Positions 1 to 64,000 are shown, counted from the stretch's first letter. The stretch: 64,000 nucleotides of DNA from Candidatus Latescibacterota bacterium (GCA_965208105.1 OZ242318.1:3808001-3872000), one strand, 5' to 3'. Notes: a model not told the origin generated them from the letters alone. Numbers and translations are program-made.

Positions 1-229
1 TGTAGTAGAGGCGGTAGCCCCCTTCGGGGAGGGCAATGACGTTTGGAGCCACGGCGCCGCGGATTCCCGTGCGCGGCGCTGCCGCCGGCCACCGGGCTTC
101 CGGAGCAGGATCGGGCGCTCCCGCGGTCTCGGGGTCGGGTGGTGCTTCGATTGCGGGCCGGGCGTCCCTGGTCCACGCTGTGCCCGGGTCCTCGGCGGCG
201 GTATGGACCTGCATGGCAATCTCGCTCAT
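1..229 (-). CDS. Partial CDS running off the window edge; probable beta-propeller glycoside-hydrolase-like protein
   Basis: Not in the ORF track. ATG at 229 follows AAGGAAAG; the open frame reads MSEIAMQVHT...GAVAPNVIALPEGGYRLYY, and the last part resembles a propeller blade of GH32/43/130-like proteins. Confidence 0.6.
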   Translation of the reverse strand, partial: MSEIAMQVHTAAEDPGTAWTRDARPAIEAPPDPETAGAPDPAPEARWPAAAPRTGIRGAVAPNVIALPEGGYRLYY

Positions 230-438
230 CCGCTTTCCTTGCTCGATTGAATTATAGCAGATTCCTGGGGGGAATTGGCGCCCGGGCAAATCTGCTCAAT
301 CCCCGGTTGAGCATCAAGGGGAGCCGGGGCGGGGAGGGACTGGGCCGACTCCTGCAAGCATGCCCGCCGGCCGGGGATGGGGTTTGGCAGGGCCCCGGTG
401 CCGTCGCCTCGGCGAAGGCCGGGGACGCTCCATCCAGC

Positions 439-467
439 TTGCCATGAGAAAAAATTCGTGTTAGAGT
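439..467 (+). promoter_or_regulatory. Putative sigma70 promoter
   Basis: TTGCCA-17 nt-TAGAGT with TG just upstream of the -10, ahead of an AGGAGG RBS and ATG 488. Confidence 0.35.
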
Positions 468-487
468 GTGAGAGGAGGACGGTCATT

Positions 488-1987
488 ATGGCGAGTGAAG
501 AACTGGCGGCACCCACGCCCTTTGTCGACTGGTACGGAATCTGGGCGGGACATGGCGGAGTAGGCCGGGACGGATTGAGCTGGATCCAGGACCCGCCCCA
601 GGGAGATCTGCAGCTCAAGGTCCAGCCGGGGCGCTGGTCCGAGCGCATCTTCCTTCCAGGTGAGCATCCCTGGGAGAGCGCAAGCGTAACGCCCAACTTC
701 GTCCTCCTCGACGAAGACAGGTTGAAGGTCTGGTACCAGTGCAGCGGAGAGGATGGGACGAGCTACGAGGCCTATGCCGAAAGCAGCGACGGCCGCACCT
801 GGCACAAGCCCCAACTGGGACTGGTGCCCTACATGGGATCCTCGGCCAACAACCTGCTGCACCGCACCGACCATTTCTGGCTGCGCTGCGTGTTCCGGGA
901 CCCCTCGGCGCCGCCGCAGGAGCGCTACAAGTCCACCGTCCCCGGAGGTCTGTGCTACCTCGACGGGGAGCCGCGGCCGGACCTGACCTCGAGCCGGTTT
1001 ATGGAGATGCGCACCGCCATGCAGCACGAGGGCATGGGGCTGGCCGAGATAAAAGAGAAGCTCGAGATGCACCAGATCATTCGCGCGGCGGTCTCGCCGG
1101 ACGGACTGCGCTGGACCGTTCTCGACAAGCCCCTGAGGGACCTGGGGTCGCTGACCCTCGACGGGGAATACTTCACCACCTACGACCAGGACAGGGGAGA
1201 ATACGTTGCCTACCACCGCGGCCAGGTGGAGCGCCGGAGATGCATTCGCCGCAGCATCGCCAAGCGCTTCGACCAGTGGGAGGAGCCCCGCTTCGTCTTC
1301 ATGCCCGACCCCCAGGACCCCATCGACGTGGACGTCTACAGCTCGGCCTACTGCCGCTACCCTCACGGCGACCTGCACCTGATGTTCTTGCCCTTCTACC
1401 ACCGCCTCACTTCCACCGTCGACGTGCAGCTGGCGACGAGCCGCGACGGCCTGCTGTGGAGCCGGCCGCAACGCGTGCCCATCATCCCCCGCGGACCCTA
1501 CGAGACCGTCTACGCCTGCCACCATCTGGTCCCCCTGAGCTCGGAGGAGTGGGGCCTGTTGTTCATGGGGTGCAGGAACCGCCACGATTTCCACACCTTC
1601 AGAGCGGACGGGGACGCGCCGGCCAGGGCAAACGACTGGCGCTGGGCCCTGTGGAAGCGCGACCGCCTCGTGGCCCTGGAGGCCACCGGAGAGGCGCGCT
1701 TCACCATGGTGCAGAGAGAGTGCCATGGCACCCGGATGCGGCTAAACTACGAGACCGAGACCGGGGGCTGGGTGCGGGTGGAGCTGGTGCATCCGCCGGT
1801 GACCCCGCCGGAGCCGGTGGAACCCTTTGCCGGGTATGGACTGGACGACGCCGAGGTGCTGGTGGGAGACGAGCTCTCCAGGGTGGTGAGCTGGAAGGGG
1901 AGGGAGGACCTGGGCGCATTGAAGGGGAAGTTGGTCTCGATCCGCATCCACATGTCGCGGGCGCGGCTGTACTCGGTGTCCATCTGA
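488..1987 (+). CDS. Asp-box beta-propeller glycoside-hydrolase-like protein
   Basis: AGGAGG RBS before ATG 488; Asp-box-like motifs AESSDGRTW, VSPDGLRW and TSRDGLLW; C-terminal DRLVALEA...VSWKG...LYS domain; paralog of 34880..36418. Confidence 0.7.
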   Translation: MASEELAAPTPFVDWYGIWAGHGGVGRDGLSWIQDPPQGDLQLKVQPGRWSERIFLPGEHPWESASVTPNFVLLDEDRLKVWYQCSGEDGTSYEAYAESSDGRTWHKPQLGLVPYMGSSANNLLHRTDHFWLRCVFRDPSAPPQERYKSTVPGGLCYLDGEPRPDLTSSRFMEMRTAMQHEGMGLAEIKEKLEMHQIIRAAVSPDGLRWTVLDKPLRDLGSLTLDGEYFTTYDQDRGEYVAYHRGQVERRRCIRRSIAKRFDQWEEPRFVFMPDPQDPIDVDVYSSAYCRYPHGDLHLMFLPFYHRLTSTVDVQLATSRDGLLWSRPQRVPIIPRGPYETVYACHHLVPLSSEEWGLLFMGCRNRHDFHTFRADGDAPARANDWRWALWKRDRLVALEATGEARFTMVQRECHGTRMRLNYETETGGWVRVELVHPPVTPPEPVEPFAGYGLDDAEVLVGDELSRVVSWKGREDLGALKGKLVSIRIHMSRARLYSVSI

Positions 1988-2122
1988 GGCGATGGCGGCC
2001 CGGGGCCCAGGATCCCGTGCCAGGTCAGGGCCCTGGCGGCTGGTTTCCGGAGGATCGAATTCAGGGGCTGATGCAGCGGCGGTGAACCGAAGGACCGGCG
2101 CAACGATGGGAGAGAACCCCAG

Positions 2123-3577
2123 GTGAAGACCGTTCTCATTCTCCTTGACTCACTGAATCGACACTATCTGGCCTCCTACGGAAACTCCTGGGTGCGCACG
2201 CCCAACATCGACCGGCTCGCCCGCCGCGGGGTCGTGTTCGACAACCACTATTGCTGCTCCATGCCCTGCATGCCGGCGCGGCGGGACCTCTTCACCGGCC
2301 GGGCCAGTTTCCTCGAGACCCCCTGGAGCCCGATCCAGCCCTGGGACGACTGCCTGCAGCCTGAGCTGCGCCGCCAGCGGGGGACCTACAGCCACCTCAT
2401 CACCGATCACTTCCACTACTACCACAGTGGCGGCGAGGGCTACCACACCCGCTTCGATTCCTGGGAGTTTCAGCGCGGCCAGACCTGGGATGAATGGCGC
2501 CCCCTGGTGCGGCCTCCACAGCCTCCGCCCTTCAAGGGCAAAAACCCGCGGTCCTACTGGGCCAACCGGGCTTTCGCCGACAGCGAGCGCGACGAAGACT
2601 ATCCCACGCCCCAGTGCTTCATGCGCGGGGTGGAATTTCTCGACAAAAACCACGACCAGGACAACTGGCATCTGCACCTGGAAGTCTTCGATCCGCACGA
2701 ACCATTCGCCTGCCCGCGCAAGTACCGCGAGGTCTACGACGACCGCTGGGACGAGCGCTACCACTTCGACTGGCCCGACTACCTCCCCGTCGCCGAAGAT
2801 GAGGAGGAGATCGACCACATCCGCAAGAGCTACGCCGGCACCCTGACCATGGCCGACGTCTGGCTCGGCAGGTTCCTCGACAGGATGGACGCCCTCGATT
2901 TGTGGGAAGACACCACCGTGATCCTCACCACCGACCACGGCCATCTCCTCGGGGACCACGGCTACTGGGGCAAGAACTACATGTTCGACTACCAGGAGCT
3001 GGTCCACATCCCTCTCATCATCTGCTCCCCCGCATGCTCCGGGGGCAGGGTCGGCGCACTGACCAGCGCCCTCGACCTGATGCCCACCCTGATGGAGCTT
3101 CACGGAGGAGAGCTGCCGCCCCAGGTCCACGGCAGGTCCGTGTGCCACCTCCTCGAGGGGGGAGGGGACCACCACGACGCCGTGCTCTACGGCTACTTCG
3201 GCAAGGACCTGAACCTCACCGACGGCCGCCATACCTACTGCCGCCAGCCGCTGCCCAATTCCTTTCTCCACCACCACACCGCCATGCCCTGCGCCTTCCG
3301 GGATTTCATCGACCGCGATGCCCTTGCCAGCGCCGAGTGCGGCGTCTTCCTCGAGCATGCATACGGCATACCCCACCTGCGCCTCAAAGTCCCGTCGCAC
3401 CGGCACCACGGCGCGCCCGATTACAATCCCGTCTACGACGTCGGCGCCGATCCCCGGCAGCAGAAGCCCATCCGCGACCGCGGACTCGAAGCCGGACTCG
3501 CAGCGAAGATGAAGGAGTTGCTGCAGCGCCTGGACGCACCGGAATGCCAGTATGCCCGCCTCGGGTTGCAGGGATAG
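2123..3577 (+). CDS. Formylglycine-dependent (Cys-type) sulfatase
   Basis: N-terminal ILLDSL, TPNIDRLA, CxPxR signature CMPAR...LFTG, DPHEP, TTDHG, WGK and HIPLII motifs. Confidence 0.92.
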   Translation: MKTVLILLDSLNRHYLASYGNSWVRTPNIDRLARRGVVFDNHYCCSMPCMPARRDLFTGRASFLETPWSPIQPWDDCLQPELRRQRGTYSHLITDHFHYYHSGGEGYHTRFDSWEFQRGQTWDEWRPLVRPPQPPPFKGKNPRSYWANRAFADSERDEDYPTPQCFMRGVEFLDKNHDQDNWHLHLEVFDPHEPFACPRKYREVYDDRWDERYHFDWPDYLPVAEDEEEIDHIRKSYAGTLTMADVWLGRFLDRMDALDLWEDTTVILTTDHGHLLGDHGYWGKNYMFDYQELVHIPLIICSPACSGGRVGALTSALDLMPTLMELHGGELPPQVHGRSVCHLLEGGGDHHDAVLYGYFGKDLNLTDGRHTYCRQPLPNSFLHHHTAMPCAFRDFIDRDALASAECGVFLEHAYGIPHLRLKVPSHRHHGAPDYNPVYDVGADPRQQKPIRDRGLEAGLAAKMKELLQRLDAPECQYARLGLQG

Positions 3578-3641
3578 GAAGAATGGGATGCGGTGGGTTC
3601 GAGCGTGTTGCGCAGGAGACGGAGACAGGCCGGAGGTCCTT

Positions 3642-6614
3642 ATGAGGAGAAGATCACTGCACCGGTACCTGGGGCTCCTGGCGCTCGCGGCTTGGGCCGC
3701 GGAAGCGGAGGAACCGGCCGGGCATCCGGCCGTGGAAGAGGTGGCGGCACCGCGGCCTTACCTGCGCTACGAGCGCCCGCTCTACCGCAACTTCGTCTTC
3801 GACCCCTTCACCCAGTACCCGGACCACACCTGGTCCCTGCGCACGGTGGGATCGCAGCAGGGAGGCGGCCTGGCCCTCGGCCTCGACCGCTATCAGGCCC
3901 TCTACGACCTGATGGGAAATAACCTCGGGACCGGGTACGATTTGTTCTACTGGATCGAGCGCCGCCAGCCCCTGCAGCGCCGGGGCAGCGAGCTGTTCAA
4001 GGACTGGTCCGCCTGGCAACTGGTATTCACCAACGTGGCGGTTGCCCGGGACGGTTATGGGCGATGGGGCTACAGCGCCATTGTAGGGGACGGGCTGAGG
4101 GCGCGCTTCACCCCGTTGACCCTGTCCATGTCCGACTTCAACGGCCTGCGCCTGGATCTTTCGACCCCGCGCGTGAAGTTCACCGGGGTGGGCTCGCGCA
4201 TAGCCCGGCCGAACAGGGAATCCTACAAGCCCGCCCAGAATATCGGCCAGGTCGAGGTCGACCATTCCACCATGCTGGCGGGCGCCCGCGTCCAGGTCGA
4301 CCTCGGCGGGCTGCACCTGGGGGTGAACGGGGTGAACCTGCATCCCTACGACAGCACCAGGCCGGACAACAGCATCAAGGGAGGACTGCGCAATCATCAG
4401 CAGCCGCAGCTGGCTCAGCCGCTCTACGAGTGGCTCATCGTGCGCGTTTCCGACGACTCCCCGGCTGACGGCCGCGGCGGCGCCCTGGTCGGGGATATGC
4501 GGCTGGTGATCAACGGCCGGCCGCGGACCGACCTGGAGCCCCGGGTGATCCGCCACCGCGCCGGGGTTCCCTCCCAGGTGGGGCGCATCCTCTCGGCATC
4601 CGACCAGTTCCTGCCGGTCTATTACACCACCGTTGCCGGCCCGCCCAACTATTACAGGGGCCGGGAGATTCCCCTCTTCGCCGATTATCTCTACCGCCTT
4701 GCCTACGACGCCGGAGTCGACGTCAGCGAGGACACCTTCCAGGAGGGACTGCTGGCCAACTTTCCCCTGGCTGCATCAGGAGGTGTCCTGCGCGCCGACG
4801 GGAAAGAGCAGCTGGTGTTCCTGTTCGATCTGGGAGGAGAAGCCGCGGTGGAGTCGGTGGAGGTGGAGGCCACGGTGGGCAACGACTACCGTCTGGAGTG
4901 GGCGGGGGTCTACTTCAACCCCGCCAACCGCACCGCCGCCAAATTCGAGCAGCGCTTCGGCAGTACCTTCTACCGCCTTGCGCGGCGCGCCCGGGGCAGC
5001 GTGGAGGATGGATCGAATCTCGAGCGGGTGCGATTCAAGGTGGGGGAGAACACGGCGATTTTCACCTACGGCGCGGACGTGCAGCTGGTGCTGCCCTGGC
5101 TGGAGGTGGCCGGGGAGTACGCGCGCTCGACCGTCTACGGAAGGTATCCCGCCCACGAGGGGGGGCGTCCCATGTTCGACCGCAGCCCGCGCTTCTCCCA
5201 TCGCGGCTCGGCCTGGTTCGTCAATGCCCTGCACCGCTTCGGCCGCGGCCGCCTGGGTGCGGAGTACTTCTCCATGAATCCGGACTTCACCACCGAGATG
5301 CAGGCCTTTCTCCCCAGGGACTTCGGCTATTCCTCGGGAGGCCCCTACACCGTGTACGAGGGGCTGTCCAACTCTACCGTCATCTGGCGGTTGGTGCAGG
5401 ACAACGACGACGGGGACCGCTATCCGGACATTCTTCTGGGCACCGTCCTCGGCAGTCCGCAGGCGGGAGCGAGGGACCTGGACGGTGTCTTCCTGGGGCA
5501 GGACGAGGACAACGACGGCATCGTGGATACGGACCGCAACTTCAACGGCATCCCCGACTACGACGAGACCTTCCTGATGTACGGAGTGGAACCCAACGAG
5601 TACGTCTATGGCCTCGACCGCAATCACAACGACGAGCCCGACCAGCGCGAGGACGACTGGGTCGCCGACTACCCCTACGATCCTGACCAGCGCGGCGTCC
5701 ATCTCTTCGGCCAGGTGGACCTCGGCAGATACTGGTCCGCGGGGGCGGGACGCTACGCGGTGGAGGAGCTGGCCGGCGGCGGGCGCAACCGCTCCACCTA
5801 TGCCCTCCTGACCTACCGCCGCGAGGTGGAAGCGCGCCGGCAGCGGGTGTTCTTCGAGAACTACTTCCGCCGGGTCGAGGACGACATCGCCGATGAGTTC
5901 AACCAGTTCAGCAGGGCCGCCCGCCTCGACCGGCTGGATGACTACAACAGCGGCTTCACGGGCATCGTGCAGAATGTGGCCGGGTCAATCGAGCGCCGCC
6001 CGGACCCGCTTCACTACCAGAACAGCTATGTCAACGAGACTTACCTGGAGGGGGAGTGGCGCCCCTGGACGGCCCTGCACCTGGTGCAGAAGCTGCGCCT
6101 GCGCTACAACTGGCAGCGGGGCGGCCGGCTGGCCAGCGGGCTCTTCCAGCGCCAGCGCCGGCTCGACTTCGCTGCCTCGACCAGCCGCGCCGGGCTTGGA
6201 TGGCAGTGGGGCAGGCTGGGCCTGGCCGCCCAGTTCAAGTTCCTGCTCCTGCGCCTGGCAGACCAGGGGGGAGGCCGGGTGCTGCGCTCGGAGCACCGGG
6301 TGATTCCCATCGTCAAGCTGAGGTATCAGCTGATGCCGCGCACCGCCCTGCAGGCGGGGGTGCAGGGCTGGGGGCCGCTGCCCTACCGCCTCGAGGACCG
6401 CAGCGAGCGGCGCAACAGTCTCGAGCAGCGCTCCGCGGTGGTCACCGTGACCAACAGCTCGCGCTACTTCGGCTACGACATGCACACCATTCTCGGGCTG
6501 CGGCGTGAGGACCTGGACTGGAAGGACAGGTTTCAGCGTTTCCGAAACTTCGACGGGTGGACGTTTTTCGTGCGCAATCTCATCGGCTTCACCGAATTCG
6601 GGCAGTTGTTGTGA
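3642..6614 (+). CDS. Large exported protein, putative outer-membrane beta-barrel with Asp-rich Ca-binding-like repeats
   Basis: GGAGG RBS before ATG 3642; signal peptide; DEDNDGIVDTDRNFNGIPDYDE and GLDRNHNDEPD repeats; amphipathic C-terminal strands; close paralog of 22045..25008. Confidence 0.65.
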   Translation: MRRRSLHRYLGLLALAAWAAEAEEPAGHPAVEEVAAPRPYLRYERPLYRNFVFDPFTQYPDHTWSLRTVGSQQGGGLALGLDRYQALYDLMGNNLGTGYDLFYWIERRQPLQRRGSELFKDWSAWQLVFTNVAVARDGYGRWGYSAIVGDGLRARFTPLTLSMSDFNGLRLDLSTPRVKFTGVGSRIARPNRESYKPAQNIGQVEVDHSTMLAGARVQVDLGGLHLGVNGVNLHPYDSTRPDNSIKGGLRNHQQPQLAQPLYEWLIVRVSDDSPADGRGGALVGDMRLVINGRPRTDLEPRVIRHRAGVPSQVGRILSASDQFLPVYYTTVAGPPNYYRGREIPLFADYLYRLAYDAGVDVSEDTFQEGLLANFPLAASGGVLRADGKEQLVFLFDLGGEAAVESVEVEATVGNDYRLEWAGVYFNPANRTAAKFEQRFGSTFYRLARRARGSVEDGSNLERVRFKVGENTAIFTYGADVQLVLPWLEVAGEYARSTVYGRYPAHEGGRPMFDRSPRFSHRGSAWFVNALHRFGRGRLGAEYFSMNPDFTTEMQAFLPRDFGYSSGGPYTVYEGLSNSTVIWRLVQDNDDGDRYPDILLGTVLGSPQAGARDLDGVFLGQDEDNDGIVDTDRNFNGIPDYDETFLMYGVEPNEYVYGLDRNHNDEPDQREDDWVADYPYDPDQRGVHLFGQVDLGRYWSAGAGRYAVEELAGGGRNRSTYALLTYRREVEARRQRVFFENYFRRVEDDIADEFNQFSRAARLDRLDDYNSGFTGIVQNVAGSIERRPDPLHYQNSYVNETYLEGEWRPWTALHLVQKLRLRYNWQRGGRLASGLFQRQRRLDFAASTSRAGLGWQWGRLGLAAQFKFLLLRLADQGGGRVLRSEHRVIPIVKLRYQLMPRTALQAGVQGWGPLPYRLEDRSERRNSLEQRSAVVTVTNSSRYFGYDMHTILGLRREDLDWKDRFQRFRNFDGWTFFVRNLIGFTEFGQLL

Positions 6615-6652
6615 CCCCTGAACGTGAAATAATTATGTGCATTAGTTAATGG

Positions 6653-6718
6653 TTGGTTTGTAGGTGCGAATTACTTATATTCCTGATATCATAACCCACA
6701 CCTTACCTTAAAGGAGGT
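6653..6718 (+). promoter_or_regulatory. Putative promoter and strong RBS
   Basis: AT-rich intergenic region with TTGGTT-17 nt-TATATT (6653-6681) and AAGGAGGT at 6711-6718. Confidence 0.45.
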
Positions 6719-6724
6719 AGTGTA

Positions 6725-8647
6725 ATGTTCAAGCTGAGATCGAGTTTTCTTGCCCTGAGCATGGGCCTGCTGCTGGCAGGTATGCAGTGGGCTGAGGCTC
6801 AGGACATCCAGGACCGCGGCGGACGCTATGCGCCCCCGCGCCCTGACGGAGCGGACCGCACCTATCACGGCAGCGCCGGCGCGGCCTACAGCGAAGCAGG
6901 TGGAACCATCCACATTCCCGAGAACTCCGGGAATCCCACGCCCCTGGTTATCAATACCCAGAACGTGGCCTGGGACGGATCGGGATCGGTGGGCATTCCC
7001 TTCAGCCTCAACATGCGCGCCCGGGTAATGCTGGTGGTCTACAGGACAGATTCCAACGCGACCGGGGCGACCGGACCTTACGGCGCCTGGGTGCGCCTGG
7101 TTGCCCAGGACATGTACGTAGGCAGCACCCCGTTGGCCCCATTCGAGGCAGGGAGCAACACCCTGACCTGGGACGGCAATGACTGGGAGGGCAATCACGC
7201 CGGGGCGGGCAGCTACGAGTTCGATCTGATCGGCTTCAACGACCTGGATTCGGGTACCATCATCAACGTGGGCGGTTCAGGCAATGCCTGGGGCCCCAAC
7301 ATAGTCGACACCAAGGTCGAGCCGGCCGAGTACTGGAGCCCCTTCCAGGAGACCCCGCCAACTCCATACTCCCGCAGCGTCATCGGGACGGATTTCATCG
7401 CCAATCCGGGCGCCGTCGAGGTCTGGGATGTTACCGCCTTCGGACCGGAGGAGGAGAGGAATCTGAGCGGCCATTTGCCCGACGACATGGACGCGACGGT
7501 CCACTGGACCAGCCGGCGGCGGGAGAACGAGGCCCTGGGTGTAACGGGCGGGGTTATCAAGCTCACCCGCAACGACAATTCCAAGACCATGGACGTGAAT
7601 GAGTCCTTCGGCGACAACGGGCTTTCGGCCAGCCGAGGTGGGAGCATCTATCACATCCGTCCCAACAGAGATCTGCTCTACGCCGCTTTCCAGAACGGAG
7701 ATCTCCTCCAGGCGGTGATCGAGAAATACGACAAGTCCTCCGGTGAACGCGTCGGGGAGATCGACCTCTTCGAGTATTTCAACAACACCGCCGTTGACGA
7801 CGACGGCAACGAGCAAACCCAGGTTCACGGCCCCACCGTTATGGACGTGCACGACGGTGGGATCTGGGTAACCTCCCACAACTCCGTCAACACGGTGCAC
7901 CTGGACCTGGACGGCAACGTGCGCTGGGTCAACCGCCTCGGGGACAGCATCAGGGACTGGATCTCCATTGAGGACGCCGCCGAGCTGGGCCTGGTGCCGA
8001 ACCTGCCTGCAACGGTGGGATTCGGGGCCGACGATAACGGCAAGATGGCCTATTCCACCGAAACTCATAATCACATCGGCTACCAGCTGGCCATGTTCGG
8101 CCGCGACGGCACCGGTCTCGCCAACGTCGAGTTCAGCCCCGAGACCGGACCGTTCAACCGCGGCAACAACTCCAAGCACATCGACCTGGTCAACGATGGC
8201 GGCAAGTACGACGGGCTTTATATCTGCGCGGGCAACGCCGACACGCGGCCCTACCCCTCGGCCTACCCGGAGATGAACATGGGAGTGTTCGTCCCCTACG
8301 ATCTGGCCTCCGGCAGCCTGGGCGGGGATGCCACCGCGGTGGAGGATCTGGGTCCGGCGGGCACCCCCGACAGCTACAGTCTGGGTGACGCCTATCCCAA
8401 TCCCTTCAACCCCGAGACCAGCATCGAGTTCAGCGTGCCGGCCACCGGACACGTCGAGATGGTCGTCTACAATGCGGCCGGCCAGCAGGTGGCCAGCCTG
8501 GTGGACGAGGAGCTGAGCGCGGGGTCCTACAGGACCACCTGGGATGCGCTTGACCGCTCCGGCGAGCGGGTGGCCAGCGGTGTCTACTTCTACCGCATGC
8601 AGGCCGGCGACTTCGCCGATACCCGCGCGATGACCCTGCTGAAGTAG
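6725..8647 (+). CDS. Secreted protein with FlgD-Ig / T9SS type A sorting-like C-terminal domain
   Basis: Signal peptide ending AEA; C-terminal YPNPFNPETSIEF...VYNAAGQQV...WDALDRSGERVASGVYFYRM; a second FlgD-like motif LTWDGNDWEG...AGSY near the N-terminus. Confidence 0.85.
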   Translation: MFKLRSSFLALSMGLLLAGMQWAEAQDIQDRGGRYAPPRPDGADRTYHGSAGAAYSEAGGTIHIPENSGNPTPLVINTQNVAWDGSGSVGIPFSLNMRARVMLVVYRTDSNATGATGPYGAWVRLVAQDMYVGSTPLAPFEAGSNTLTWDGNDWEGNHAGAGSYEFDLIGFNDLDSGTIINVGGSGNAWGPNIVDTKVEPAEYWSPFQETPPTPYSRSVIGTDFIANPGAVEVWDVTAFGPEEERNLSGHLPDDMDATVHWTSRRRENEALGVTGGVIKLTRNDNSKTMDVNESFGDNGLSASRGGSIYHIRPNRDLLYAAFQNGDLLQAVIEKYDKSSGERVGEIDLFEYFNNTAVDDDGNEQTQVHGPTVMDVHDGGIWVTSHNSVNTVHLDLDGNVRWVNRLGDSIRDWISIEDAAELGLVPNLPATVGFGADDNGKMAYSTETHNHIGYQLAMFGRDGTGLANVEFSPETGPFNRGNNSKHIDLVNDGGKYDGLYICAGNADTRPYPSAYPEMNMGVFVPYDLASGSLGGDATAVEDLGPAGTPDSYSLGDAYPNPFNPETSIEFSVPATGHVEMVVYNAAGQQVASLVDEELSAGSYRTTWDALDRSGERVASGVYFYRMQAGDFADTRAMTLLK

Positions 8648-8701
8648 ATCGAGCGGACTGCATAGTCTCGGTCATGCCCCTGGCAGTGCCGAGACGGTGA
8701 T

Positions 8702-8779
8702 ATAACTGGCTGATTTGGACGGGATGGGTCGGCGACCTGAACCCACCCACCTCGTGACAAATCAGCCAGTTATTTTTTT
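8702..8779 (+). terminator. Long hairpin with T-tract, probable intrinsic terminator
   Basis: Perfect 16-bp inverted repeat ATAACTGGCTGATTTG (8702-8717) / CAAATCAGCCAGTTAT (8758-8773) followed by a T run. Confidence 0.65.
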
Positions 8780-8798
8780 GGCCTCGCGGGTATCATGA

Positions 8799-10880
8799 TT
8801 GAGGCAGAAGAGGAAACCGCTTCGAAGCCCATCTCCCACCTTGCTGCCGCGCCGACGACCCACCGGCGCAACCGAACTTCCAGTGAAAATAGCTGAATCC
8901 CCTCCGCCCTCGCCGCATGGGGGCGGCGCAGAGGAAGCCGGCGCCACCGAGCCCATCATCACCCTGCGCGCCCTCGTGCTGGGTCTCGTGACCATAACCG
9001 CCATGCTCTACTACCTGACCCAGGTAGTGCACCGCATCGGTTCCGGCACCTTCGTCCACTCCCAGTTCCCCATGGCGGTGATCATCCCCTTCGTGCTCTG
9101 GCTCTTTCTCAACGTCGTGCTCAAGCGCCTGTGGCCGCGCATGGCGCTGCGCCAGGGGGAGCTCCTGACCATTCTGGTCATGATGTGGGTGGTGGGCACC
9201 ATTCCGCAGCATGGGTGGATCAACTTCTGGGCCCCGATCCTGGCGGCGCCGACCTACTTCGCCTCGGCCGAAAATCAGTGGGCCGACACTTTCTTCGATT
9301 TTTTGCCATGGAGCGTCTTTCCGCCCACCGACCTCTCCGTGATCGACGGATTCTGGTTCGGTCTGCCCCAGGGAGCGGAACTGCCATGGGCGGCATGGGT
9401 GGGGGTCATATTCCAGTGGCTGGGTGTATCCATGGCCATGCTGGGTTTCGGCTTCTGCACCATCGTACTCTTTCACCGGCAGTGGGAGGAGAGGGAGAAG
9501 CTCACCTTTCCGCTGGCCCAGATGCCCCTCGATCTGATGCGCGGCTTCGACGGGCCGCGGCGCATGCCCGACCTCTTTCGCAGGCGCCTGTTCTGGATCG
9601 GCGCCCTCGTCGCCTTCCTCCCCATCCTCTACAATATCACTACCTACTTCACCCCAGGTCTGACCACCCTGGAGTTTCTGACCACCTACCGCTACCTCAA
9701 TCCCGAAATACCCTACATCGGCCATTTGAAGATCCGCTACATGCCCATTGTGATGGCGGTTACCTACCTGTGCCCCCTGGATATCCTCGGCAGCCTGGTG
9801 CTGTTCCGCATTCTGGAGTCGGTCAAGGTGGGGATCATTCACCGCGTCGGGTATTCGGTGGGGTCGCCGGGCCAGCAGATAAGCGGAGAGAACATAGTCT
9901 TCCTGGAGAACTACGGCGCCCTGATGTTCATAGCGATGTGGGCGGTCTGGATCGCCCGGCGCCATCTGCGCGAGCTCTGGCGCCAGGCCCGGACCGGAGA
10001 GGGAGACCCCCGGGAGGTGCGGCGCTATCGCCTCGCCTGGGCGGGGCTGCTGCTCTCCACCGTCTACGTGCTGGCCTGGGCCATGAGCCTTGGGGTCAAT
10101 CTGTTTCTCGCCGCCGGGGTGTTTGCCTTGATGGTGCTCACCCTCCTCGCCACCACCAAGCTGATCGCGGCCACCGGCTTCGCCTACCTGATGCCCTACC
10201 GGCCGCACCTGAAAGGCGACAGCTTCGTGGAGGAAATCGTCGGTACCGCCAGGATTCCCGCCCGCGACCTGACCGCCCTCAAGATTTTCACCAGCAAGGC
10301 ATTCTTCGGCACCTTCCTCATCCCCGCCTGGCCGGCGATCTCGCACATTCTGCGCATGTTCTCGCTGAGGCGTCAACCGGGGTGGGTGACCGCGGTGGTG
10401 TTCACCGCCTTTCCCGTGGGCTTCGTAGTGGCTGCGGTGTCCCTGATCGAGCTGGTCTACACCGAGGGCGGGGCCATGCTCTACGTGTCGCACTTCCGCA
10501 TTACCCAGGTGTACGAGCAGATATCCCATATCCTGCACAACCGCACCGCCTTCGACCTGGGGAAGCTGGGGGTGTTCATGTTCGGCTGGACCGAGGCGGG
10601 AATCCTGACCTACCTGAGGGCGCGGTTCCACTGGTTTCCGCTCCATCCGGTGGGACTTGCCTTCGAGGGGACCTTCGGTCCGGACCTCTACTGGTCGACC
10701 CTGGCCATCGTGTGGGTGGTAAAGCTGACCCTGTTGCGCTACGCGGGAGTCAAAGGATACCTGGCGGGAAAGCCCTTCTTCTACGGGTTGGGGATCGGCT
10801 ACGTGGGAGGGGTGATCCTCTCGGCGACGGTGGACCTGATCTGGTTCCCCAGCGCCGGCCACCGGGTGCACTGGTGGTGA
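8799..10880 (+). CDS. DUF6785/DUF6784-type polytopic membrane protein, putative transporter (start codon uncertain)
   Basis: Many TM segments; motifs ITLRALVLG, QWEEREKLTFPLAQMP, WFPLHPVG and PFFYGLGIG typical of this family. Confidence 0.75.
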   Translation: MRQKRKPLRSPSPTLLPRRRPTGATELPVKIAESPPPSPHGGGAEEAGATEPIITLRALVLGLVTITAMLYYLTQVVHRIGSGTFVHSQFPMAVIIPFVLWLFLNVVLKRLWPRMALRQGELLTILVMMWVVGTIPQHGWINFWAPILAAPTYFASAENQWADTFFDFLPWSVFPPTDLSVIDGFWFGLPQGAELPWAAWVGVIFQWLGVSMAMLGFGFCTIVLFHRQWEEREKLTFPLAQMPLDLMRGFDGPRRMPDLFRRRLFWIGALVAFLPILYNITTYFTPGLTTLEFLTTYRYLNPEIPYIGHLKIRYMPIVMAVTYLCPLDILGSLVLFRILESVKVGIIHRVGYSVGSPGQQISGENIVFLENYGALMFIAMWAVWIARRHLRELWRQARTGEGDPREVRRYRLAWAGLLLSTVYVLAWAMSLGVNLFLAAGVFALMVLTLLATTKLIAATGFAYLMPYRPHLKGDSFVEEIVGTARIPARDLTALKIFTSKAFFGTFLIPAWPAISHILRMFSLRRQPGWVTAVVFTAFPVGFVVAAVSLIELVYTEGGAMLYVSHFRITQVYEQISHILHNRTAFDLGKLGVFMFGWTEAGILTYLRARFHWFPLHPVGLAFEGTFGPDLYWSTLAIVWVVKLTLLRYAGVKGYLAGKPFFYGLGIGYVGGVILSATVDLIWFPSAGHRVHWW

Positions 10881-10976
10881 GAGCGCGGGGGAGGGCCGCC
10901 ATGGGACCTTGCGGGAAGGCGGCAAGGGATTTCGGGCGCCGGGCATCCCCGGACGGAACCTGCTTCCCATCCGGGA

Positions 10977-12677
10977 TCAGAACCGGATCTCGACGCCTTC
11001 ACCCCGCCGCAGGATGACTATCTGGTTGGCGCCGAAATCGCCGAAGCTCTCGGCATAGCCGTCGGTCCAGCGCACCGCTACCTCGGAGACCCCTTCCTCC
11101 GTCCCCAGTCCCAGGTGAACGCGCGGGTCGTTGGCCGCGAGATAGCTGTAAGCCGTGCGCACCTCGCGGGTCTTCCCGGCGCCCGCTGCCCGGAGGGTAA
11201 CGACCGCGCCCAGGGCGTCGCCGCCGTGCTCGTTAAGCACCCGGAATGCAATCCAGTTTCCCCTTGCCGCGGCCAGGTTGTGGAGCAGGTAGGCCGGCGC
11301 GTCCCGGTTGACCACCAGCACGTCCACTCCGCCGTCGTTGTCCACGTCCCCGAAGGCCGCGGCCCGGCTGGTGGCCACCAGGAGTTCCTCCGTACCTCCC
11401 CTGGGCAGGACCTCCTCGAAGCGCGCCCCCGGCCTGCCGCGGAAGAGCAGGTTGGGTTCGGCGAAGGGATCGGCGCTGTGCCGGGCGAGCTGGCTGATGT
11501 CCCCGATGCTGCCGTTGGCGAGGTAGAGGTCCAGCAGCCCGTCGTTGTCGAAGTCGAGGATGCCCACTCCGAAACGGGTGAACACCCCCCTGTCCCAGAC
11601 CAGCCCGACCGCCGCGGTGGCGTCGGTGAAGTACTCTCCCCGGTTGAGGAAGAAGGAATCCGACTGCCGGCGCAGATTGACAACCAGCAGATCGAGGGTG
11701 GAGTCGTCGTCGACATCGACGGCGCTGACCCCCATTCCCGCCTTGGCCTTGCCGCTCTCGTCCAGGGCGCAGCCCCGCAGCAGGGCCTGGTCGGCGAAGG
11801 TGCCGTCCCCCCGGTTCAGCCACAGGCGGTCCAGGTTGCTGTCGTTGGCCACGAAGATGTCGGGCCGGCCGTCCCCGTCGAAATCGCCGCAAACGACCCC
11901 CAGCCCGTTGCCCGAGGCGGCGCCCATGCCGGCTTCCGCGCTCACGTCGGCGAAGGTGCCGTCCCCGTTGTTGCGGTAGAGCACGTCGATGGTGGGAGCA
12001 TCGTACTCGAGGGGGTAGCAGTAGTCCGGCTCTCCCAGGGGATTGGGGCATTCCCTTTCAACCTCCATGGACCAGCCGACGTAATTGGTGGCGAACAGGT
12101 CGAGGTCGCCGTCCGCGTCGTAATCGAGGAAGGCCGCGCTTGCGCCCCAGCTTCCATCTCCCACCCCGGCCGTGGCTGTGACGTCCGCGAAGCGTCCATT
12201 GCCTTCGTTGCGCAGCAGAACATTGGGTCCGACGTTGGTAACGTAGAGGTCGGTGTTGCCGTCGTTGTCGTAGTCTCCCGTGGCCACCCCCATGCCGTAG
12301 CCGCGGTGGCCGGCGCCGCTTTGAGGGGTGACGTCGTCGAAGCGGCCATCGCCCCTGTTGCGATAGAGCCGGTTGCCGGGACGGGCGCGCTCCCCGGCTT
12401 CCAACCGCCCCCCCTGCACCAGGTAGGCGTCCAGGTCGCCGTCGCCGTCCATGTCGAAGAGGGCGGCTCCACCTGCCATTATCTCGGGCATCAGGTGGCG
12501 GCCTCGGTGGCCGGATTCGAAGCTGAAGCCGATTCCTCGGTCGGCGGCGGCGTCCCGGAACCAGGGGGATCCGGGTGGGGAATTCGCAGTCCCCACATCC
12601 CCTTTCTGGCCGCAGCCGCAAAGAATCAGCAGGACGGCGGTGCCACACAGGGGCAACCACTGGCGACCGGAACCCAT
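10977..12677 (-). CDS. CRTAC1 family protein (FG-GAP repeats + ASPIC/UnbV), probable lipoprotein
   Basis: Repeated D[FY]DxDGxxD[LI] motifs; C-terminal YLAANDPRVHLGLG...VRWTDG; lipobox-like LCGC. Start set at 12677 because the ORF-track start at 12710 lies inside a MITE. Confidence 0.9.
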   Translation of the reverse strand: MGSGRQWLPLCGTAVLLILCGCGQKGDVGTANSPPGSPWFRDAAADRGIGFSFESGHRGRHLMPEIMAGGAALFDMDGDGDLDAYLVQGGRLEAGERARPGNRLYRNRGDGRFDDVTPQSGAGHRGYGMGVATGDYDNDGNTDLYVTNVGPNVLLRNEGNGRFADVTATAGVGDGSWGASAAFLDYDADGDLDLFATNYVGWSMEVERECPNPLGEPDYCYPLEYDAPTIDVLYRNNGDGTFADVSAEAGMGAASGNGLGVVCGDFDGDGRPDIFVANDSNLDRLWLNRGDGTFADQALLRGCALDESGKAKAGMGVSAVDVDDDSTLDLLVVNLRRQSDSFFLNRGEYFTDATAAVGLVWDRGVFTRFGVGILDFDNDGLLDLYLANGSIGDISQLARHSADPFAEPNLLFRGRPGARFEEVLPRGGTEELLVATSRAAAFGDVDNDGGVDVLVVNRDAPAYLLHNLAAARGNWIAFRVLNEHGGDALGAVVTLRAAGAGKTREVRTAYSYLAANDPRVHLGLGTEEGVSEVAVRWTDGYAESFGDFGANQIVILRRGEGVEIRF

Positions 12678-12682
12678 CCCTA

Positions 12683-12844
12683 GTGCTCCGTCGCAGAAAT
12701 ATGTCGCCATTTTTCCACCGATCCATCCCGGCTCACGGCGTTGCCTTCACTCGCCGTACACCGCTGGTACGACTCGCTCAGGCGCCTTGTGAGCCGGGCG
12801 CCTCGGCGGCCCAATTTCGTCAACCTGTCTCTGCGACGGGACAC
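12683..12844. mobile_element. MITE copy 1 (162 bp, TA duplication, IS630-like target)
   Basis: Imperfect TIRs GTGCTCCGTCGCAGA / TCTGCGACGGGACAC, TA on both sides; inverted homolog at 17760..17921. Confidence 0.85.
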
Positions 12845-14253
12845 TAGGGGTCCTCCCTCCGGGCTTTGAGTCGCCGCACTTCCTGCAGCATTCCCTCGAG
12901 CTTGGGATTGAGGGCGGCGGCGCGTTTGAAAGCGGCTTCAGCCTGGTCCAGCTCTCCGAGTCTCTTCCAGGCCTCGCCGAGGCTCATGAAAGCCTGGTAG
13001 TAGGTCGAGTCGAGTTCGGTGGCGGCCTGGAGACTGGCGAGCCCGGCCTCCCACTGCTCCATGGAGCAGCGGACCAGCCCAAGCTGCAGCTGGTGCCGGG
13101 GATTGTGCGGGTCCTGCTGCAGCGCCAGTTCCAGGGCCTCCGCCGCGGCGGGGTAGCTGCCCAGTTGGGCAAGAAGGTATCCCTTTTTTGCGTAGGCTTC
13201 TCCCAGCCTGGGGTCCAGGGCAATGGCCCGGTCCAGATGCTCGAGGGCCGCGCTGGAGTTTTGCAGCCCGGTGTAAGCGGATGCCAGATTCAAATGAACC
13301 TGGACGTCCTCCGGGGAGTCCCTCGACAATTGCCGATGTACTTCGAGCGCCTTCCTGAACTGTTTGCGGCTGCTGTAGATCATGCCCAGATTCTGCAGCA
13401 CGGCCTGATCCCGGGGGTAGATCCGCCGCAGTTTCTCCAGTAGGCCGAGGGCGGCATCCATGCGCCCGGCAGCGAAGAACCGGCGCGCCCTCTCGAACTC
13501 CACGTCCAGACCCGTCTTGTGCCGGATTACCTCCCTGTCCCACTCGTCCGGGGCAGGCAGGGGGGAGCTACCGGCGCCGAGCTCCAGGGCTGTCCTGGCT
13601 TCCTCCCAGCGGCCCAGTTGGCGGTAGGCCGTCCCCAGGAGCAGTTGGGCATAGCCGTCCCGGGGCCACTTCTTCACCACATCCTCGAGCACGTCCGCCG
13701 CCTTTCCGGGCTGCTGCCGCTGCAGCAGGACCCGGGCATGGCCCCACCAGCCGGAAGGATCGTCCGGGTCGAGGGCGATGGCCGCTTCGAACGAGGTCTG
13801 CGCCTGCTCCAGATGTCCCTCCTCCAGTTGCCACATGCCCAGGCGCCAGCGCATGGGCGCAAAGTCCGGGGCCGCGGCGACGACCCGCCCGGCTGCCTCA
13901 TGGGCGCCGGCCCGGTCCCCCATGGTCATCTTGATCTTCGCCACCCGGTACCAGGCCCTGGGGTGGTTTTCGTCGAGGGCGAGGGCGTGGAGATAGCTGT
14001 CCAGGGCGAGGGAGGTGAGGAGGTGGGCTTCGTAGACGTAGCCCAGGCGCAGCCACAAATGCGGGTTCCCCGGGTCGGCGGAAATCTCCTGGAGGGTCAG
14101 CTCCACCCGCTGGCGGAGCAGGGGATCCCTGCCCTGGAGGACGTCCGGGACGGTCAGGTCGAGGGGGCGGGGCGGCCACAGGACAACAGTGGCCGCGGCG
14201 CCGGCCGCCGCTGCGATCAACAGCCCTATGAGGTGCGTTTTTCCGAGTCGCAT
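12844..14253 (-). CDS. Membrane-anchored tetratricopeptide repeat protein
   Basis: N-terminal hydrophobic anchor and about 10 TPR-like units (e.g. AIALDP, ALQQDP, LG.AY). Confidence 0.88.
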   Translation of the reverse strand: MRLGKTHLIGLLIAAAAGAAATVVLWPPRPLDLTVPDVLQGRDPLLRQRVELTLQEISADPGNPHLWLRLGYVYEAHLLTSLALDSYLHALALDENHPRAWYRVAKIKMTMGDRAGAHEAAGRVVAAAPDFAPMRWRLGMWQLEEGHLEQAQTSFEAAIALDPDDPSGWWGHARVLLQRQQPGKAADVLEDVVKKWPRDGYAQLLLGTAYRQLGRWEEARTALELGAGSSPLPAPDEWDREVIRHKTGLDVEFERARRFFAAGRMDAALGLLEKLRRIYPRDQAVLQNLGMIYSSRKQFRKALEVHRQLSRDSPEDVQVHLNLASAYTGLQNSSAALEHLDRAIALDPRLGEAYAKKGYLLAQLGSYPAAAEALELALQQDPHNPRHQLQLGLVRCSMEQWEAGLASLQAATELDSTYYQAFMSLGEAWKRLGELDQAEAAFKRAAALNPKLEGMLQEVRRLKARREDP

Positions 14254-14420
14254 GTTCCCCGATTGATCAGCAATGTGCTCGCGCCTCGCGAATTTTCAAA
14301 AGCCCGGCCAGGCCCTGGGGGGTTTCGCGCCGCAGGATGCCGCGCCGGGGGATCCTTGCCCAGGAGTCCTTGGGCAGGAAGCGCGGCATGCGCAGGGAAA
14401 CGATCCCGGCAGGGGGATTA

Positions 14421-16142
14421 TCACGAGCGCGGCGATCCGCTCTCGCCCGTAGTCTCCATGGTCATGAGCTGGATGATGTCGTTGCTGGTGACCGCGCCCA
14501 AAAACTTTTCCGAGTCCCTTTCCACGACGGGCATGACGGAAAGAGAACTCTCTGACATACGGTGCAGCACGTCTTCGACTTGCTCATCAGGCCAGGCCAA
14601 TGGGGTTTGGCGCCGTACCACAGCGTCGAGCCGGGTCTTGCCCCAGGCGTCCTTGGGCAGGTAGCGGAGCATCTCCAGAGATACGATCCCGACCAGCGCT
14701 TCCTTATCTGCCACGACGTAGTGGGGCTGGTGCGGAACGATCCACCGCTCCGTGAAATCACGCACTGTGACCGAAGGCGCCGGATGCGGATGCGAGCGGT
14801 CCAGAATGTCATCGATCCTGATGTCTTCCAGCGCGAAGCGGACCATTCCCAACGGAATGTCGTCAAGTTGCGCCGGCAGGTCGGTCCTGCGGCTGGTCCG
14901 GCTCACCGCGAAGTTGATCACCCCCGGCATGAACAGGATGTAGCAGAACATCACCAGCACCAGGAATGAGAAAACCACCTCGTCGATGATTCCGGAGTCC
15001 CACATGACCAGCAGCAGCGCGATTTCAGCCACTCCCTTGCCCATCAGTCCGGTGGCCACGGCGTAGGGAACGACGAGGCGGGACACGTAAGCGCCGATGA
15101 AGGCGCCGGTGAAGTTGCCGAGCAATGGGATCAGCGCCAATCCCGCCATGGCCCCCAGCGGCAAGGTCGCGAAGGTAAAGCTGAAGCACAATCCGGCGGA
15201 AGCAAAGAAGAGGGGCACGAAAAATCCCTCGGCCACGCTGCGAAACCCTGGGATGATCTCCCGCCGCACCTGGTAGGGAAGGCTCGACAGCGACGCCCCG
15301 AACAGTAAAGCACCCAGCGAGCCGTGGAGTCCCACTGCTTCCGCGCCGTACACTATCAGGAAGAGCATGCCAAGCAGTAGACCCAGGGAGAGTTGCGGCA
15401 CCTGGATCACCCGCTGCAACAGCGCCACCAACGGCGGCAGCACCCGCGACGACAAAACCCAGGTCACCACCGAAAAACCGGCGACTTTGCCCAGCAAAAT
15501 CAGTATGCCCACAGGCGAAACCTGGTGGGCGTGTTCGCCGATGCTGACGCCGATCAGCAGCAGGGCAATCAACTCGGCGATGATCACCACCGTGAAGATC
15601 TGCAGTCCAACCGGCTGTTTCAGGTATCCGCCGTCCGTCAGCACTTTGGCCACGATGCCCAGACTGGTCATCGAAAGCACGCCGGCCAACGCCAGCGACT
15701 CGGTGAAATTCAGCTGCAGTCCGAAATCGAATACTGAATCGGTGGTGACCAGCATCGAAATGCTCAGGGAAACGATCACGGACAGTACGGCCGCGAGGAA
15801 GTAATGGCCTTTGAGGGACGACATGAAACTGGAAATATCCACTTCGTCCAGGCCGATCAGGAAAAAGAATACGAACACGCCCAGCGTCAGAACCAGCTCG
15901 AGGTGCAGCGAAGACTCAATCCACCAGACGCCGGTCTGTTCCATGACCGGCCCGAGAAAAATACCTGACGCCGCATAGGCGACGATGGAGTTCAACCGCA
16001 GCCTGCGAAAAACGCCCTCGGCCAACTTGGCGACGATGATGAGCATCCCGAGAGTCAACAGGGACCGGTGCAGTTCGTGCGCGTGCTCAGCGAATCTGAA
16101 CAGGTCCACTATTTCCTGGAGCGAGAAGCCTTCCATGGACAT
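14421..16142 (-). CDS. Cation:proton antiporter (CPA2/Kef-like) with C-terminal CBS pair
   Basis: About 12 TMs; TSLGIVAKVL, GFFVPLFFASAG and MGKGVAEI motifs; CBS-like tail (LVGIVS, MPVV..FLGAVT..DI). Confidence 0.88.
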   Translation of the reverse strand: MSMEGFSLQEIVDLFRFAEHAHELHRSLLTLGMLIIVAKLAEGVFRRLRLNSIVAYAASGIFLGPVMEQTGVWWIESSLHLELVLTLGVFVFFFLIGLDEVDISSFMSSLKGHYFLAAVLSVIVSLSISMLVTTDSVFDFGLQLNFTESLALAGVLSMTSLGIVAKVLTDGGYLKQPVGLQIFTVVIIAELIALLLIGVSIGEHAHQVSPVGILILLGKVAGFSVVTWVLSSRVLPPLVALLQRVIQVPQLSLGLLLGMLFLIVYGAEAVGLHGSLGALLFGASLSSLPYQVRREIIPGFRSVAEGFFVPLFFASAGLCFSFTFATLPLGAMAGLALIPLLGNFTGAFIGAYVSRLVVPYAVATGLMGKGVAEIALLLVMWDSGIIDEVVFSFLVLVMFCYILFMPGVINFAVSRTSRRTDLPAQLDDIPLGMVRFALEDIRIDDILDRSHPHPAPSVTVRDFTERWIVPHQPHYVVADKEALVGIVSLEMLRYLPKDAWGKTRLDAVVRRQTPLAWPDEQVEDVLHRMSESSLSVMPVVERDSEKFLGAVTSNDIIQLMTMETTGESGSPRS

Positions 16143-16176
16143 ATTGAAGCTCTCCGCAGGTGCCGTTTGGGGGTCT

Positions 16177-17453
16177 TTAGTACGAGTCTCTCAGTTTTTC
16201 GACCCCGCGGTACTTGCCGTCCGTACCAATCACGGTCAGGAACACGGCGTCGGATCCCTGGTTATCGTCCGGCCCGTATTTGAGCTGCATGCCGTCAATT
16301 TCTATGGCGCCGGCGTCTCGCACCGCGTGGAGAAGGCCCTCTCGACTCAGGTCGGGGCCGCAGGCTTGGAGACCGGCGACGGCCAGGCGTCCGGCCAGAT
16401 AACCTTCCAACGAAACGAACCCGGGTTCCGCCTGGGGGGCGTACTCGGAGAGGGCGCCGTGGTATCGAGCCACCACGGGGATGTCTTCGTCATCGGGGGA
16501 GGAACTACCTGCGTAACGTAGACGCCGGCCCCGTCGGGCCCCAACTCCTTCGCCAAAGCGTTGCTCCCCACGAAGGAGACCGTCATGAATACCGGGTCAA
16601 GCTCACGCCGCACCAACTCTATGGTCTTGACCACCGGCTTGTAGGAGCCAATCAAGATCACCGCTTCCGGATTGGCCGCGGTGATCTCGAGCGCGGCTCC
16701 CTTCACGGCGCGGGTATTGCGCGGGTAGTGCGAGGCCGCTACCGGCACCAGGCCCCGGCGCTCCAGCGCCAATCGCGCGCCCTCCAGCCCGTTCAAGCCG
16801 AAGGAATCATCCTGATAGAGGACGGCAACGCGGGTGATCCCCACATCCCCGGTGAGCCGCGCCACCATCTCCTCGGTTTCCTGGTAGTACGATGCCCGGA
16901 CGTTGAGCACATTGTCCAACTCCGGGTCGCGCAGGAACTCGGCCCCCGTGAACGGAGCCAGGAAGGGCACCCCGGCCGCCCGGGCCAGCGGTGATGCAGC
17001 GCGGGACGTGGGCGTGCCCACCGCTCCGATCAGCGCGAATACTCCTCCATTCTCAATCAACCGCTGCGTGTTGGAGGCGGCGAAGTCGGTTTCATAGCCG
17101 TCATCCAACGCCTTGAGCTTCAGTTCGCGGCCATGGACGCCTCCTGCCTGGTTGGCCTCGTGGAATGCCGCCTCGATTCCCAGGCGCATCGCCTTGCCCA
17201 ACTCCCGGGCAGGCCCGGTGAACGCGGCGGATTGACCGAAGAGGACGTGGTCGTCGGAAAACCCGGGGCCCTCGTGGCCCTCTTTCTGCGCCGTTGCCGG
17301 GTGCGGCGTATTCATTCCCCTTCCGCCGTCATTTGGCTCGGGGGCGTCCTGCCCGCCCAGACAGGCCATGCCAAGGGCCGCCAGCAGCAACCCTGCAATC
17401 ATCACAAGGGGGGGTATCAAGTGAGAAACCAAACGCCGTGCCGGCTTCATCAT
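16177..17453 (-). pseudogene. Branched-chain amino acid-type ABC substrate-binding protein, frameshifted near 16495
   Basis: GAGGAG RBS before ATG 17453; motifs GQSAAFTG, AGGVHGR, DDGYE and VGTPT; the C-terminus (EPGFVSLEGY...DNQGSDAVF) continues in another frame after a G5 tract. Confidence 0.8.
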
Positions 17454-17759
17454 TGCGTTCTCCTCACTGGGCAGATTGTGGAAGAGTAGAATCAGCGTCT
17501 TCTCCCCGCTACCCAAACCCATGCCATCGGCGCGGGCCTGCTGCCCGGTTTCCCCGGGCGGGGATTCCCGCAAATGACGGACCAATTAAGTATCAACGGG
17601 GCAGACCGTCAAGGAACGGGGACTCCCTTGCGCAGCTTGTCCGGCAGGTACCGGAGGTCTATATTTTCGACTCCGAAACCAGACCGATGAAGCGGCCAAA
17701 ATCAGGTCCGGCCGCGCCCTCATTCCACCTCGCGATCATACTTCATGACCACAAGACTA

Positions 17760-17921
17760 GTGTCGCGTCGCAGAGATAGATTGACAAAATTGGGATGCCG
17801 AGGCGCCTGGCTCACAAGGCGCCTGAGCGAGTCGTACCGGGGGTGTACGGCGAGCGAAGGCAACGCCGTGAGCAGGGATGGATCGGCGTTCCAATGTCGA
17901 CATATTTCTGCGACGCGACAC
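17760..17921. mobile_element. MITE copy 2 (162 bp, TA duplication)
   Basis: Perfect 15-bp TIR GTGTCGCGTCGCAGA / TCTGCGACGCGACAC, flanked by TA; about 20 mismatches against the reverse complement of copy 1 by manual alignment. Confidence 0.85.
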
Positions 17922-17940
17922 TAAGAGAGGGAGTTGGTTC

Positions 17941-19611
17941 ATGGGACCGTCCTGGTGTTGCGCCGCGCTGCTCCTGCTCCTTCTAACTGCCGACGGGCGC
18001 GGCCAGACCGGGACAGCGGTGGTCTTTCGCGACGTGGCGTCGGAGGCGGGCCTGGACCTGGTGACCTATTGCGGGAGCCTCGAGAAGAACCACATTCAGG
18101 AGGCCAGCGGGACGGGTGGGGCCTTCTTCGACTACGACGGTGACGGCTACCTGGACCTCTACATCGTCAATGCCTGGAGGATCGTGGACCGCAAGGTGGC
18201 TCGCAAGGGGTCCAATGCCCTCTATCGCAACCGCGGCGACGGGACCTTCGCGGACGTGACCGGGGAAGCCGGCGTGGGGGACATGGGATGGGGCGCAGGT
18301 GCATGCGTGGGGGACTTCGACAACGACGGGAACCCCGACCTCTACGTCACCAACGTGGGCCCAAACCGGCTCTACCGCAACAGGGGGGACGGAACTTTCG
18401 CCGATGTGACCGAGGCGGCGGGAGTGGGAGATCCGGGCACGGGAACGGGCGCGGCTTTTCTGGACTACGATGGCGACGGAGACCTGGACCTCTACGTGGC
18501 CAACTACGTGCGCAGCACCATGGAAGAGGTGCTGGGCGCGGAGCGCAGCAGGATGTGGAGAGGAGTGGGCAATGTCCTGTTCGGCCCGCGGGGACTGCAG
18601 GGGGACGCGGACGCCTTCTACCGCAACAACGGTGACGGCACCTTCACCGACGTCACCGCCGCCGCCGGTTTGTCGGCGAAAGTTCCTTTCTTCGGCTTCG
18701 GTGTCTGCGCCACCGACTACGACGGCGACGGCGACCCGGACATCTACGTGGCCAACGACACCAACCCGAATTTTCTCTACCGCAACAACGGGGACGGCAC
18801 CTTCAGGGAGGTGGGGGGCTCGATGAACGCCGCGCGCTCGAAGGGGGGAATGGCCCAGGCGGGTATGGGAGTGGACGCGGGCGATTTCGACAACGACGGC
18901 GATTTCGATCTCTTCGTCACCAATTTCTCCCAGGACTATTCCACTTTGTACCAAAACCAGGGACGGTACTTCGAAGACATCACTCCGAAGGCGGGATTGT
19001 GGAAGCCGACCTACATGTCCCTGAGTTGGGGCACGGCGTTCTTCGACTACGACAACGACGGAGCCCTGGACCTCTTCATCGCCAACGGCCACATCTATTC
19101 CCAGCTCGACGGTGTGGAGGACCATGCGGAGACCTACAGGCAGGCCAACCAGCTCTTCCACAACCAGGGAGGACGCTTCGTCGATGTATCGGACAAGGCC
19201 GGTCCGGGCATGTCCATTGTTCAGTCGAGCCGAGGCACCGTTTTCGGCGACTACGACAACGACGGGGACGTGGACGTGGCGGTGCTCAACATCGACGAAA
19301 GGCCCAACCTGCTGCGCAACGATGGGGGCAACTCGGGGCATTGGCTGCAGGTGAAGACGGTGGGAACCAGGAGCAACCGGATGGGAATCGGCGCCCGGGT
19401 CCGGGTCCGCTCCGATTCCCTTGTACAGGTCCGCGAGATCCGCTCCGGTTCGAGCTATCTGTCGCAAAACGATATGCGCGCCCACTTCGGCCTGGGAGAG
19501 CGGACCAGGGTGGACACGGTGGAGGTGCGCTGGCCGACGGGCACCGTAGACCTCCTGGTGAACGTAGCCGCGGACCGTCTGATCGTGGTCGAGGAAGGAC
19601 GCGGACGGTGA
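17941..19611 (+). CDS. CRTAC1 family protein (FG-GAP repeats + ASPIC/UnbV)
   Basis: GAGGGAG RBS before ATG 17941; signal peptide; DYDGDG repeats; AQAGMG; SSYLSQNDMRAHFGLG. Confidence 0.9.
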   Translation: MGPSWCCAALLLLLLTADGRGQTGTAVVFRDVASEAGLDLVTYCGSLEKNHIQEASGTGGAFFDYDGDGYLDLYIVNAWRIVDRKVARKGSNALYRNRGDGTFADVTGEAGVGDMGWGAGACVGDFDNDGNPDLYVTNVGPNRLYRNRGDGTFADVTEAAGVGDPGTGTGAAFLDYDGDGDLDLYVANYVRSTMEEVLGAERSRMWRGVGNVLFGPRGLQGDADAFYRNNGDGTFTDVTAAAGLSAKVPFFGFGVCATDYDGDGDPDIYVANDTNPNFLYRNNGDGTFREVGGSMNAARSKGGMAQAGMGVDAGDFDNDGDFDLFVTNFSQDYSTLYQNQGRYFEDITPKAGLWKPTYMSLSWGTAFFDYDNDGALDLFIANGHIYSQLDGVEDHAETYRQANQLFHNQGGRFVDVSDKAGPGMSIVQSSRGTVFGDYDNDGDVDVAVLNIDERPNLLRNDGGNSGHWLQVKTVGTRSNRMGIGARVRVRSDSLVQVREIRSGSSYLSQNDMRAHFGLGERTRVDTVEVRWPTGTVDLLVNVAADRLIVVEEGRGR

Positions 19612-21929
19612 GGTGCGGGGGCGGGAGGTTGCGCGCGGGAACGGCGGCGCTGCCCTTGCTGGCGCTCGCCGCGGTGTTTCAGTGCTATGGCTGTGGGCAG
19701 GACCAGGATCGACCCTCTCCGCAGGCGCTGCCGCAGCCGTCCGCAGCCGGGTCCCCCAGGACCCTGTCCAGTCACGACCGCATGCTTGCACTCCTGCGGG
19801 AGACCGCCGTTCTCACCTTGGGCGACCATCCGATCCTGGGCGACAAGTTGGCGCGGGAACTGCGCCCCCGGGTGGCCAGGGCGAGGTTCGATGGATCCTC
19901 TTCCCCGGCGGCGGAACAGGCCATCAAGCTGTACTCCCTGCTGGGGAAAGAGGAGTTGCGCCTGGGAAATATCGATCAGGCCATCGAGCACCTCTCCGCC
20001 GCCTACCGGGGCCGGAAGCTGTCGGGTCGGGAGGGAAGGGCCTCGCCGCAGGAGGTGGCCGAGGCAGCCTACAGCCTGGGCATCGCCTACATGCGCCTGG
20101 GCGAGACCCGGAACTGCTGCGTCCGCAACTCTCCGGAAAGCTGCCTGCTGCCCATCCGGGGCGGCGGCATCCATGCCCATCCTGAAGGTTCGCGGCAGGC
20201 CATAACCTATTTTGCCGAGGTGCTGGGCACGGTTCCGAGGAGCTCGGCTCTCTACATGAAGGCGGTCTGGCTCCTCAACATCATGTACATGACCGTCGGC
20301 GCCTATCCCGACCAGGTCCCGGCGCAATATCTCATCCCACCGCGGCTGTTCGAGTCGGAGGAGCCTTTTCCCAGGTTCGCCAATATAGCCCCCGGGCTTG
20401 GCCTGGACACCTTCGGCCTTCTCGGCAGCGCGGTCGCCGACGATTTCACCGGCGACGGCTATCTCGACATCGTCGTATCGACCTGGGATCCCCACGGCCA
20501 GATGCACTTCTTCCGCAACGACCGGGACGGCACCTTCTCGGACCGCACCGGGCAGGCCAACCTGACCGGCCTGGTCGGCGGTTTCAACATGGTGCAGGCC
20601 GACTACGACAACGATGGCGACCTGGATATTTTCGTTCTGCGCGGCGGTTGGATGCGCCAGGCCGGCCGCATTCCAAACTCACTTTTGCGCAACGCGGGAG
20701 ACGGAACCTTCACCGATGTCACCCTGGACGCCGGACTGGGCGAGGTCCACTATGCGACCCAGACGGGGGCATGGAGCGACTATGACAATGACGGCGACGT
20801 CGACCTCTACGTCGGCAACGAGCCTCTCGATTCTTCCCGGGACTCGCCCGGCCAACTGTTCCGCAACGAGGGAGACGGCACCTTCGTGGACGTGGCCCGG
20901 GAAGCCGGGGTGCTGAACTACGCCTATGCCAAGGCGGTGGGATGGGGGGACTACGACGACGATGGATTCCCCGACCTCTACGTTTCCAACTTCGGCTCCG
21001 CCAATCGACTCTACCGCAACGAGGGAGACGGCACCTTTGTCGACGTGGCCGCGGATGCGGGAGTCGGCGGCCCCGAGAGGAGCTTCCCCACCTGGTTCTG
21101 GGATTTCGACAACGACGGGATCCTGGATTTGTATGTGGGGGGTTACACGTGGGACAACGGCAGCCTGGCGGCAGTGGTGGTCAGCCGGCTGGGCATGCGG
21201 GTCGGCTACGAGGGCGCCCATCTCTACCGCGGAGATGGCGCCGGCGGTTTCGATGAGGTGGCTGCCGAGCACAACCTGGGGGTCCTGACTCTGCCCATGG
21301 CGGGCAACTTCGGCGACCTGGACAACGACGGCTATCTCGACTTCTACCTCGGCACCGGCTACCCGGACTACGAAGCGCTGATGCCCAATGTCATGTACCG
21401 CAACCGCCGCGGGACCGGGTTTGCGGACGTGACCAGCGCCGGCGGGTTCGGCCACCTGCAGAAAGGCCACGGCATCGCCTTCGCCGACCTGGACAACGAC
21501 GGCGATCAGGATGTCTTCGAGCAGATGGGCGGATTTTATCCCGGGGACCAATACTTCAACGTCGCCTTCGAGAACCCCGGCTTCGCCAACCACTGGATCG
21601 GAGTCGAGCTGGTCGGGGTGCGCTCCAACCGCGCGGCCATCGGGGCCCGCATCCGCGCCGAGGTGGTCGAGAACGGGCGGAGGCGATCGATCTACAAGCT
21701 CGTCAACAGCGGCGGCAGCTTCGGCGCCAATCCGCTGCGCCAGACCATCGGCCTGGGAGAGGCATCCAGCATCGAAGTCCTCGAGGTATTCTGGCCCGCG
21801 ACCGGCCAGCGCCAGACATTTCGCCAAATCGCCGCCGACCGCTACATCAGGATAACGGAGGGGGAGGAGCACTACACCACTCTGTCCCTCGAGAAATTGG
21901 ATATGGGCGCTCCATCCCCAGGTGGATGA
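19608..21929 (+). CDS. CRTAC1 family protein with N-terminal TPR-like region
   Basis: GTG start overlaps the upstream stop (GTGA); RLGETRNCC...SCLLPI motif; FG-GAP repeats; GHLQKGHG; VNSGGSFGANPLRQTIGLG. Confidence 0.88.
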   Translation: MRCGGGRLRAGTAALPLLALAAVFQCYGCGQDQDRPSPQALPQPSAAGSPRTLSSHDRMLALLRETAVLTLGDHPILGDKLARELRPRVARARFDGSSSPAAEQAIKLYSLLGKEELRLGNIDQAIEHLSAAYRGRKLSGREGRASPQEVAEAAYSLGIAYMRLGETRNCCVRNSPESCLLPIRGGGIHAHPEGSRQAITYFAEVLGTVPRSSALYMKAVWLLNIMYMTVGAYPDQVPAQYLIPPRLFESEEPFPRFANIAPGLGLDTFGLLGSAVADDFTGDGYLDIVVSTWDPHGQMHFFRNDRDGTFSDRTGQANLTGLVGGFNMVQADYDNDGDLDIFVLRGGWMRQAGRIPNSLLRNAGDGTFTDVTLDAGLGEVHYATQTGAWSDYDNDGDVDLYVGNEPLDSSRDSPGQLFRNEGDGTFVDVAREAGVLNYAYAKAVGWGDYDDDGFPDLYVSNFGSANRLYRNEGDGTFVDVAADAGVGGPERSFPTWFWDFDNDGILDLYVGGYTWDNGSLAAVVVSRLGMRVGYEGAHLYRGDGAGGFDEVAAEHNLGVLTLPMAGNFGDLDNDGYLDFYLGTGYPDYEALMPNVMYRNRRGTGFADVTSAGGFGHLQKGHGIAFADLDNDGDQDVFEQMGGFYPGDQYFNVAFENPGFANHWIGVELVGVRSNRAAIGARIRAEVVENGRRRSIYKLVNSGGSFGANPLRQTIGLGEASSIEVLEVFWPATGQRQTFRQIAADRYIRITEGEEHYTTLSLEKLDMGAPSPGG

Positions 21930-21941
21930 GCAGGGGTGCGA

Positions 21942-21970
21942 TTGATCGACACCCGCACTAGTGGTATATT
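21942..21970 (+). promoter_or_regulatory. Putative sigma70 promoter with extended -10
   Basis: TTGATC-17 nt-TATATT with TG at the extended -10 position, upstream of 22045. Confidence 0.5.
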
Positions 21971-22044
21971 GAGGGTCGGCAACGAGGATGGCAGCACGTC
22001 CCGTACCGGCACAAAGCGTGCGCGGCGAGAATGGAGCATAGCTC

Positions 22045-25008
22045 ATGAGCCGGAGATCACTCTACAGTACCTGGTTTCTGACCCTGACCTTGCCGGCCGC
22101 CATGGGGGCGGAGGAGCCGGTCCGCCTGGCCGTTCCCCAGATGGAGGACGACCGCCCTTTCCTGCGCCGCGAACGGCCTGCCTACCGCAATTTCGTCTAC
22201 AATCCCTTCACCCACTACGGCGACCATACCTGGGGCCAGCGCCGGGCTGGGATCGCGACCCGGCTGGACATGAGAGAGATCGAGCGCGCCCACGCCCTCT
22301 GGAGCCCCCTGGGGGACTACGTGGCCACGGGGTACGATCTCTACACCTGGACCGAACGACGCCAGCCCGAACAGCGCTGGGGCAGCGAGCTTTTCAAGGA
22401 CTGGGCAAGCTGGTCGCAGGAGTTCAACAGCCTGGCGGTGGGGCGCGACGGCTACGGAGATTGGGGCATCATCGCGGCGGTGGGGGATGGCCTGATCGCC
22501 CGCTTCACCCCCCTGACCCTGTCGATGACGGATTACAACGGCCTGCGGCTGGACCTTGCCCTGCCCAGCCTGAAGTTCACCGGCCTGGCGTCGCGCATTT
22601 CGCGTCCCAACCGGGAGTCCTACCTGAGTTCGGAGAATACTGCTGAATTCGCGATCGATCATGGCACCTTGCTTGCGGGAGGGAGGGTCCAGGCAGATAT
22701 CGGCGTCCTCACCCTGGGTCTGAACGGGGTGAACCTGCACTCCTACAACAGCACCCAGCCGGGCAACTCCTCCCGGGGGATGCTGCGCCTGGACCAGCCG
22801 GTCTACGAGTGGATCCTGGTGCGCTTCGGCGATGACGCGCCCCTGGACGGGCGGGCGGGGGCCGCGGTGAGGGAGGTGCGGCTCATCCTCAACGGCGAGC
22901 CCCGGCCCGATTTGCAGCCCCGGGTGGTGCGCCACCAGGACCGGGTCCCCTCACAGGTGGGACGCACCCTGTCATCGGGAGATTTCCTGCCCGTGTTCTA
23001 CAACAGCTACAGGGCGCCGCCGAACTATTACCGGGACCGCCGGATTCCCTACTACGGAGACTATCTCTATCTGATTGCTCACGCCGACGGCCAGGACGTG
23101 AGCGGGTCCACCCACCTGGAGGGGTTGCTTGCCAACTTCGCCCTGGTGGACCCGGAGGGGATCCTGCGCGCCGAAGACCGGGAGCAGCTTGTCTATCTCT
23201 TCGACCTGAGCGGCGAATCACTGATCGAATCGGTCGAGGTGGAGGCGGTCCTGAGCAACGACTACCGGGTGGATTGGGCGGGGCTCTTCCGCAGCCCGGA
23301 CGATCCCAAGGCGCAAAAATTGGAGGTGCGCTACGAAAGCACCTTCTGGCGGCCGGCGTTGCGCGCCCGGGGCAGCGTCGAGGACGGCTCGAACATGCGG
23401 CGGGTGCGCTTCGAGATCGGCGAGAATACGGCGATCTTCACCTACAGCGCGGACATGCAGCTGAACCTGCCGGGGCTGGAGGTGAGCGCGGAGTACGCGC
23501 GTTCCGCGCTCTACGGGCGCTTTCCCGCCCACGTGGAGGGGGCCCCCGCCTTCACTGCCAGTCCACGTTTTGCGCAAAGGGGTTCGGCCTACTTCATCAA
23601 CGCCCTCAAGGAGGTGGGAAGAGGGCGGGTGGGAGCCGAATTCTTCTCCATGAATCCGGACTTCAGGACCGAGATGGAGACCTACCTGCGCAAGGACTAC
23701 GGATATACCTCGAGCCGCGGCTACAGTCCATTCGCCGGACTGGCCAACGATACCATGGTCTGGCGCCTGGTGCAGGACAACGAGGACGGGGACCGCTGGC
23801 CCGACGTGATGCTGGGCAACATCCTCGGAACTCCGCAGACCTTCAACTACCGCACCCTGGATACAAGGGACGGGGACGGCACCCTGCTGGGGCAGGATGA
23901 GGACTACGACGGTATCGTGGATACGGACCGAAATTTCAACGGCATCCCCGACTACGACGAGACCTTCCTGATGTACTCGGTCGAGCCCAACGAATATGTC
24001 TACGGACTCGACCGCAACAACAACGACGAGCCCGACCAGCGCGAGGACGACTGGGAGGTGGACTACCCATACGACGCGGACCAGCGCGGCCTCCATCTCT
24101 TCGGCCAGGTGTCCCTGGGCAGGCACGTGTCCCTGGGGCTGGGGAGGTACGCGGTGGAGGAGCAGGCCGGCGGCGGACGCAACGAATCCACCTATGCCCT
24201 TCTGGGCTACCGCAGGGAAGGAGTAGGCAGCCTGCGCCGGCTCTTTTTCGAGAATCAGCTCCGCCGGGTGAAGGACGACATAGCCGATGAATTCAACCAG
24301 TTCAGCAGGGCGGTCCGGCTGCAGGAGGTGGATATACTCGACCGCCCCGGCAGGGGGGTGTTCCAGGACGTGGTGGGCAGGCTCGAGCGCCGCCCGGACA
24401 GGCTGTTCTACCAGGACAGCGTCGTGAACGAGACCTACCTGGAAGGCTCGTTTCGCCCCTGGTCGACCCTGAACATGGTGCACAAGGTGCGCCTGCGCCT
24501 GAACTGGCAGCAAGGAGGCCGGCTGTCCAACGGGCTCTTCCAGCGCCAGCGCCGGCTGGACTTCTGGGCTTGGAGCAGCCGCGCGGACTACACCTGGCAG
24601 TGGGGCAGACTGCGCGCGGAACCCCAGTTCAAGTTCCTCCACCTGCGCCTGACCGACCGGGAGGACCGGCAGGTTCTGCGCTCCGAGTACCGGGTGATCC
24701 CCATCCTCAAAGTCAGACTTGCGCTGATGAGCCGCACCGCCCTGCAGATGGGGGTGCAGGGCTGGGGACCGCTGCCCTACCGGCTCGCGGACCGCAACGA
24801 GCGGCGCAACAGTATCGAGCAGCGCACCGCGGTGATCACCCTTAACAACAACTCGCGCTACTTCGGCTACGACATGCACACCATCCTCGGGGTGCGGCGC
24901 GAGGAGCTGGACTGGGACGATCGCTTTCAGCGTTTCAGGAACTTCGACGGCTGGACGTTCTTCCTGCGCGCCCTGGTCGGCTTCACCGAGTTCGGCCGGT
25001 TTTTCTGA
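22045..25008 (+). CDS. Large exported protein, putative outer-membrane beta-barrel (paralog of 3642..6614)
   Basis: Signal peptide; shares long blocks with 3642..6614 (GSELFKDW, ARFTPLTLSM, DGIVDTDRNFNGIPDYDETFLMY, FQRFRNFDGWTFF). Confidence 0.65.
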   Translation: MSRRSLYSTWFLTLTLPAAMGAEEPVRLAVPQMEDDRPFLRRERPAYRNFVYNPFTHYGDHTWGQRRAGIATRLDMREIERAHALWSPLGDYVATGYDLYTWTERRQPEQRWGSELFKDWASWSQEFNSLAVGRDGYGDWGIIAAVGDGLIARFTPLTLSMTDYNGLRLDLALPSLKFTGLASRISRPNRESYLSSENTAEFAIDHGTLLAGGRVQADIGVLTLGLNGVNLHSYNSTQPGNSSRGMLRLDQPVYEWILVRFGDDAPLDGRAGAAVREVRLILNGEPRPDLQPRVVRHQDRVPSQVGRTLSSGDFLPVFYNSYRAPPNYYRDRRIPYYGDYLYLIAHADGQDVSGSTHLEGLLANFALVDPEGILRAEDREQLVYLFDLSGESLIESVEVEAVLSNDYRVDWAGLFRSPDDPKAQKLEVRYESTFWRPALRARGSVEDGSNMRRVRFEIGENTAIFTYSADMQLNLPGLEVSAEYARSALYGRFPAHVEGAPAFTASPRFAQRGSAYFINALKEVGRGRVGAEFFSMNPDFRTEMETYLRKDYGYTSSRGYSPFAGLANDTMVWRLVQDNEDGDRWPDVMLGNILGTPQTFNYRTLDTRDGDGTLLGQDEDYDGIVDTDRNFNGIPDYDETFLMYSVEPNEYVYGLDRNNNDEPDQREDDWEVDYPYDADQRGLHLFGQVSLGRHVSLGLGRYAVEEQAGGGRNESTYALLGYRREGVGSLRRLFFENQLRRVKDDIADEFNQFSRAVRLQEVDILDRPGRGVFQDVVGRLERRPDRLFYQDSVVNETYLEGSFRPWSTLNMVHKVRLRLNWQQGGRLSNGLFQRQRRLDFWAWSSRADYTWQWGRLRAEPQFKFLHLRLTDREDRQVLRSEYRVIPILKVRLALMSRTALQMGVQGWGPLPYRLADRNERRNSIEQRTAVITLNNNSRYFGYDMHTILGVRREELDWDDRFQRFRNFDGWTFFLRALVGFTEFGRFF

Positions 25009-25188
25009 TTGGCGCAGGTGGCGCGCATCCTGCACCAGGACCCGCCTGAGCGGAGGTTTCCTCCTCCGCTGCCGCGGACGGGGCCCTCGCCGGCCGGGCT
25101 TGCCCTCCCAGGCCGGAGCTGGCCACCTCGCCGGTCGGATGAATCGAATTCCCACCCTCAACCCATCCCACAGGAGTCTCCATACTTC

Positions 25189-28100
25189 ATGAAGAACGAC
25201 AACGGCGGCCAGGCGGTGCCGTCCAGAGACCTGCTGTTGCGCCAGTTCGGCAATCCTCCATCCGGGTTCGGCCCCATCGACTGCTGGTGGTGGGAAGGGG
25301 GCCGGCTGGACAAGGAGCAAATGCGCTGGCAGCTGGAGGACATGCGGGAGAAGGGCATATCCGGAACCTGGTACTACCCGCGCTTCGTCCACGGCCAGCC
25401 GCTCTCCTGCGATCCCGAGTACTGGACCGAGAAGTGGTGGGAGTTCACCCGTTTCGCCATCGAGGAGCACCGGCGCCTGGGGTTGATCTACTGGTTCAGC
25501 GACTGGACCTCGCACGAGTATTTCCAGGACGTGCTGCGGCAGGAGCGCGCCGGCAATCCTTCCCTGGGCGGCAGGCGGCTTGTTGTCCACGAGGAGGAAT
25601 CCGCGGGCCCGGGATTGATCGAGATGAAGATTCCGCCCGAGGAGGAGATCGCCGATGCCGCGGCCTACAGAAGGGCGGGTGAGGGCCTGGACTACGACTC
25701 GCGCCGGGAGCTGAAAAACGCCGTCGCCGACGGCCGCCTGGTGTGGGAAGCCCCCGGGGCCGGCTGGGTGGTGGCGGTGGTCAGCAGCCAGCCTTTCGAC
25801 CTGGACTACCTGAGCCGCGGAATGACCGGGAGGTGGATCGAGCTGGTGCTGGGTCCTTACGAGGAGCGCTTCGGGGAGTTCATGGGCAACACCATACAGT
25901 CCTTCGGCACGGATGAATGGAGGTTCATGAAGGGCAACATCCTCCATTCCAGCGACCTGATGCAGCGCTTCCGGGAGGAAAAGGGATACGATCCCGCGCC
26001 CTACCTGGTTGGTCTCTTCCGCGATATCGGCAGGTCCACCGACATGATCCGCTGCCAGTACTACGAAGTCATGTCCTCCCTGCTGGTGGAAAATCTCTAC
26101 AGGCCCTTTGCCTCCTGGCTCGAAGAACGGGGAATGATCTTCACCGAGTTCTGTCCGCGGGGGAAGTGGGAGAATATGCTGGAAGGGACCCACCACTACG
26201 GAGATTTCTTCCGCTACATGGGGACCTACCACATCCCGGGAAACGAAGAGCGCTGCCTCGACCTGGACCGGGTGCGGACATTTCAGGCGAAGATGGCCAG
26301 CTCCATCGCCCATCTCCACGGACGCAGCAGGGTGGGGGTGTGCGTCTACTGGGGGTCCGGGTGGGGTCACAATACCCAGGAGAATCTGGCCTGGACCCAC
26401 GAAAATTACGCCTACGGCGCCAACCTCTACAACCGCCACGGAGTGCTCTACACCACCCTGGGCGGATGGTTCGAGTGGGTGCCGCCGGCGGTGCACTTCC
26501 GCCAACCCTACTGGCGCTACTGGAGGCACTTCAGCGAATATCTCTCCCGGCTGAGCTACATCCTGAGCCAGGGAGTGCATCGCGCCGACGCGGCCTTCCT
26601 CTACCCGCAGGCAACCATTCACGCCAACTGGGAAGACAGGGAGGAGTTCAACGCCATCGCCCGGGAGGTCAACAAGACGACCTATGACCTGGGAAAGCGC
26701 ATCTACCGCAGCGGCATCGACTTCGATTTCATCGACGATTACGGCATGGAGCGCGCTGCCGTGGAGGGCGGGTTGCTGAAGGTGGCCGGCCTCGAGTTCC
26801 GCGCCGTGGTCATGCCGCCGCAGACGACCATGCGGCTGAGCACCCTGCGCAAGGTCAGGGAGTTCCGCGACGGCGGAGGCACCGTAGTTTCCTATGGCCG
26901 CCTGCCGGGGGCTTCGGCCGAGAACGGGCGGGACGACGCGCAGCTGCGCCGCCTGCTGCAGGAGATTTTCGGCGTCGACTCCAGCGCGGGAGTCGAGGAG
27001 GTGGTGCGCCATGGCAGGGCATCCTTCGTACCCGCCGGCCAGGCAAAGGTGGCGGAAATCCTCTCGGAGTCCATCGAGCGGGACGTGGTTGCCTCGGCGG
27101 GAGACGTCTATCACACCCACCAGCAGGTGGGCTCCACGGATGTCTACTTCCTCTTCAACAATCTGCAGGAAAAACGGCGGATCTCCTTCGACCTGCGGGT
27201 CGCCGGCGCTCCCGAGGTATGGGAGGCCTCCAGCGGAATTGCCCGGCCTCTGCACCGTTTCGAGGTCCGCGGCGGGCGCACCCGGGCGCAGCTGGACATG
27301 GAACCCTTCGAGGCGGTCGTGCTGGTCTTCGGCGGATCGAAGGGCGTTCCCCAGGTCGTGGAGGACGACCTGACCATCATTTCGAAGGTGAAGGCGGGCG
27401 CGGATGGCCTCGAGCTCGACGGATTCGATGCGGCGGGTGGCGAGAAGATGGTCCGGATTCTGCACGCCGGCCGAGAGTACGCTGCGGAGGGCCGGGTGGA
27501 TGCGCCGCCGCAACCACTTGCCCTTGACGGTGAGTGGGACTTCCGCCTCGAGCCCACCATGAACAATCAGTGGGGGGATTTTCGCCATCCTGCGGCGAAG
27601 GAGTACATCGGCGCCGAGGTGCGCCGACTGCGATATAGGGAGGCGGCCGGTGTGGACGGCGTGGAGGAGGGTTGGCACCTGCCCCACTGCGACGATTCGG
27701 AGTGGGAGCGGGTTACCTACTCACATGGCCCCTACTGGTGGACCATCGGACCTTTTGCTCCCGGCGAGGAACCCGCCGATTTGCTGCGCCGGGCGCGCAA
27801 CGGGGAGGTGGACAGCGCAGAGGCCTGCGAAGCGGGCGGAGCCACCTTGCGCTGGCGGCCCTACAGCTTTTCCCAGAAGCACGGGTACGAGTCGAGGGAA
27901 GGGACCAGTGCCATGCAGGTCGCGCTCAACATGAACGGCCTGACCGGCGTGCCGAAGGAGTTCCTCGTATTTCAGGCCGTCGATGCCGACCCGGAAACCG
28001 CCGCCGCCGATATCGAGGCGCCGCCCGCGGACGCGGCATCCAGGACGGAATCCGGGGGCCGGGAAGGGGAGGCGAAGGTTTACCAGCGCTACCTCTTCAC

Positions 28101-29049
28101 CTGGATATGGTCGCCCGAGGACAGGGAGTACGTCTTCGACTTCGGCGGCGAGACCCGATGGCCGCGTCAGGCCTGGGTCAATGGAAGAGAGGTCGTTGCC
28201 GCCGGCCTCGAGGAAGCCGGGGCGCGGGCCGTGGTCAGGCTCAACGAGGGACACAATGCGGTGTTTTTGAGGATAGGTCAGCCGGCGGCGGAGACCATCG
28301 AGACCTACGCCGCCTTCTGCGAAGGCGAGGTCCCCGCCGTCGATCCCTACCTGCCCTTGCTGCCCTGGTTCGGGGAAGGGCACAGGCTGGTTTACGATAT
28401 CTCGCCCCGGGCCGGGAGGCGGGTGGGTTGGTACCGGTTTTCCGCTCCTCCGGGGGTCGAGACCATGCGCATGCACCTGCAGGCCGAGGCGGTGCAGGCC
28501 TGGGTGGACGGAAGACCGGTGCGGGTGGAGAAGGACCGGGTGGTTCTGGATGCGCCGGAGGAGAGAGCTTCGCAGGTGGCCCTGCGGGTGGTGCAGAAGC
28601 CGGGCTGTTACGCGGGGGCGGCTTTTTCCCTGCCGGTGGCCTTCGAGTGCGCCGCGGGCAGGATCCCTCCTGGCGACTGGTGCGACCACGGGCTGAGGGA
28701 ATACTCCGGAGGCGGGGTGTACACCACCACGGTCGAGCTGCGGCGGGAGCATTTGCGGGGAATGGTGGTCCTGGACCTGGGGCGGGTCGTTGCCACCGCG
28801 GAAGTGGAGGTGAACGGCCGGCCCGCGGGGGTGCGGATGGCCCTGCCGTTCCGCTTCGACATCAGTGGCCTGGTGCGGGAAGGGGAGAACAGGGTCGAGG
28901 TGAAGGTGGTGAACACCCTGGCCAACCACATGAGCTCCTACCCGACGAACTTCGTCTACGACGGGCAGATGGTCTCCGGCATGCTGGGTCCGGTGAGGAT
29001 CGAGTTTCTGTCGAAGGTCGGGCTGCAGTGCGCTCCTCTGCATGGATAG
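25189..29049 (+). CDS. Glycoside hydrolase, GH106 (alpha-L-rhamnosidase)-like with C-terminal GH2-type sugar-binding domain
   Basis: FGNPP..GP..WWW, FGTDE, IPGNE, KMASSIAHLHG, QPYWRY..RLSYILSQG and LDLGRV..AEVEVNG...GENRVEVKVVNT motifs; AGGAG RBS before ATG 25189. Confidence 0.8.
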   Translation: MKNDNGGQAVPSRDLLLRQFGNPPSGFGPIDCWWWEGGRLDKEQMRWQLEDMREKGISGTWYYPRFVHGQPLSCDPEYWTEKWWEFTRFAIEEHRRLGLIYWFSDWTSHEYFQDVLRQERAGNPSLGGRRLVVHEEESAGPGLIEMKIPPEEEIADAAAYRRAGEGLDYDSRRELKNAVADGRLVWEAPGAGWVVAVVSSQPFDLDYLSRGMTGRWIELVLGPYEERFGEFMGNTIQSFGTDEWRFMKGNILHSSDLMQRFREEKGYDPAPYLVGLFRDIGRSTDMIRCQYYEVMSSLLVENLYRPFASWLEERGMIFTEFCPRGKWENMLEGTHHYGDFFRYMGTYHIPGNEERCLDLDRVRTFQAKMASSIAHLHGRSRVGVCVYWGSGWGHNTQENLAWTHENYAYGANLYNRHGVLYTTLGGWFEWVPPAVHFRQPYWRYWRHFSEYLSRLSYILSQGVHRADAAFLYPQATIHANWEDREEFNAIAREVNKTTYDLGKRIYRSGIDFDFIDDYGMERAAVEGGLLKVAGLEFRAVVMPPQTTMRLSTLRKVREFRDGGGTVVSYGRLPGASAENGRDDAQLRRLLQEIFGVDSSAGVEEVVRHGRASFVPAGQAKVAEILSESIERDVVASAGDVYHTHQQVGSTDVYFLFNNLQEKRRISFDLRVAGAPEVWEASSGIARPLHRFEVRGGRTRAQLDMEPFEAVVLVFGGSKGVPQVVEDDLTIISKVKAGADGLELDGFDAAGGEKMVRILHAGREYAAEGRVDAPPQPLALDGEWDFRLEPTMNNQWGDFRHPAAKEYIGAEVRRLRYREAAGVDGVEEGWHLPHCDDSEWERVTYSHGPYWWTIGPFAPGEEPADLLRRARNGEVDSAEACEAGGATLRWRPYSFSQKHGYESREGTSAMQVALNMNGLTGVPKEFLVFQAVDADPETAAADIEAPPADAASRTESGGREGEAKVYQRYLFTWIWSPEDREYVFDFGGETRWPRQAWVNGREVVAAGLEEAGARAVVRLNEGHNAVFLRIGQPAAETIETYAAFCEGEVPAVDPYLPLLPWFGEGHRLVYDISPRAGRRVGWYRFSAPPGVETMRMHLQAEAVQAWVDGRPVRVEKDRVVLDAPEERASQVALRVVQKPGCYAGAAFSLPVAFECAAGRIPPGDWCDHGLREYSGGGVYTTTVELRREHLRGMVVLDLGRVVATAEVEVNGRPAGVRMALPFRFDISGLVREGENRVEVKVVNTLANHMSSYPTNFVYDGQMVSGMLGPVRIEFLSKVGLQCAPLHG

Positions 29050-29185
29050 GAGGCGGCCTTACTCGGGAGGCAGACTGGAGATTCATCTCCTTGGGATGCC
29101 CACACCTGTGACAATCCACGACCTCATGCCGGGCATTCGCCAAAACGGAACAATTTCAATCCGATGACAACGGGAGCACCTTGAA

Positions 29186-29932
29186 ATGGGAGACGATGCC
29201 CGCGGCTTCTTCGACGAAAACGGATACTACCTGGCGCGCGGCGTCTATTCACCGGGGGAAATCGGCCGGCTCCGGGAGGAGTTCGACCGCGTCGTCCACC
29301 AGGTCGCCGAGAGCGGCAGACCTGGCGAGGGGCCCAATACGACAGAGGACAACGGCATCATCTCGACCTTCAACGTGCAGAAATACTCTGCCTACTGGCT
29401 GACCCACGGATTGCTGCACAAGCCCTTCCTGGATCTCGCCGAGCAGTTCATCGGGCCGGATATCGTCCTGCAGCGGACGAGCCTGTACGAAAAGAGGAAA
29501 GCTGCTGTCGTCGGCCCGTTCCGGATGCACCAGGACTGGATTTACGGGCCGATGGAGAAGGACACCATGGTCGCGGGGATGATCCACGTCGCCAGGGTAA
29601 CCGCGCGCATGGGCGCACTGCGCATCTACCCGGGCAGTCATCGCTCGCGGATGGAGAACTCCCGGACCACGGACGAAGACTTCAACCGGAGATTCCCCCT
29701 GGAAGACGCGCTGGTGATCGAGGGAGAGGCTGGCGACGTCCTCTTCTTCCACTACCGCCTGGTCCACGGCTCGAAGTCCAACGAGGTTGACGAGCCCAGG
29801 AAAATCGTGCACGTCCGGATGTTCTCGGGCCGCGACCGCCGTGAGAACCACAACCAGCCCTTCGAGAACCTCGTCCTGCGCGGCTGGAATTCCCACGCAA
29901 ACGCCGCCAACGCCACGTCGGACAACCCCTGA
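29186..29932 (+). CDS. Phytanoyl-CoA dioxygenase (PhyH) family Fe(II)/2OG enzyme
   Basis: FFDENGY, HQD, GALRIYPGSH and GDVLFFH..LVHGS motifs. Confidence 0.9.
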   Translation: MGDDARGFFDENGYYLARGVYSPGEIGRLREEFDRVVHQVAESGRPGEGPNTTEDNGIISTFNVQKYSAYWLTHGLLHKPFLDLAEQFIGPDIVLQRTSLYEKRKAAVVGPFRMHQDWIYGPMEKDTMVAGMIHVARVTARMGALRIYPGSHRSRMENSRTTDEDFNRRFPLEDALVIEGEAGDVLFFHYRLVHGSKSNEVDEPRKIVHVRMFSGRDRRENHNQPFENLVLRGWNSHANAANATSDNP

Positions 29933-30137
29933 TGCCGGTCCGGCGCCCGGCGCTGATCGCCTGAGCGGCCCGCCCGGCCTGTCCCGCAGTCCTCACAATG
30001 TGCCCGCACGAACCCCTGGCAGCCCGGAAGGACTTTTTCATCGCGCTGCCAGGCCAGCGCATTCGAGGCAGGCGCGCATCTCTTTCTCGACGTGGAGTGG
30101 CAGACAGTGCCCGGGTATTCCAACCAGGGAGAGGCTT

Positions 30138-30881
30138 GTGAACTCATCTGAAAATCAGTATGACGCCATCGCCGAAGCCTATCAGGATTCAAAGCAATTG
30201 CCCTTTCGGAAATACATCGAAGCCTATTCTCTTTTCAACATTTTGGGAGATATTCGCGGAGCGGCGGTTTTGGACCTGGCATGCGGTGATGGGTTTTACA
30301 CGCGCAAGATCAAGCAAGCCGGGGCTTTGGAGGTCACGGGCGTCGATCTTTCCGCGGAGATGATCAGGTTGGCCGAAGGAGAAGAACGCGCCCGTCCCCT
30401 GGGATGCAAGTATTTGCACCGGGATGTGGCCGTGCTCGAGTTGTCCGAACCGGTTGATCTCGTGGTGGCCATGTACCTCTTGAATTACGCCGGGACGAAA
30501 GAGGAACTGCTCAGGTTTGTCGAGGTGGCTTGTAACATGCTGCGGCCTGGGGGGCGGTTCGTCGGGTTCAATGACAATGTTCAGTGCGTTCCCAGGGGAA
30601 CTCATTCCCTGGCCCAATACGGATTGGAAAAAGTGTGCGCCGATGACCCGCGAGAAGGCGATGTAATCTTGTACAAATTGACAAATGAAGACGGAACGCA
30701 GTTTGAGTTTAAAAATTACTTTCTCAAACCAGAGACCTATCAATGGACCTTTCAAGAAGCGGGATTTACCGATTTTCAATGGGTCGGCCCCTTTTTGCAC
30801 CCGTCCCAGCAGCACAATCCATTTTGGGATGCCTTTATGTCTCATCCCCCGGTCATTGGCTTCAGGGCGGCGAAACCGTGA
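30138..30881 (+). CDS. Class I SAM-dependent methyltransferase
   Basis: VLDLACGDG, GVDLSAEMI and LRPGGRFV motifs; GTG start after GGGAGAGG; visibly more AT-rich than neighbours. Confidence 0.9.
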   Translation: MNSSENQYDAIAEAYQDSKQLPFRKYIEAYSLFNILGDIRGAAVLDLACGDGFYTRKIKQAGALEVTGVDLSAEMIRLAEGEERARPLGCKYLHRDVAVLELSEPVDLVVAMYLLNYAGTKEELLRFVEVACNMLRPGGRFVGFNDNVQCVPRGTHSLAQYGLEKVCADDPREGDVILYKLTNEDGTQFEFKNYFLKPETYQWTFQEAGFTDFQWVGPFLHPSQQHNPFWDAFMSHPPVIGFRAAKP

Positions 30882-30913
30882 GCCATGGATCATACCAGCG
30901 AGGACTACGGGTT

Positions 30914-33712
30914 ATGAACGCGGGATACGCATTTTTTCTGGCACTCGCCGCGGCCTGCGCCTGTTCCATGGGTGCGTTTGCGGAAGAAGAGAGGGACGAA
31001 CGGGAGATATACGAACTCCACGAGATCACGGTGACCGGCTCCCGCATCAAAAGCGCGGAGACGCTCGCGCCAGCGCCGATCGTCGTCCTCTCATCAGAAG
31101 AAATCAGGGCCCAGGGCCTGGCCTCTATCGGGGACGTGCTGCAAACGCTCACGGTGCAGTCCAATGCGATCAACACCCAGGCCAACAACGGCGGCGACGG
31201 CTCTACCCGCGTCAGTCTGCGCGGCCTCGGCTCCAATCGCACTCTCGTGTTGGTCAATGGCCGTCGCTTCGTGACGGGCGGGACAGGCGCGAATTCCTCC
31301 GTTGACCTGAACGCCATCCCCGCCGCGGTCATCGAGCGAGTGGAGGTGCTCAAAGACGGAGCCTCGGCCGTCTATGGATCGGAGGCCATCGGCGGCGTGG
31401 TCAACATCATTACGAAGACCGCGATAGAGGGGATGGAAATCGACTATTACGCGGGGACTTCGGGCGCGGGCGACGGCGAAGTCCTGGACCTCAGCGTAAC
31501 CACCGGCCTGCGAAGCGAAAAAGGCCACGTCGCCTTTTCGGCCGGCTACCACAACCAGCGGCCGGTCTGGACCGGCGACCGCAGCTTCAGCGAGTCGGAC
31601 AAGGCCTACGACTGGGAAAAGAACGACGGATCCTACAACAACAACGGCAGCTCGGCCACCCCGGAGGGCCACATCATAGACCGCTCGGGTGCCGAGGGAA
31701 ACGAAGCCTGGCAGGCGGTCGTGGAGGCGGCCGGCGACGAGGCCGGTGATTACCACCGCGATCCGGATACTGGCTGGCGTCCCTTCAATTGGGCGGGGAT
31801 TTCATCGGACGGGAGCGGCGATACCTACAACTACCAGCCGGAGAACTACCTCTACACTCCGCAGACGCGCTACAGTTCCTTTCTAAGCGGTTCCCATACC
31901 GTCGCCGTGGATGCGAAAGCGTATTTCGAGGTGATCTACACCAACCGCCAGTCCGACCAGAAGTTGGCGCCGACGCCGCTGTTCACCATAACAGACGGGA
32001 TCGTGGTTTCGGCCACCAACCGCTACAACGAGTTCGGCCGCGATTTCATCGATGTGCGCCGTCGCTTCGTCGAGGCGGGAAACCGCAATTATCTCCAGGA
32101 CATCGATACCTACCGCATGGTCCTGGGATTGGACCACCGGCTCATGGGCTTCGACTCCGACCTCTCTTTCTCCTACGGCCGCAGCGAGGGCACCAACGTC
32201 AACGAGGGCAGGTTCATTCTCAATCGCGTAAGAAATGCCCTCGGGCCGGACGAGGATTGCACCGGTGACTGCGTCCCGCTGGATATCCTCCACGGCGCCG
32301 GCACCATCACCCAACCGATGGTGGACTACATCCAGTACACCGGCATCGGCCGAGGCTATTCCCGGCAGCATATCCTGCAGTGGAACCTGACCGGGGAGGC
32401 AGCGCGACTGCCTGCCGGTCCGCTGGCAGTGGCAGCCGGACTCTCCTCGCGCTGGGAGGCGGGGGCCTACCTCCCCGATCCCATGACCGCATCGGGAAAT
32501 ACCACGGGCAGCAAAGCGTTTCCCACCGAGGGCTCGTACGCGGTCAGGGCGCTGTACGCCGAGGCTCGGCTGCCGCTCTACGAAGCAGGAGCCGTCAGCC
32601 TCGATGCAACGGCGGCCGGACGCGCCTTCGACTACGACACCTTCGGCGGGGGCTTCACCTATGAGGCCGGAAGCCGTCTCCAGCTTCCCCGGGGCCTGGC
32701 TCTCCGGGCGACTTCTTCCAATGCATTTCGCGCCCCCAGCATCGCCGAAATGTTCCTCGGAGTCAGCGATTCCTTTCCCCTGGTCAGCGATCCCTGCAGC
32801 AGGGTGGACGAAGCGGGCAATGCCCGGGAATTGACCGAACAGCAGGAGCGGAATTGCGCCGACAAAGGCATCCCGGACGACTTCGAGGACTCGCGGGCAC
32901 AGCTATTGGCAAAGCTGGGTGGGTCCACGGATCTCGATCCGGAAAAGGCCGCGATGATCACCGCAGGCGTGGTGTATCAGCCGGATTTCCCGGGGGGATT
33001 GGACCTGACCTTCGATTACTATACCACCAGGATCGAGGATGAGATCGGCGCCCTGCCAGCCGGCCTCATCCTGAGCAACTGCTACTCGCAGGACGCGCCG
33101 TCCGACTGCGATCAAGTCGTGCGCGACCCGGACAACCATCTGATCACCCGGATTCTGGCGACCAATACCAATATCGGGGAGACTGAAACCAGCGGCGTGG
33201 ATTTCGGACTTAACTACATCGCAGAAGCGCCCATTGGTGTTGTCTCGGCGCAGTTCGAGGGCAACATGCTGGTCAAGTACGAGCAAACGCTGCCCTCAGC
33301 CAGCGGTCCTGAGCTGGTCAAGGGCTTGGGTTACTACGATTTGGGCGTGTTTCCCAGGTGGCGGCATAGCGCTTCCGTCAGCTTGGCAAAGGAGCGTTTC
33401 TCCGTTGGGCTGACCTGGCGCTACGTGGGCGGATTCGAGGAGTGCGAAGACGATGACTGCAAGGGCAAGTACCGCGAGGACGTAGAAGAAGTACCTCCGA
33501 GCCGCAAGGTCGATCCCAACAGCCTCTTCAATGTGCGTGGATCCTACGAACAGGGGACGGCCCTTGGGCTCATCACCCTGACCGTCGGTATCAACAATCT
33601 ACTCGATCAGCCGCCGGCAGTGATCTTCAATGGGTTTCTCGGTACTTCTGATTCCAATACCTACGACTTCATGGGCCGCTACCCATACCTGCGCCTGTCC
33701 GTGGCCCGGTAG
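30914..33712 (+). CDS. TonB-dependent receptor
   Basis: Signal peptide; TonB box region EITVTGSRI; plug motifs VSLRGLG..RTLVLVNGRR and IERVEVLKDGASAVYGSEAIGGVVNIITK; FRAPSI; C-terminal GINNLLD...YDFMGR. Confidence 0.95.
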   Translation: MNAGYAFFLALAAACACSMGAFAEEERDEREIYELHEITVTGSRIKSAETLAPAPIVVLSSEEIRAQGLASIGDVLQTLTVQSNAINTQANNGGDGSTRVSLRGLGSNRTLVLVNGRRFVTGGTGANSSVDLNAIPAAVIERVEVLKDGASAVYGSEAIGGVVNIITKTAIEGMEIDYYAGTSGAGDGEVLDLSVTTGLRSEKGHVAFSAGYHNQRPVWTGDRSFSESDKAYDWEKNDGSYNNNGSSATPEGHIIDRSGAEGNEAWQAVVEAAGDEAGDYHRDPDTGWRPFNWAGISSDGSGDTYNYQPENYLYTPQTRYSSFLSGSHTVAVDAKAYFEVIYTNRQSDQKLAPTPLFTITDGIVVSATNRYNEFGRDFIDVRRRFVEAGNRNYLQDIDTYRMVLGLDHRLMGFDSDLSFSYGRSEGTNVNEGRFILNRVRNALGPDEDCTGDCVPLDILHGAGTITQPMVDYIQYTGIGRGYSRQHILQWNLTGEAARLPAGPLAVAAGLSSRWEAGAYLPDPMTASGNTTGSKAFPTEGSYAVRALYAEARLPLYEAGAVSLDATAAGRAFDYDTFGGGFTYEAGSRLQLPRGLALRATSSNAFRAPSIAEMFLGVSDSFPLVSDPCSRVDEAGNARELTEQQERNCADKGIPDDFEDSRAQLLAKLGGSTDLDPEKAAMITAGVVYQPDFPGGLDLTFDYYTTRIEDEIGALPAGLILSNCYSQDAPSDCDQVVRDPDNHLITRILATNTNIGETETSGVDFGLNYIAEAPIGVVSAQFEGNMLVKYEQTLPSASGPELVKGLGYYDLGVFPRWRHSASVSLAKERFSVGLTWRYVGGFEECEDDDCKGKYREDVEEVPPSRKVDPNSLFNVRGSYEQGTALGLITLTVGINNLLDQPPAVIFNGFLGTSDSNTYDFMGRYPYLRLSVAR

Positions 33713-33833
33713 GGCCCCACTATATGCGTTAGATCCCTGGCGATACGGAGCGGTTGCAGGGACGGTCGCCCTCGAGGGCAGGAAGGTGCTGCTGTCGATG
33801 GGATTGGGCAGTAAGGAGAGTTCCGGGGCCGGA

Positions 33834-34652
33834 CTATGCAACCGCCCTCTGCCGCGACCACACCAGCGGGTTCATGGCCTCGTCCTCGAGGACGTCGCCG
33901 ATCTGGAGCTGGGCGGCTTGTTCCGGCGACAGGATGTTCTGGAGGCCGTTGAAGGTGGCGCCTTCGGGCATGTAGGAGCAGGTCATTGCCCGGCGCCAGC
34001 GGGGGGTCATGTTGGGGCCGGCCGCGTGGGAGATCATGCTGTTGTGAAGCGCCGCGCCTCCCGCCTCGAGCTCGATGGGAACGGCTTCCACGTCGTGCAG
34101 TTCCGGATAGATAGCGAAGAGGTCCTGCATGTCCGACCCGGTGGTGGAAGAGTCGAGGTCGTGGCGGGTCTTGCGATGCGACCCCGGCAGGTAGTAGAGG
34201 CAGCCGTTCTGCAGGGTTACGTCGTCGAGGGCAACCCAGATGGTGATCGAGTTGTAGGAGTGGAAAGACCACTTGGGATTGTCCATGTGCCAGGCGGTGG
34301 CATTGGCCCAGGGGCCTTTCTGCAGGGTCTGGTCGTGCCAGACGCGGATGCCGTCGATTCCGGCCAGGCGGCACAGCACCTCGCCCAGTGCGGGGTCGAG
34401 AAAATAGCGTTTGACCGTATCGTTGATCTTCCACAGATTGAGCCGCTGCAGGAAGACCTTGTTGTAGTTGACGTCGTCCACCAGGTCCCGTCTGCCCTCG
34501 CCGGCTACCCGCTGGCTTCCCGTTTGTTCGACCGCCGCGGCGATGGCGTCGAGAAGTTCCTCCACCTCGGCAGGGGAAAGAAAATCCTGCAGAATAGTGA
34601 AGCCGTCTCTCTGGTAGGCCTCGATTTGTTCCGGGGTTATTTCTATGTTCAT
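33834..34652 (-). CDS. PhyH family dioxygenase
   Basis: YQRDGF, WHMD, NGCLYYLPGSH and HAAGPN motifs. Confidence 0.9.
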   Translation of the reverse strand: MNIEITPEQIEAYQRDGFTILQDFLSPAEVEELLDAIAAAVEQTGSQRVAGEGRRDLVDDVNYNKVFLQRLNLWKINDTVKRYFLDPALGEVLCRLAGIDGIRVWHDQTLQKGPWANATAWHMDNPKWSFHSYNSITIWVALDDVTLQNGCLYYLPGSHRKTRHDLDSSTTGSDMQDLFAIYPELHDVEAVPIELEAGGAALHNSMISHAAGPNMTPRWRRAMTCSYMPEGATFNGLQNILSPEQAAQLQIGDVLEDEAMNPLVWSRQRAVA

Positions 34653-34879
34653 TTCAGCACTCCTTCAGGACCTGCGGGTTGGCGACTTCCGCGTGAATCC
34701 AGAAAATACTACAACCGCTCCTTGCCAGTCAACCTGCCCGCGGCCGATGACCTGAGACCGCCCGCCATCCCCCAGGGGCACGGCGCCACCGGGCACACCC
34801 GACACATTGGCAGCAATCGTCTATGGCAATCGACCGCGATTTACGGTCTTGCCCAACTGGAAAATCACTGGAGACAGCC

Positions 34880-36418
34880 ATGATATCACCCTTGCGGAAC
34901 CTGAATCCTCCCTATGAACTGCCCTCGAACATCATCTACTTTCACGACTGGCGCTACGTGCATCACGGGGCGCACTCCACCGGCTGGCGCAACAAGGAGG
35001 GAGAGTGGCTGCGGATCTGGACCAACGACCCGGTTCCGCCGCTGCGCTACGATCCGAGCTACATGCCCACCGGCATCAGGTTGAGAGCGAAACCGGCGCG
35101 CAAGAGCGATCCCTTCCTGCTGCCCGAGGCCGGCGAAGGCTTCCTCTGGTCCAACGGTCTCATCCATGAAGAGGGGCGCTACCGGCTCTGGTACGAGTCC
35201 TTTCCGGCCGAGCACGTGAACGACAAAGACCACCCGATGGGCGGCTACAACTACGTCTGCTACGCCGAGTCCGACGACGGGGAGACCTGGCGCCTGCCGT
35301 CCCTGGGGCTGATGGAGCGCAAGGGGTCCAGGGACAACAACATCGTCTATGGCCTGCCCCAGATCGAGGAAAGCGGACTCCAGGGGGCCACCGTGTTCAG
35401 GGATCCTTCGGCAGCGGCCGAGGAGCGCTACAAGATGATCTACGTAGGCCATCTGAGCGCGGCCATGAAGGAGCGCTATCTCCGGGACAGACCCGGTGAA
35501 GTGGGCCTCCTGAACCAGAATGCGGAGAAGTGGTCCGGGCTGTTCGGGGCATTTTCGCCGGATGGTCTGAGCTGGACCACCATTGCAGATCCCCTGGTCG
35601 CCCAGGTCAGCGATACCCACAATGTCTGCGAGTACGACCCGGTCCTGGGTCAGTACGTGGTGTATTGCCGCAGCCATTTCTTCAACCGCCGCACCATCGG
35701 CCGCATCGCCAGCGCGGACTTCCGCCGCATGCCCCTTTCCGGAGAGGTGTTCTGGCCCAGCGCGTCGGAGAAGCCCTATGACCTGTGGTACGCCAACGCC
35801 AAGACCACCATGCCCGGAGCCCCGGACTACCACATCATGTTCCCGCTGCGCTGGCGTCTGACCGACGACTCCTTCAGTTTCATGCTGGCTTCCAGTCCGG
35901 ACAACGTGGTGTGGAACTGGGTGCCGGGTGGGCCGGTGTGCGAGCCCGGGGACGCCGCCTGGGTGGACGGGGCCGCAGCTCCGGGGGTCGGCATGGTGGA
36001 TCTGCCCGGGGGGCGCATGGGAATCACCATGGTCGGCTCGCCGGAGCCCCACAAGCACCTGCGCCGGCCTCCCCACGGACACATCGCATGGGCATGGTGG
36101 CCCAGGGGTCGGCTGGTGGCCCTGGAGGCTCCCGTGGAGGGAAACTTCAGGACTTTTACAATCAAGACAGGCCGGCGAAGCATGCATCTCAATTTCAAGA
36201 CCGTCCCCGCCGGCAGTATCCAGGTGCAGGTCACCGACCGGCGCTACCAACCCCTTCCCGGGCGCTCGTTCGAGGACTGCGACTGGCTGGTGGGAGATCA
36301 TCTCGACCAGGTGGTGAGCTGGAGGGGGGAGACCGACCTGGGGCACGAGGGCGAGGAGCCCATCTCGGTGGGTTTCCGCATGCGCTGCGCCGAGCTCTAC
36401 AGCGTCGAGTTCAAGTGA
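34880..36418 (+). CDS. Asp-box beta-propeller glycoside-hydrolase-like protein (paralog of 488..1987)
   Basis: YAESDDGETW, VFRDPSA..ERYK, FSPDGLSW, RLVALEA and VSWRG..LYS motifs; GGAG RBS before ATG 34880. Confidence 0.7.
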   Translation: MISPLRNLNPPYELPSNIIYFHDWRYVHHGAHSTGWRNKEGEWLRIWTNDPVPPLRYDPSYMPTGIRLRAKPARKSDPFLLPEAGEGFLWSNGLIHEEGRYRLWYESFPAEHVNDKDHPMGGYNYVCYAESDDGETWRLPSLGLMERKGSRDNNIVYGLPQIEESGLQGATVFRDPSAAAEERYKMIYVGHLSAAMKERYLRDRPGEVGLLNQNAEKWSGLFGAFSPDGLSWTTIADPLVAQVSDTHNVCEYDPVLGQYVVYCRSHFFNRRTIGRIASADFRRMPLSGEVFWPSASEKPYDLWYANAKTTMPGAPDYHIMFPLRWRLTDDSFSFMLASSPDNVVWNWVPGGPVCEPGDAAWVDGAAAPGVGMVDLPGGRMGITMVGSPEPHKHLRRPPHGHIAWAWWPRGRLVALEAPVEGNFRTFTIKTGRRSMHLNFKTVPAGSIQVQVTDRRYQPLPGRSFEDCDWLVGDHLDQVVSWRGETDLGHEGEEPISVGFRMRCAELYSVEFK

Positions 36419-36490
36419 TACGGGGGTCGCGGCGCCGCGGCAGGAGGGCCTCCGGAGTTGCGCCCGCCACCGCGGCACGGGACGGGATTT

Positions 36491-37465
36491 TCAGCAGATC
36501 ATGCCGCGCTTGGCCCTGATTCCGTGAGCGGGCGGGTCCGGACCTATCCAGCGCTCGTCCGCTTCCTCCGAGGCCAACTGGTAGCGCGAATCCGACGAGA
36601 TGCGGATGCGGTCGCTGCGATTGTCCGAGCTGGCGTGCATGGTGAACATGCCGAAGACCAGCAGATCGCCGGCGCGGAACTCGGCGGTGATCCAGCGGCC
36701 CCCGAGTTCCTCCCGGGTCGCCACCGCGTCGGCGGAGTAGGACCCGGGTGAGTTCCAGCGTATGCTTTCCATTTCCCCGGCGCTCAGAGGGCGGTTTTCG
36801 CTGCGCGCCCTTTTCACCGTTTCTCCGGCGTTCCCTTCGTTCTCGCAGTAGATGTCGACATCGGTCTGCCCGTAGGTCCCCTTGAGGGTCTCGAGCCGGT
36901 GCGAGTTTTCCAGGAGCATGAGGCCGCCCATCTCGAAGGGCACGTCCCCCAGAGGGGTCCAGGAGGTGTAGAGTCTGCGGGTGCCTCGTCCCATGTAGAC
37001 GATGTCGTAGTGAGGAAGGGTAGGGGAAGCGGGGCCCGGGGTCTTGGCGCGGAACCAGGTATAGTCGAAATGGCGCACCGGCCCGCCCAGGAAAAACTCG
37101 TAGAAGGCCATCATGGGGCCGGCATACAGCACTCGGTCCAGGGCGGGGTTGTCCTGCGCCAGACGGGGCAGGAACCCGGTCAATTCGCATCCGGCCTTGA
37201 AGACCCCGTCCATGGGGGGATGGCGTTCGTCCAGAACTCCCCCGGCCGCCAGGCGCTCCATCACCTCCCTTCTGGCTTCCAGGACCTCCTCCCGGTCGAG
37301 CTGGCCCGGCAGGAAGAGGTAGCCGTCTTCCTCCATCCGGCGCCACAGCTCCGCCCTGTCGCCCGCCGCGTCGGCAGAAGACCGCAGGGCGCCGAAGCAA
37401 TCGGACGAGGTGTCTATTCTGCGGCCTCGGTAAGTCAATTCAGGAAGTTCAAGTTGTTGGACCAT
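36491..37465 (-). CDS. PhyH family dioxygenase
   Basis: EEDGYL, PHYDIVYMGRG, WTPLGD and AGDLLVF..MHAS..RISSDSRYQ motifs. Confidence 0.88.
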   Translation of the reverse strand: MVQQLELPELTYRGRRIDTSSDCFGALRSSADAAGDRAELWRRMEEDGYLFLPGQLDREEVLEARREVMERLAAGGVLDERHPPMDGVFKAGCELTGFLPRLAQDNPALDRVLYAGPMMAFYEFFLGGPVRHFDYTWFRAKTPGPASPTLPHYDIVYMGRGTRRLYTSWTPLGDVPFEMGGLMLLENSHRLETLKGTYGQTDVDIYCENEGNAGETVKRARSENRPLSAGEMESIRWNSPGSYSADAVATREELGGRWITAEFRAGDLLVFGMFTMHASSDNRSDRIRISSDSRYQLASEEADERWIGPDPPAHGIRAKRGMIC

Positions 37466-37546
37466 GGTAGATTCCTCCGGTTCTACATCGCAGTCGGGCC
37501 TTTCCCATCAGTCAAAGGCCCGGGAGAGGCGACCCGCGCAAAGCGA

Positions 37547-37575
37547 TTGACTCAATTGCCGGAACTTATTATTTT
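37547..37575 (+). promoter_or_regulatory. Putative sigma70 promoter for the DD-carboxypeptidase gene
   Basis: TTGACT-17 nt-TATTTT in an AT-rich divergent intergenic region. Confidence 0.45.
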
Positions 37576-37641
37576 ATAAGTTCTTCCTGCGAATCTCCCT
37601 AACGCGACCAGATTCATTTATTCCGAACATAGAGAGAGAAT

Positions 37642-38778
37642 ATGTCATTGCACAAATCTACGCCTTTTTTCCTGTGGACGCTGCTTTTTGCAAGCCCCGG
37701 AGCCGCGGCGGAGTTCAATCCCGGCGCCAATCCGCCCTATGCCGCCGCCATTCTGGTGGAAGCCGAAACCGGCACCATCCTCTTCGAACACAATGCCCAG
37801 CTCCAGCGTTCGCCCGCCAGCACGCTGAAGCTCCTCTTCCAGCTGGTGGTGATGGATTTGCTGGAGGATGGAAGGGTGGACCTGGCCGAGGAGGTGCAGG
37901 TCTCGCGGGAAGCCAGCCGCATAGGGGGATCCCAGGTTTACCTGAAACAGGGCGAGGTCTTCACCCTGGAGAAAATGATGGAGGCCATCGCCATTTCCTC
38001 GGCCAACGACGCCTGCGCCGCGGTGGCCGAACATATCGGCGGTTCGGTTGAGGGGTTCGTCGACATGATGAACGACCACGCCGGCAGGCTCGGTCTCCAC
38101 CAGACCTACTTCGTAAACGTCCACGGCCTCGACGATACTCCCAGATCCAACCGCAACCTGACCACCGCGTACGATCTCGCCCAGATCGCCCGGGCCCTGG
38201 TTCGCTACCCGCTGGCTCTCGAGTGGTCCTCCATCCGCCGCAAGCCCTTCCGCCCCGGGAAGTTCACCCTCTACAACACCAACGGGATGCTGGGAAGGTT
38301 CAGGGGTATGGACGGTCTCAAGACCGGCTATACCTCGCGTGCCGGCTCCTGCCTGGTGGCCACCGCCCAGCGCCGCAACATGCGCCTGATCTCGGTAATC
38401 CTCGGAGCCAGAAGCGAAAGGGTCCGCAAGCGCGAGACCGCCAGGATCCTGAACTGGGGATTCAACACCTACAAGCGGGTGCCCCTGGCGCAGGCCGGGG
38501 AAACCATGGGCCAGGTAGTGCTCGAATGGGGCAAGGAGCCGGGAGTGGAAGCCCAGGCCCGCGACACCGTGATCGCCATCCTCAGCTTCGAACAGGCGAA
38601 GCGGATTCAGCACTGGATCGAGCTTCCCAGCGAGTATCCAGCTCCCGTCGACGCCGGCGACGAGCTCGGAATGCTCAAAGTCTCTTTGGGGGACAGCCTC
38701 CTGGCCACCGTCGAGCTGGTGGCCGCCAGGAGCGTCGACAGCATGGGGATGTGGGAAAGACTGATGAGCTACTTTTAG
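37642..38778 (+). CDS. dacA: D-alanyl-D-alanine carboxypeptidase (peptidase S11, PBP5/6-like)
   Basis: SxxK (ASTLK), SxN (SAN), HGL and KTG motifs; PBP5-type C-terminal domain. Confidence 0.92.
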   Translation: MSLHKSTPFFLWTLLFASPGAAAEFNPGANPPYAAAILVEAETGTILFEHNAQLQRSPASTLKLLFQLVVMDLLEDGRVDLAEEVQVSREASRIGGSQVYLKQGEVFTLEKMMEAIAISSANDACAAVAEHIGGSVEGFVDMMNDHAGRLGLHQTYFVNVHGLDDTPRSNRNLTTAYDLAQIARALVRYPLALEWSSIRRKPFRPGKFTLYNTNGMLGRFRGMDGLKTGYTSRAGSCLVATAQRRNMRLISVILGARSERVRKRETARILNWGFNTYKRVPLAQAGETMGQVVLEWGKEPGVEAQARDTVIAILSFEQAKRIQHWIELPSEYPAPVDAGDELGMLKVSLGDSLLATVELVAARSVDSMGMWERLMSYF

Positions 38779-38802
38779 GCCGGCCTTCTCCAGGAGACCT
38801 CC

Positions 38803-39657
38803 ATGAGCGCTCTCACTCCCGCCCAACTCGACTTCTTCCAAACCCAGGGCTACCTGATCCTCGAGGATGTTCTCGAACCGGCGGCCTTCGCACCTCTCAT
38901 CGCCGAAATCGACGCCATCGTCGACCGGGCCGCGCGCGAGGCCCACTCCCGCGGCGAACTAGCCGATCTGCACGCCGGCCTGTCTTTCTCCAGGCGCCTG
39001 GTCCACGTCCAGTCCCAGTTGGCCGATCCCGCTGCGCTGCTGGGGCAACTCAAGGGCAAGCTCAAGACCGAGGGCATGTTCCACATCATGACCCAACCGG
39101 GCCTGCTGGACATTGTCGAATCGATTATCGGCCCCGAAATACTGGTCCACCCCCAGTACAACCTGCGCGCCAAGTTGCCCAACCAGGACGTCACCGTGGT
39201 CCCCTGGCACCAGGACCTGGGCTATTTGAAGCCCGACGCCGAAGGGACCTTCATGGTCAATTTCTGGGTACCCCTGGTCGACGCCACCGTGGAAAACGGC
39301 AGCCTGGAGATCATCGCCGGAAGCCACCGCGCCCCGCTGATCGGCCACCGCCACGGCATGGGGCCCGGCGCCAACTTCAAGGGCATCACCGATGAACACC
39401 TGCCCCCAGGCGAGCGCGTGCCTTGCCTCCTGAAGGCGGGAGGGGTGGTTGTCCTCCAGCACAAGACCATTCACCGCTCCATCCCCAACCACTCCGACCA
39501 CGTCCGCTGGAGTCTGGACCTGCGCTACAGCGATCCGGCCATGCCCAGCGGCCGCGACTACATGCCCGGCTTCATCGCCCGCAGCCGCTCCGCTCCCGAC
39601 ACCGTTGCGCAAAGCGTCGAAGACTGGCTGGCTTTGTACGAGGGCATCGAGCTGTAA
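38803..39657 (+). CDS. PhyH family dioxygenase
   Basis: FFQTQGY, VPWHQD, ENGSL..IAGSH and IHRSIPN..RWSLDLRY motifs. Confidence 0.9.
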   Translation: MSALTPAQLDFFQTQGYLILEDVLEPAAFAPLIAEIDAIVDRAAREAHSRGELADLHAGLSFSRRLVHVQSQLADPAALLGQLKGKLKTEGMFHIMTQPGLLDIVESIIGPEILVHPQYNLRAKLPNQDVTVVPWHQDLGYLKPDAEGTFMVNFWVPLVDATVENGSLEIIAGSHRAPLIGHRHGMGPGANFKGITDEHLPPGERVPCLLKAGGVVVLQHKTIHRSIPNHSDHVRWSLDLRYSDPAMPSGRDYMPGFIARSRSAPDTVAQSVEDWLALYEGIEL

Positions 39658-39697
39658 GCCGGGCCTCGCGCAACCGTGCTGTCGCGGGGGTGATTCA

Positions 39698-40360
39698 TCA
39701 GCGCCCGGAGAGCGGCATGTTGTAGCGCAGCTCGTCCAGTCCCAGCACCCCGGTGGCACGCACCCGGCGAAACTCCGCGCCCTTCTGGTACATGATGCCG
39801 AAGAATCCGCAGTGGGATAGGGCGTAGTCCAGGCCGGGCCTCCGGTCCGGGTGGGTGCAGGCGTAGTTGAGCCATTGCGAAGCTTCAACCCGCAGGTCGA
39901 TTCGGTTGAACTCCCAGTCTCCAACCCCGATGGATACCTCCTGCAGTTGCCGCCAGGTGGTCAGGTATTTGGTGTCGTCGATGTAGGCGGCGATGAACAC
40001 GTATGGCGCGTAACCCTCCGCCACGGTGATCTCCTCCAGCTCTTTCAGGTAGAAGGTGGCCGTGGTGTCGCGCAGGTCGAAGGTGGTGCTCGGAGTCCAC
40101 CAGACCGGGGTGGACTCCACGTAGAACTGGTCTGAATCCTCGCCGGGAAGAGCCAGGTATCCCCGGCTGCCCTCGGCGCCGCCCCCCTCCTGGACCAGCT
40201 CGAAGGCGTTTTCGGGGCTGGTGGAGAAGAACTCCCCATCGTAGGTGCGATTGGGCACCGGCGATGCCTGCGATCCCAACCTGGCCACCTTCTTGACCGG
40301 ATCGGGACCGTCGAAACTGTAGTGTACCTGGAAAGATCCATCTTTCAGCGAGTAGTGCAC
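39698..40360 (-). CDS. Hypothetical protein
   Basis: AAAGGAGGA RBS before GTG 40360; coding-like composition; no family recognised. Confidence 0.65.
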   Translation of the reverse strand: MHYSLKDGSFQVHYSFDGPDPVKKVARLGSQASPVPNRTYDGEFFSTSPENAFELVQEGGGAEGSRGYLALPGEDSDQFYVESTPVWWTPSTTFDLRDTTATFYLKELEEITVAEGYAPYVFIAAYIDDTKYLTTWRQLQEVSIGVGDWEFNRIDLRVEASQWLNYACTHPDRRPGLDYALSHCGFFGIMYQKGAEFRRVRATGVLGLDELRYNMPLSGR

Positions 40361-40516
40361 GGTCGCTCCTCCTTTTGTTGTCATCCACCGCGAGAACCGC
40401 CGGGGTCCCACCGCACCGCAGATGCGGCACAGTCGGCGGGTGCATCACCTGCGGCCGATGGTCGTTCCGGGCTGCGGGTATGGTGAGGCCGGCAGGGCCC
40501 CGTGTATGGCAGGTTC

Positions 40517-41662
40517 TCAGATATAGTTGGTCGAACCGTCCGGCGCCCTGCTGCTTTTGCGTTCCCAGTGAACGTAGGCGCCGGCCTTGACGGCTTCCTC
40601 ATCCACCTCCACGCCGAGGCCGGGGCGGTCGGGGCGCAGCTCCAGGAACCCGTTCACGGGCAGGTAGGGCTCGTCCAGCCAGTCCAGTGCGTTGTCCTCG
40701 TCGGGGAGCCTGTATTCCAGGATCTTGAAATTGGGAGTGGCGGCGGCGAAGTGAAGGTTGACCGCGGTGGCCAGCGGTCCCATGGGGTTGTGGGGCGCCA
40801 CCGTCACGTAGTGGGCCTGGGCGATGGCGGCGATCTTGCGCATCTCCAGCAAGCCGCCGCAGATGCAGATGTCCGGCTGTATGATATCGGCCCCGTTCCC
40901 CGACATCAGATCGAGGAATTCGAAGCGGGTGTAGAGGGACTCGCCGGTCGCCAGCGGGACCAGCATCTGGGCACGCAGCCGGGACCAGGCGTCCCTGTTT
41001 TCGGGCCTCAGCGGCTCCTCGAAGAACAGGGGATCGTATGGGGCGAGGGCGTTGGCCAGCTGCAGGGCGCGAATGGGCTCGAAAATGCGCGCGTGAGGAT
41101 CGAAGGCGATCTCCCAATCGTCCTCGGTGTGGCGCCGCAGGGCCTCGAAGTAATCGGCGGCGGCGGCGCACACCCGGCCCCAGCGGTTGGCGCTGGGGTC
41201 GAGGCGGAAGGGGCTGGTCTTGAACGCCGTGATGCCGTGGTCTTCGTTGAGCCGGCGGGCGGCGCCCGCGGCTTCCTCGCCGTCCTTTCCGCCGATGCTG
41301 CGGTAGACCTGTATGCGGTCGCGCACCGCGCCGCCCAGGAGCATGTAAACCGGCAGTCCGGCGGCCTTGCCGCTGATGTCCCACAGGGCATGGTCGAGGC
41401 CCGACATGGCCGAGAGACCGACCGCGCCCGGGGGAAACCGCATCTGCTGAAACAGCTTGAGCATGATGAATTCGATCCGCCGCGGATCTTCCCCTTTGAT
41501 CAGCTCAAAGATATAGTCCAGGGTGGGGCCGAGGGCCAGGTCGGGCCCGAAGTTGTAGCACTCCCCCCATCCATGAATGCCCTCATCGGTCTCGACCTTC
41601 ACCAGGGCGCGGGGCCGTTCTCCGGCATTGGTAGTAAAGGTCCTGATTGCGGTGATTTTCAT
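40517..41662 (-). CDS. Mandelate racemase/enolase superfamily acid-sugar dehydratase (galactonate dehydratase-like)
   Basis: VETDEGIHGWGE, ALWDISGK, DPH, FFEEP, ATGE, IIQPD and APHNP motifs. Confidence 0.9.
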   Translation of the reverse strand: MKITAIRTFTTNAGERPRALVKVETDEGIHGWGECYNFGPDLALGPTLDYIFELIKGEDPRRIEFIMLKLFQQMRFPPGAVGLSAMSGLDHALWDISGKAAGLPVYMLLGGAVRDRIQVYRSIGGKDGEEAAGAARRLNEDHGITAFKTSPFRLDPSANRWGRVCAAAADYFEALRRHTEDDWEIAFDPHARIFEPIRALQLANALAPYDPLFFEEPLRPENRDAWSRLRAQMLVPLATGESLYTRFEFLDLMSGNGADIIQPDICICGGLLEMRKIAAIAQAHYVTVAPHNPMGPLATAVNLHFAAATPNFKILEYRLPDEDNALDWLDEPYLPVNGFLELRPDRPGLGVEVDEEAVKAGAYVHWERKSSRAPDGSTNYI

Positions 41663-41849
41663 TGACTTCCTCTTGGAAAACGCGGTAAGATGACCATTGA
41701 AGATTCAGGCTCCAGACTCTCCAAAGGTAAATGAAACGCTCCCAGGAACGCCAATTAATCGAAACTGATCGGAACCGGGGAATCGATCGAGTGACCTGCC
41801 CCCGCGAAATGGTGCGCCGGGTTTCTGTTTGAAATCGGTTCTTCTCCTC

Positions 41850-41908
41850 GAATTGGCAGTAGTAGTCGAGGTGGAACAATAGGCAAGCTTGATTGCGAGC
41901 AATGCGCC
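41850..41908 (+). pseudogene. 3-prime remnant of a small lipoprotein gene (48398..48916 type)
   Basis: Encodes ELAVVVEVEQ* and its downstream sequence matches about 48884-48942 (ELVLVVEVEQ*); no upstream coding part remains. Confidence 0.7.
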
Positions 41909-42058
41909 TGCGGCCTGGGAAGAAATAAATTTGAGAGTAGGCGGAAAATTGATTTTGCGGACACTTTTCTTGGTTTTGGCCCTGCTGGATTATGCCTATT
42001 TTTTTCATGGATTCGAAATTTTGCTTCGTCCTGCACCATTCACCCGGAAGCTTGAATC

Positions 42059-42565
42059 ATGATCAGGTGTCTGTTGTGTGCATGTTTGCCCATCATTCTT
42101 CTCTACTGCGCCCGCAAGGGGGAGAATCCCCTGCCAGTAGAGCCGATCATGCCTTTACCAGACTACGATCTCGAGGCCACATCCTTAGAGTTTCGGACTG
42201 ATCCGAGCAAAGATCCTACCACTACCTTCCGTGTGGGTGAGGACCTGTGGGTGCGTTTTGCCATAAGCAACGTCGGAGTGCAACCTGTACGAAGGAAAGA
42301 CTTTAACTATTCTCTGCACCAAAATGATACAATCATCCAGCGCGCCCTGACGGAGCGGGGGACATGGCCAATCTATGATGGCCCCCCACTGGCGCCTGGG
42401 GACCAATATGAAATTTGGAAGTCGCCCCCCTATTCCCGTGAATGGACCTTTACGCAGAATCCAGGCACCTATGAGCTCAAGCTGGAAGTACTTTTACACC
42501 CTCAGTACGAGGAGCTGTTGAAAGACGACAACGTATTCACCCTGACGGTCGAGGTGAAGGAATAG
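42059..42565 (+). CDS. Small CARDB-like Ig-fold putative lipoprotein, copy A1
   Basis: Hydrophobic leader ending in Cys then xxxGENPLP; DLEAT, SNVG, LAPG and PGTYELKLEV...DDNVFTLTVEV pattern resembles CARDB. Confidence 0.7.
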   Translation: MIRCLLCACLPIILLYCARKGENPLPVEPIMPLPDYDLEATSLEFRTDPSKDPTTTFRVGEDLWVRFAISNVGVQPVRRKDFNYSLHQNDTIIQRALTERGTWPIYDGPPLAPGDQYEIWKSPPYSREWTFTQNPGTYELKLEVLLHPQYEELLKDDNVFTLTVEVKE

Positions 42566-42582
42566 GTGAGAGCACAGACCGG

Positions 42583-43986
42583 ATGACCAACCAGATTATT
42601 CATGCCCGTTCCCGCCGCCTGTTGATTTTCGTAGGCGTCGCTCTTTTGGTTCACGGCGTGTTGGTGGTGGCCATTACCTACCGCGAAGTGTTGGAGCGGC
42701 CTGAGCCCGTGCTGTCGGGCAAGTTCGTCAAGCGCCGGCCCTTGCAGCAGCCGTATCTGGAGCGCCGGGTCGAGCGGCCTGCGCCCCTGCCTGTCCTCAA
42801 GCGTTCGGTGACCGCCTCGCGTCCCTATGCGCGCTCGGCGGTTCAGTACACCCTTGCCCCGGTTCATCCCCAACTGCTCGGCGCCCGGCTCGAGGTGCCG
42901 GAGCTGCCGCCGCGCCCACTCTCTTTGGCCAGGGGCCTTCCCTCCAGCGGGCGTTTGCGCTCCCTTCCCACCGAGGTGTCGGTGCAGGCGGCGGATCACC
43001 TGGATCTGGGGCTGGAGTTGCTGGACATCGACCATCTGGATACGGGTCGCTACCGGGCCCTGGTGGTGCAGGATCCGGCTGACCGCCGCAATCTGGAAGG
43101 GTACGTGCACTTTTCGGCGGTGGCCATTCCCTCGGTGCGGCGCATGGAGGGCGAGGACTGGGGCCCGTATCCGGCACAGGCCTTAGCGCGCAGTGTGGAT
43201 CGCCATAGTGCCGTTTTACCCGATTTCCGCCACAGCGCCAACATCCGCGCCCTGGCGTCCCTGGCGGCTGAACTGGAGGAGCAGACGGGGTTGAAGGCGG
43301 TGTTGGACGAGGATCTGGACTTGCAGTCGCCGGCGGTGCTGGAGAGTCCGTTCATCCTGCTGACCAGCGGCCGCCGGTTCGAGCCGAGCGCGGAGGAGGC
43401 GGAGCAACTGGGCAGGTATCTGGTGTCGGGCGGGTTCGCCTACGTGGAGCAGGTAGGCGCGCCGGTGCTGGAGTTTTTGCATGGCACCTTCCGGGATCTG
43501 CACTCCCTGCGGGACTTGATTCGCATGGCCCTGGCAAGCCAGGGTTTGAGTGAGGGTACGGACTGGAGTTTCGAGCCCCTGGATGGCGACCATCCCCTGT
43601 TTCACAGTTACTATGATATCGACACCTTGCCGACCAACTACTGGCGGGCGGTTTACTCCGATGTGTTCGGTTATCACTCTAGGCATCCGCAAGATTGGGG
43701 CTTCCGATCTGATCCGACTTACGAGGGAATCCCGCCCTATTTGGAGGGAATTCACCTGAATGGCCGCCTGGTGCTGGTCTATTCACAGCAGAACTTCCGC
43801 GATTTCTGGCGCCGGCGTCCGGAGCGTCATTTGACCCGGGCGTCGGAGGTATTCATTTGGGATCTCAATGAGTCTCCTCTCCACCGTCCCAGCAGCGATC
43901 CGGCGATCCGGCTGGGGATCAACGTGGTGGTGTTCGCGCTGACCCAGGAAGGGTCGCTGGCGCGGCGCTATGTCAAGGCGAGGTAA
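42583..43986 (+). CDS. Membrane-anchored DUF4159 domain protein, copy 1
   Basis: N-terminal TM (ALLVHGVL); Pro-rich linker; DUF4159 motifs PFILLT, YL..GGF, HPLFHSYYD, LEGIHL.GRLVLVYS and AIRLGINVVVFALT. Confidence 0.8.
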   Translation: MTNQIIHARSRRLLIFVGVALLVHGVLVVAITYREVLERPEPVLSGKFVKRRPLQQPYLERRVERPAPLPVLKRSVTASRPYARSAVQYTLAPVHPQLLGARLEVPELPPRPLSLARGLPSSGRLRSLPTEVSVQAADHLDLGLELLDIDHLDTGRYRALVVQDPADRRNLEGYVHFSAVAIPSVRRMEGEDWGPYPAQALARSVDRHSAVLPDFRHSANIRALASLAAELEEQTGLKAVLDEDLDLQSPAVLESPFILLTSGRRFEPSAEEAEQLGRYLVSGGFAYVEQVGAPVLEFLHGTFRDLHSLRDLIRMALASQGLSEGTDWSFEPLDGDHPLFHSYYDIDTLPTNYWRAVYSDVFGYHSRHPQDWGFRSDPTYEGIPPYLEGIHLNGRLVLVYSQQNFRDFWRRRPERHLTRASEVFIWDLNESPLHRPSSDPAIRLGINVVVFALTQEGSLARRYVKAR

Positions 43987-43989
43987 ATC

Positions 43990-45675
43990 ATGATACTGAG
44001 GTGGCTCGCACTGGTCCTCCTCCTGCTGCGCCAGGGGGCGGCGGACCAGTGGGTGACCGTCGGCGCCGAGGACTTCGCCAAAGGGACCCTCAAAGGGGTG
44101 GAGGTCTCGCCTTCGGGAAAGCTGCGCCTGACCTTTTTCGAAGGAGCAAACCTGGCTCTGAAAATGGCGGCCAGGTCAGAGACCGGGGAGATCGTCCGCT
44201 CCTTCAGCGTTACCGACGGCAACCTTGCCACCGAATGGGATTTCGGCGGCAAGGCCCAGGTCATGGGCCGGACCATCGAGATTGATCTGGGCAGCAACCG
44301 CCTCGTCACCGGGGTGCGTATTCTACCCGGCAGTAAGTTGGGAAAACAGTATCCACAGTTCTATGTCAAGGGTTACCGCATCGACGTTGCCGCCGCCGAC
44401 GCCCCCGACCTCTGGATTCCGGTGGCCCAGAATCTCCTCAACCAGAACCGCTCCATCGACACCACCCTCGACCACACCTGGATGGAATTGGAGGAAGGTG
44501 CGCCCAAGCCTGTTGTTGCCCGCTACGTCCGCGTTACCGTAACGCGAGAGGATCCGCCCAACTGGGTGATCGTCGGTGAGGTGGAGGTCTACGGCACCGG
44601 ATTCACGTCCGCAGGTGAGTATACCTCGCTCCCCTACGAATTGGACTCCGAGATCTCCCATGCCAACCTGGGCACCTTGTTCTGGCGCGCAGAAGTGCCG
44701 GCTGGAACCAGGCTGAGCTGGCAGATTATTGCTTTGCGCCAGTTGCGTGCACAGCCCGATTGGAAAAGTGCACCGCTGATCGAATCAGAAGACGGCAGTG
44801 CCGGTATCGATTTGCGGTTGGAAGAGCGCGCCCGCTACGTGTGGTACAGGGTTTTGTTCGAGTCGGTCGATTCCCGCCTCAGCCCGGAACTGGAAGAGGT
44901 GGTGATCTCCTTCGATCAGAGCCTGATCGCCACTACCGCCCGCGGTTCGGTCGAGCCCCGGAGGGTAGCGGCGGGGGAGCCGGTGTCCCTTACCTACAAG
45001 GCCACCATAGGGGTCCGGCCCCATGACCACGGCGTGGATCTGCTGGTTCTCAACCGCTGGGGCGAGCTGGAGGAGCTATTGATCGACGGAACGAGAGTTC
45101 CACCAGGCGGGTATGAGATCATCGGCGACGAGTTCTCGGGTCAGAGGCCGAATCTTGCCCTGCGTCTGCACCCGGACTATCGCATTGGAGGTCGCGCGGA
45201 AATAGAGTTGAGGTTCACCACCGCGTTCCTCAAGGGGGCGGAGTTGGTGACCCTTTCCCTCGGGACTCTCGCGGAGGGAGCGGACCAGACCAACTTTCAG
45301 AAGGTCACCCTGCAGTTTTGGAATAGTACCCTGGTTGCCGTTTCCGGGGCCATGGAAAGCGTCCTGACCCCGTCCAGCGTGCGCTTCGTCCCCCGGATTT
45401 TCCGACCAGGCCCCGGTGGTGGTACCCAGCTTCACTTCGATCTGGCCAGGGTGCGGGTGCCGGTGCCGGTGAGCGTGGCTATCTTCGATCTTTCCGGGAG
45501 GCGCGTCCGTACCCTGATGGACGACACCCTGCTACAGTCGGGCCCCATTCTTGTCCCCTTTGACGGCTATGACGCCCGCGGCAGGGTGTTGCCGCCTGGC
45601 ATTTACCTGTGCCGCATCGAGGTCAGTGCTCAGCGCAAATTTACCGTGCTTCGCACACTCGGCATAGCCTATTGA
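43990..45675 (+). CDS. Secreted protein with discoidin (F5/8C)-like N-terminal and FlgD-Ig C-terminal domains, copy 1
   Basis: Signal peptide; DGNLATEW..IEIDLG..ARYVRV..EVEVYG; C-terminal IFDLSGRRVRTL..FDGYD..G..LPPGIYL. Confidence 0.75.
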   Translation: MILRWLALVLLLLRQGAADQWVTVGAEDFAKGTLKGVEVSPSGKLRLTFFEGANLALKMAARSETGEIVRSFSVTDGNLATEWDFGGKAQVMGRTIEIDLGSNRLVTGVRILPGSKLGKQYPQFYVKGYRIDVAAADAPDLWIPVAQNLLNQNRSIDTTLDHTWMELEEGAPKPVVARYVRVTVTREDPPNWVIVGEVEVYGTGFTSAGEYTSLPYELDSEISHANLGTLFWRAEVPAGTRLSWQIIALRQLRAQPDWKSAPLIESEDGSAGIDLRLEERARYVWYRVLFESVDSRLSPELEEVVISFDQSLIATTARGSVEPRRVAAGEPVSLTYKATIGVRPHDHGVDLLVLNRWGELEELLIDGTRVPPGGYEIIGDEFSGQRPNLALRLHPDYRIGGRAEIELRFTTAFLKGAELVTLSLGTLAEGADQTNFQKVTLQFWNSTLVAVSGAMESVLTPSSVRFVPRIFRPGPGGGTQLHFDLARVRVPVPVSVAIFDLSGRRVRTLMDDTLLQSGPILVPFDGYDARGRVLPPGIYLCRIEVSAQRKFTVLRTLGIAY

Positions 45676-45766
45676 GCAGGAGGGAACCGCTGAAAGGTTT
45701 GCATATCTTCAATCAAGGACTCGAAACTGTGCCTCGTACTGCGCCCGATGCAGGGAGGTAGAAATC

Positions 45767-46273
45767 ATGATCAGGTGTCTGTTATGGACATGTTTGTCGA
45801 TCTTTCTTTTGCACTGCTCTCGTCAGGGCAAGAATCCTCTGCCCCTGACCCCGACCATGGCTATCCCGGACCATGATCTCGAGGCCACATACTTAGAGTT
45901 TCGGACTGATCCGCGCGAAGATCCTACCACTGCCTTTCGTGTGGGGCAGGACGTGTGGGTGCGTTTCGCCATAAGCAACGTCGGAGTGCGCCCTGTACGA
46001 AGGAAAGACTTTAACTATTCTCTGCACCAAAATGATACAATCATCCAGCACGCCCTGACGGAGCGGGGGACCTGGCCAATCTATGATGGCCCCCAACTGG
46101 CGCCTGGGGACCAATATGAAATTTGGAAGTCGCCCCCCTATTCCCGTGAATGGACCTTTACGCAGAATCCAGGCACCTATGAGCTCAAGCTGGAAGTATT
46201 TCTGCACCCTCGGTACGATGAGCAGTTCACAGACGACAACGTTTTCATCCTGACGGTCGAAGTGAAGGAATAG
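45767..46273 (+). CDS. Small CARDB-like putative lipoprotein, copy A2
   Basis: GGAGG RBS; paralog of 42059..42565 with a near-identical central block. Confidence 0.7.
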   Translation: MIRCLLWTCLSIFLLHCSRQGKNPLPLTPTMAIPDHDLEATYLEFRTDPREDPTTAFRVGQDVWVRFAISNVGVRPVRRKDFNYSLHQNDTIIQHALTERGTWPIYDGPQLAPGDQYEIWKSPPYSREWTFTQNPGTYELKLEVFLHPRYDEQFTDDNVFILTVEVKE

Positions 46274-46290
46274 ATGAGAGCACAGACCGG

Positions 46291-47697
46291 ATGACCAACC
46301 AGATTATTCATGCCCGTTCCCGCCGCCTGTTGATTTTCGCAGGCGTCGCTCTTTTGGTTCACGGCGTGTTGGTGGTGGCCATTACCTACCGCGAAGTGTT
46401 GGAGCGGCCTGAGCCCGTGCTGTCGGGCAAGTTCGTCAAGCGCCGGCCCTTGCAGCAGCCGTATCTGGAGCGCCGGGTCGAGCGGCCTGCGCCCCTGCCT
46501 GTCCTCAAGCGTTCGGTGACCGCCTCGCGTCCCTATGCGCGCTCGACGGTTCAGTACACCCTTGCCCCGGTTCACCCCCAACTGCTCGGCGCCCGGCTCG
46601 AGGTGCCGGAGCTGCCGGCGCGCCCACTCTCATTGGCCAGGAGCCTTCCCTCCAGCGGGCGTTTGCGCTCCCTTCCCACCGAGGTGTCGGTGCAGGCGGC
46701 GGATCACCTGGATCTGGGGCTGGAGTTGCTGGACATCGACCATCTGGATACGGGTCGCTACCGGGCCCTGGTGGTGCAGGATCCGGCTGACCGCCGCAAT
46801 CTGGAAGGGTACGTGCACTTTTCGGCGGTGGCCATTCCCTCGGTGCGGCGCATGGAGGGCGAGAACTGGGGACCGACTACCCTGCCGGGCTTGGCGCGCG
46901 CTGTGGATCGCGAGATAGCCATTTTTCCAGATTTGCGCCACAGCGCCAACATCCGCGCCCTGGCGTCCCTGGCGGCTGAACTGGAGGAGCAGACGGGATT
47001 GAAGGCAGTGTTGGACGAGGATCTGGACTTGCAGTCGCCGGCGGTGCTGGAGAGTCCGTTCATCCTGCTGACCAGTGGCCGCCCGTTCGAGCCGAGCGCG
47101 GAGGAGGCGGAGCAACTGGGCAGGTATCTGGTGTCGGGCGGGTTCGCCTACGTGGAGCAGGTGGGTGCGGAGTATCCGGAGTGGAAGCATGGCTCCTTCC
47201 GCGATCTGCACTCTCTGCGGGACTTGATTCGCATGGCCCTGGCAAGCCAGGGTTTGGGGGAAGGCGTGGACTGGAGTTTCGAGCCCCTCGATGGCTACCA
47301 TCCCCTGTTTCACAGTTACTACGACATCGGCACCTTGCCGACCAGCTACTGGAGGGCGATTTGGGCAAATGTTTTTGGTGAGGCCAGTGGGGTAGCTCAG
47401 GGGACGCTTGAACCGTCGCCGACCTTTGAGGGCATCCCGCCCTATCTCGAAGGCATCCACCTGGATGGCCGCCTCGTGCTGGTCTATTCGCAGCAGAACT
47501 ACCGTGATTTCTGGTGGCGGCGTCCGGAGCGCCATTTGACCCGAGCGGCGGAGACCCTGATATGGGATTTCAACCAGTCTCCGCTCCACCGTCCGAGCAG
47601 CGATCCGGCGATCCGGCTGGGGATCAACGTGGTGGTGTTCGCGCTGACCCAGGAGGGATCGTTGGCTAGGCGCTACGTCAAGCGCGGTAATTCATGA
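46291..47697 (+). CDS. Membrane-anchored DUF4159 domain protein, copy 2
   Basis: Near-identical to copy 1 outside four variable segments. Confidence 0.8.
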   Translation: MTNQIIHARSRRLLIFAGVALLVHGVLVVAITYREVLERPEPVLSGKFVKRRPLQQPYLERRVERPAPLPVLKRSVTASRPYARSTVQYTLAPVHPQLLGARLEVPELPARPLSLARSLPSSGRLRSLPTEVSVQAADHLDLGLELLDIDHLDTGRYRALVVQDPADRRNLEGYVHFSAVAIPSVRRMEGENWGPTTLPGLARAVDREIAIFPDLRHSANIRALASLAAELEEQTGLKAVLDEDLDLQSPAVLESPFILLTSGRPFEPSAEEAEQLGRYLVSGGFAYVEQVGAEYPEWKHGSFRDLHSLRDLIRMALASQGLGEGVDWSFEPLDGYHPLFHSYYDIGTLPTSYWRAIWANVFGEASGVAQGTLEPSPTFEGIPPYLEGIHLDGRLVLVYSQQNYRDFWWRRPERHLTRAAETLIWDFNQSPLHRPSSDPAIRLGINVVVFALTQEGSLARRYVKRGNS

Positions 47698-47736
47698 TAC
47701 TCTGAGTCTCGCACGGTTTCCGTCCTTCTGCGGCAG
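47694..47736 (+). pseudogene. Degraded 5-prime remnant of a discoidin/FlgD gene
   Basis: ATGA overlap as at 50451; ATG ATA CTC TGA followed by ..ctcgcac..ctgcggcag, resembling the starts of 43990 and 50451. Confidence 0.55.
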
Positions 47737-47872
47737 CATAAGAAAAAAGTGCGAGTAAGAAGACATTCAATTTATGCGGGGATTCCCCTTTTGTCCGGCT
47801 GGGCTGTGCAACCTGTTCTTCAGAGATTCTGTTTCGTGAATTGTATTACACTTTGTGCCGAGAGAATTGCTT

Positions 47873-48381
47873 ATGATCAGGTATATTTTGTTGGCATGTT
47901 TTCATTTTCTTCTTTTTCACTGCGCCCGCGAAGGAGAGAATCCCCTGCCCATAGAGCCCATCCAGATTCTCCCAGACTACGATCTTGAGGCAACGTCCTT
48001 AGAATTCCGGATTGATCCTGAAAAGGCCCTACCACTGCCTTTCGCGTGGGCCAAGACGTGTGGGTGCGTTATGTAATAAAGAACCTTGGATTGCAAACTG
48101 TATCCATGAGAGCCAATTCATATTCCTTGCGCCAAAATGAAAAACTCGTCAGGTCGGCCGTGGATGAGTGGGGGGTTTGGCACGGCCTAAGAGGCTCGCC
48201 ACTGGCGTCTGGAGACTCACTGAGGTTAGGGCTCTCTCCCCCATATTCCTCCCGTGAATGGACCTTCACGGAACAGCCCGGCATCTATGAACTCAAGTTG
48301 AAAGTCTTTCTACATCCTCGGTACGAGGAGGAGAACAAAGACAACAACCAATTTACCGTGACGGTCGAGGTGAGAGAGTAG
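47873..48381 (+). pseudogene. Small CARDB-like putative lipoprotein, copy A3, frameshifted near 48025
   Basis: The N-terminal part (CAREGENPLP..DLEATSLEFR) and the C-terminal part (GQDVWVRY..PGIYELKL..NNQFTVTVEV) are in different frames; one base is missing at AAAAGGCCCT relative to A1/A2. Confidence 0.75.
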
Positions 48382-48397
48382 TACAGATGAGGATCGG

Positions 48398-48916
48398 ATG
48401 AAAATCCGCGAGATTCGGAAACGCTCTCAGCGCTGGATGGAAAAACCGGCATTGCTGGCATGCCTGTCGGTTTTTTTTCTGTGCTGTTCACGTGCCGGCG
48501 AAAACCCTTTGCCGATCGAACCCCTTCTTCCCCGTTCCGAGTACGACCTGGAAGCGTCGGAATTAAAGATCCAGAATCAACAAGGTGGACCGCATAGACC
48601 GAGGATAAAAATAGGCGCAGATGTCTGGATCTTTACCAGTATATGCAACGTGGGACTACAGCCCATCCCTGGCGCGTACTACGGAGAGTCTCTGGAGGTA
48701 AACGGCAAAATCGTACACCGGCATTCATTAGGTGTATATTCATCTTTTGGACCATTGGCGCCTGGAGGATGCAACAAAGGGGCGGTAAGTTTATCGCGGA
48801 TGCCGGAGGAGCCGGGTCGATACGAGTTCAAGTTCCAAGTGCATCTCTCTTCCAGGCTTGAGGAGGAGAACAAGGACAACAATGAGTTGGTGTTGGTAGT
48901 CGAAGTGGAACAATAG
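48398..48916 (+). CDS. Small CARDB-like putative lipoprotein, copy A4 (alternative start 48437)
   Basis: CSRAGENPLP, YDLEAS, CNVG, LAPGGC and EPGRYEF..EENKDNNELVLVVEV motifs. Confidence 0.7.
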   Translation: MKIREIRKRSQRWMEKPALLACLSVFFLCCSRAGENPLPIEPLLPRSEYDLEASELKIQNQQGGPHRPRIKIGADVWIFTSICNVGLQPIPGAYYGESLEVNGKIVHRHSLGVYSSFGPLAPGGCNKGAVSLSRMPEEPGRYEFKFQVHLSSRLEEENKDNNELVLVVEVEQ

Positions 48917-48989
48917 GCACGCTCGATTGCGGGCAGTGCGCTCGCGGACGGAGGCCGGCAAACGCTTCCAAGGGCTCCAGGGGCACGGC

Positions 48990-49028
48990 GGCAACCTATT
49001 CACCCTTACGGTCGAGGTGAAAGACTAG
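48990..49028 (+). pseudogene. 3-prime remnant of a small lipoprotein gene (A1/A2 type)
   Basis: Encodes GNLFTLTVEVKD*, compared with DNVFTLTVEVKE* of A1, immediately before DUF4159 copy 3. Confidence 0.7.
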
Positions 49029-49044
49029 TGAGGATGAGGATCGA

Positions 49045-50454
49045 ATGAGAAACCGCAAAATGCGGGGTCGCACTCAGCGCTGGTGGTTTTTCATCGGCGT
49101 CGCTCTCCTGGTTCACGGCGTGTTGGTGGTGGCCATTACCTACCGCGAAGTGTTGGAGCGGCCTGAGCCCGTGCTGTCGGGCAAGTTCGTCAAGCGCCGG
49201 CCCTTGCAGCAGCCGTATCTGGAGCGCCGGGTCGAGCGGCCTGCGCCCCTGCCTGTCCTCAAGCGTTCGGTGACCGCCTCGCGTCCCTATGCGCGCTCGA
49301 CGGTTCAGTACACCCTTGCCCCGGTTCATCCCCAACTGCTCGGCGCCCGGCTCGAGGTGCCGGAGCTGCCGGCGCGCCCCCTCTCATTGGCCAGGGGCCT
49401 TCCCTCCAGCGGGCGCTTGCGCTCCCTTCCCACCGAGGTGTCGGTGCAGGCGGCGGATCATCTGGATCTGGGGCTGGAGTTGCTGGACATCGACCATCTG
49501 GATACTGGTCGCTACCGGGCCCTGGTGGTGCAGGACCCTGCTGACCGCCGCAATCTGGAAGGGTACGTGCACTTTTCGGCGGTGGCCATTCCCTCGGTGC
49601 GGCGCATGGAGGGCGAGGACTGGGGCCCGTGGACGTGGGAGTCCATAGCGCGCAGCGTGGATCGGGAGATGTCCACATTTCCCGATTTGCTCCACAGCGC
49701 CAATATCCGCGCCCTGGCGTCCCTGGCGGCTGAACTGGAGGAGCAGACGGGGTTGAAGGCGGTGTTGGACGAGGATCTGGACTTGCAGTCGCCGGCGGTG
49801 CTGGAGAGTCCGTTCATCCTGCTGACCAGCGGCCGCCCGTTCGAGCCGAGCGTGGAGGAGGCGGAGCAACTGGGCCGATACCTGGCGTCGGGCGGGTTCG
49901 CCTACGTGGAGCAGGTGGGCGCGCCGTGGCCGGAGCTTCAGCAAGGCACCTTCCGCGACCTGCACTCCCTGCGCGACCTGATTCGCATGGCCCTGGCAAG
50001 CCAGGGCTTGAGTGAGGGTACGGACTGGAGTTTCGAGCCCCTTGGTCACGACCATGCCCTGTTTCACAGTTACTACGACATCGAAACCCTGCCCACCAAC
50101 TACTGGCGAGCAATCTGGGCAGATGTGAGTGGTCTTAGGGCGGTGGGAGTGGCTAGTGGAGGGCTTACACCGTCGCCGACTTTCGAGGGAATCCCGCCCT
50201 ATTTGGAGGGGATTCACCTGGATGGCCGCCTGGTGCTGGTCTATTCGCAGCAGAACTACCGTGATTTCTGGTGGCGGCGTCCGGAGCGCCATTTGACCCG
50301 AGCGGCCGAGCCCCTGATATGGAACTTCAATGAATCTCCGCTCCACCGTCCGAGCAGCGATCCGGCGATCCGGCTGGGGATCAACGTGGTGGTGTTCGCG
50401 CTGACCCAGGAGGGATCGTTGGCTCGTCGCTACGTCAAGCGGGGCAAATCATGA
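49045..50454 (+). CDS. Membrane-anchored DUF4159 domain protein, copy 3
   Basis: Different first 15 or so residues, then near-identical to copies 1 and 2 outside the variable segments. Confidence 0.8.
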   Translation: MRNRKMRGRTQRWWFFIGVALLVHGVLVVAITYREVLERPEPVLSGKFVKRRPLQQPYLERRVERPAPLPVLKRSVTASRPYARSTVQYTLAPVHPQLLGARLEVPELPARPLSLARGLPSSGRLRSLPTEVSVQAADHLDLGLELLDIDHLDTGRYRALVVQDPADRRNLEGYVHFSAVAIPSVRRMEGEDWGPWTWESIARSVDREMSTFPDLLHSANIRALASLAAELEEQTGLKAVLDEDLDLQSPAVLESPFILLTSGRPFEPSVEEAEQLGRYLASGGFAYVEQVGAPWPELQQGTFRDLHSLRDLIRMALASQGLSEGTDWSFEPLGHDHALFHSYYDIETLPTNYWRAIWADVSGLRAVGVASGGLTPSPTFEGIPPYLEGIHLDGRLVLVYSQQNYRDFWWRRPERHLTRAAEPLIWNFNESPLHRPSSDPAIRLGINVVVFALTQEGSLARRYVKRGKS

Positions 50455-52136
50455 TACCCTGGGGGCTGGCACTCCTCGCGGTCCTGGTGCGGCAGGGAGC
50501 GGCGGACCAGTGGGTGACCGCCGGCGCCGAGGACTTCGCCCTGGGGACCCTCGAAGGGGTGGAGGTCTCGGCCGCCGGCAGGTTGCGCCTGACCTCTTTC
50601 GAAGGGCTCAACTTGGCTTTGGATAGGGCGGCCAGGTCGGGCAGCCAGGAGCTGACTCGTTCCTTCAGCGTTACCGACGGTAACCTTAAAACCGAATGGA
50701 GATTCGACGGCCAAGCCCGGGTCATGGGCCGGACCATCGAGATCGATCTGGGCGGCAACCGACTCGTCAGCCGGGTGCGCATTCTTCCCGGCGGCAAGCT
50801 GGGGGAACTGAATCCACTGTTTTTTCTAAGGGGCTACCGCATTGACGTTGCCGCCGCCAACGCCCCCGACCTCTGGATTCCAGTGGCCGAGAATCTCCTC
50901 AACCAGAACCGCTTCATCGACACAACTCTCGACAACACCTGGATGGAATTCGAGCAGGGCGAGCCCAGGCCGGTCATGGCCCGTTACGTGCGTATAACAG
51001 TAACTCGGGAGGACCTGCCCAACTGGGTGATCGTCGGTGAGGTGGAGGTCTACGGCACCGGATTCAAGCCCGCCGGTGAATATGCCTCCCCCCCCTACGA
51101 AGTAGGCACCGAGGTCTCCCACGCCAACCTGGGCACCTTGATCTGGCGCGCCGATTTGCCGCCAGGGACCAAACTGAGCTGGCAGATCTATGCTTCGCGC
51201 CAGGAGGACCCACAACCCAAATGGGAGGAGATTCCCATCATTGAAAAAGGGGACGGCACCGCTGGTATCGATTTGCAGATGGAAGAACGCGCACGATACG
51301 TGTGGTACAGGGTTTTGTTCGAAACCGTCGATTCCCGCCTCAGCCCGGAGCTGGAAGAGGTGGTGATCACCTTCGACCGGAGCTTGATCGCCACTACGAC
51401 TTACGGTTCGGTCGAGCCCCGCCTAGTAGCGGCGGGGGAGCCGGTGTCCCTTACCTACAAGGCCACCATCGAGGTGGAACCCCAGGACTACGGGGTGGAT
51501 ATGCTCATTCTCAACCGCTGGGGCGAGCTCGAAGAGCTTTTGATCGACGGTACGAGGGTTCCACCCGGCGGGTATGAAATCATCGGCGACGAGGTCTCGG
51601 TGCAGAGGCCGAATATATCCCTGCGTCTGCACCCGGACTATCGCATTGAAGGCCGCGCCGAAATAGAGTTGAGGTTCACCACCGCGTTCCTCAAGGGACC
51701 CGAGGTGGTGACCCTTTTTCTCGGGACTTTCGCGGATGGAGCGGATCCGACAAACCTGCAGCCGGTTTCTCCGCAGTCAGCGGGAAGGACCCTGGTTGCC
51801 GTTTCCGGGACCACGGGAAGCGTCCTCTCCCAGTCCAGCGTGCGCCTCGACCCGCGGATTTTCCGACCCGGCCCCGGCGGAGGTACCCGGCTTCACTTCG
51901 ATCTGGCCAAGGTGTGGGTGCCGGTGCCGGTGAGCGTGGCCATCTTCGATCTCTCCGGGCGCCGCGTCCGCACTCTGTTGGAGGATGCCCTGCTGCAGTC
52001 GGGCCCCATTGTCGTCCCCTTTGACGGCTATGACGGCGGTGGTCGGGTGTTGCCTCCCGGCATTTACCTTTGCCGCATCAAGGTCAGGGCCCAACGCCCG
52101 GTGACCGTGCTTCGCACCCTCGGCATTGCCTACTGA
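50451..52136 (+). CDS. Secreted discoidin-like/FlgD-Ig protein, copy 2
   Basis: Same length (561 aa) and colinear with 43990..45675; ATGA overlap with DUF4159 copy 3. Confidence 0.75.
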   Translation: MIPWGLALLAVLVRQGAADQWVTAGAEDFALGTLEGVEVSAAGRLRLTSFEGLNLALDRAARSGSQELTRSFSVTDGNLKTEWRFDGQARVMGRTIEIDLGGNRLVSRVRILPGGKLGELNPLFFLRGYRIDVAAANAPDLWIPVAENLLNQNRFIDTTLDNTWMEFEQGEPRPVMARYVRITVTREDLPNWVIVGEVEVYGTGFKPAGEYASPPYEVGTEVSHANLGTLIWRADLPPGTKLSWQIYASRQEDPQPKWEEIPIIEKGDGTAGIDLQMEERARYVWYRVLFETVDSRLSPELEEVVITFDRSLIATTTYGSVEPRLVAAGEPVSLTYKATIEVEPQDYGVDMLILNRWGELEELLIDGTRVPPGGYEIIGDEVSVQRPNISLRLHPDYRIEGRAEIELRFTTAFLKGPEVVTLFLGTFADGADPTNLQPVSPQSAGRTLVAVSGTTGSVLSQSSVRLDPRIFRPGPGGGTRLHFDLAKVWVPVPVSVAIFDLSGRRVRTLLEDALLQSGPIVVPFDGYDGGGRVLPPGIYLCRIKVRAQRPVTVLRTLGIAY

Positions 52137-52152
52137 ACAAAAGGGAGTTGCC

Positions 52153-54783
52153 ATGAGGAGAAATTTCGGATGGGTGTTGTTGGTCCCTTGCCTATGGGTC
52201 ATTCCTGGCGCCTCCCAGGAGGAAGACCTCCACGCTGGTTTCCTCAAGCGCTCCCAACTCGATGAGTATCGCAACTACGCCGAGTACGCCTACTATCCCT
52301 ATCGCACCCGGCTGCGGGTGGACCCGCGATACAATTTTTTCGGCGATTTCCTGGCGGAGGGGTTCCGGGCCTTCCGCCTCGACGACCAGCGTCCGGGCAA
52401 GAGTATCGTCGGCAAGGACAACGTCTACCGCGGCATGTTCAGCAACCTGATCCTGGCGCGCACTTCCTACGGTCGCTTCAACGTGGCTCTGAGCGTGGGA
52501 GACGAAATCCGCAACCACATCACCCCGCTCACCATGAAACGGGCCGGATTCAATGGCCTGCGCTGGGATCTGGAATTCACCAACAATCGGGTGACCTTCC
52601 TGGCCTCCCGCGGCTTCGACAGCGAGGAGTATCCCACCTTCGACTCCTTCTCCACCCCCATAGAGCGGGATGCCCTGCGCCCTGCCTTGATCGAGGAGAT
52701 TCAGGTTGTCGAGGACAATCCGGTCTACACCTTCGGCGGACACTGGGCCACCCAGGTGGGCCACGTGCTATCCCTCGGAGGCACCTTCATCAACCAGCAA
52801 CAGATCAACGCCACCGCCCTGCGGGAAGACAGTTTCCTCAGCGGCGGCGTTCCCTATCCCGAAATTCTGCCCCCAAAAGAGTTGCTGTTGCGGGTCACCG
52901 ACGACTCGCCTCTGGACGGAGGAGGCGCCGCCGTTTTCGCGGTGACTCTGGAGCTGAAGGCCAGGGTCGTCGGATACGGCGATACCCTGCTCAGCAGCGA
53001 TCCCGCAAGTCCGCACTTCAGCCGCCCCCTGATGCCCACGGTCGTAGGCGGCAGAAGGAGTGGGGGACACTGGACCGTCCACGGTTCGGACGAGCTCCTT
53101 TTCGTCTTCAGCTTGCCCGAAGACCTCATCCCGGTGAGTGCCCGCTACCGGATCGTTGTGGCCAACGATTACCACATCGCCGGGGCCCAGAGGCACGTCT
53201 TCTTTCACACCTTGCAGAGACGCGAAACGCCGTTCATGACATTAATCCGGTCCAGCGACAACATCCGCGATTATTCCAACCAGAAGGAGGTCGTCCTCGA
53301 TTGGGGGCTCAACAGCGGACAATCCCTCTACGGCATCAACTTTTCGGCGGACCTGGTGGGCTTCAAGCTCGAGGGCGAGCTCTCCATGAATTCCCTCTAC
53401 CGCAAGTTTCCCGTGGTCTCGGGGCAGAGCCTGACCACGCCGACAAAAGCCTGGTACCTCCACGCCCTGAAGAGTTTCCGGAGCTGGTACGACCTCACTC
53501 TCGGAGGCGAATTCTTCTATATGGGACCGCGCTACGGCGGAGGCTACGACAGCCGCCGCGGCGGTCTGGTGCTCTATACAGACACCGGCGGTCCTACCGG
53601 CGTCAGTCCGACCACTGCCGAATACATCCTGATGGACGACAACGACGACAATGACCGCTACGCCGACGACAACGAAAACGACTTTGCGGATGCCCTGGCT
53701 CTGGAAGCCGGGGTCTACCCGGGCCTCGACGAGGACAACGACAACATCCCCGACGACGACCGCAACGCCAACGGCGTCCCCGACTTCGAGGAGCCCTTTC
53801 TGCTCTATTTCTCCGATCCCCAGGAGTTCGTCTATGGCCTTGACATGAACAACAACGGCGTCATCGACGTGCGCGAGAACGACGACAAGCCGGACTATCC
53901 CTACGACCGCGACCGCCGGGGCCAGCATTACACCACCGCGCTTCGGCCCGCGCCAGGCCTTGAAGTCGTCGCCGGACACTACCGCATGCGCGCCATTACC
54001 TCCGGCGCCCGCGCCATCTCCTCCTACCTCAAGGGGAGCTACCGCTACCTTCGGGACAAACGCCTGGAGGTGCGGCTGAACCACGATTCCAAACGCGTCA
54101 AGGACAATATTCCCGACCCCGTCTATGTCTTCGATCCGGCCCGCGTGATCACCCCGGTGGACCCGCCCCAGCCGGATCCCATGCTGCAGCAGGACAGCTG
54201 GGTCCATACCTCCTTCGCCAGCGTCCGCTTCATCCGCTACGCGCCGCTGAATCTGGAGTCCAACTTCAAGGTGATACACAACCGTGCCCGGGACCTGGAG
54301 CACACCGACGTGGTGGAGGCCGACCGGCGCAATACCTTCACCATGGTGAACAAAGCGGACTACCGCTGGCAGCGGGGAAATCTGACCGTATGGCCGATGT
54401 ACAAACGTCTGTGGCAGAAGGTCACGGTGAAGTCCCGGGACCACCCCTTGCTCTCGCAGGTGCAATCGGTGCCCATCCTGCGGGTGGATTACCGAATCAC
54501 CGACGATTTGAAGTTGCAGTTCGGGCAGCAGGGGATTCGCCTGGGTCCTGTGGACAGGCTCCTGACCTTTCGCTCCCGGGACCGGGTACAGACCTTCCGC
54601 AGTTTTTCCTCCACCGACTTCATGTTCATGCTCACGGTGAGGGGCAGCTACCTTGGCAACGTCCTCACCGCAAATTCGGGCATCCAGGTCCAGAACCGCA
54701 AATTCGATGAACTGAGCGCCGGTCAAGAGCTGCAGTTCACTCGTTTCTTCGTGGACGTAGTGGCCGGCTTCGAGCACTACTGA
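52153..54783 (+). CDS. Putative outer-membrane beta-barrel protein with Asp-rich repeats
   Basis: AGGGAG RBS; signal peptide; DDNDDNDRYADD, GLDEDNDNIPDDDRNANGVPDF and DMNNNGVID motifs; ends FTRFFVDVVAGFEHY. Confidence 0.65.
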   Translation: MRRNFGWVLLVPCLWVIPGASQEEDLHAGFLKRSQLDEYRNYAEYAYYPYRTRLRVDPRYNFFGDFLAEGFRAFRLDDQRPGKSIVGKDNVYRGMFSNLILARTSYGRFNVALSVGDEIRNHITPLTMKRAGFNGLRWDLEFTNNRVTFLASRGFDSEEYPTFDSFSTPIERDALRPALIEEIQVVEDNPVYTFGGHWATQVGHVLSLGGTFINQQQINATALREDSFLSGGVPYPEILPPKELLLRVTDDSPLDGGGAAVFAVTLELKARVVGYGDTLLSSDPASPHFSRPLMPTVVGGRRSGGHWTVHGSDELLFVFSLPEDLIPVSARYRIVVANDYHIAGAQRHVFFHTLQRRETPFMTLIRSSDNIRDYSNQKEVVLDWGLNSGQSLYGINFSADLVGFKLEGELSMNSLYRKFPVVSGQSLTTPTKAWYLHALKSFRSWYDLTLGGEFFYMGPRYGGGYDSRRGGLVLYTDTGGPTGVSPTTAEYILMDDNDDNDRYADDNENDFADALALEAGVYPGLDEDNDNIPDDDRNANGVPDFEEPFLLYFSDPQEFVYGLDMNNNGVIDVRENDDKPDYPYDRDRRGQHYTTALRPAPGLEVVAGHYRMRAITSGARAISSYLKGSYRYLRDKRLEVRLNHDSKRVKDNIPDPVYVFDPARVITPVDPPQPDPMLQQDSWVHTSFASVRFIRYAPLNLESNFKVIHNRARDLEHTDVVEADRRNTFTMVNKADYRWQRGNLTVWPMYKRLWQKVTVKSRDHPLLSQVQSVPILRVDYRITDDLKLQFGQQGIRLGPVDRLLTFRSRDRVQTFRSFSSTDFMFMLTVRGSYLGNVLTANSGIQVQNRKFDELSAGQELQFTRFFVDVVAGFEHY

Positions 54784-54792
54784 ACCGAACCC

Positions 54793-57429
54793 ATGGGTCT
54801 CATCCTGTTCATACTGTTTCTGATTCCGGGCGAAGGCGCCTTCGCCGACGATGGGGAGCCGAACCCCGACCTGCTGCAGCGCTCGTCCTTCGCACCGTAC
54901 CAGAACTACGCCGAGGTGCCCTTCCGCCCCTACCGGGAACGCCTGCGAATCGATCCGCGCTACAACTATTTCGGTGAATTTCTCGCCGAAGGATATCACG
55001 CCTTCCGCCTCGACGAGCAGCGGCCCGGTGGCAGCGTCGTCGGCAAGGACGACGTCTACCGCGGCCTCTTCAATACCCTCCTGGTTGCGCGCAGTTCCCA
55101 CGGCGAATTCAGTGCCGCCCTCACCGTAGGCGACGATATCCGCCACACCCTGTCGGCGCTGACCATGCAGCGGGCAGGCTTCAACGGGATGCGCTGGGAA
55201 CTGGTCTATCCCCGCCAACGCCTCACCCTGCTGGCTTCGCGCGGTTTCGACAGCGGCGATTTCCCCGGATTCAGGAGCTTCTCCACACCGGTGGTGGTCG
55301 ATCCCACCGCCCCGGGCTACGACCTCCTCTCGTCTACCATGGTGGTGGTGGAGGAAGAAAACCCGGTCTACACCCTGGGAGGTCACTGGGAAGGCGAATT
55401 CGGCCCCGCCCTGACCCTCGGGGCGACCCTGGTGAACCAGCAGCAGCTCAACTCGGTGGCCGGTCGCAAGGGAGGGCTGCTGCGCGGCAGCGTGCCCTAT
55501 CCGGAGATGTTGCCGCCGGAAAGGCTGATGCTGCGGGTAACCGAAGATGGGGCCCCGGAGGAGGGGCCAGGCGCTGCGGTGTACGAAGTGGTGCTTGAGA
55601 TCGAGGCTACCGACGGCAGCGTACACAGCCTTCTCAGCAGCGATCCCGAAAGTCCCAACTACCATTCCCGGCTGGAACCCGTGATCAACGGCGGCCGCCG
55701 GGTCGACGGTCACTTGGAAGTGAGCGGCGATGAGAAGTTGTTCTACACTTTCAGACTACCCGCCGAGGTGACGCCGCGGCGGGCGCGATTCCGGGTGGAG
55801 GCCGCCAATGATTTCCGCATTGCCGTCTCCCAGCAACATACCATTCCGCGCCGAGGCCACCCCACGACCCCCTATACCACCTTGTACCGGGCGCATGGTC
55901 GCAGGGGAGATCTTTCCAACCGCAAAGAACTGGTCCTGGACTATGGCCTCGCCACTGGGCAGACCCTGTTCGGATTGGACTTCGCCGCGGCCCTGGTGGG
56001 GCTCAAGCTCAAGGGCGAGATCGCCATGAACAGCCTGTACCGGAAATTCCCGGTTCTCGGCGGCCGCAATCTGGACCGCCGCGCCAGAGCTTGGTACCTG
56101 ACCGCGGTCAAGACCGCCGACCGCTTCCCCCACCTGACTATGGGGGCGGAGCTCTTCTACATGGGGCCGCGCTACGGCGGCGACTACGACAGCCGCCGAG
56201 GCGGCGTAGTGCTCTATACCGACGTAGGAGGACCGGACAGGAGAGCGCGGGGCGCGGCGGAGTACGTCCTGGTAGACGACAACGACGACCGCGACCGCTA
56301 CGCCGACGACAACAGCAAGGATTTCCCCGGGTCTTCCGATCCCCAGGCGGGGGTTTATCCTGGATTGGACGAGGACAACGACAACATCCCCGACGACGAC
56401 CGCAACGCCAACGGCATACCCGATTTCCAGGAGCCCTTCCTGCTTTTCTACTCCGATCCGCAGGAATTCGTCTACGGTCCGGACATGAACAACAACGGGG
56501 TCATCGACTCGCGCGAAAACGACGCCAAACCCGACTATCCCTACGACCGGGACAGGCGCGGCCGCCATTTCCTGGTCTCGCTCCGTCCGTTGCCTGGCCT
56601 GGAGCTGGGCGCCGGAAACTATCGCCTCCAGACCATGGTGGCCGGCGGCCGGGCTATCTCCACCTACCTGCGGGCTTCCTACCGCTCCGCCGATCCCCGG
56701 CGTTACGAGCTGCGTCTCAACCACGACTCCAAGCGGGTGCGGGACGACATCCCCGATCCGGTCTACGTCTTCGATCCGGAGCGCAACCTGACCCCTCGGG
56801 ATCCCCCCGATCCCGATCCCCTGCTGCAGCGCAACAGTTGGGTGCACACCTCTTTCGCCGGGCTGCGCTTCACCCGCCTTGCCCCGTTGAATCTGGAGAG
56901 CAACGTGAAGCGGGTGCACAATCGCATGCACGACCTCACGTCCACCGAAGAGGTCGAGAAAGACCGGCGCAGCGATTTCACCTGGGTGAACCGGGCCGAC
57001 TACCGCTGGCAGTGGCGGAAGCTGACGATACACCCGATGTACAAGAACATCCGGCAGCGGGTGACCCTGGGGTCGCTGGACCGTCCCTTGATCTCCACCG
57101 TGCAGTCCGCCCCCATCCTGCGGATGGACTACGCCTTCAACGACGAGCTCGTGCTCCAGATGGGCCAGCAGGGTTTTCGCCTGCGCGCCCTGGGCATCGA
57201 CCGCGGGCTCGCCTTCCGCTCCATCGACAAGCTGGACGAGACCCGGAGTTTTTCTTCCACCGATTTCATGATCATGTTCACCATCAGAGGGAATTATCTG
57301 AGCAACATAGTAACCGCGAATACGGGCATTCACCGCCAGCGGATGGAATTCGACGAAGGGGAGCCGAGGGAGAAACGCAAGCTCACCCGTCTGTTCGTGG
57401 AGGTGGTAACCGGCTTCGAGCGTTACTGA
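54793..57429 (+). CDS. Putative outer-membrane beta-barrel protein, tandem paralog of 52153..54783
   Basis: Signal peptide ending AFA; same motif set; ends LTRLFVEVVTGFERY. Confidence 0.65.
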   Translation: MGLILFILFLIPGEGAFADDGEPNPDLLQRSSFAPYQNYAEVPFRPYRERLRIDPRYNYFGEFLAEGYHAFRLDEQRPGGSVVGKDDVYRGLFNTLLVARSSHGEFSAALTVGDDIRHTLSALTMQRAGFNGMRWELVYPRQRLTLLASRGFDSGDFPGFRSFSTPVVVDPTAPGYDLLSSTMVVVEEENPVYTLGGHWEGEFGPALTLGATLVNQQQLNSVAGRKGGLLRGSVPYPEMLPPERLMLRVTEDGAPEEGPGAAVYEVVLEIEATDGSVHSLLSSDPESPNYHSRLEPVINGGRRVDGHLEVSGDEKLFYTFRLPAEVTPRRARFRVEAANDFRIAVSQQHTIPRRGHPTTPYTTLYRAHGRRGDLSNRKELVLDYGLATGQTLFGLDFAAALVGLKLKGEIAMNSLYRKFPVLGGRNLDRRARAWYLTAVKTADRFPHLTMGAELFYMGPRYGGDYDSRRGGVVLYTDVGGPDRRARGAAEYVLVDDNDDRDRYADDNSKDFPGSSDPQAGVYPGLDEDNDNIPDDDRNANGIPDFQEPFLLFYSDPQEFVYGPDMNNNGVIDSRENDAKPDYPYDRDRRGRHFLVSLRPLPGLELGAGNYRLQTMVAGGRAISTYLRASYRSADPRRYELRLNHDSKRVRDDIPDPVYVFDPERNLTPRDPPDPDPLLQRNSWVHTSFAGLRFTRLAPLNLESNVKRVHNRMHDLTSTEEVEKDRRSDFTWVNRADYRWQWRKLTIHPMYKNIRQRVTLGSLDRPLISTVQSAPILRMDYAFNDELVLQMGQQGFRLRALGIDRGLAFRSIDKLDETRSFSSTDFMIMFTIRGNYLSNIVTANTGIHRQRMEFDEGEPREKRKLTRLFVEVVTGFERY

Positions 57430-57456
57430 TTCCAAGCCAGGGACCTATAAAACGAT

Positions 57457-60400
57457 ATGGTTCAACTGACCCTTGCCGCTATTTTCCTGGGAGCCGTTAG
57501 CGCCAGCATGTTCCACGATTCCCCCGGGGAGTTGGGCAAGGAATTCGACGCGGCGCAGAAGCTCATGGTGATGGGGGATTTTGACGGTGCCGTCGACGCC
57601 TACGAGGACCTCATAAATACCCCGTCTTCCTTGTTCCTGTTGCCTTCGCAGGTGAGAGTCGAGGTCCGAGGGGAAGGCCTGCTCCTCAGAGTGGCGGCGG
57701 CCTACCAGGTGGCCGGCAGCTACCGGCGCCGAGGTGAGGAGGAGCGCCAGAAGGACGACGACGGCGCCGCCGTCCGGGGACGTGAGTCCCTGCGCAAGGC
57801 GGCGCGATATTACAACCTGGTGAGCCGGGATTCGCTGGCTCCCGAAGATTTGCGCCAGCGCGCAGCCTACCAGGAGGGAAAATCCTATTTCATCGGCGAG
57901 GATTACGAGCAGGGCGCCGCCGCCTTCGAGAGTTTCCGCGATCGTTTCCCGCACGGAGAATACGCCCTCGACGCCCGCTATCACCTTGCCTGGTCCACCT
58001 ACAGGCTGGGATCGTGGGAGCGGGCTGCGGCGGAATTCCGCGCCGTGGCCGCGGCCGAGCCCGGCAGCGACAGGGCCCTCAGAGCCCTCTTTCAATTGGG
58101 CGAGTGTCTCGAGCGTCTGCAGCGCCGGGAAGAAGCCCTTGCTGCTTTCAGGCAACTTGCCCAACATTTCGATTCCAAGGTCTACGACGAGCGGCGCCGG
58201 GTTGAAGACCTCATGCTGGTGTTGCGCAAGGACTTTCTGGAAACCGAGCGGGAACTGATCGGCAAGGCGCACATCCGGGTGGGGGACGGCTATCGCCACC
58301 TCGATTCCCTGGAAACGGCCATGGAATGGTACCGCCGCGCGGCGCAGCGCTTTCCCACCGAGGGAGCCCTGGTGAAGACCGCCTATCTGCGTCTGGCCGA
58401 AATCCACGCCGATGAGAGACGCATCGACCCGGCCTTGACGGCCTACCGCACCGCCCTGGAGGAGGTGGTGGATCCACTCTTCCGGGCCCAGGTCCAGGCC
58501 GAGCTCATGATCCTGGCCCATGAAGCCGGGCGCTTCGAAGAATCGGCCGCCGCCCACCGGTTCTACATTCAGGCCTTCGGTGAACAGGCCGAAGAGACGG
58601 GGATTTCGGTGCAGCAGGCGCAGTTGCGGGTGGGCGAAGCGCTGCGCCAGGAAGCGCTGCGCCGGCACCGGGAAACGGAAGGGGATTCCCTCTACGGCGA
58701 AGCCCTGACGGCGTACCGGGAGTTGCTACGGATGAATCCCCCCGACAGCCTGGCGGCCGAGGCCCTGCTGGGCAGCGGGTTCTGCCTGCAGAGTCTGGGT
58801 GAGGGAGCTGCCGCCCGGGAGCAGTATGAAGCGGTTCGAGACAACTATGGCGCCACCCGGTCCGCCGCCTGGGCTCAACTGCAACTGGCGCGCATCCACT
58901 CCGAGGGCGGAGACTGGCCGGCGACCATGGCCTCGTACCAGTCACTGTTGCAGATCGGCGACGCCGAGCTGCGCGACATCGCCCGCGTCGAGCTGGCTCT
59001 GCTCCACCAGCGCCGCCGGGAAACGGGCGAAGCCCTGGCTCTGCTCCGCCCGATCGAGCCCGATTCTCCCGAGTTCAGCCGGGCCCAACTAGCTCTGGTG
59101 CGCCTGCATACGGCGAGCGGGGACTGGGAAGAGGCGCGGCAGGTCCTGATCCGCGCCAGGCAAGGGAAGGTCAGCCCCCCGGTGCGCGCCGAGCTCGATT
59201 ACACCGAAGCGGAGATCGCCTTCCAAGCCCGCGATTATGCCGCCACCCTCGAGCTCCTCGCCCGGGTGGATACCACCCTCTTGGAGGACCCTTTCGCCTA
59301 CGAACACCTCTATGTTCGCGGCGTATCCAGCTACCAGGTGGGCGACCATGCCGCCGCCCTCGAGCAGTTGGTTGCCTACTGCGGCCGATCACCTTTGCGC
59401 CGGGCGCGGCAGCAGGCCATCCGGCTGATCGGTCTGTGCCTGGCAGAAACCGTCGACCGGGATACCGCGGTGCGGCGCTTCCGCCGGTGGGCCGATGCCG
59501 GCGCCACCGACAGCGAGCGCCTGGAGTGGGAGCTGGGGCTGGCCCGCTTTCAGATCGACACTGGCCGCCATGCCGAAGCCCTGGAGTTGTTGGACCGGCT
59601 GGAAATGGTGTCGCCGGGTCAGCAGCAGGTGCTGCTGCTGCGGGGAATCGTGCGGATGGCGGCCAACGAGTGGGCTCCGGCGAGGGAGGTCCTCCTCGGC
59701 ATGGAGACCGACGGCCTCTCCGGCCCCGATGCTCATCGGCGGCTCTTCCTGCTTGGCGTGGCAGCGATGAATCTTGCCGACTATGGCGGGGCGGTAGAGC
59801 ATCTTCAGGAGTTGCTGGCTTTGAAGCCCCCTGAGGACATTTCCCGCCCCGCCCGGCTCTACCTGGGAAAAAGCTTCTTCGCTCTGAGACAGCACCGGGA
59901 GGCCGCTAAAACCTTGCTGCAATTGGCCGAGGACTTTGGGGGCCACGCGGAAGCCGGGGAAGCGGCCTATCTCGCCGGCGACAACCTCTACCTGATAGAA
60001 GACTATCGCGGGGCGGCAACGGCCTATGCCCGCGTCGAGCACGGAAAGTTCATGCCCGCCGCGGGGTTGGCCCGGGCCTGGTGCCTTCTGGAGCTGGAGG
60101 AAGAAGGACCCTTCCTGGAAGCGCTCGAGAACGTCCAAATCGACCATCCCCACAGCCCCGAGGCCCGCACCGCGGCCATGATGGCAGGCGATTACAATTA
60201 CAGCGGCAAAAAGTATGAGGCGGCGCGCCATGCGTACCGGACGCTCATGGAACAGTACCCCGACAGCGGCGAGGCCGCGCGGGCGCGGTCACGCCTGGTG
60301 GACCTCGAGGACCTGGAAGCCGATCGCCTCTACCAGGCGGCCATGGCCGCCTTCGACGGCGGCGACTACGAGGGCGCGCGGCGGCAGCTGGAGGCGGTGG

Positions 60401-60600
60401 CGCAGCGTTTTCCCGGCACCCTGTCGGAGATGGCGGCGCGCTGCAACATCGGGGTATGCTACGAGAAGACGGGACAGTGGCGCCGGGCCGCCGCCGTCTA
60501 CGACAGCCTGCTGCAGAGGGGGGAGGCCGATCCGCAGTACGGCGCCATGCTGCGCTTTGCGCGGGAGCACCGCGACTGGATTCGCGACTACCGACTCTAA
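57457..60600 (+). CDS. Large exported TPR protein (CpoB/BamD-like TPR repeats)
   Basis: Signal peptide; many TPR units with FP/YP turns (RFPHGEYA, QYPDSGEA, RFPGT). Confidence 0.85.
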   Translation: MVQLTLAAIFLGAVSASMFHDSPGELGKEFDAAQKLMVMGDFDGAVDAYEDLINTPSSLFLLPSQVRVEVRGEGLLLRVAAAYQVAGSYRRRGEEERQKDDDGAAVRGRESLRKAARYYNLVSRDSLAPEDLRQRAAYQEGKSYFIGEDYEQGAAAFESFRDRFPHGEYALDARYHLAWSTYRLGSWERAAAEFRAVAAAEPGSDRALRALFQLGECLERLQRREEALAAFRQLAQHFDSKVYDERRRVEDLMLVLRKDFLETERELIGKAHIRVGDGYRHLDSLETAMEWYRRAAQRFPTEGALVKTAYLRLAEIHADERRIDPALTAYRTALEEVVDPLFRAQVQAELMILAHEAGRFEESAAAHRFYIQAFGEQAEETGISVQQAQLRVGEALRQEALRRHRETEGDSLYGEALTAYRELLRMNPPDSLAAEALLGSGFCLQSLGEGAAAREQYEAVRDNYGATRSAAWAQLQLARIHSEGGDWPATMASYQSLLQIGDAELRDIARVELALLHQRRRETGEALALLRPIEPDSPEFSRAQLALVRLHTASGDWEEARQVLIRARQGKVSPPVRAELDYTEAEIAFQARDYAATLELLARVDTTLLEDPFAYEHLYVRGVSSYQVGDHAAALEQLVAYCGRSPLRRARQQAIRLIGLCLAETVDRDTAVRRFRRWADAGATDSERLEWELGLARFQIDTGRHAEALELLDRLEMVSPGQQQVLLLRGIVRMAANEWAPAREVLLGMETDGLSGPDAHRRLFLLGVAAMNLADYGGAVEHLQELLALKPPEDISRPARLYLGKSFFALRQHREAAKTLLQLAEDFGGHAEAGEAAYLAGDNLYLIEDYRGAATAYARVEHGKFMPAAGLARAWCLLELEEEGPFLEALENVQIDHPHSPEARTAAMMAGDYNYSGKKYEAARHAYRTLMEQYPDSGEAARARSRLVDLEDLEADRLYQAAMAAFDGGDYEGARRQLEAVAQRFPGTLSEMAARCNIGVCYEKTGQWRRAAAVYDSLLQRGEADPQYGAMLRFAREHRDWIRDYRL

Positions 60601-60627
60601 CCCGCCGATCAGGCGAGGAGATACTTC

Positions 60628-61284
60628 ATGGGCATAGATTCCTTCCTTCTCGATCAGTTTGACAAGGGCGGTCCGCTGATGTGGCCCCTGGCGCTGTGCT
60701 CGCTGACGGCGCTCACCGTCGGTCTGGAGCGCCTGTGGGTGCTGCTGCGGGTCCCGGGGGACGAGGGCGCCCGCGCCGAAATGGAGGCGGTTCTGGCGCG
60801 GAAGGAGGAGCTGGACGGGGCGGATCTTCTGGCCCACCTGCTGGAACGCAAGGGGGTGCTGGCGGCGGTCTACGCCGCGGTGCAGCGCAAGTATCTGGCG
60901 CTTTTGGAGGAAGGCCAGGGAGCGGCGGAGCAGCGCGCCGAGCTGGGTAGGGAGGCCAACGCGGCCTGCCGCGAGTATCTGGGCCAGTTTCTTCCGGTTC
61001 TGAGCACGATTGGCAGCATCGCGCCGCTGTTGGGTCTTCTGGGCACGATCACGGGGATGATCAAGGCCTTTGCGGCCATCGCCACGGCGGGGGTGGGGGA
61101 TCCGAGCCAGGTGGCCGACGGCATCTCGGAGGCGCTGATCACCACGGCGACGGGTCTGATCATCGCGATCCCGGTGATCGTGCTGCACCGCTACCTGGCG
61201 CTGCGCGCCGGCCGCGTCATGCGGCGCCTGGAGCTCTACACCCATGCCCTGGGCCACGCCCTGGTGGAGGAGGAGCGCCGGTGA
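60628..61284 (+). CDS. exbB: MotA/TolQ/ExbB proton channel family protein
   Basis: GGPLMWPL..ER, LSTIGSIAPLLGLLGTITGMIKAF and GISEALITTATGLIIAIP motifs. Confidence 0.93.
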   Translation: MGIDSFLLDQFDKGGPLMWPLALCSLTALTVGLERLWVLLRVPGDEGARAEMEAVLARKEELDGADLLAHLLERKGVLAAVYAAVQRKYLALLEEGQGAAEQRAELGREANAACREYLGQFLPVLSTIGSIAPLLGLLGTITGMIKAFAAIATAGVGDPSQVADGISEALITTATGLIIAIPVIVLHRYLALRAGRVMRRLELYTHALGHALVEEERR

Positions 61285-61517
61285 ACATCTACGACGACGC
61301 CGGGGCCCCCGGCTCCACCGTGGAGCCTGGGCAGTTGGCCGAGGTCTTCAAGGAGGCGTCGGGTGAGGGCCGCGAAATCAGGCTGACCATTCTGGCCGAC
61401 CGCCGCACCCCCCACGGCCACACTCTGGAGGCCATGGAGGCGGCGCAGCGCGCCGGGATCCACCGGGTCTACCTGGCCACCAGGACCCGGCCTCCGGGAG
61501 AAGGGAGCGTACCGTGA
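61281..61517 (+). CDS. exbD: ExbD/TolR-like periplasmic domain only, lacking the N-terminal TM helix
   Basis: Overlaps the exbB stop (GTGA); LTILADRRTPHG..LEAMEAAQRAGI.RV.LAT matches the ExbD C-terminal pattern; only 78 aa. Confidence 0.7.
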   Translation: MNIYDDAGAPGSTVEPGQLAEVFKEASGEGREIRLTILADRRTPHGHTLEAMEAAQRAGIHRVYLATRTRPPGEGSVP

Positions 61518-62248
61518 CCAGGATGATCCCGGCCGTGATGGCGACGTGGCTGGGGGCTGCCGGCTGCGGTCTCTTGCCGGTGCCCAAATCCCACCTGGTG
61601 CGCCTTGCCTTCGTGCCCGGCGAGAGGGCGGCCTACTCCGTCGATGCGGCCGACAGCGCCGCGGTCTATCGCACCGAGGGCCTGGTCGTCAAGGTGAGCT
61701 ACCGCTCGAAGCAGGCCCTCAACCTGGAGTATCCCGACGCCCGCGAGGGCCGGGTCAATCTCAACCCCTTCACCTACGGCCCCCGCATGGACAACGATCT
61801 GGGCTACGCCCCGGACCGCTTCACCGTCTTCGAGGTGGACTTCAACAACATCGGCCGGCCCCGGGTTCAGTTTACCGCGCAGGACGCCGAGCTGGTCACC
61901 GACCGCGGCGACCGGCTGCGGCCCTGGGGCACGCAGAAGGGGGAGGCGGAGGACACCTTCGAGGAGTATTACCGCGCCCGGCGCGGCCCGGGGGGCAACG
62001 ACCAGCAGTGGTATCGGCAGCGTCTGGCCATCGTGGAGAAATCGCTCTACCGCGGTGACGGGCCCTTGTTCAAGGGTCAACGCCAGCGCGGCAAGCTGGT
62101 GTTCGGCCTTTTGCACCCGGAGGTGGCCTCGGTGCGCCTGCACCTGCGCGAGGTGGTCCTGGCCTTCGACGAGCACGGGCTGCCCACCGAGCGCATCGAT
62201 CTGGAGTTTCCCTTCGAGATCAGCGTCGAGGTCGAGGAGCTGGAGTGA
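61514..62248 (+). CDS. Putative lipoprotein of unknown function
   Basis: GTGA overlap with exbD; leader ending AAGC; NPFTYG..RFTVF motif. Confidence 0.7.
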   Translation: MTRMIPAVMATWLGAAGCGLLPVPKSHLVRLAFVPGERAAYSVDAADSAAVYRTEGLVVKVSYRSKQALNLEYPDAREGRVNLNPFTYGPRMDNDLGYAPDRFTVFEVDFNNIGRPRVQFTAQDAELVTDRGDRLRPWGTQKGEAEDTFEEYYRARRGPGGNDQQWYRQRLAIVEKSLYRGDGPLFKGQRQRGKLVFGLLHPEVASVRLHLREVVLAFDEHGLPTERIDLEFPFEISVEVEELE

Positions 62249-62301
62249 GTTGGGCAGCAATGGCAACTGAAGCAAGCATCGGGAGAGTGTGGCGCTGGGC
62301 A

Positions 62302-62865
62302 ATGTGGAAAGATGAGAGATCGTTCTGGACCGGATCGTGCTTGCTATTCTGCTATGTAGTGGCACTAGGTCTGGCGGCCTGTACGCAAGAAGGCGAGAAT
62401 CCATCGCCTTTCGACATACAAAAGGGTAGTGTTCAGGAGCCATTTGACATTGCAGTCACCTATTTTACCTGGGACTCCAGAAAAATAACTTTGACCGACG
62501 ACAACAGCTATGCCGTAGAGGTCGTAAACGCAGGCACCGATACCCTGAACTTTTACAAGATCGAAATCTATTTTGACGATAACCTAAGGAATCGCTACGA
62601 GAACCGACCTGAGTTGCTGCACCCCGGTCCGCTGGTTCCGGGTGATACAGAGTGTTTAATATGGGCAAGTGGGTCGGGAAGCCCTCCCAGACCACCAAAG
62701 GAGCCTGGACGCCACAGCTACCGGGTAGTGGCCAGTCTGCCGAGCGGCTACGCTGAAATGAATCTCTCCAACAACGAACTTGTGGGCTTTTTCGAAATAA
62801 GTGCCAGTGCCAAACGGACGAATCTTTTTTCATCGAAGCCGCTGGTCGGATGTCGACGGTATTAG
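62302..62865 (+). CDS. Small CARDB-like lipoprotein, copy B1 (start uncertain)
   Basis: Lipobox LAAC then TQEGENPSP; VVNAG, LVPG and EPGRHSYRVV..E.NLSNN motifs. Confidence 0.7.
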   Translation: MWKDERSFWTGSCLLFCYVVALGLAACTQEGENPSPFDIQKGSVQEPFDIAVTYFTWDSRKITLTDDNSYAVEVVNAGTDTLNFYKIEIYFDDNLRNRYENRPELLHPGPLVPGDTECLIWASGSGSPPRPPKEPGRHSYRVVASLPSGYAEMNLSNNELVGFFEISASAKRTNLFSSKPLVGCRRY

Positions 62866-62924
62866 GCCATTTGGGTGAGGAAGGGCTTTCTAGATTCGCC
62901 CAGTGACGTTTAAGAAGGAGAGAT

Positions 62925-63479
62925 GTGGAGATCATGTCCTGGACCGGATCGCGCTTGCTATTCTGCTATGTCCTGGCACTAGGTCTGGCTGGCTGTACGC
63001 GAGAAGGCGAGAATCCATCGCCTTTCGACATCCAAAAGGGTATTGTTCAGGAGCCGTTTGATATCGCCGTTACCTATTTTACCTGGGATTCCAGAAAGGT
63101 ACAGGGGGCCGACCTTGACGGCTATGGGGCAGAGGTCGAAAATGCCGGAACCGATACCCTTGACTTCTACAAGATCGAACTTTTTTTTGACGATAAGCTT
63201 GTTCATCGCCTTGAAAACCGGCCTGATTGGCATCCCGGTCCGCTGGCCCCGGGTGAAGAACACTGTAGAGGGTGGGGCAATGCGTGGGGAAACCCTCCCA
63301 ACAATGCACCGAAAGAACCAGGACGCTACAGCTACCGGGTAGTGGCCAGTTTACCGAGCCGCTACGCTGAAAAAAATCTCTCCAACAACGAACTTACCGG
63401 CTTTTTCGAGATAGGGGGCAGCTCCAAACCGGCGATTCTCTTTTCATCGAAGGCTCTGGTCGGATGCCGACGGTATTAG
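62925..63479 (+). CDS. Small CARDB-like lipoprotein, copy B2
   Basis: AAGGAG RBS; lipobox LAGC then TREGENPSP; tandem paralog of B1. Confidence 0.72.
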   Translation: MEIMSWTGSRLLFCYVLALGLAGCTREGENPSPFDIQKGIVQEPFDIAVTYFTWDSRKVQGADLDGYGAEVENAGTDTLDFYKIELFFDDKLVHRLENRPDWHPGPLAPGEEHCRGWGNAWGNPPNNAPKEPGRYSYRVVASLPSRYAEKNLSNNELTGFFEIGGSSKPAILFSSKALVGCRRY

Positions 63480-63612
63480 GCCATAGGGTAGGAAGGCCGG
63501 TGCTCGATTCGGCCGGTGGTGTTCAGAAAGACAGAAACCTGTCGTCGTTTGCAGCGCAGAGATTGGCCGACGGTTTTGAGGACCTCCATCAGCAACCATA
63601 CTTTGGGTTACC

Positions 63613-64000
63613 ATGAAAGGTGCTTGTCGATGGTTTTCCCTCGCGCCGCGCAACAGCCATCGGCGGTTGTGGTACTTCGTGATCCTTGCCCTGTTGGTAC
63701 ACGGAGTGCTGGTGGCAGTGATCACTGTTCGCACGCTGGAGCAGAACAGGGAGCGGGAGCTTTCGAGTCGTTTCGTCAAACGCCGACCACTGAAACAGCC
63801 CGTATTGAGGCGCCAGGTGGAACGGCCATTCCCGCTGCGCCCCATGCAGCGATCGATTCAGCCTTTCCTTCCTTTTACCCGCGCCATCGCGCAGCACACA
63901 CCCGATCCGAGACCTCCTGAACTCCTCGCTCACCGCGAGGCTGTCTCCTTGCCGCCGCGGCCGATGGGATTCCCCAGTGGTTTTCCCGCCTCGAGGAGCT
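63613..64000 (+). CDS. Partial CDS: divergent fourth member of the anchored DUF4159 family (N-terminus only)
   Basis: Not in the ORF track. The open frame reads MKGAC...ILALLVHGVLVAVIT...LSSRFVKRRPLKQPVLRRQVERP, matching the N-termini of copies 1-3. Confidence 0.8.
   Translation, partial: MKGACRWFSLAPRNSHRRLWYFVILALLVHGVLVAVITVRTLEQNRERELSSRFVKRRPLKQPVLRRQVERPFPLRPMQRSIQPFLPFTRAIAQHTPDPRPPELLAHREAVSLPPRPMGFPSGFPASRS

Follow-up and report, generated by a model that had tools for sequence, protein, structure and literature searches.

Tandem DUF4159 paralogs in a Latescibacterota bacterium combine a gene-converted framework with four variable loop blocks

Three tandem genes for proteins of the DUF4159 family (PF13709), designated A, B and C, are mutually 86-88% identical, and their differences are concentrated in four blocks, V1 to V4. 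They lie in a 64,000-nt stretch of DNA (the window) from Candidatus Latescibacterota bacterium (GCA_965208105.1 OZ242318.1:3808001-3872000). With a probability of about 0.6, these genes encode inner-membrane-anchored periplasmic proteins whose shared scaffold is maintained by gene conversion and whose V blocks would form a partner-specific surface of the head.

Layout of the array and architecture of the proteins

Open reading frames and Pfam matches agree with an earlier note in which three DUF4159 paralogs were described, and the variable peptides and coordinates given there fit the translations (Table 1). Eight DUF4159 matches above the Pfam cut-off of 25.9 bits were found in the whole genome. 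The host of the array is an uncultured, sponge-associated member of the Latescibacterota.

Table 1. Features of the window that bear on the DUF4159 array.
Feature	Coordinates	Strand	Basis or remark
Small lipoprotein, 168 aa, cassette A, CARDB-like C-terminal half	42059..42565	+	lipobox, family alignment
DUF4159 paralog A, 467 aa	42583..43986	+	Pfam 65.6 bits, AF2 model, Foldseek 4i66
V1 of A, residues 192-216	43156..43230	+	pLDDT ~93, helix 198-206
V2 of A, residues 294-302	43462..43488	+	after strand 285-290
V3 of A, residues 357-380, length-variable	43651..43722	+	pLDDT 50-63
V4 of A, residues 421-430	43843..43872	+	alignment, model
Secreted protein, 561 aa, cassette A	43990..45675	+	Pfam
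Small lipoprotein, 168 aa, cassette B	45767..46273	+	ORF, family alignment
DUF4159 paralog B, 468 aa	46291..47697	+	Pfam 59.1 bits, alignments
V1 of B	46864..46938	+	alignment
V2 of B	47170..47196	+	alignment
V3 of B, shorter by one codon	47359..47427	+	alignment
V4 of B	47548..47577	+	alignment; identical in contig from another study
Remnant of 561-aa gene start after B, remainder deleted	47698..47736	+	A/B homology stops at 44034/47736
Decayed small lipoprotein copy, in-frame stops	47873..48373	+	72-74% DNA identity to A and B copies
Small lipoprotein upstream of C, 172 aa	48398..48916	+	38% identical to A copy, CARDB E 0.019
DUF4159 paralog C, 469 aa	49045..50454	+	Pfam 60.9 bits, collinearity with G001
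V1 of C	49618..49692	+	alignment; seen in two contig records
V2 of C	49924..49950	+	alignment; seen in one contig record
V3 of C	50113..50184	+	alignment
V4 of C	50305..50334	+	alignment
Secreted protein, 561 aa, cassette C	50451..52136	+	start overlaps stop of C by 4 nt
Predicted large outer-membrane beta-barrel, 885 aa	52126..54783	+	signal peptide, C-terminal Tyr
Barrel paralog, 878 aa	54793..57429	+	57% identical to 885-aa protein
TPR protein, 1047 aa	57457..60600	+	domain search
ExbB/TolQ-type motor subunit	60628..61284	+	PF01618, E 5e-29
ExbD remnant, C-terminal third only	61311..61514	+	~650 bp deleted relative to paralogous cluster and G001
Lipoprotein, 244 aa, conserved in such clusters	61514..62248	+	lipobox
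Fourth DUF4159 paralog, start only, 57% identical	63613..64000	+	leaves window at its end

The AF2 model of A (mean pLDDT 78.9) comprises a transmembrane helix at residues 2-37, a Pro/Arg-rich linker disordered to about residue 139, and an alpha/beta head at residues 150-467. The linker has no secondary structure from residue 38 to about 135, and pLDDT falls below 50 at residues 75-139. From the signal-anchor and the positive N-terminal tail, the head is predicted to be periplasmic. Foldseek aligned the head model with 4i66 (E 1.3e-10, probability 1.00, TM score 0.74 on the target), and the best fold matches were DUF4159, ThuA-like and IFT52 N-terminal domains, with vWA not among them. No TonB_C domain (PF03544) was matched in A, B or C, the only domain found in them being DUF4159.

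Conservation was assessed in an alignment of 108 sequences, 99 of which carry a His in the transmembrane helix. Four residues before it stands Ser (40/108) or Ala (61/108, including A, B and C), while the Leu and Ser positions after it show no conservation. The FVKRxP box that follows the helix retains its F in 92, K in 88, R in 90 and P in 98 sequences. Within the head, G155, G173, P256, Y279, G283, G284, N447, L453, T454 and G457 are invariant. No Cys is invariant or nearly so among the 108 sequences, in contrast to the conserved nucleophile of class I glutamine amidotransferase-like enzymes, the wider fold class to which the ThuA-like matches belong; V2 occupies the place after strand 285-290 in the AF2 model. 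H337, H341, D345 and E272 are each kept in 99-107 of the sequences, and a metal or catalytic site was considered.

The repeat unit exceeds the DUF4159 gene, running from a small lipoprotein gene through DUF4159 to the gene for a 561-aa secreted protein, which in cassette A has an F5/8 type C domain and a FlgD_ig/T9SS-CTD-like tail. The lipoprotein gene of cassette A has a GC3 of 0.61 and a dS of 0.20 to the B copy, and the decayed lipoprotein copy between B and C retains an ORF of 111 aa (48046-48381). The genome of a sister species (G001) contains a single cassette, which is collinear with the C region through ExbB (88% over 48993-61301). Comparison of the sequences shows C as the ancestral copy, with A, B and the small lipoprotein genes as extra copies in the present species.

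Near-identical repeats could in principle be produced, or miscounted, by an assembler, and short-read contigs do break at the repeated framework, none of them covering a whole gene. An artefact in the constant stretches or the copy number is nevertheless extremely improbable. The genome is a single 4.85-Mb contig, the four unit junctions (43920-44585, 45207-46021, 47638-49138 and 50395-51046) are bridged without differences by contigs, one contig from another study joins V1 and V2 of C, and a protein database lists A, B and C alike. The contigs used (Logan) are too short to reveal linkage across a whole gene or infrequent recombinants. Among their apparent joints, several reflect cross-mapping between paralogs or are short-sided or of low depth; that from 51889 to 45429 is an artefact of a mapped stretch ending at 51900. 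Gaps in contig coverage of the stretch likewise carry no meaning.

Gene conversion of the framework

The framework was defined as residues 18-465 minus the V blocks, and F1 as residues 18-191. Near base-identity extending to synonymous sites, as first described in the earlier note, was confirmed: 60-nt windows over 42646-43155 put the identity of A and C at 95-100%, and no base differs between them over 42676-42825. In F1, dS is 0.014-0.064 among the copies and 0.25-0.32 to G001, and for the framework as a whole the values are 0.12-0.14 and 0.34-0.36, respectively. The co-duplicated 561-aa gene, which escaped homogenisation (its A copy is 77% identical to the C copy), served as a neutral yardstick, with dS of 0.39 for A-C, 0.43 for A-G001 and 0.33 for C-G001. 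The two genes also diverge unequally at 4-fold sites, with differences at 27 of 235 in the DUF4159 gene and at 64 of 259 in its 561-aa neighbour (Fisher p=1.8e-4).

The distribution of silent differences points in the same direction. The longest runs of identical 4-fold sites (62 of 494 for A-C, 79 of 304 for A-B and 64 of 247 for B-C) were matched in only 3, 10 and 19 of 10,000 shuffles, respectively. Copies group as AB|C at 24 of 25 informative positions in sites 1-100 and as BC|A at 26 of 35 in sites 1201-1410, and framework dS ranges by segment from 0.01 to 0.54. Separate conversion tracts flank V1 and V2 in all three copies and leave the 27-75-nt blocks between them unaltered. The low framework dS relative to the 561-aa gene and G001, the run permutations and the switch in grouping all uphold the proposal that gene conversion homogenised the framework. 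Silent sites that are closer within the genome than to the ortholog, together with mosaic tracts, mark concerted evolution. DNA-level analysis of three further arrays showed it again in two.

A near-identical framework could also be explained by recent duplication without gene conversion, followed by fast change of the loops under positive selection; omega does exceed 1 in V2, the only block in which it does (2-9, on ~6 synonymous sites). This explanation is already contradicted by the dS of the 561-aa gene, which between cassettes A and C is as high as that to the sister species, and by the switch of closest copy along the gene. The uneven framework dS and the high synonymous divergence of the V blocks themselves (0.69-0.83) also argue against it, and it is regarded as very unlikely. 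Taken together these comparisons of divergence show copies whose age roughly equals that of the separation from the sister species, and in which the anchor, linker and most of the head scaffold have since been overwritten by repeated gene conversion, while the V blocks differ between copies as much as they do from the sister-species ortholog.

Variable blocks and their rate of change

Of 469 aligned columns, 81 vary. V1-V4 account for 48 (of 68 columns) and the framework for 17 (of 380), as anticipated from the earlier description of four sharply differing blocks on a constant framework; another 12 fall in the first 17 residues and four at the C-terminus. The start of V1 was moved four codons upstream, to residue 192, and a fifth variable block was recognised in the cytoplasmic N-terminal 17 residues, where C is unlike A and B at 12 of 17. 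Three smaller features previously noticed also hold, namely the variable length of V3 (24, 23 and 24 codons in A, B and C), scattered changes right before it (F3; dN 0.04-0.09, dS 0.28-0.54) and the use of A/T-ending codons in the V blocks (GC3 0.59-0.68 compared with 0.82 in the framework).

In the AF2 model, V1, V2 and V4 are confidently placed (pLDDT ~81-94) and hold invariant anchor residues within the blocks. In the order of secondary structure, each of V1 and V2 falls in a crossover from strand to helix, and V3 and V4 bracket a single hairpin. Aromatic residues are enriched in the V blocks, chiefly Trp, although the numbers are small (13 of 203 V residues compared with 11 of 774 framework residues). 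Entropy is highest in the V blocks at all three depths of the 108-sequence alignment. Of 77 distant sequences, 28, 50, 36 and 28 have residues at V1, V2, V3 and V4, respectively, and the alignment shows V1, V3 and V4 as loop insertions missing from most distant relatives.

Pooled omega for the V blocks is 0.5-0.76 among the paralogs and ~1.0 for C-G001, compared with 0.11-0.15 for the framework. V-block dN is 0.38-0.54 among the paralogs and 0.39-0.52 to G001; for the C-G001 pair, the V blocks have a dN of 0.39 and a dS of 0.38, and the framework 0.053 and 0.36. On these figures the pace of change in the V blocks is roughly neutral, with no demonstration of positive selection. The suggestion that the loops are diversified or swapped as cassettes stands in part: the V blocks diverge at about the neutral rate, elevated dN/dS is undemonstrated, and one variant, possibly chimeric, combines blocks of two copies. 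The variant, P0001, occurs in the database on an ENA contig of 13,980 bases and joins the N-terminus and V1 of C to V2-V4 of A; it may be an assembly chimera.

Related loci were treated as kin and not as independent samples, and four independent paralog sets from other genomes were tested. Three of these repeat the variation at the V positions. In a triple, framework dS is 0.11-0.19, and V2-V4 have a dS of 0.9-1.6 and a dN of 0.41-0.43. In a pair without conversion, framework dS is saturated at 1.0 with a dN of 0.027, V2-V4 dN is 0.62 and V omega is ~0.5. In the third set, also a pair, F1 dS is 0.01 and V2-V4 dN is 0.28. The exception is the 98% identical pair L016/L017, whose members differ in 8 of 174 F1 columns and agree in every V column. 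With the loops varying at matching positions in three of the four further sets, the variation is a trait of the family rather than a peculiarity of one genome.

A less probable but still plausible explanation is that the V blocks are unconstrained surface loops in neutral drift, with no distinct specificity, where divergence alone blocks heteroduplex extension. Their omega of 0.5-1.0 is never clearly above 1, as expected of unconstrained loops; V3, with its low pLDDT, may simply be floppy; V1, V3 and V4 are lineage-specific; and GC3 in the V blocks drops towards mutation-driven values. Set against these points are the confident structure and internal anchor residues of V1, V2 and V4, the recurrence of the same blocks in independent sets, the sparing of the short V1 and V2 in every copy although separate conversion tracts adjoin them on either side and, with small numbers, the Trp enrichment. 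On balance, functional diversification is narrowly favoured over mere lack of constraint. Conversion tracts would end at the V blocks because a nucleotide mismatch of ~30-55% stops heteroduplexes from extending, or because selection removes homogenised variants.

An unchanging scaffold interrupted by a small number of hypervariable blocks also recalls systems in which a dedicated mechanism, such as a diversity-generating retroelement or silent donor cassettes, rewrites the variable parts, and a recombinant such as P0001 would suit such a mechanism. The data make it highly improbable here. No reverse transcriptase was found near the array, the only RVT_1 match in the genome being ~3.3 Mb away; the rest of the genome matches the 12 V-block sequences by nothing more than 13-19-mers expected by chance; and V3 differs by indels. 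V alleles are steady across studies, with 0-2 differences in V1 and V2 of C and V4 of B in contigs from other studies. No phase-variation repeats are present, the repeats seen being trivial (2-3.7 copies), and promoter-like sites are at chance level (2 found compared with 3.2 expected). The term CDR-like thus remains apt for the pattern and not for the mechanism, no dedicated diversifying machinery having been found.

Motor context and comparison with known systems

The genes downstream of C belong to a conserved cluster in which DUF4159 is accompanied by predicted large outer-membrane barrels, by a giant TPR protein and by ExbB/ExbD, and which has no TonB. Each of the eight DUF4159 genes in the genome is ~18 kb or less from an ExbB set without TonB_C, of which there are three; the sole TonB_C match over the cut-off, at 2,164,054, is in a fourth ExbB set. 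Among 54 loci of at least 15 kb elsewhere, relatives were found within 10 kb for the barrel at 30, the 244-aa lipoprotein at 22, the TPR protein at 21 and the 561-aa protein at 19, and ExbB and ExbD at 9 each. The 885-aa protein has a probable true start at 52153 and an Asp/Asn-rich loop, and its AF2 model is all-beta (pTM 0.70) with barrels as Foldseek matches; a PDB sequence search gave no match. In the ESM Atlas its nearest clusters are unnamed, and the nearest named one, scoring 0.89, is a mere lead. The 885- and 878-aa proteins, the 168- and 172-aa lipoproteins, p244 and p206 have no Pfam or NCBIfam match at E<=0.01; with Pfam relaxed to E 5, only the 172-aa lipoprotein was matched, weakly, by CARDB. 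No RNA families were found in the window by Rfam.

If the V blocks form a partner-specific surface, the anchor, the motor-proximal box and the core fold would have to fit a common ExbB/ExbD motor, TPR protein and barrels. An unlikely but more specific reading is that DUF4159-headed proteins are distinct ExbB/ExbD-coupled force transducers that replace TonB, and that V1-V4 match each paralog to a partner of its own, either in the outer membrane or as cargo. The envelope machine would then comprise the large Ca-loop barrels, the giant TPR protein, the lipoprotein and the secreted discoidin protein, and conversion would keep the motor-docking anchor, motor-proximal box and scaffold interchangeable while the specificity loops were held apart. 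Given that ExbD is cut to its last third, the array may here be uncoupled from a motor. The presence of ExbB or ExbD at only 9 of the 54 loci and the Ala before the transmembrane His of A, B and C also weigh against the favoured explanation.

In outline A, B and C resemble TonB and TolA: a membrane-spanning helix that carries the widely conserved His is followed by a disordered proline-rich linker and a globular head. The setting is in part similar, with several paralogs per genome and, in this genome, DUF4159 genes near ExbB/ExbD sets without TonB_C. They differ from TonB in lacking the TonB_C domain and in having Ala in place of the first Ser of the SHLS motif; for them, unlike the TonB/TolA transducers, motor and barrel binding is only a prediction, and the local ExbD is truncated. 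The SHLS motif is named for the TonB/TolA-type transmembrane helix, and HasB is a TonB paralogue specialised for a particular receptor (PMC12204202). The proteins described in the same paper are also anchored by a helix bearing a conserved His, from which a disordered linker leads to an alpha/beta head unlike that of TonB, and their neighbouring genes include a TPR gene and tolQ/tolR-like genes. Their head is named as a vWA fold, in contrast to the best fold matches of A, B and C. The words DUF4159, Latescibacter and Gemmatimonad do not occur in the paper, and hypervariable paralog arrays are not described in the sections consulted (PMC12204202).

Widespread and of solved structure, the DUF4159 domain has no assigned function; here it appears as the head of TonB-like proteins beside proton-driven motors. 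A full-text literature search gave a Pfam database article as the sole paper naming the family. The modelled head shares its fold with 4i66 (Hoch_4089 of Haliangium ochraceum), and A, B and C add to it the transmembrane anchor, the long linker and the V1, V3 and V4 insertions, the last of these being missing from the majority of distant PF13709 members. The array sorts the constant parts (anchor, linker box and core fold) from four loops that are free or driven to differ; judged from sequence, these loops likely mark the partner-specific part of the protein, and their residues offer concrete handles on the partner of the head. If the force-transducer reading were true, the array would amount to a domain swap carried out by nature, one that locates the working face of a domain not yet characterised.

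Targets of diversity-generating retroelements likewise have a constant scaffold with localised hypervariability; A, B and C differ from them in that they have neither a reverse transcriptase in the vicinity nor a template repeat, V3 carries indels, and the alleles are stable across samples. The Opa proteins of Neisseria form a multi-copy family in which semivariable and hypervariable loop blocks sit on a conserved framework and recombination between copies creates mosaics. As outer-membrane barrels of a pathogen they are exposed on the cell surface, and pentamer repeats switch them on and off. The heads of A, B and C are instead predicted to be periplasmic, their genes have no switching repeats, and their host is sponge-associated and uncultured. 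What they share with Opa is several paralogs per genome, near-identical framework DNA, hypervariable loop blocks and recombination. The array provides a clean bacterial case of concerted evolution with conversion-resistant blocks, one that is easy to quantify because the repeat unit contains its own yardstick gene and the sister species has a single copy.

The cassette array and its surroundings

Self-comparison of the window identified three repeated units, each a cassette larger than the DUF4159 gene itself. The encoded paralog A shares 88% identity with B and 86% with C, and 81 of the 469 columns in the alignment of all three vary. Of these, 48 are among the 68 columns of blocks V1-V4 and 17 among the 380 of the framework (residues 18-465 outside the V blocks); the first 17 residues contribute another 12 and the C-terminus four. 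The constant framework interrupted by four hypervariable blocks, as proposed in the earlier note, is thus borne out in all three paralogs and is far beyond chance; the block sequences and coordinates proposed there were correct, except that the start of V1 lies four codons further upstream, at residue 192. In 60-nt windows, A and C share 95-100% DNA identity over 42646-43155 and only 42-68% in V1 and V3. GC content at third codon positions (GC3) drops from 0.82 in the framework to 0.59-0.68 in the V blocks.

Features of the DUF4159 cassette array (window coordinates; the Pfam cut-off for PF13709, DUF4159, is 25.9 bits)
Feature	Position	Orientation	Content or evidence
Unit A	42055-45685		168-aa gene, DUF4159, 561-aa gene
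Small lipoprotein gene, cassette A	42059-42565
DUF4159 paralog A, 467 aa	42583-43986	co-oriented with B, C	ORF; PF13709 65.6 bits
Unit B	45763-47736		168-aa gene and DUF4159; 561-aa gene reduced to about first 45 nt
Small lipoprotein gene, cassette B	45767-46273
DUF4159 paralog B, 468 aa	46291-47697	co-oriented with A, C	ORF; PF13709 59.1 bits
Decayed small-gene copy	47873-48373		upstream of unit C
172-aa relative of small gene	48398-48916		upstream of unit C
Unit C	48989-52146		DUF4159 and 561-aa gene
DUF4159 paralog C, 469 aa	49045-50454	co-oriented with A, B	ORF; PF13709 60.9 bits

The small-gene products are lipoproteins that have a lipobox and whose C-terminal half weakly resembles CARDB. 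Members of this family are 158-204 aa long, end in a D-N-N motif and have an unusually low GC3 (0.56-0.62). Their arrays adjoin DUF4159 genes, with four copies in the window (one decayed) and six at another cluster (L011, 3910-9229), and tblastn identified relatives at only one of 77 loci from other genomes. The 561-aa proteins have an F5/8 type C domain as well as a signal peptide, and their end is FlgD_ig/T9SS-tail-like. Downstream of the cassettes are genes for two ∼880-aa paralogs, a 1047-aa TPR protein, ExbB, an ExbD remnant and a 244-aa lipoprotein (p244). A fourth DUF4159 paralog, 57% identical, begins at the window end, and the whole genome encodes eight. The ∼880-aa proteins, which no Pfam family covers, are predicted to be large outer-membrane β-barrels on the basis of a signal peptide, a C-terminal aromatic residue and an all-β model (pTM 0.70) with generic barrel matches at low TM-scores. 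Both (52126-57429) share an invariant Asp/Asn-rich stretch, at about residues 496-581 of the 876-aa form, that resembles calcium-binding repeats and is modelled with low confidence. A 206-aa ORF (GC3 0.55, no relatives) and a 94-aa reverse ORF lie at 62245-63263, where a sister-species genome (G001) has a third barrel gene after p244, suggesting that this region has been rearranged locally. Upstream of the array (2123-41662) are genes for a sulfatase, a GH106-like rhamnosidase, two FG-GAP/ASPIC proteins, five PhyH dioxygenases, a TonB-dependent receptor and a protein with a T9SS-type sorting tail, a set consistent with a polysaccharide-degrading, sponge-associated lifestyle.

Gene conversion among the copies

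G001, from the same genus, has a single cassette, whose collinearity with C extends through ExbB (window 48993-61301, 88% DNA identity); the A and B cassettes were absent from it in this comparison. The 561-aa gene was used as an internal yardstick for cassette age. Its dS was 0.39 for A-C, similar to the values against G001 (0.43 for A, 0.33 for C), indicating that the cassettes and the species split are of similar age. The DUF4159 framework, by contrast, had a dS of 0.12-0.14 among A, B and C versus 0.34-0.36 to G001, and in residues 18-191 (F1) the values were 0.01-0.06 versus 0.25-0.32. Silent sites in F1 are therefore free to change between species, yet are identical or nearly so within the genome. 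Between A and C, DUF4159 differed at 27 of 235 4-fold sites and the 561-aa gene at 64 of 259 (Fisher p=1.8e-4), and the longest identical 4-fold runs were matched in only 3 (A-C), 10 (A-B) and 19 (B-C) of 10,000 shuffles. The nearest relative also switches along the gene: A groups with B at 24 of 25 informative sites in nt 1-100, and B with C at 26 of 35 in nt 1201-1410. Recent duplication as the cause of the framework identity is ruled out by the 561-aa dS and this switching. The DUF4159 array is evolving in concert by gene conversion, and the proposal that conversion homogenises the framework is well supported.

Close variants occur in protein clusters. P0123 is an A-type protein carrying the N-terminus of C; P0001 joins the N-terminus and V1 of C (one difference) to V2-V4 of A (no differences); P0122 is an A-type allele, 90% identical, with 16 differences from A among the 68 V positions and 19 among the 380 framework positions. 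These sequences would fit ongoing exchange between copies, including one V-block transfer (P0001). P0001 and P0123 come from ENA contigs of 13,980 bases, and may instead be assembly chimeras across the identical framework.

A paralogous cluster lies 0.73 Mb away (genome 4,593,918-4,596,515). Its identity to the window cluster is 95-98% over the ExbB-to-p244 segment (60295-62282) and 72-83% over the remainder. The window copy lacks ∼650 bp, with one ExbD gone and only the last third of the other left. This looks like a second gene-conversion event accompanied by a deletion disabling the local motor.

Evolution of the variable blocks

Pooled V1-V4 showed dN of 0.35-0.56, dS of 0.69-0.83 and dN/dS of 0.5-0.76 among the paralogs. 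Values above 1 were confined to V2 (2-9), on about six synonymous sites, too few to count; the elevated dN/dS sought as a mark of diversified loops was thus not demonstrated, nor was positive selection on the V blocks. In the cleanest comparison, the orthologs of C and G001, the V blocks had a dS of 0.38 and a dN of 0.39; they thus evolve at about the rate of silent sites, with a dN roughly seven times that of the framework (dS 0.36, dN 0.053). V-block divergence between paralogs equals that between species. Such a near-neutral rate is what blocks wholly without constraint may show; however, V1, V2 and V4 keep invariant anchor residues and are confidently modelled with short helices (pLDDT about 81-94), and Trp is enriched in V (13 of 203 residues versus 11 of 774 in the framework, small numbers). 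The confidence for V3 is low (pLDDT 50-63). A diversified binding surface formed by V1-V4 is a plausible hypothesis. Directly upstream of V3, the head contains an H-x3-H-x3-D motif (H337/H341/D345, A numbering) which, with E272, may form a metal or ligand site; each of the four residues (window about 43396-43617) is kept in 99-107 of 108 family members.

Across the 108-sequence alignment the V blocks had the highest entropy at every depth. Residues were present at V1, V2, V3 and V4 in only 28, 50, 36 and 28 of 77 distant sequences; for the most part, V1, V3 and V4 are loop insertions specific to the lineage. Many MAGs of Latescibacterota and Gemmatimonadota carry several copies of the family. 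Four paralog sets from other genomes were aligned and three analysed at the DNA level; the genomes are related, and the cases not fully independent. A triple gave the same picture as the window (framework dS 0.11-0.19; V2-V4 dS 0.9-1.6, dN 0.41-0.43), and a pair had an F1 dS of 0.01 with a V2-V4 dN of 0.28. In another pair framework dS was saturated at 1.0, with a framework dN of 0.027 and a V2-V4 dN of 0.62; in this pair, loop hypervariability is not accompanied by gene conversion. The fourth set, a pair 98% identical, had invariant V columns; its only differences, at 8 of 174 F1 columns, lay in the linker. These alignments indicate that hypervariable V blocks are a DUF4159 family trait.

No dedicated diversifier of the V blocks was found. 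The only RVT_1 match in the genome is 3.3 Mb from the array (L091, 509,620-510,255, within a 460-aa open frame), no second copy of any of the 12 V-block sequences was found in the genome, and V3 differs among copies by indels. There were no switching repeats, and promoter-like sites were at chance level. Contigs from other studies, whose runs are labelled sponge or marine metagenome, carry V1 and V2 of C and V4 of B with 0-2 differences; the V alleles are stable. Diversification through a reverse transcriptase, donor cassettes or phase switching is very unlikely on these grounds. Taken together, A, B and C form a multigene family that evolves in concert and whose hypervariable loops resist conversion, and the array is valuable chiefly for pointing out the probable working loops of the uncharacterised DUF4159 head.

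Protein architecture and a possible transducer role

In the model of A, residues 2-37 form a TM helix, a Pro/Arg-rich stretch lacks structure (pLDDT <50 over 75-139), and the head has an α/β fold. The head is matched by crystal structure 4i66 of DUF4159 (E 1.3e-10) and weakly by ThuA-like and IFT52 N-terminal domains. A glutamine amidotransferase identity is ruled out because the head has no conserved Cys. A His in the TM helix occurs in 99 of 108 sequences; four residues before it is Ser (40 of 108) or Ala (61 of 108, including the window copies), and an FVKRxP box follows the helix. Among 54 loci in other genomes, each 15 kb or longer, relatives within 10 kb of DUF4159 were the barrel (30), p244 (22), the TPR protein (21), the 561-aa protein (19), ExbB (9) and ExbD (9). 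In this genome all eight DUF4159 genes lie at most about 18 kb from one of three ExbB sets without a TonB_C gene; the only TonB_C gene adjoins a fourth set, ExbB-ExbD-ExbD. DUF4159 proteins may, from this architecture and gene context, be motor-coupled, TonB-like envelope transducers; only the last third of ExbD remains in the window, which speaks against such coupling there. Williams-Jones et al. 2025 (PMC12204202), whose main text does not contain the word DUF4159, note that a TonB paralogue can become specialised for a given receptor. The transducers described there, encoded beside TPR and tolQ/tolR-like genes, resemble DUF4159 proteins in their TM-His, linker and TPR neighbours; their head has a vWA fold.
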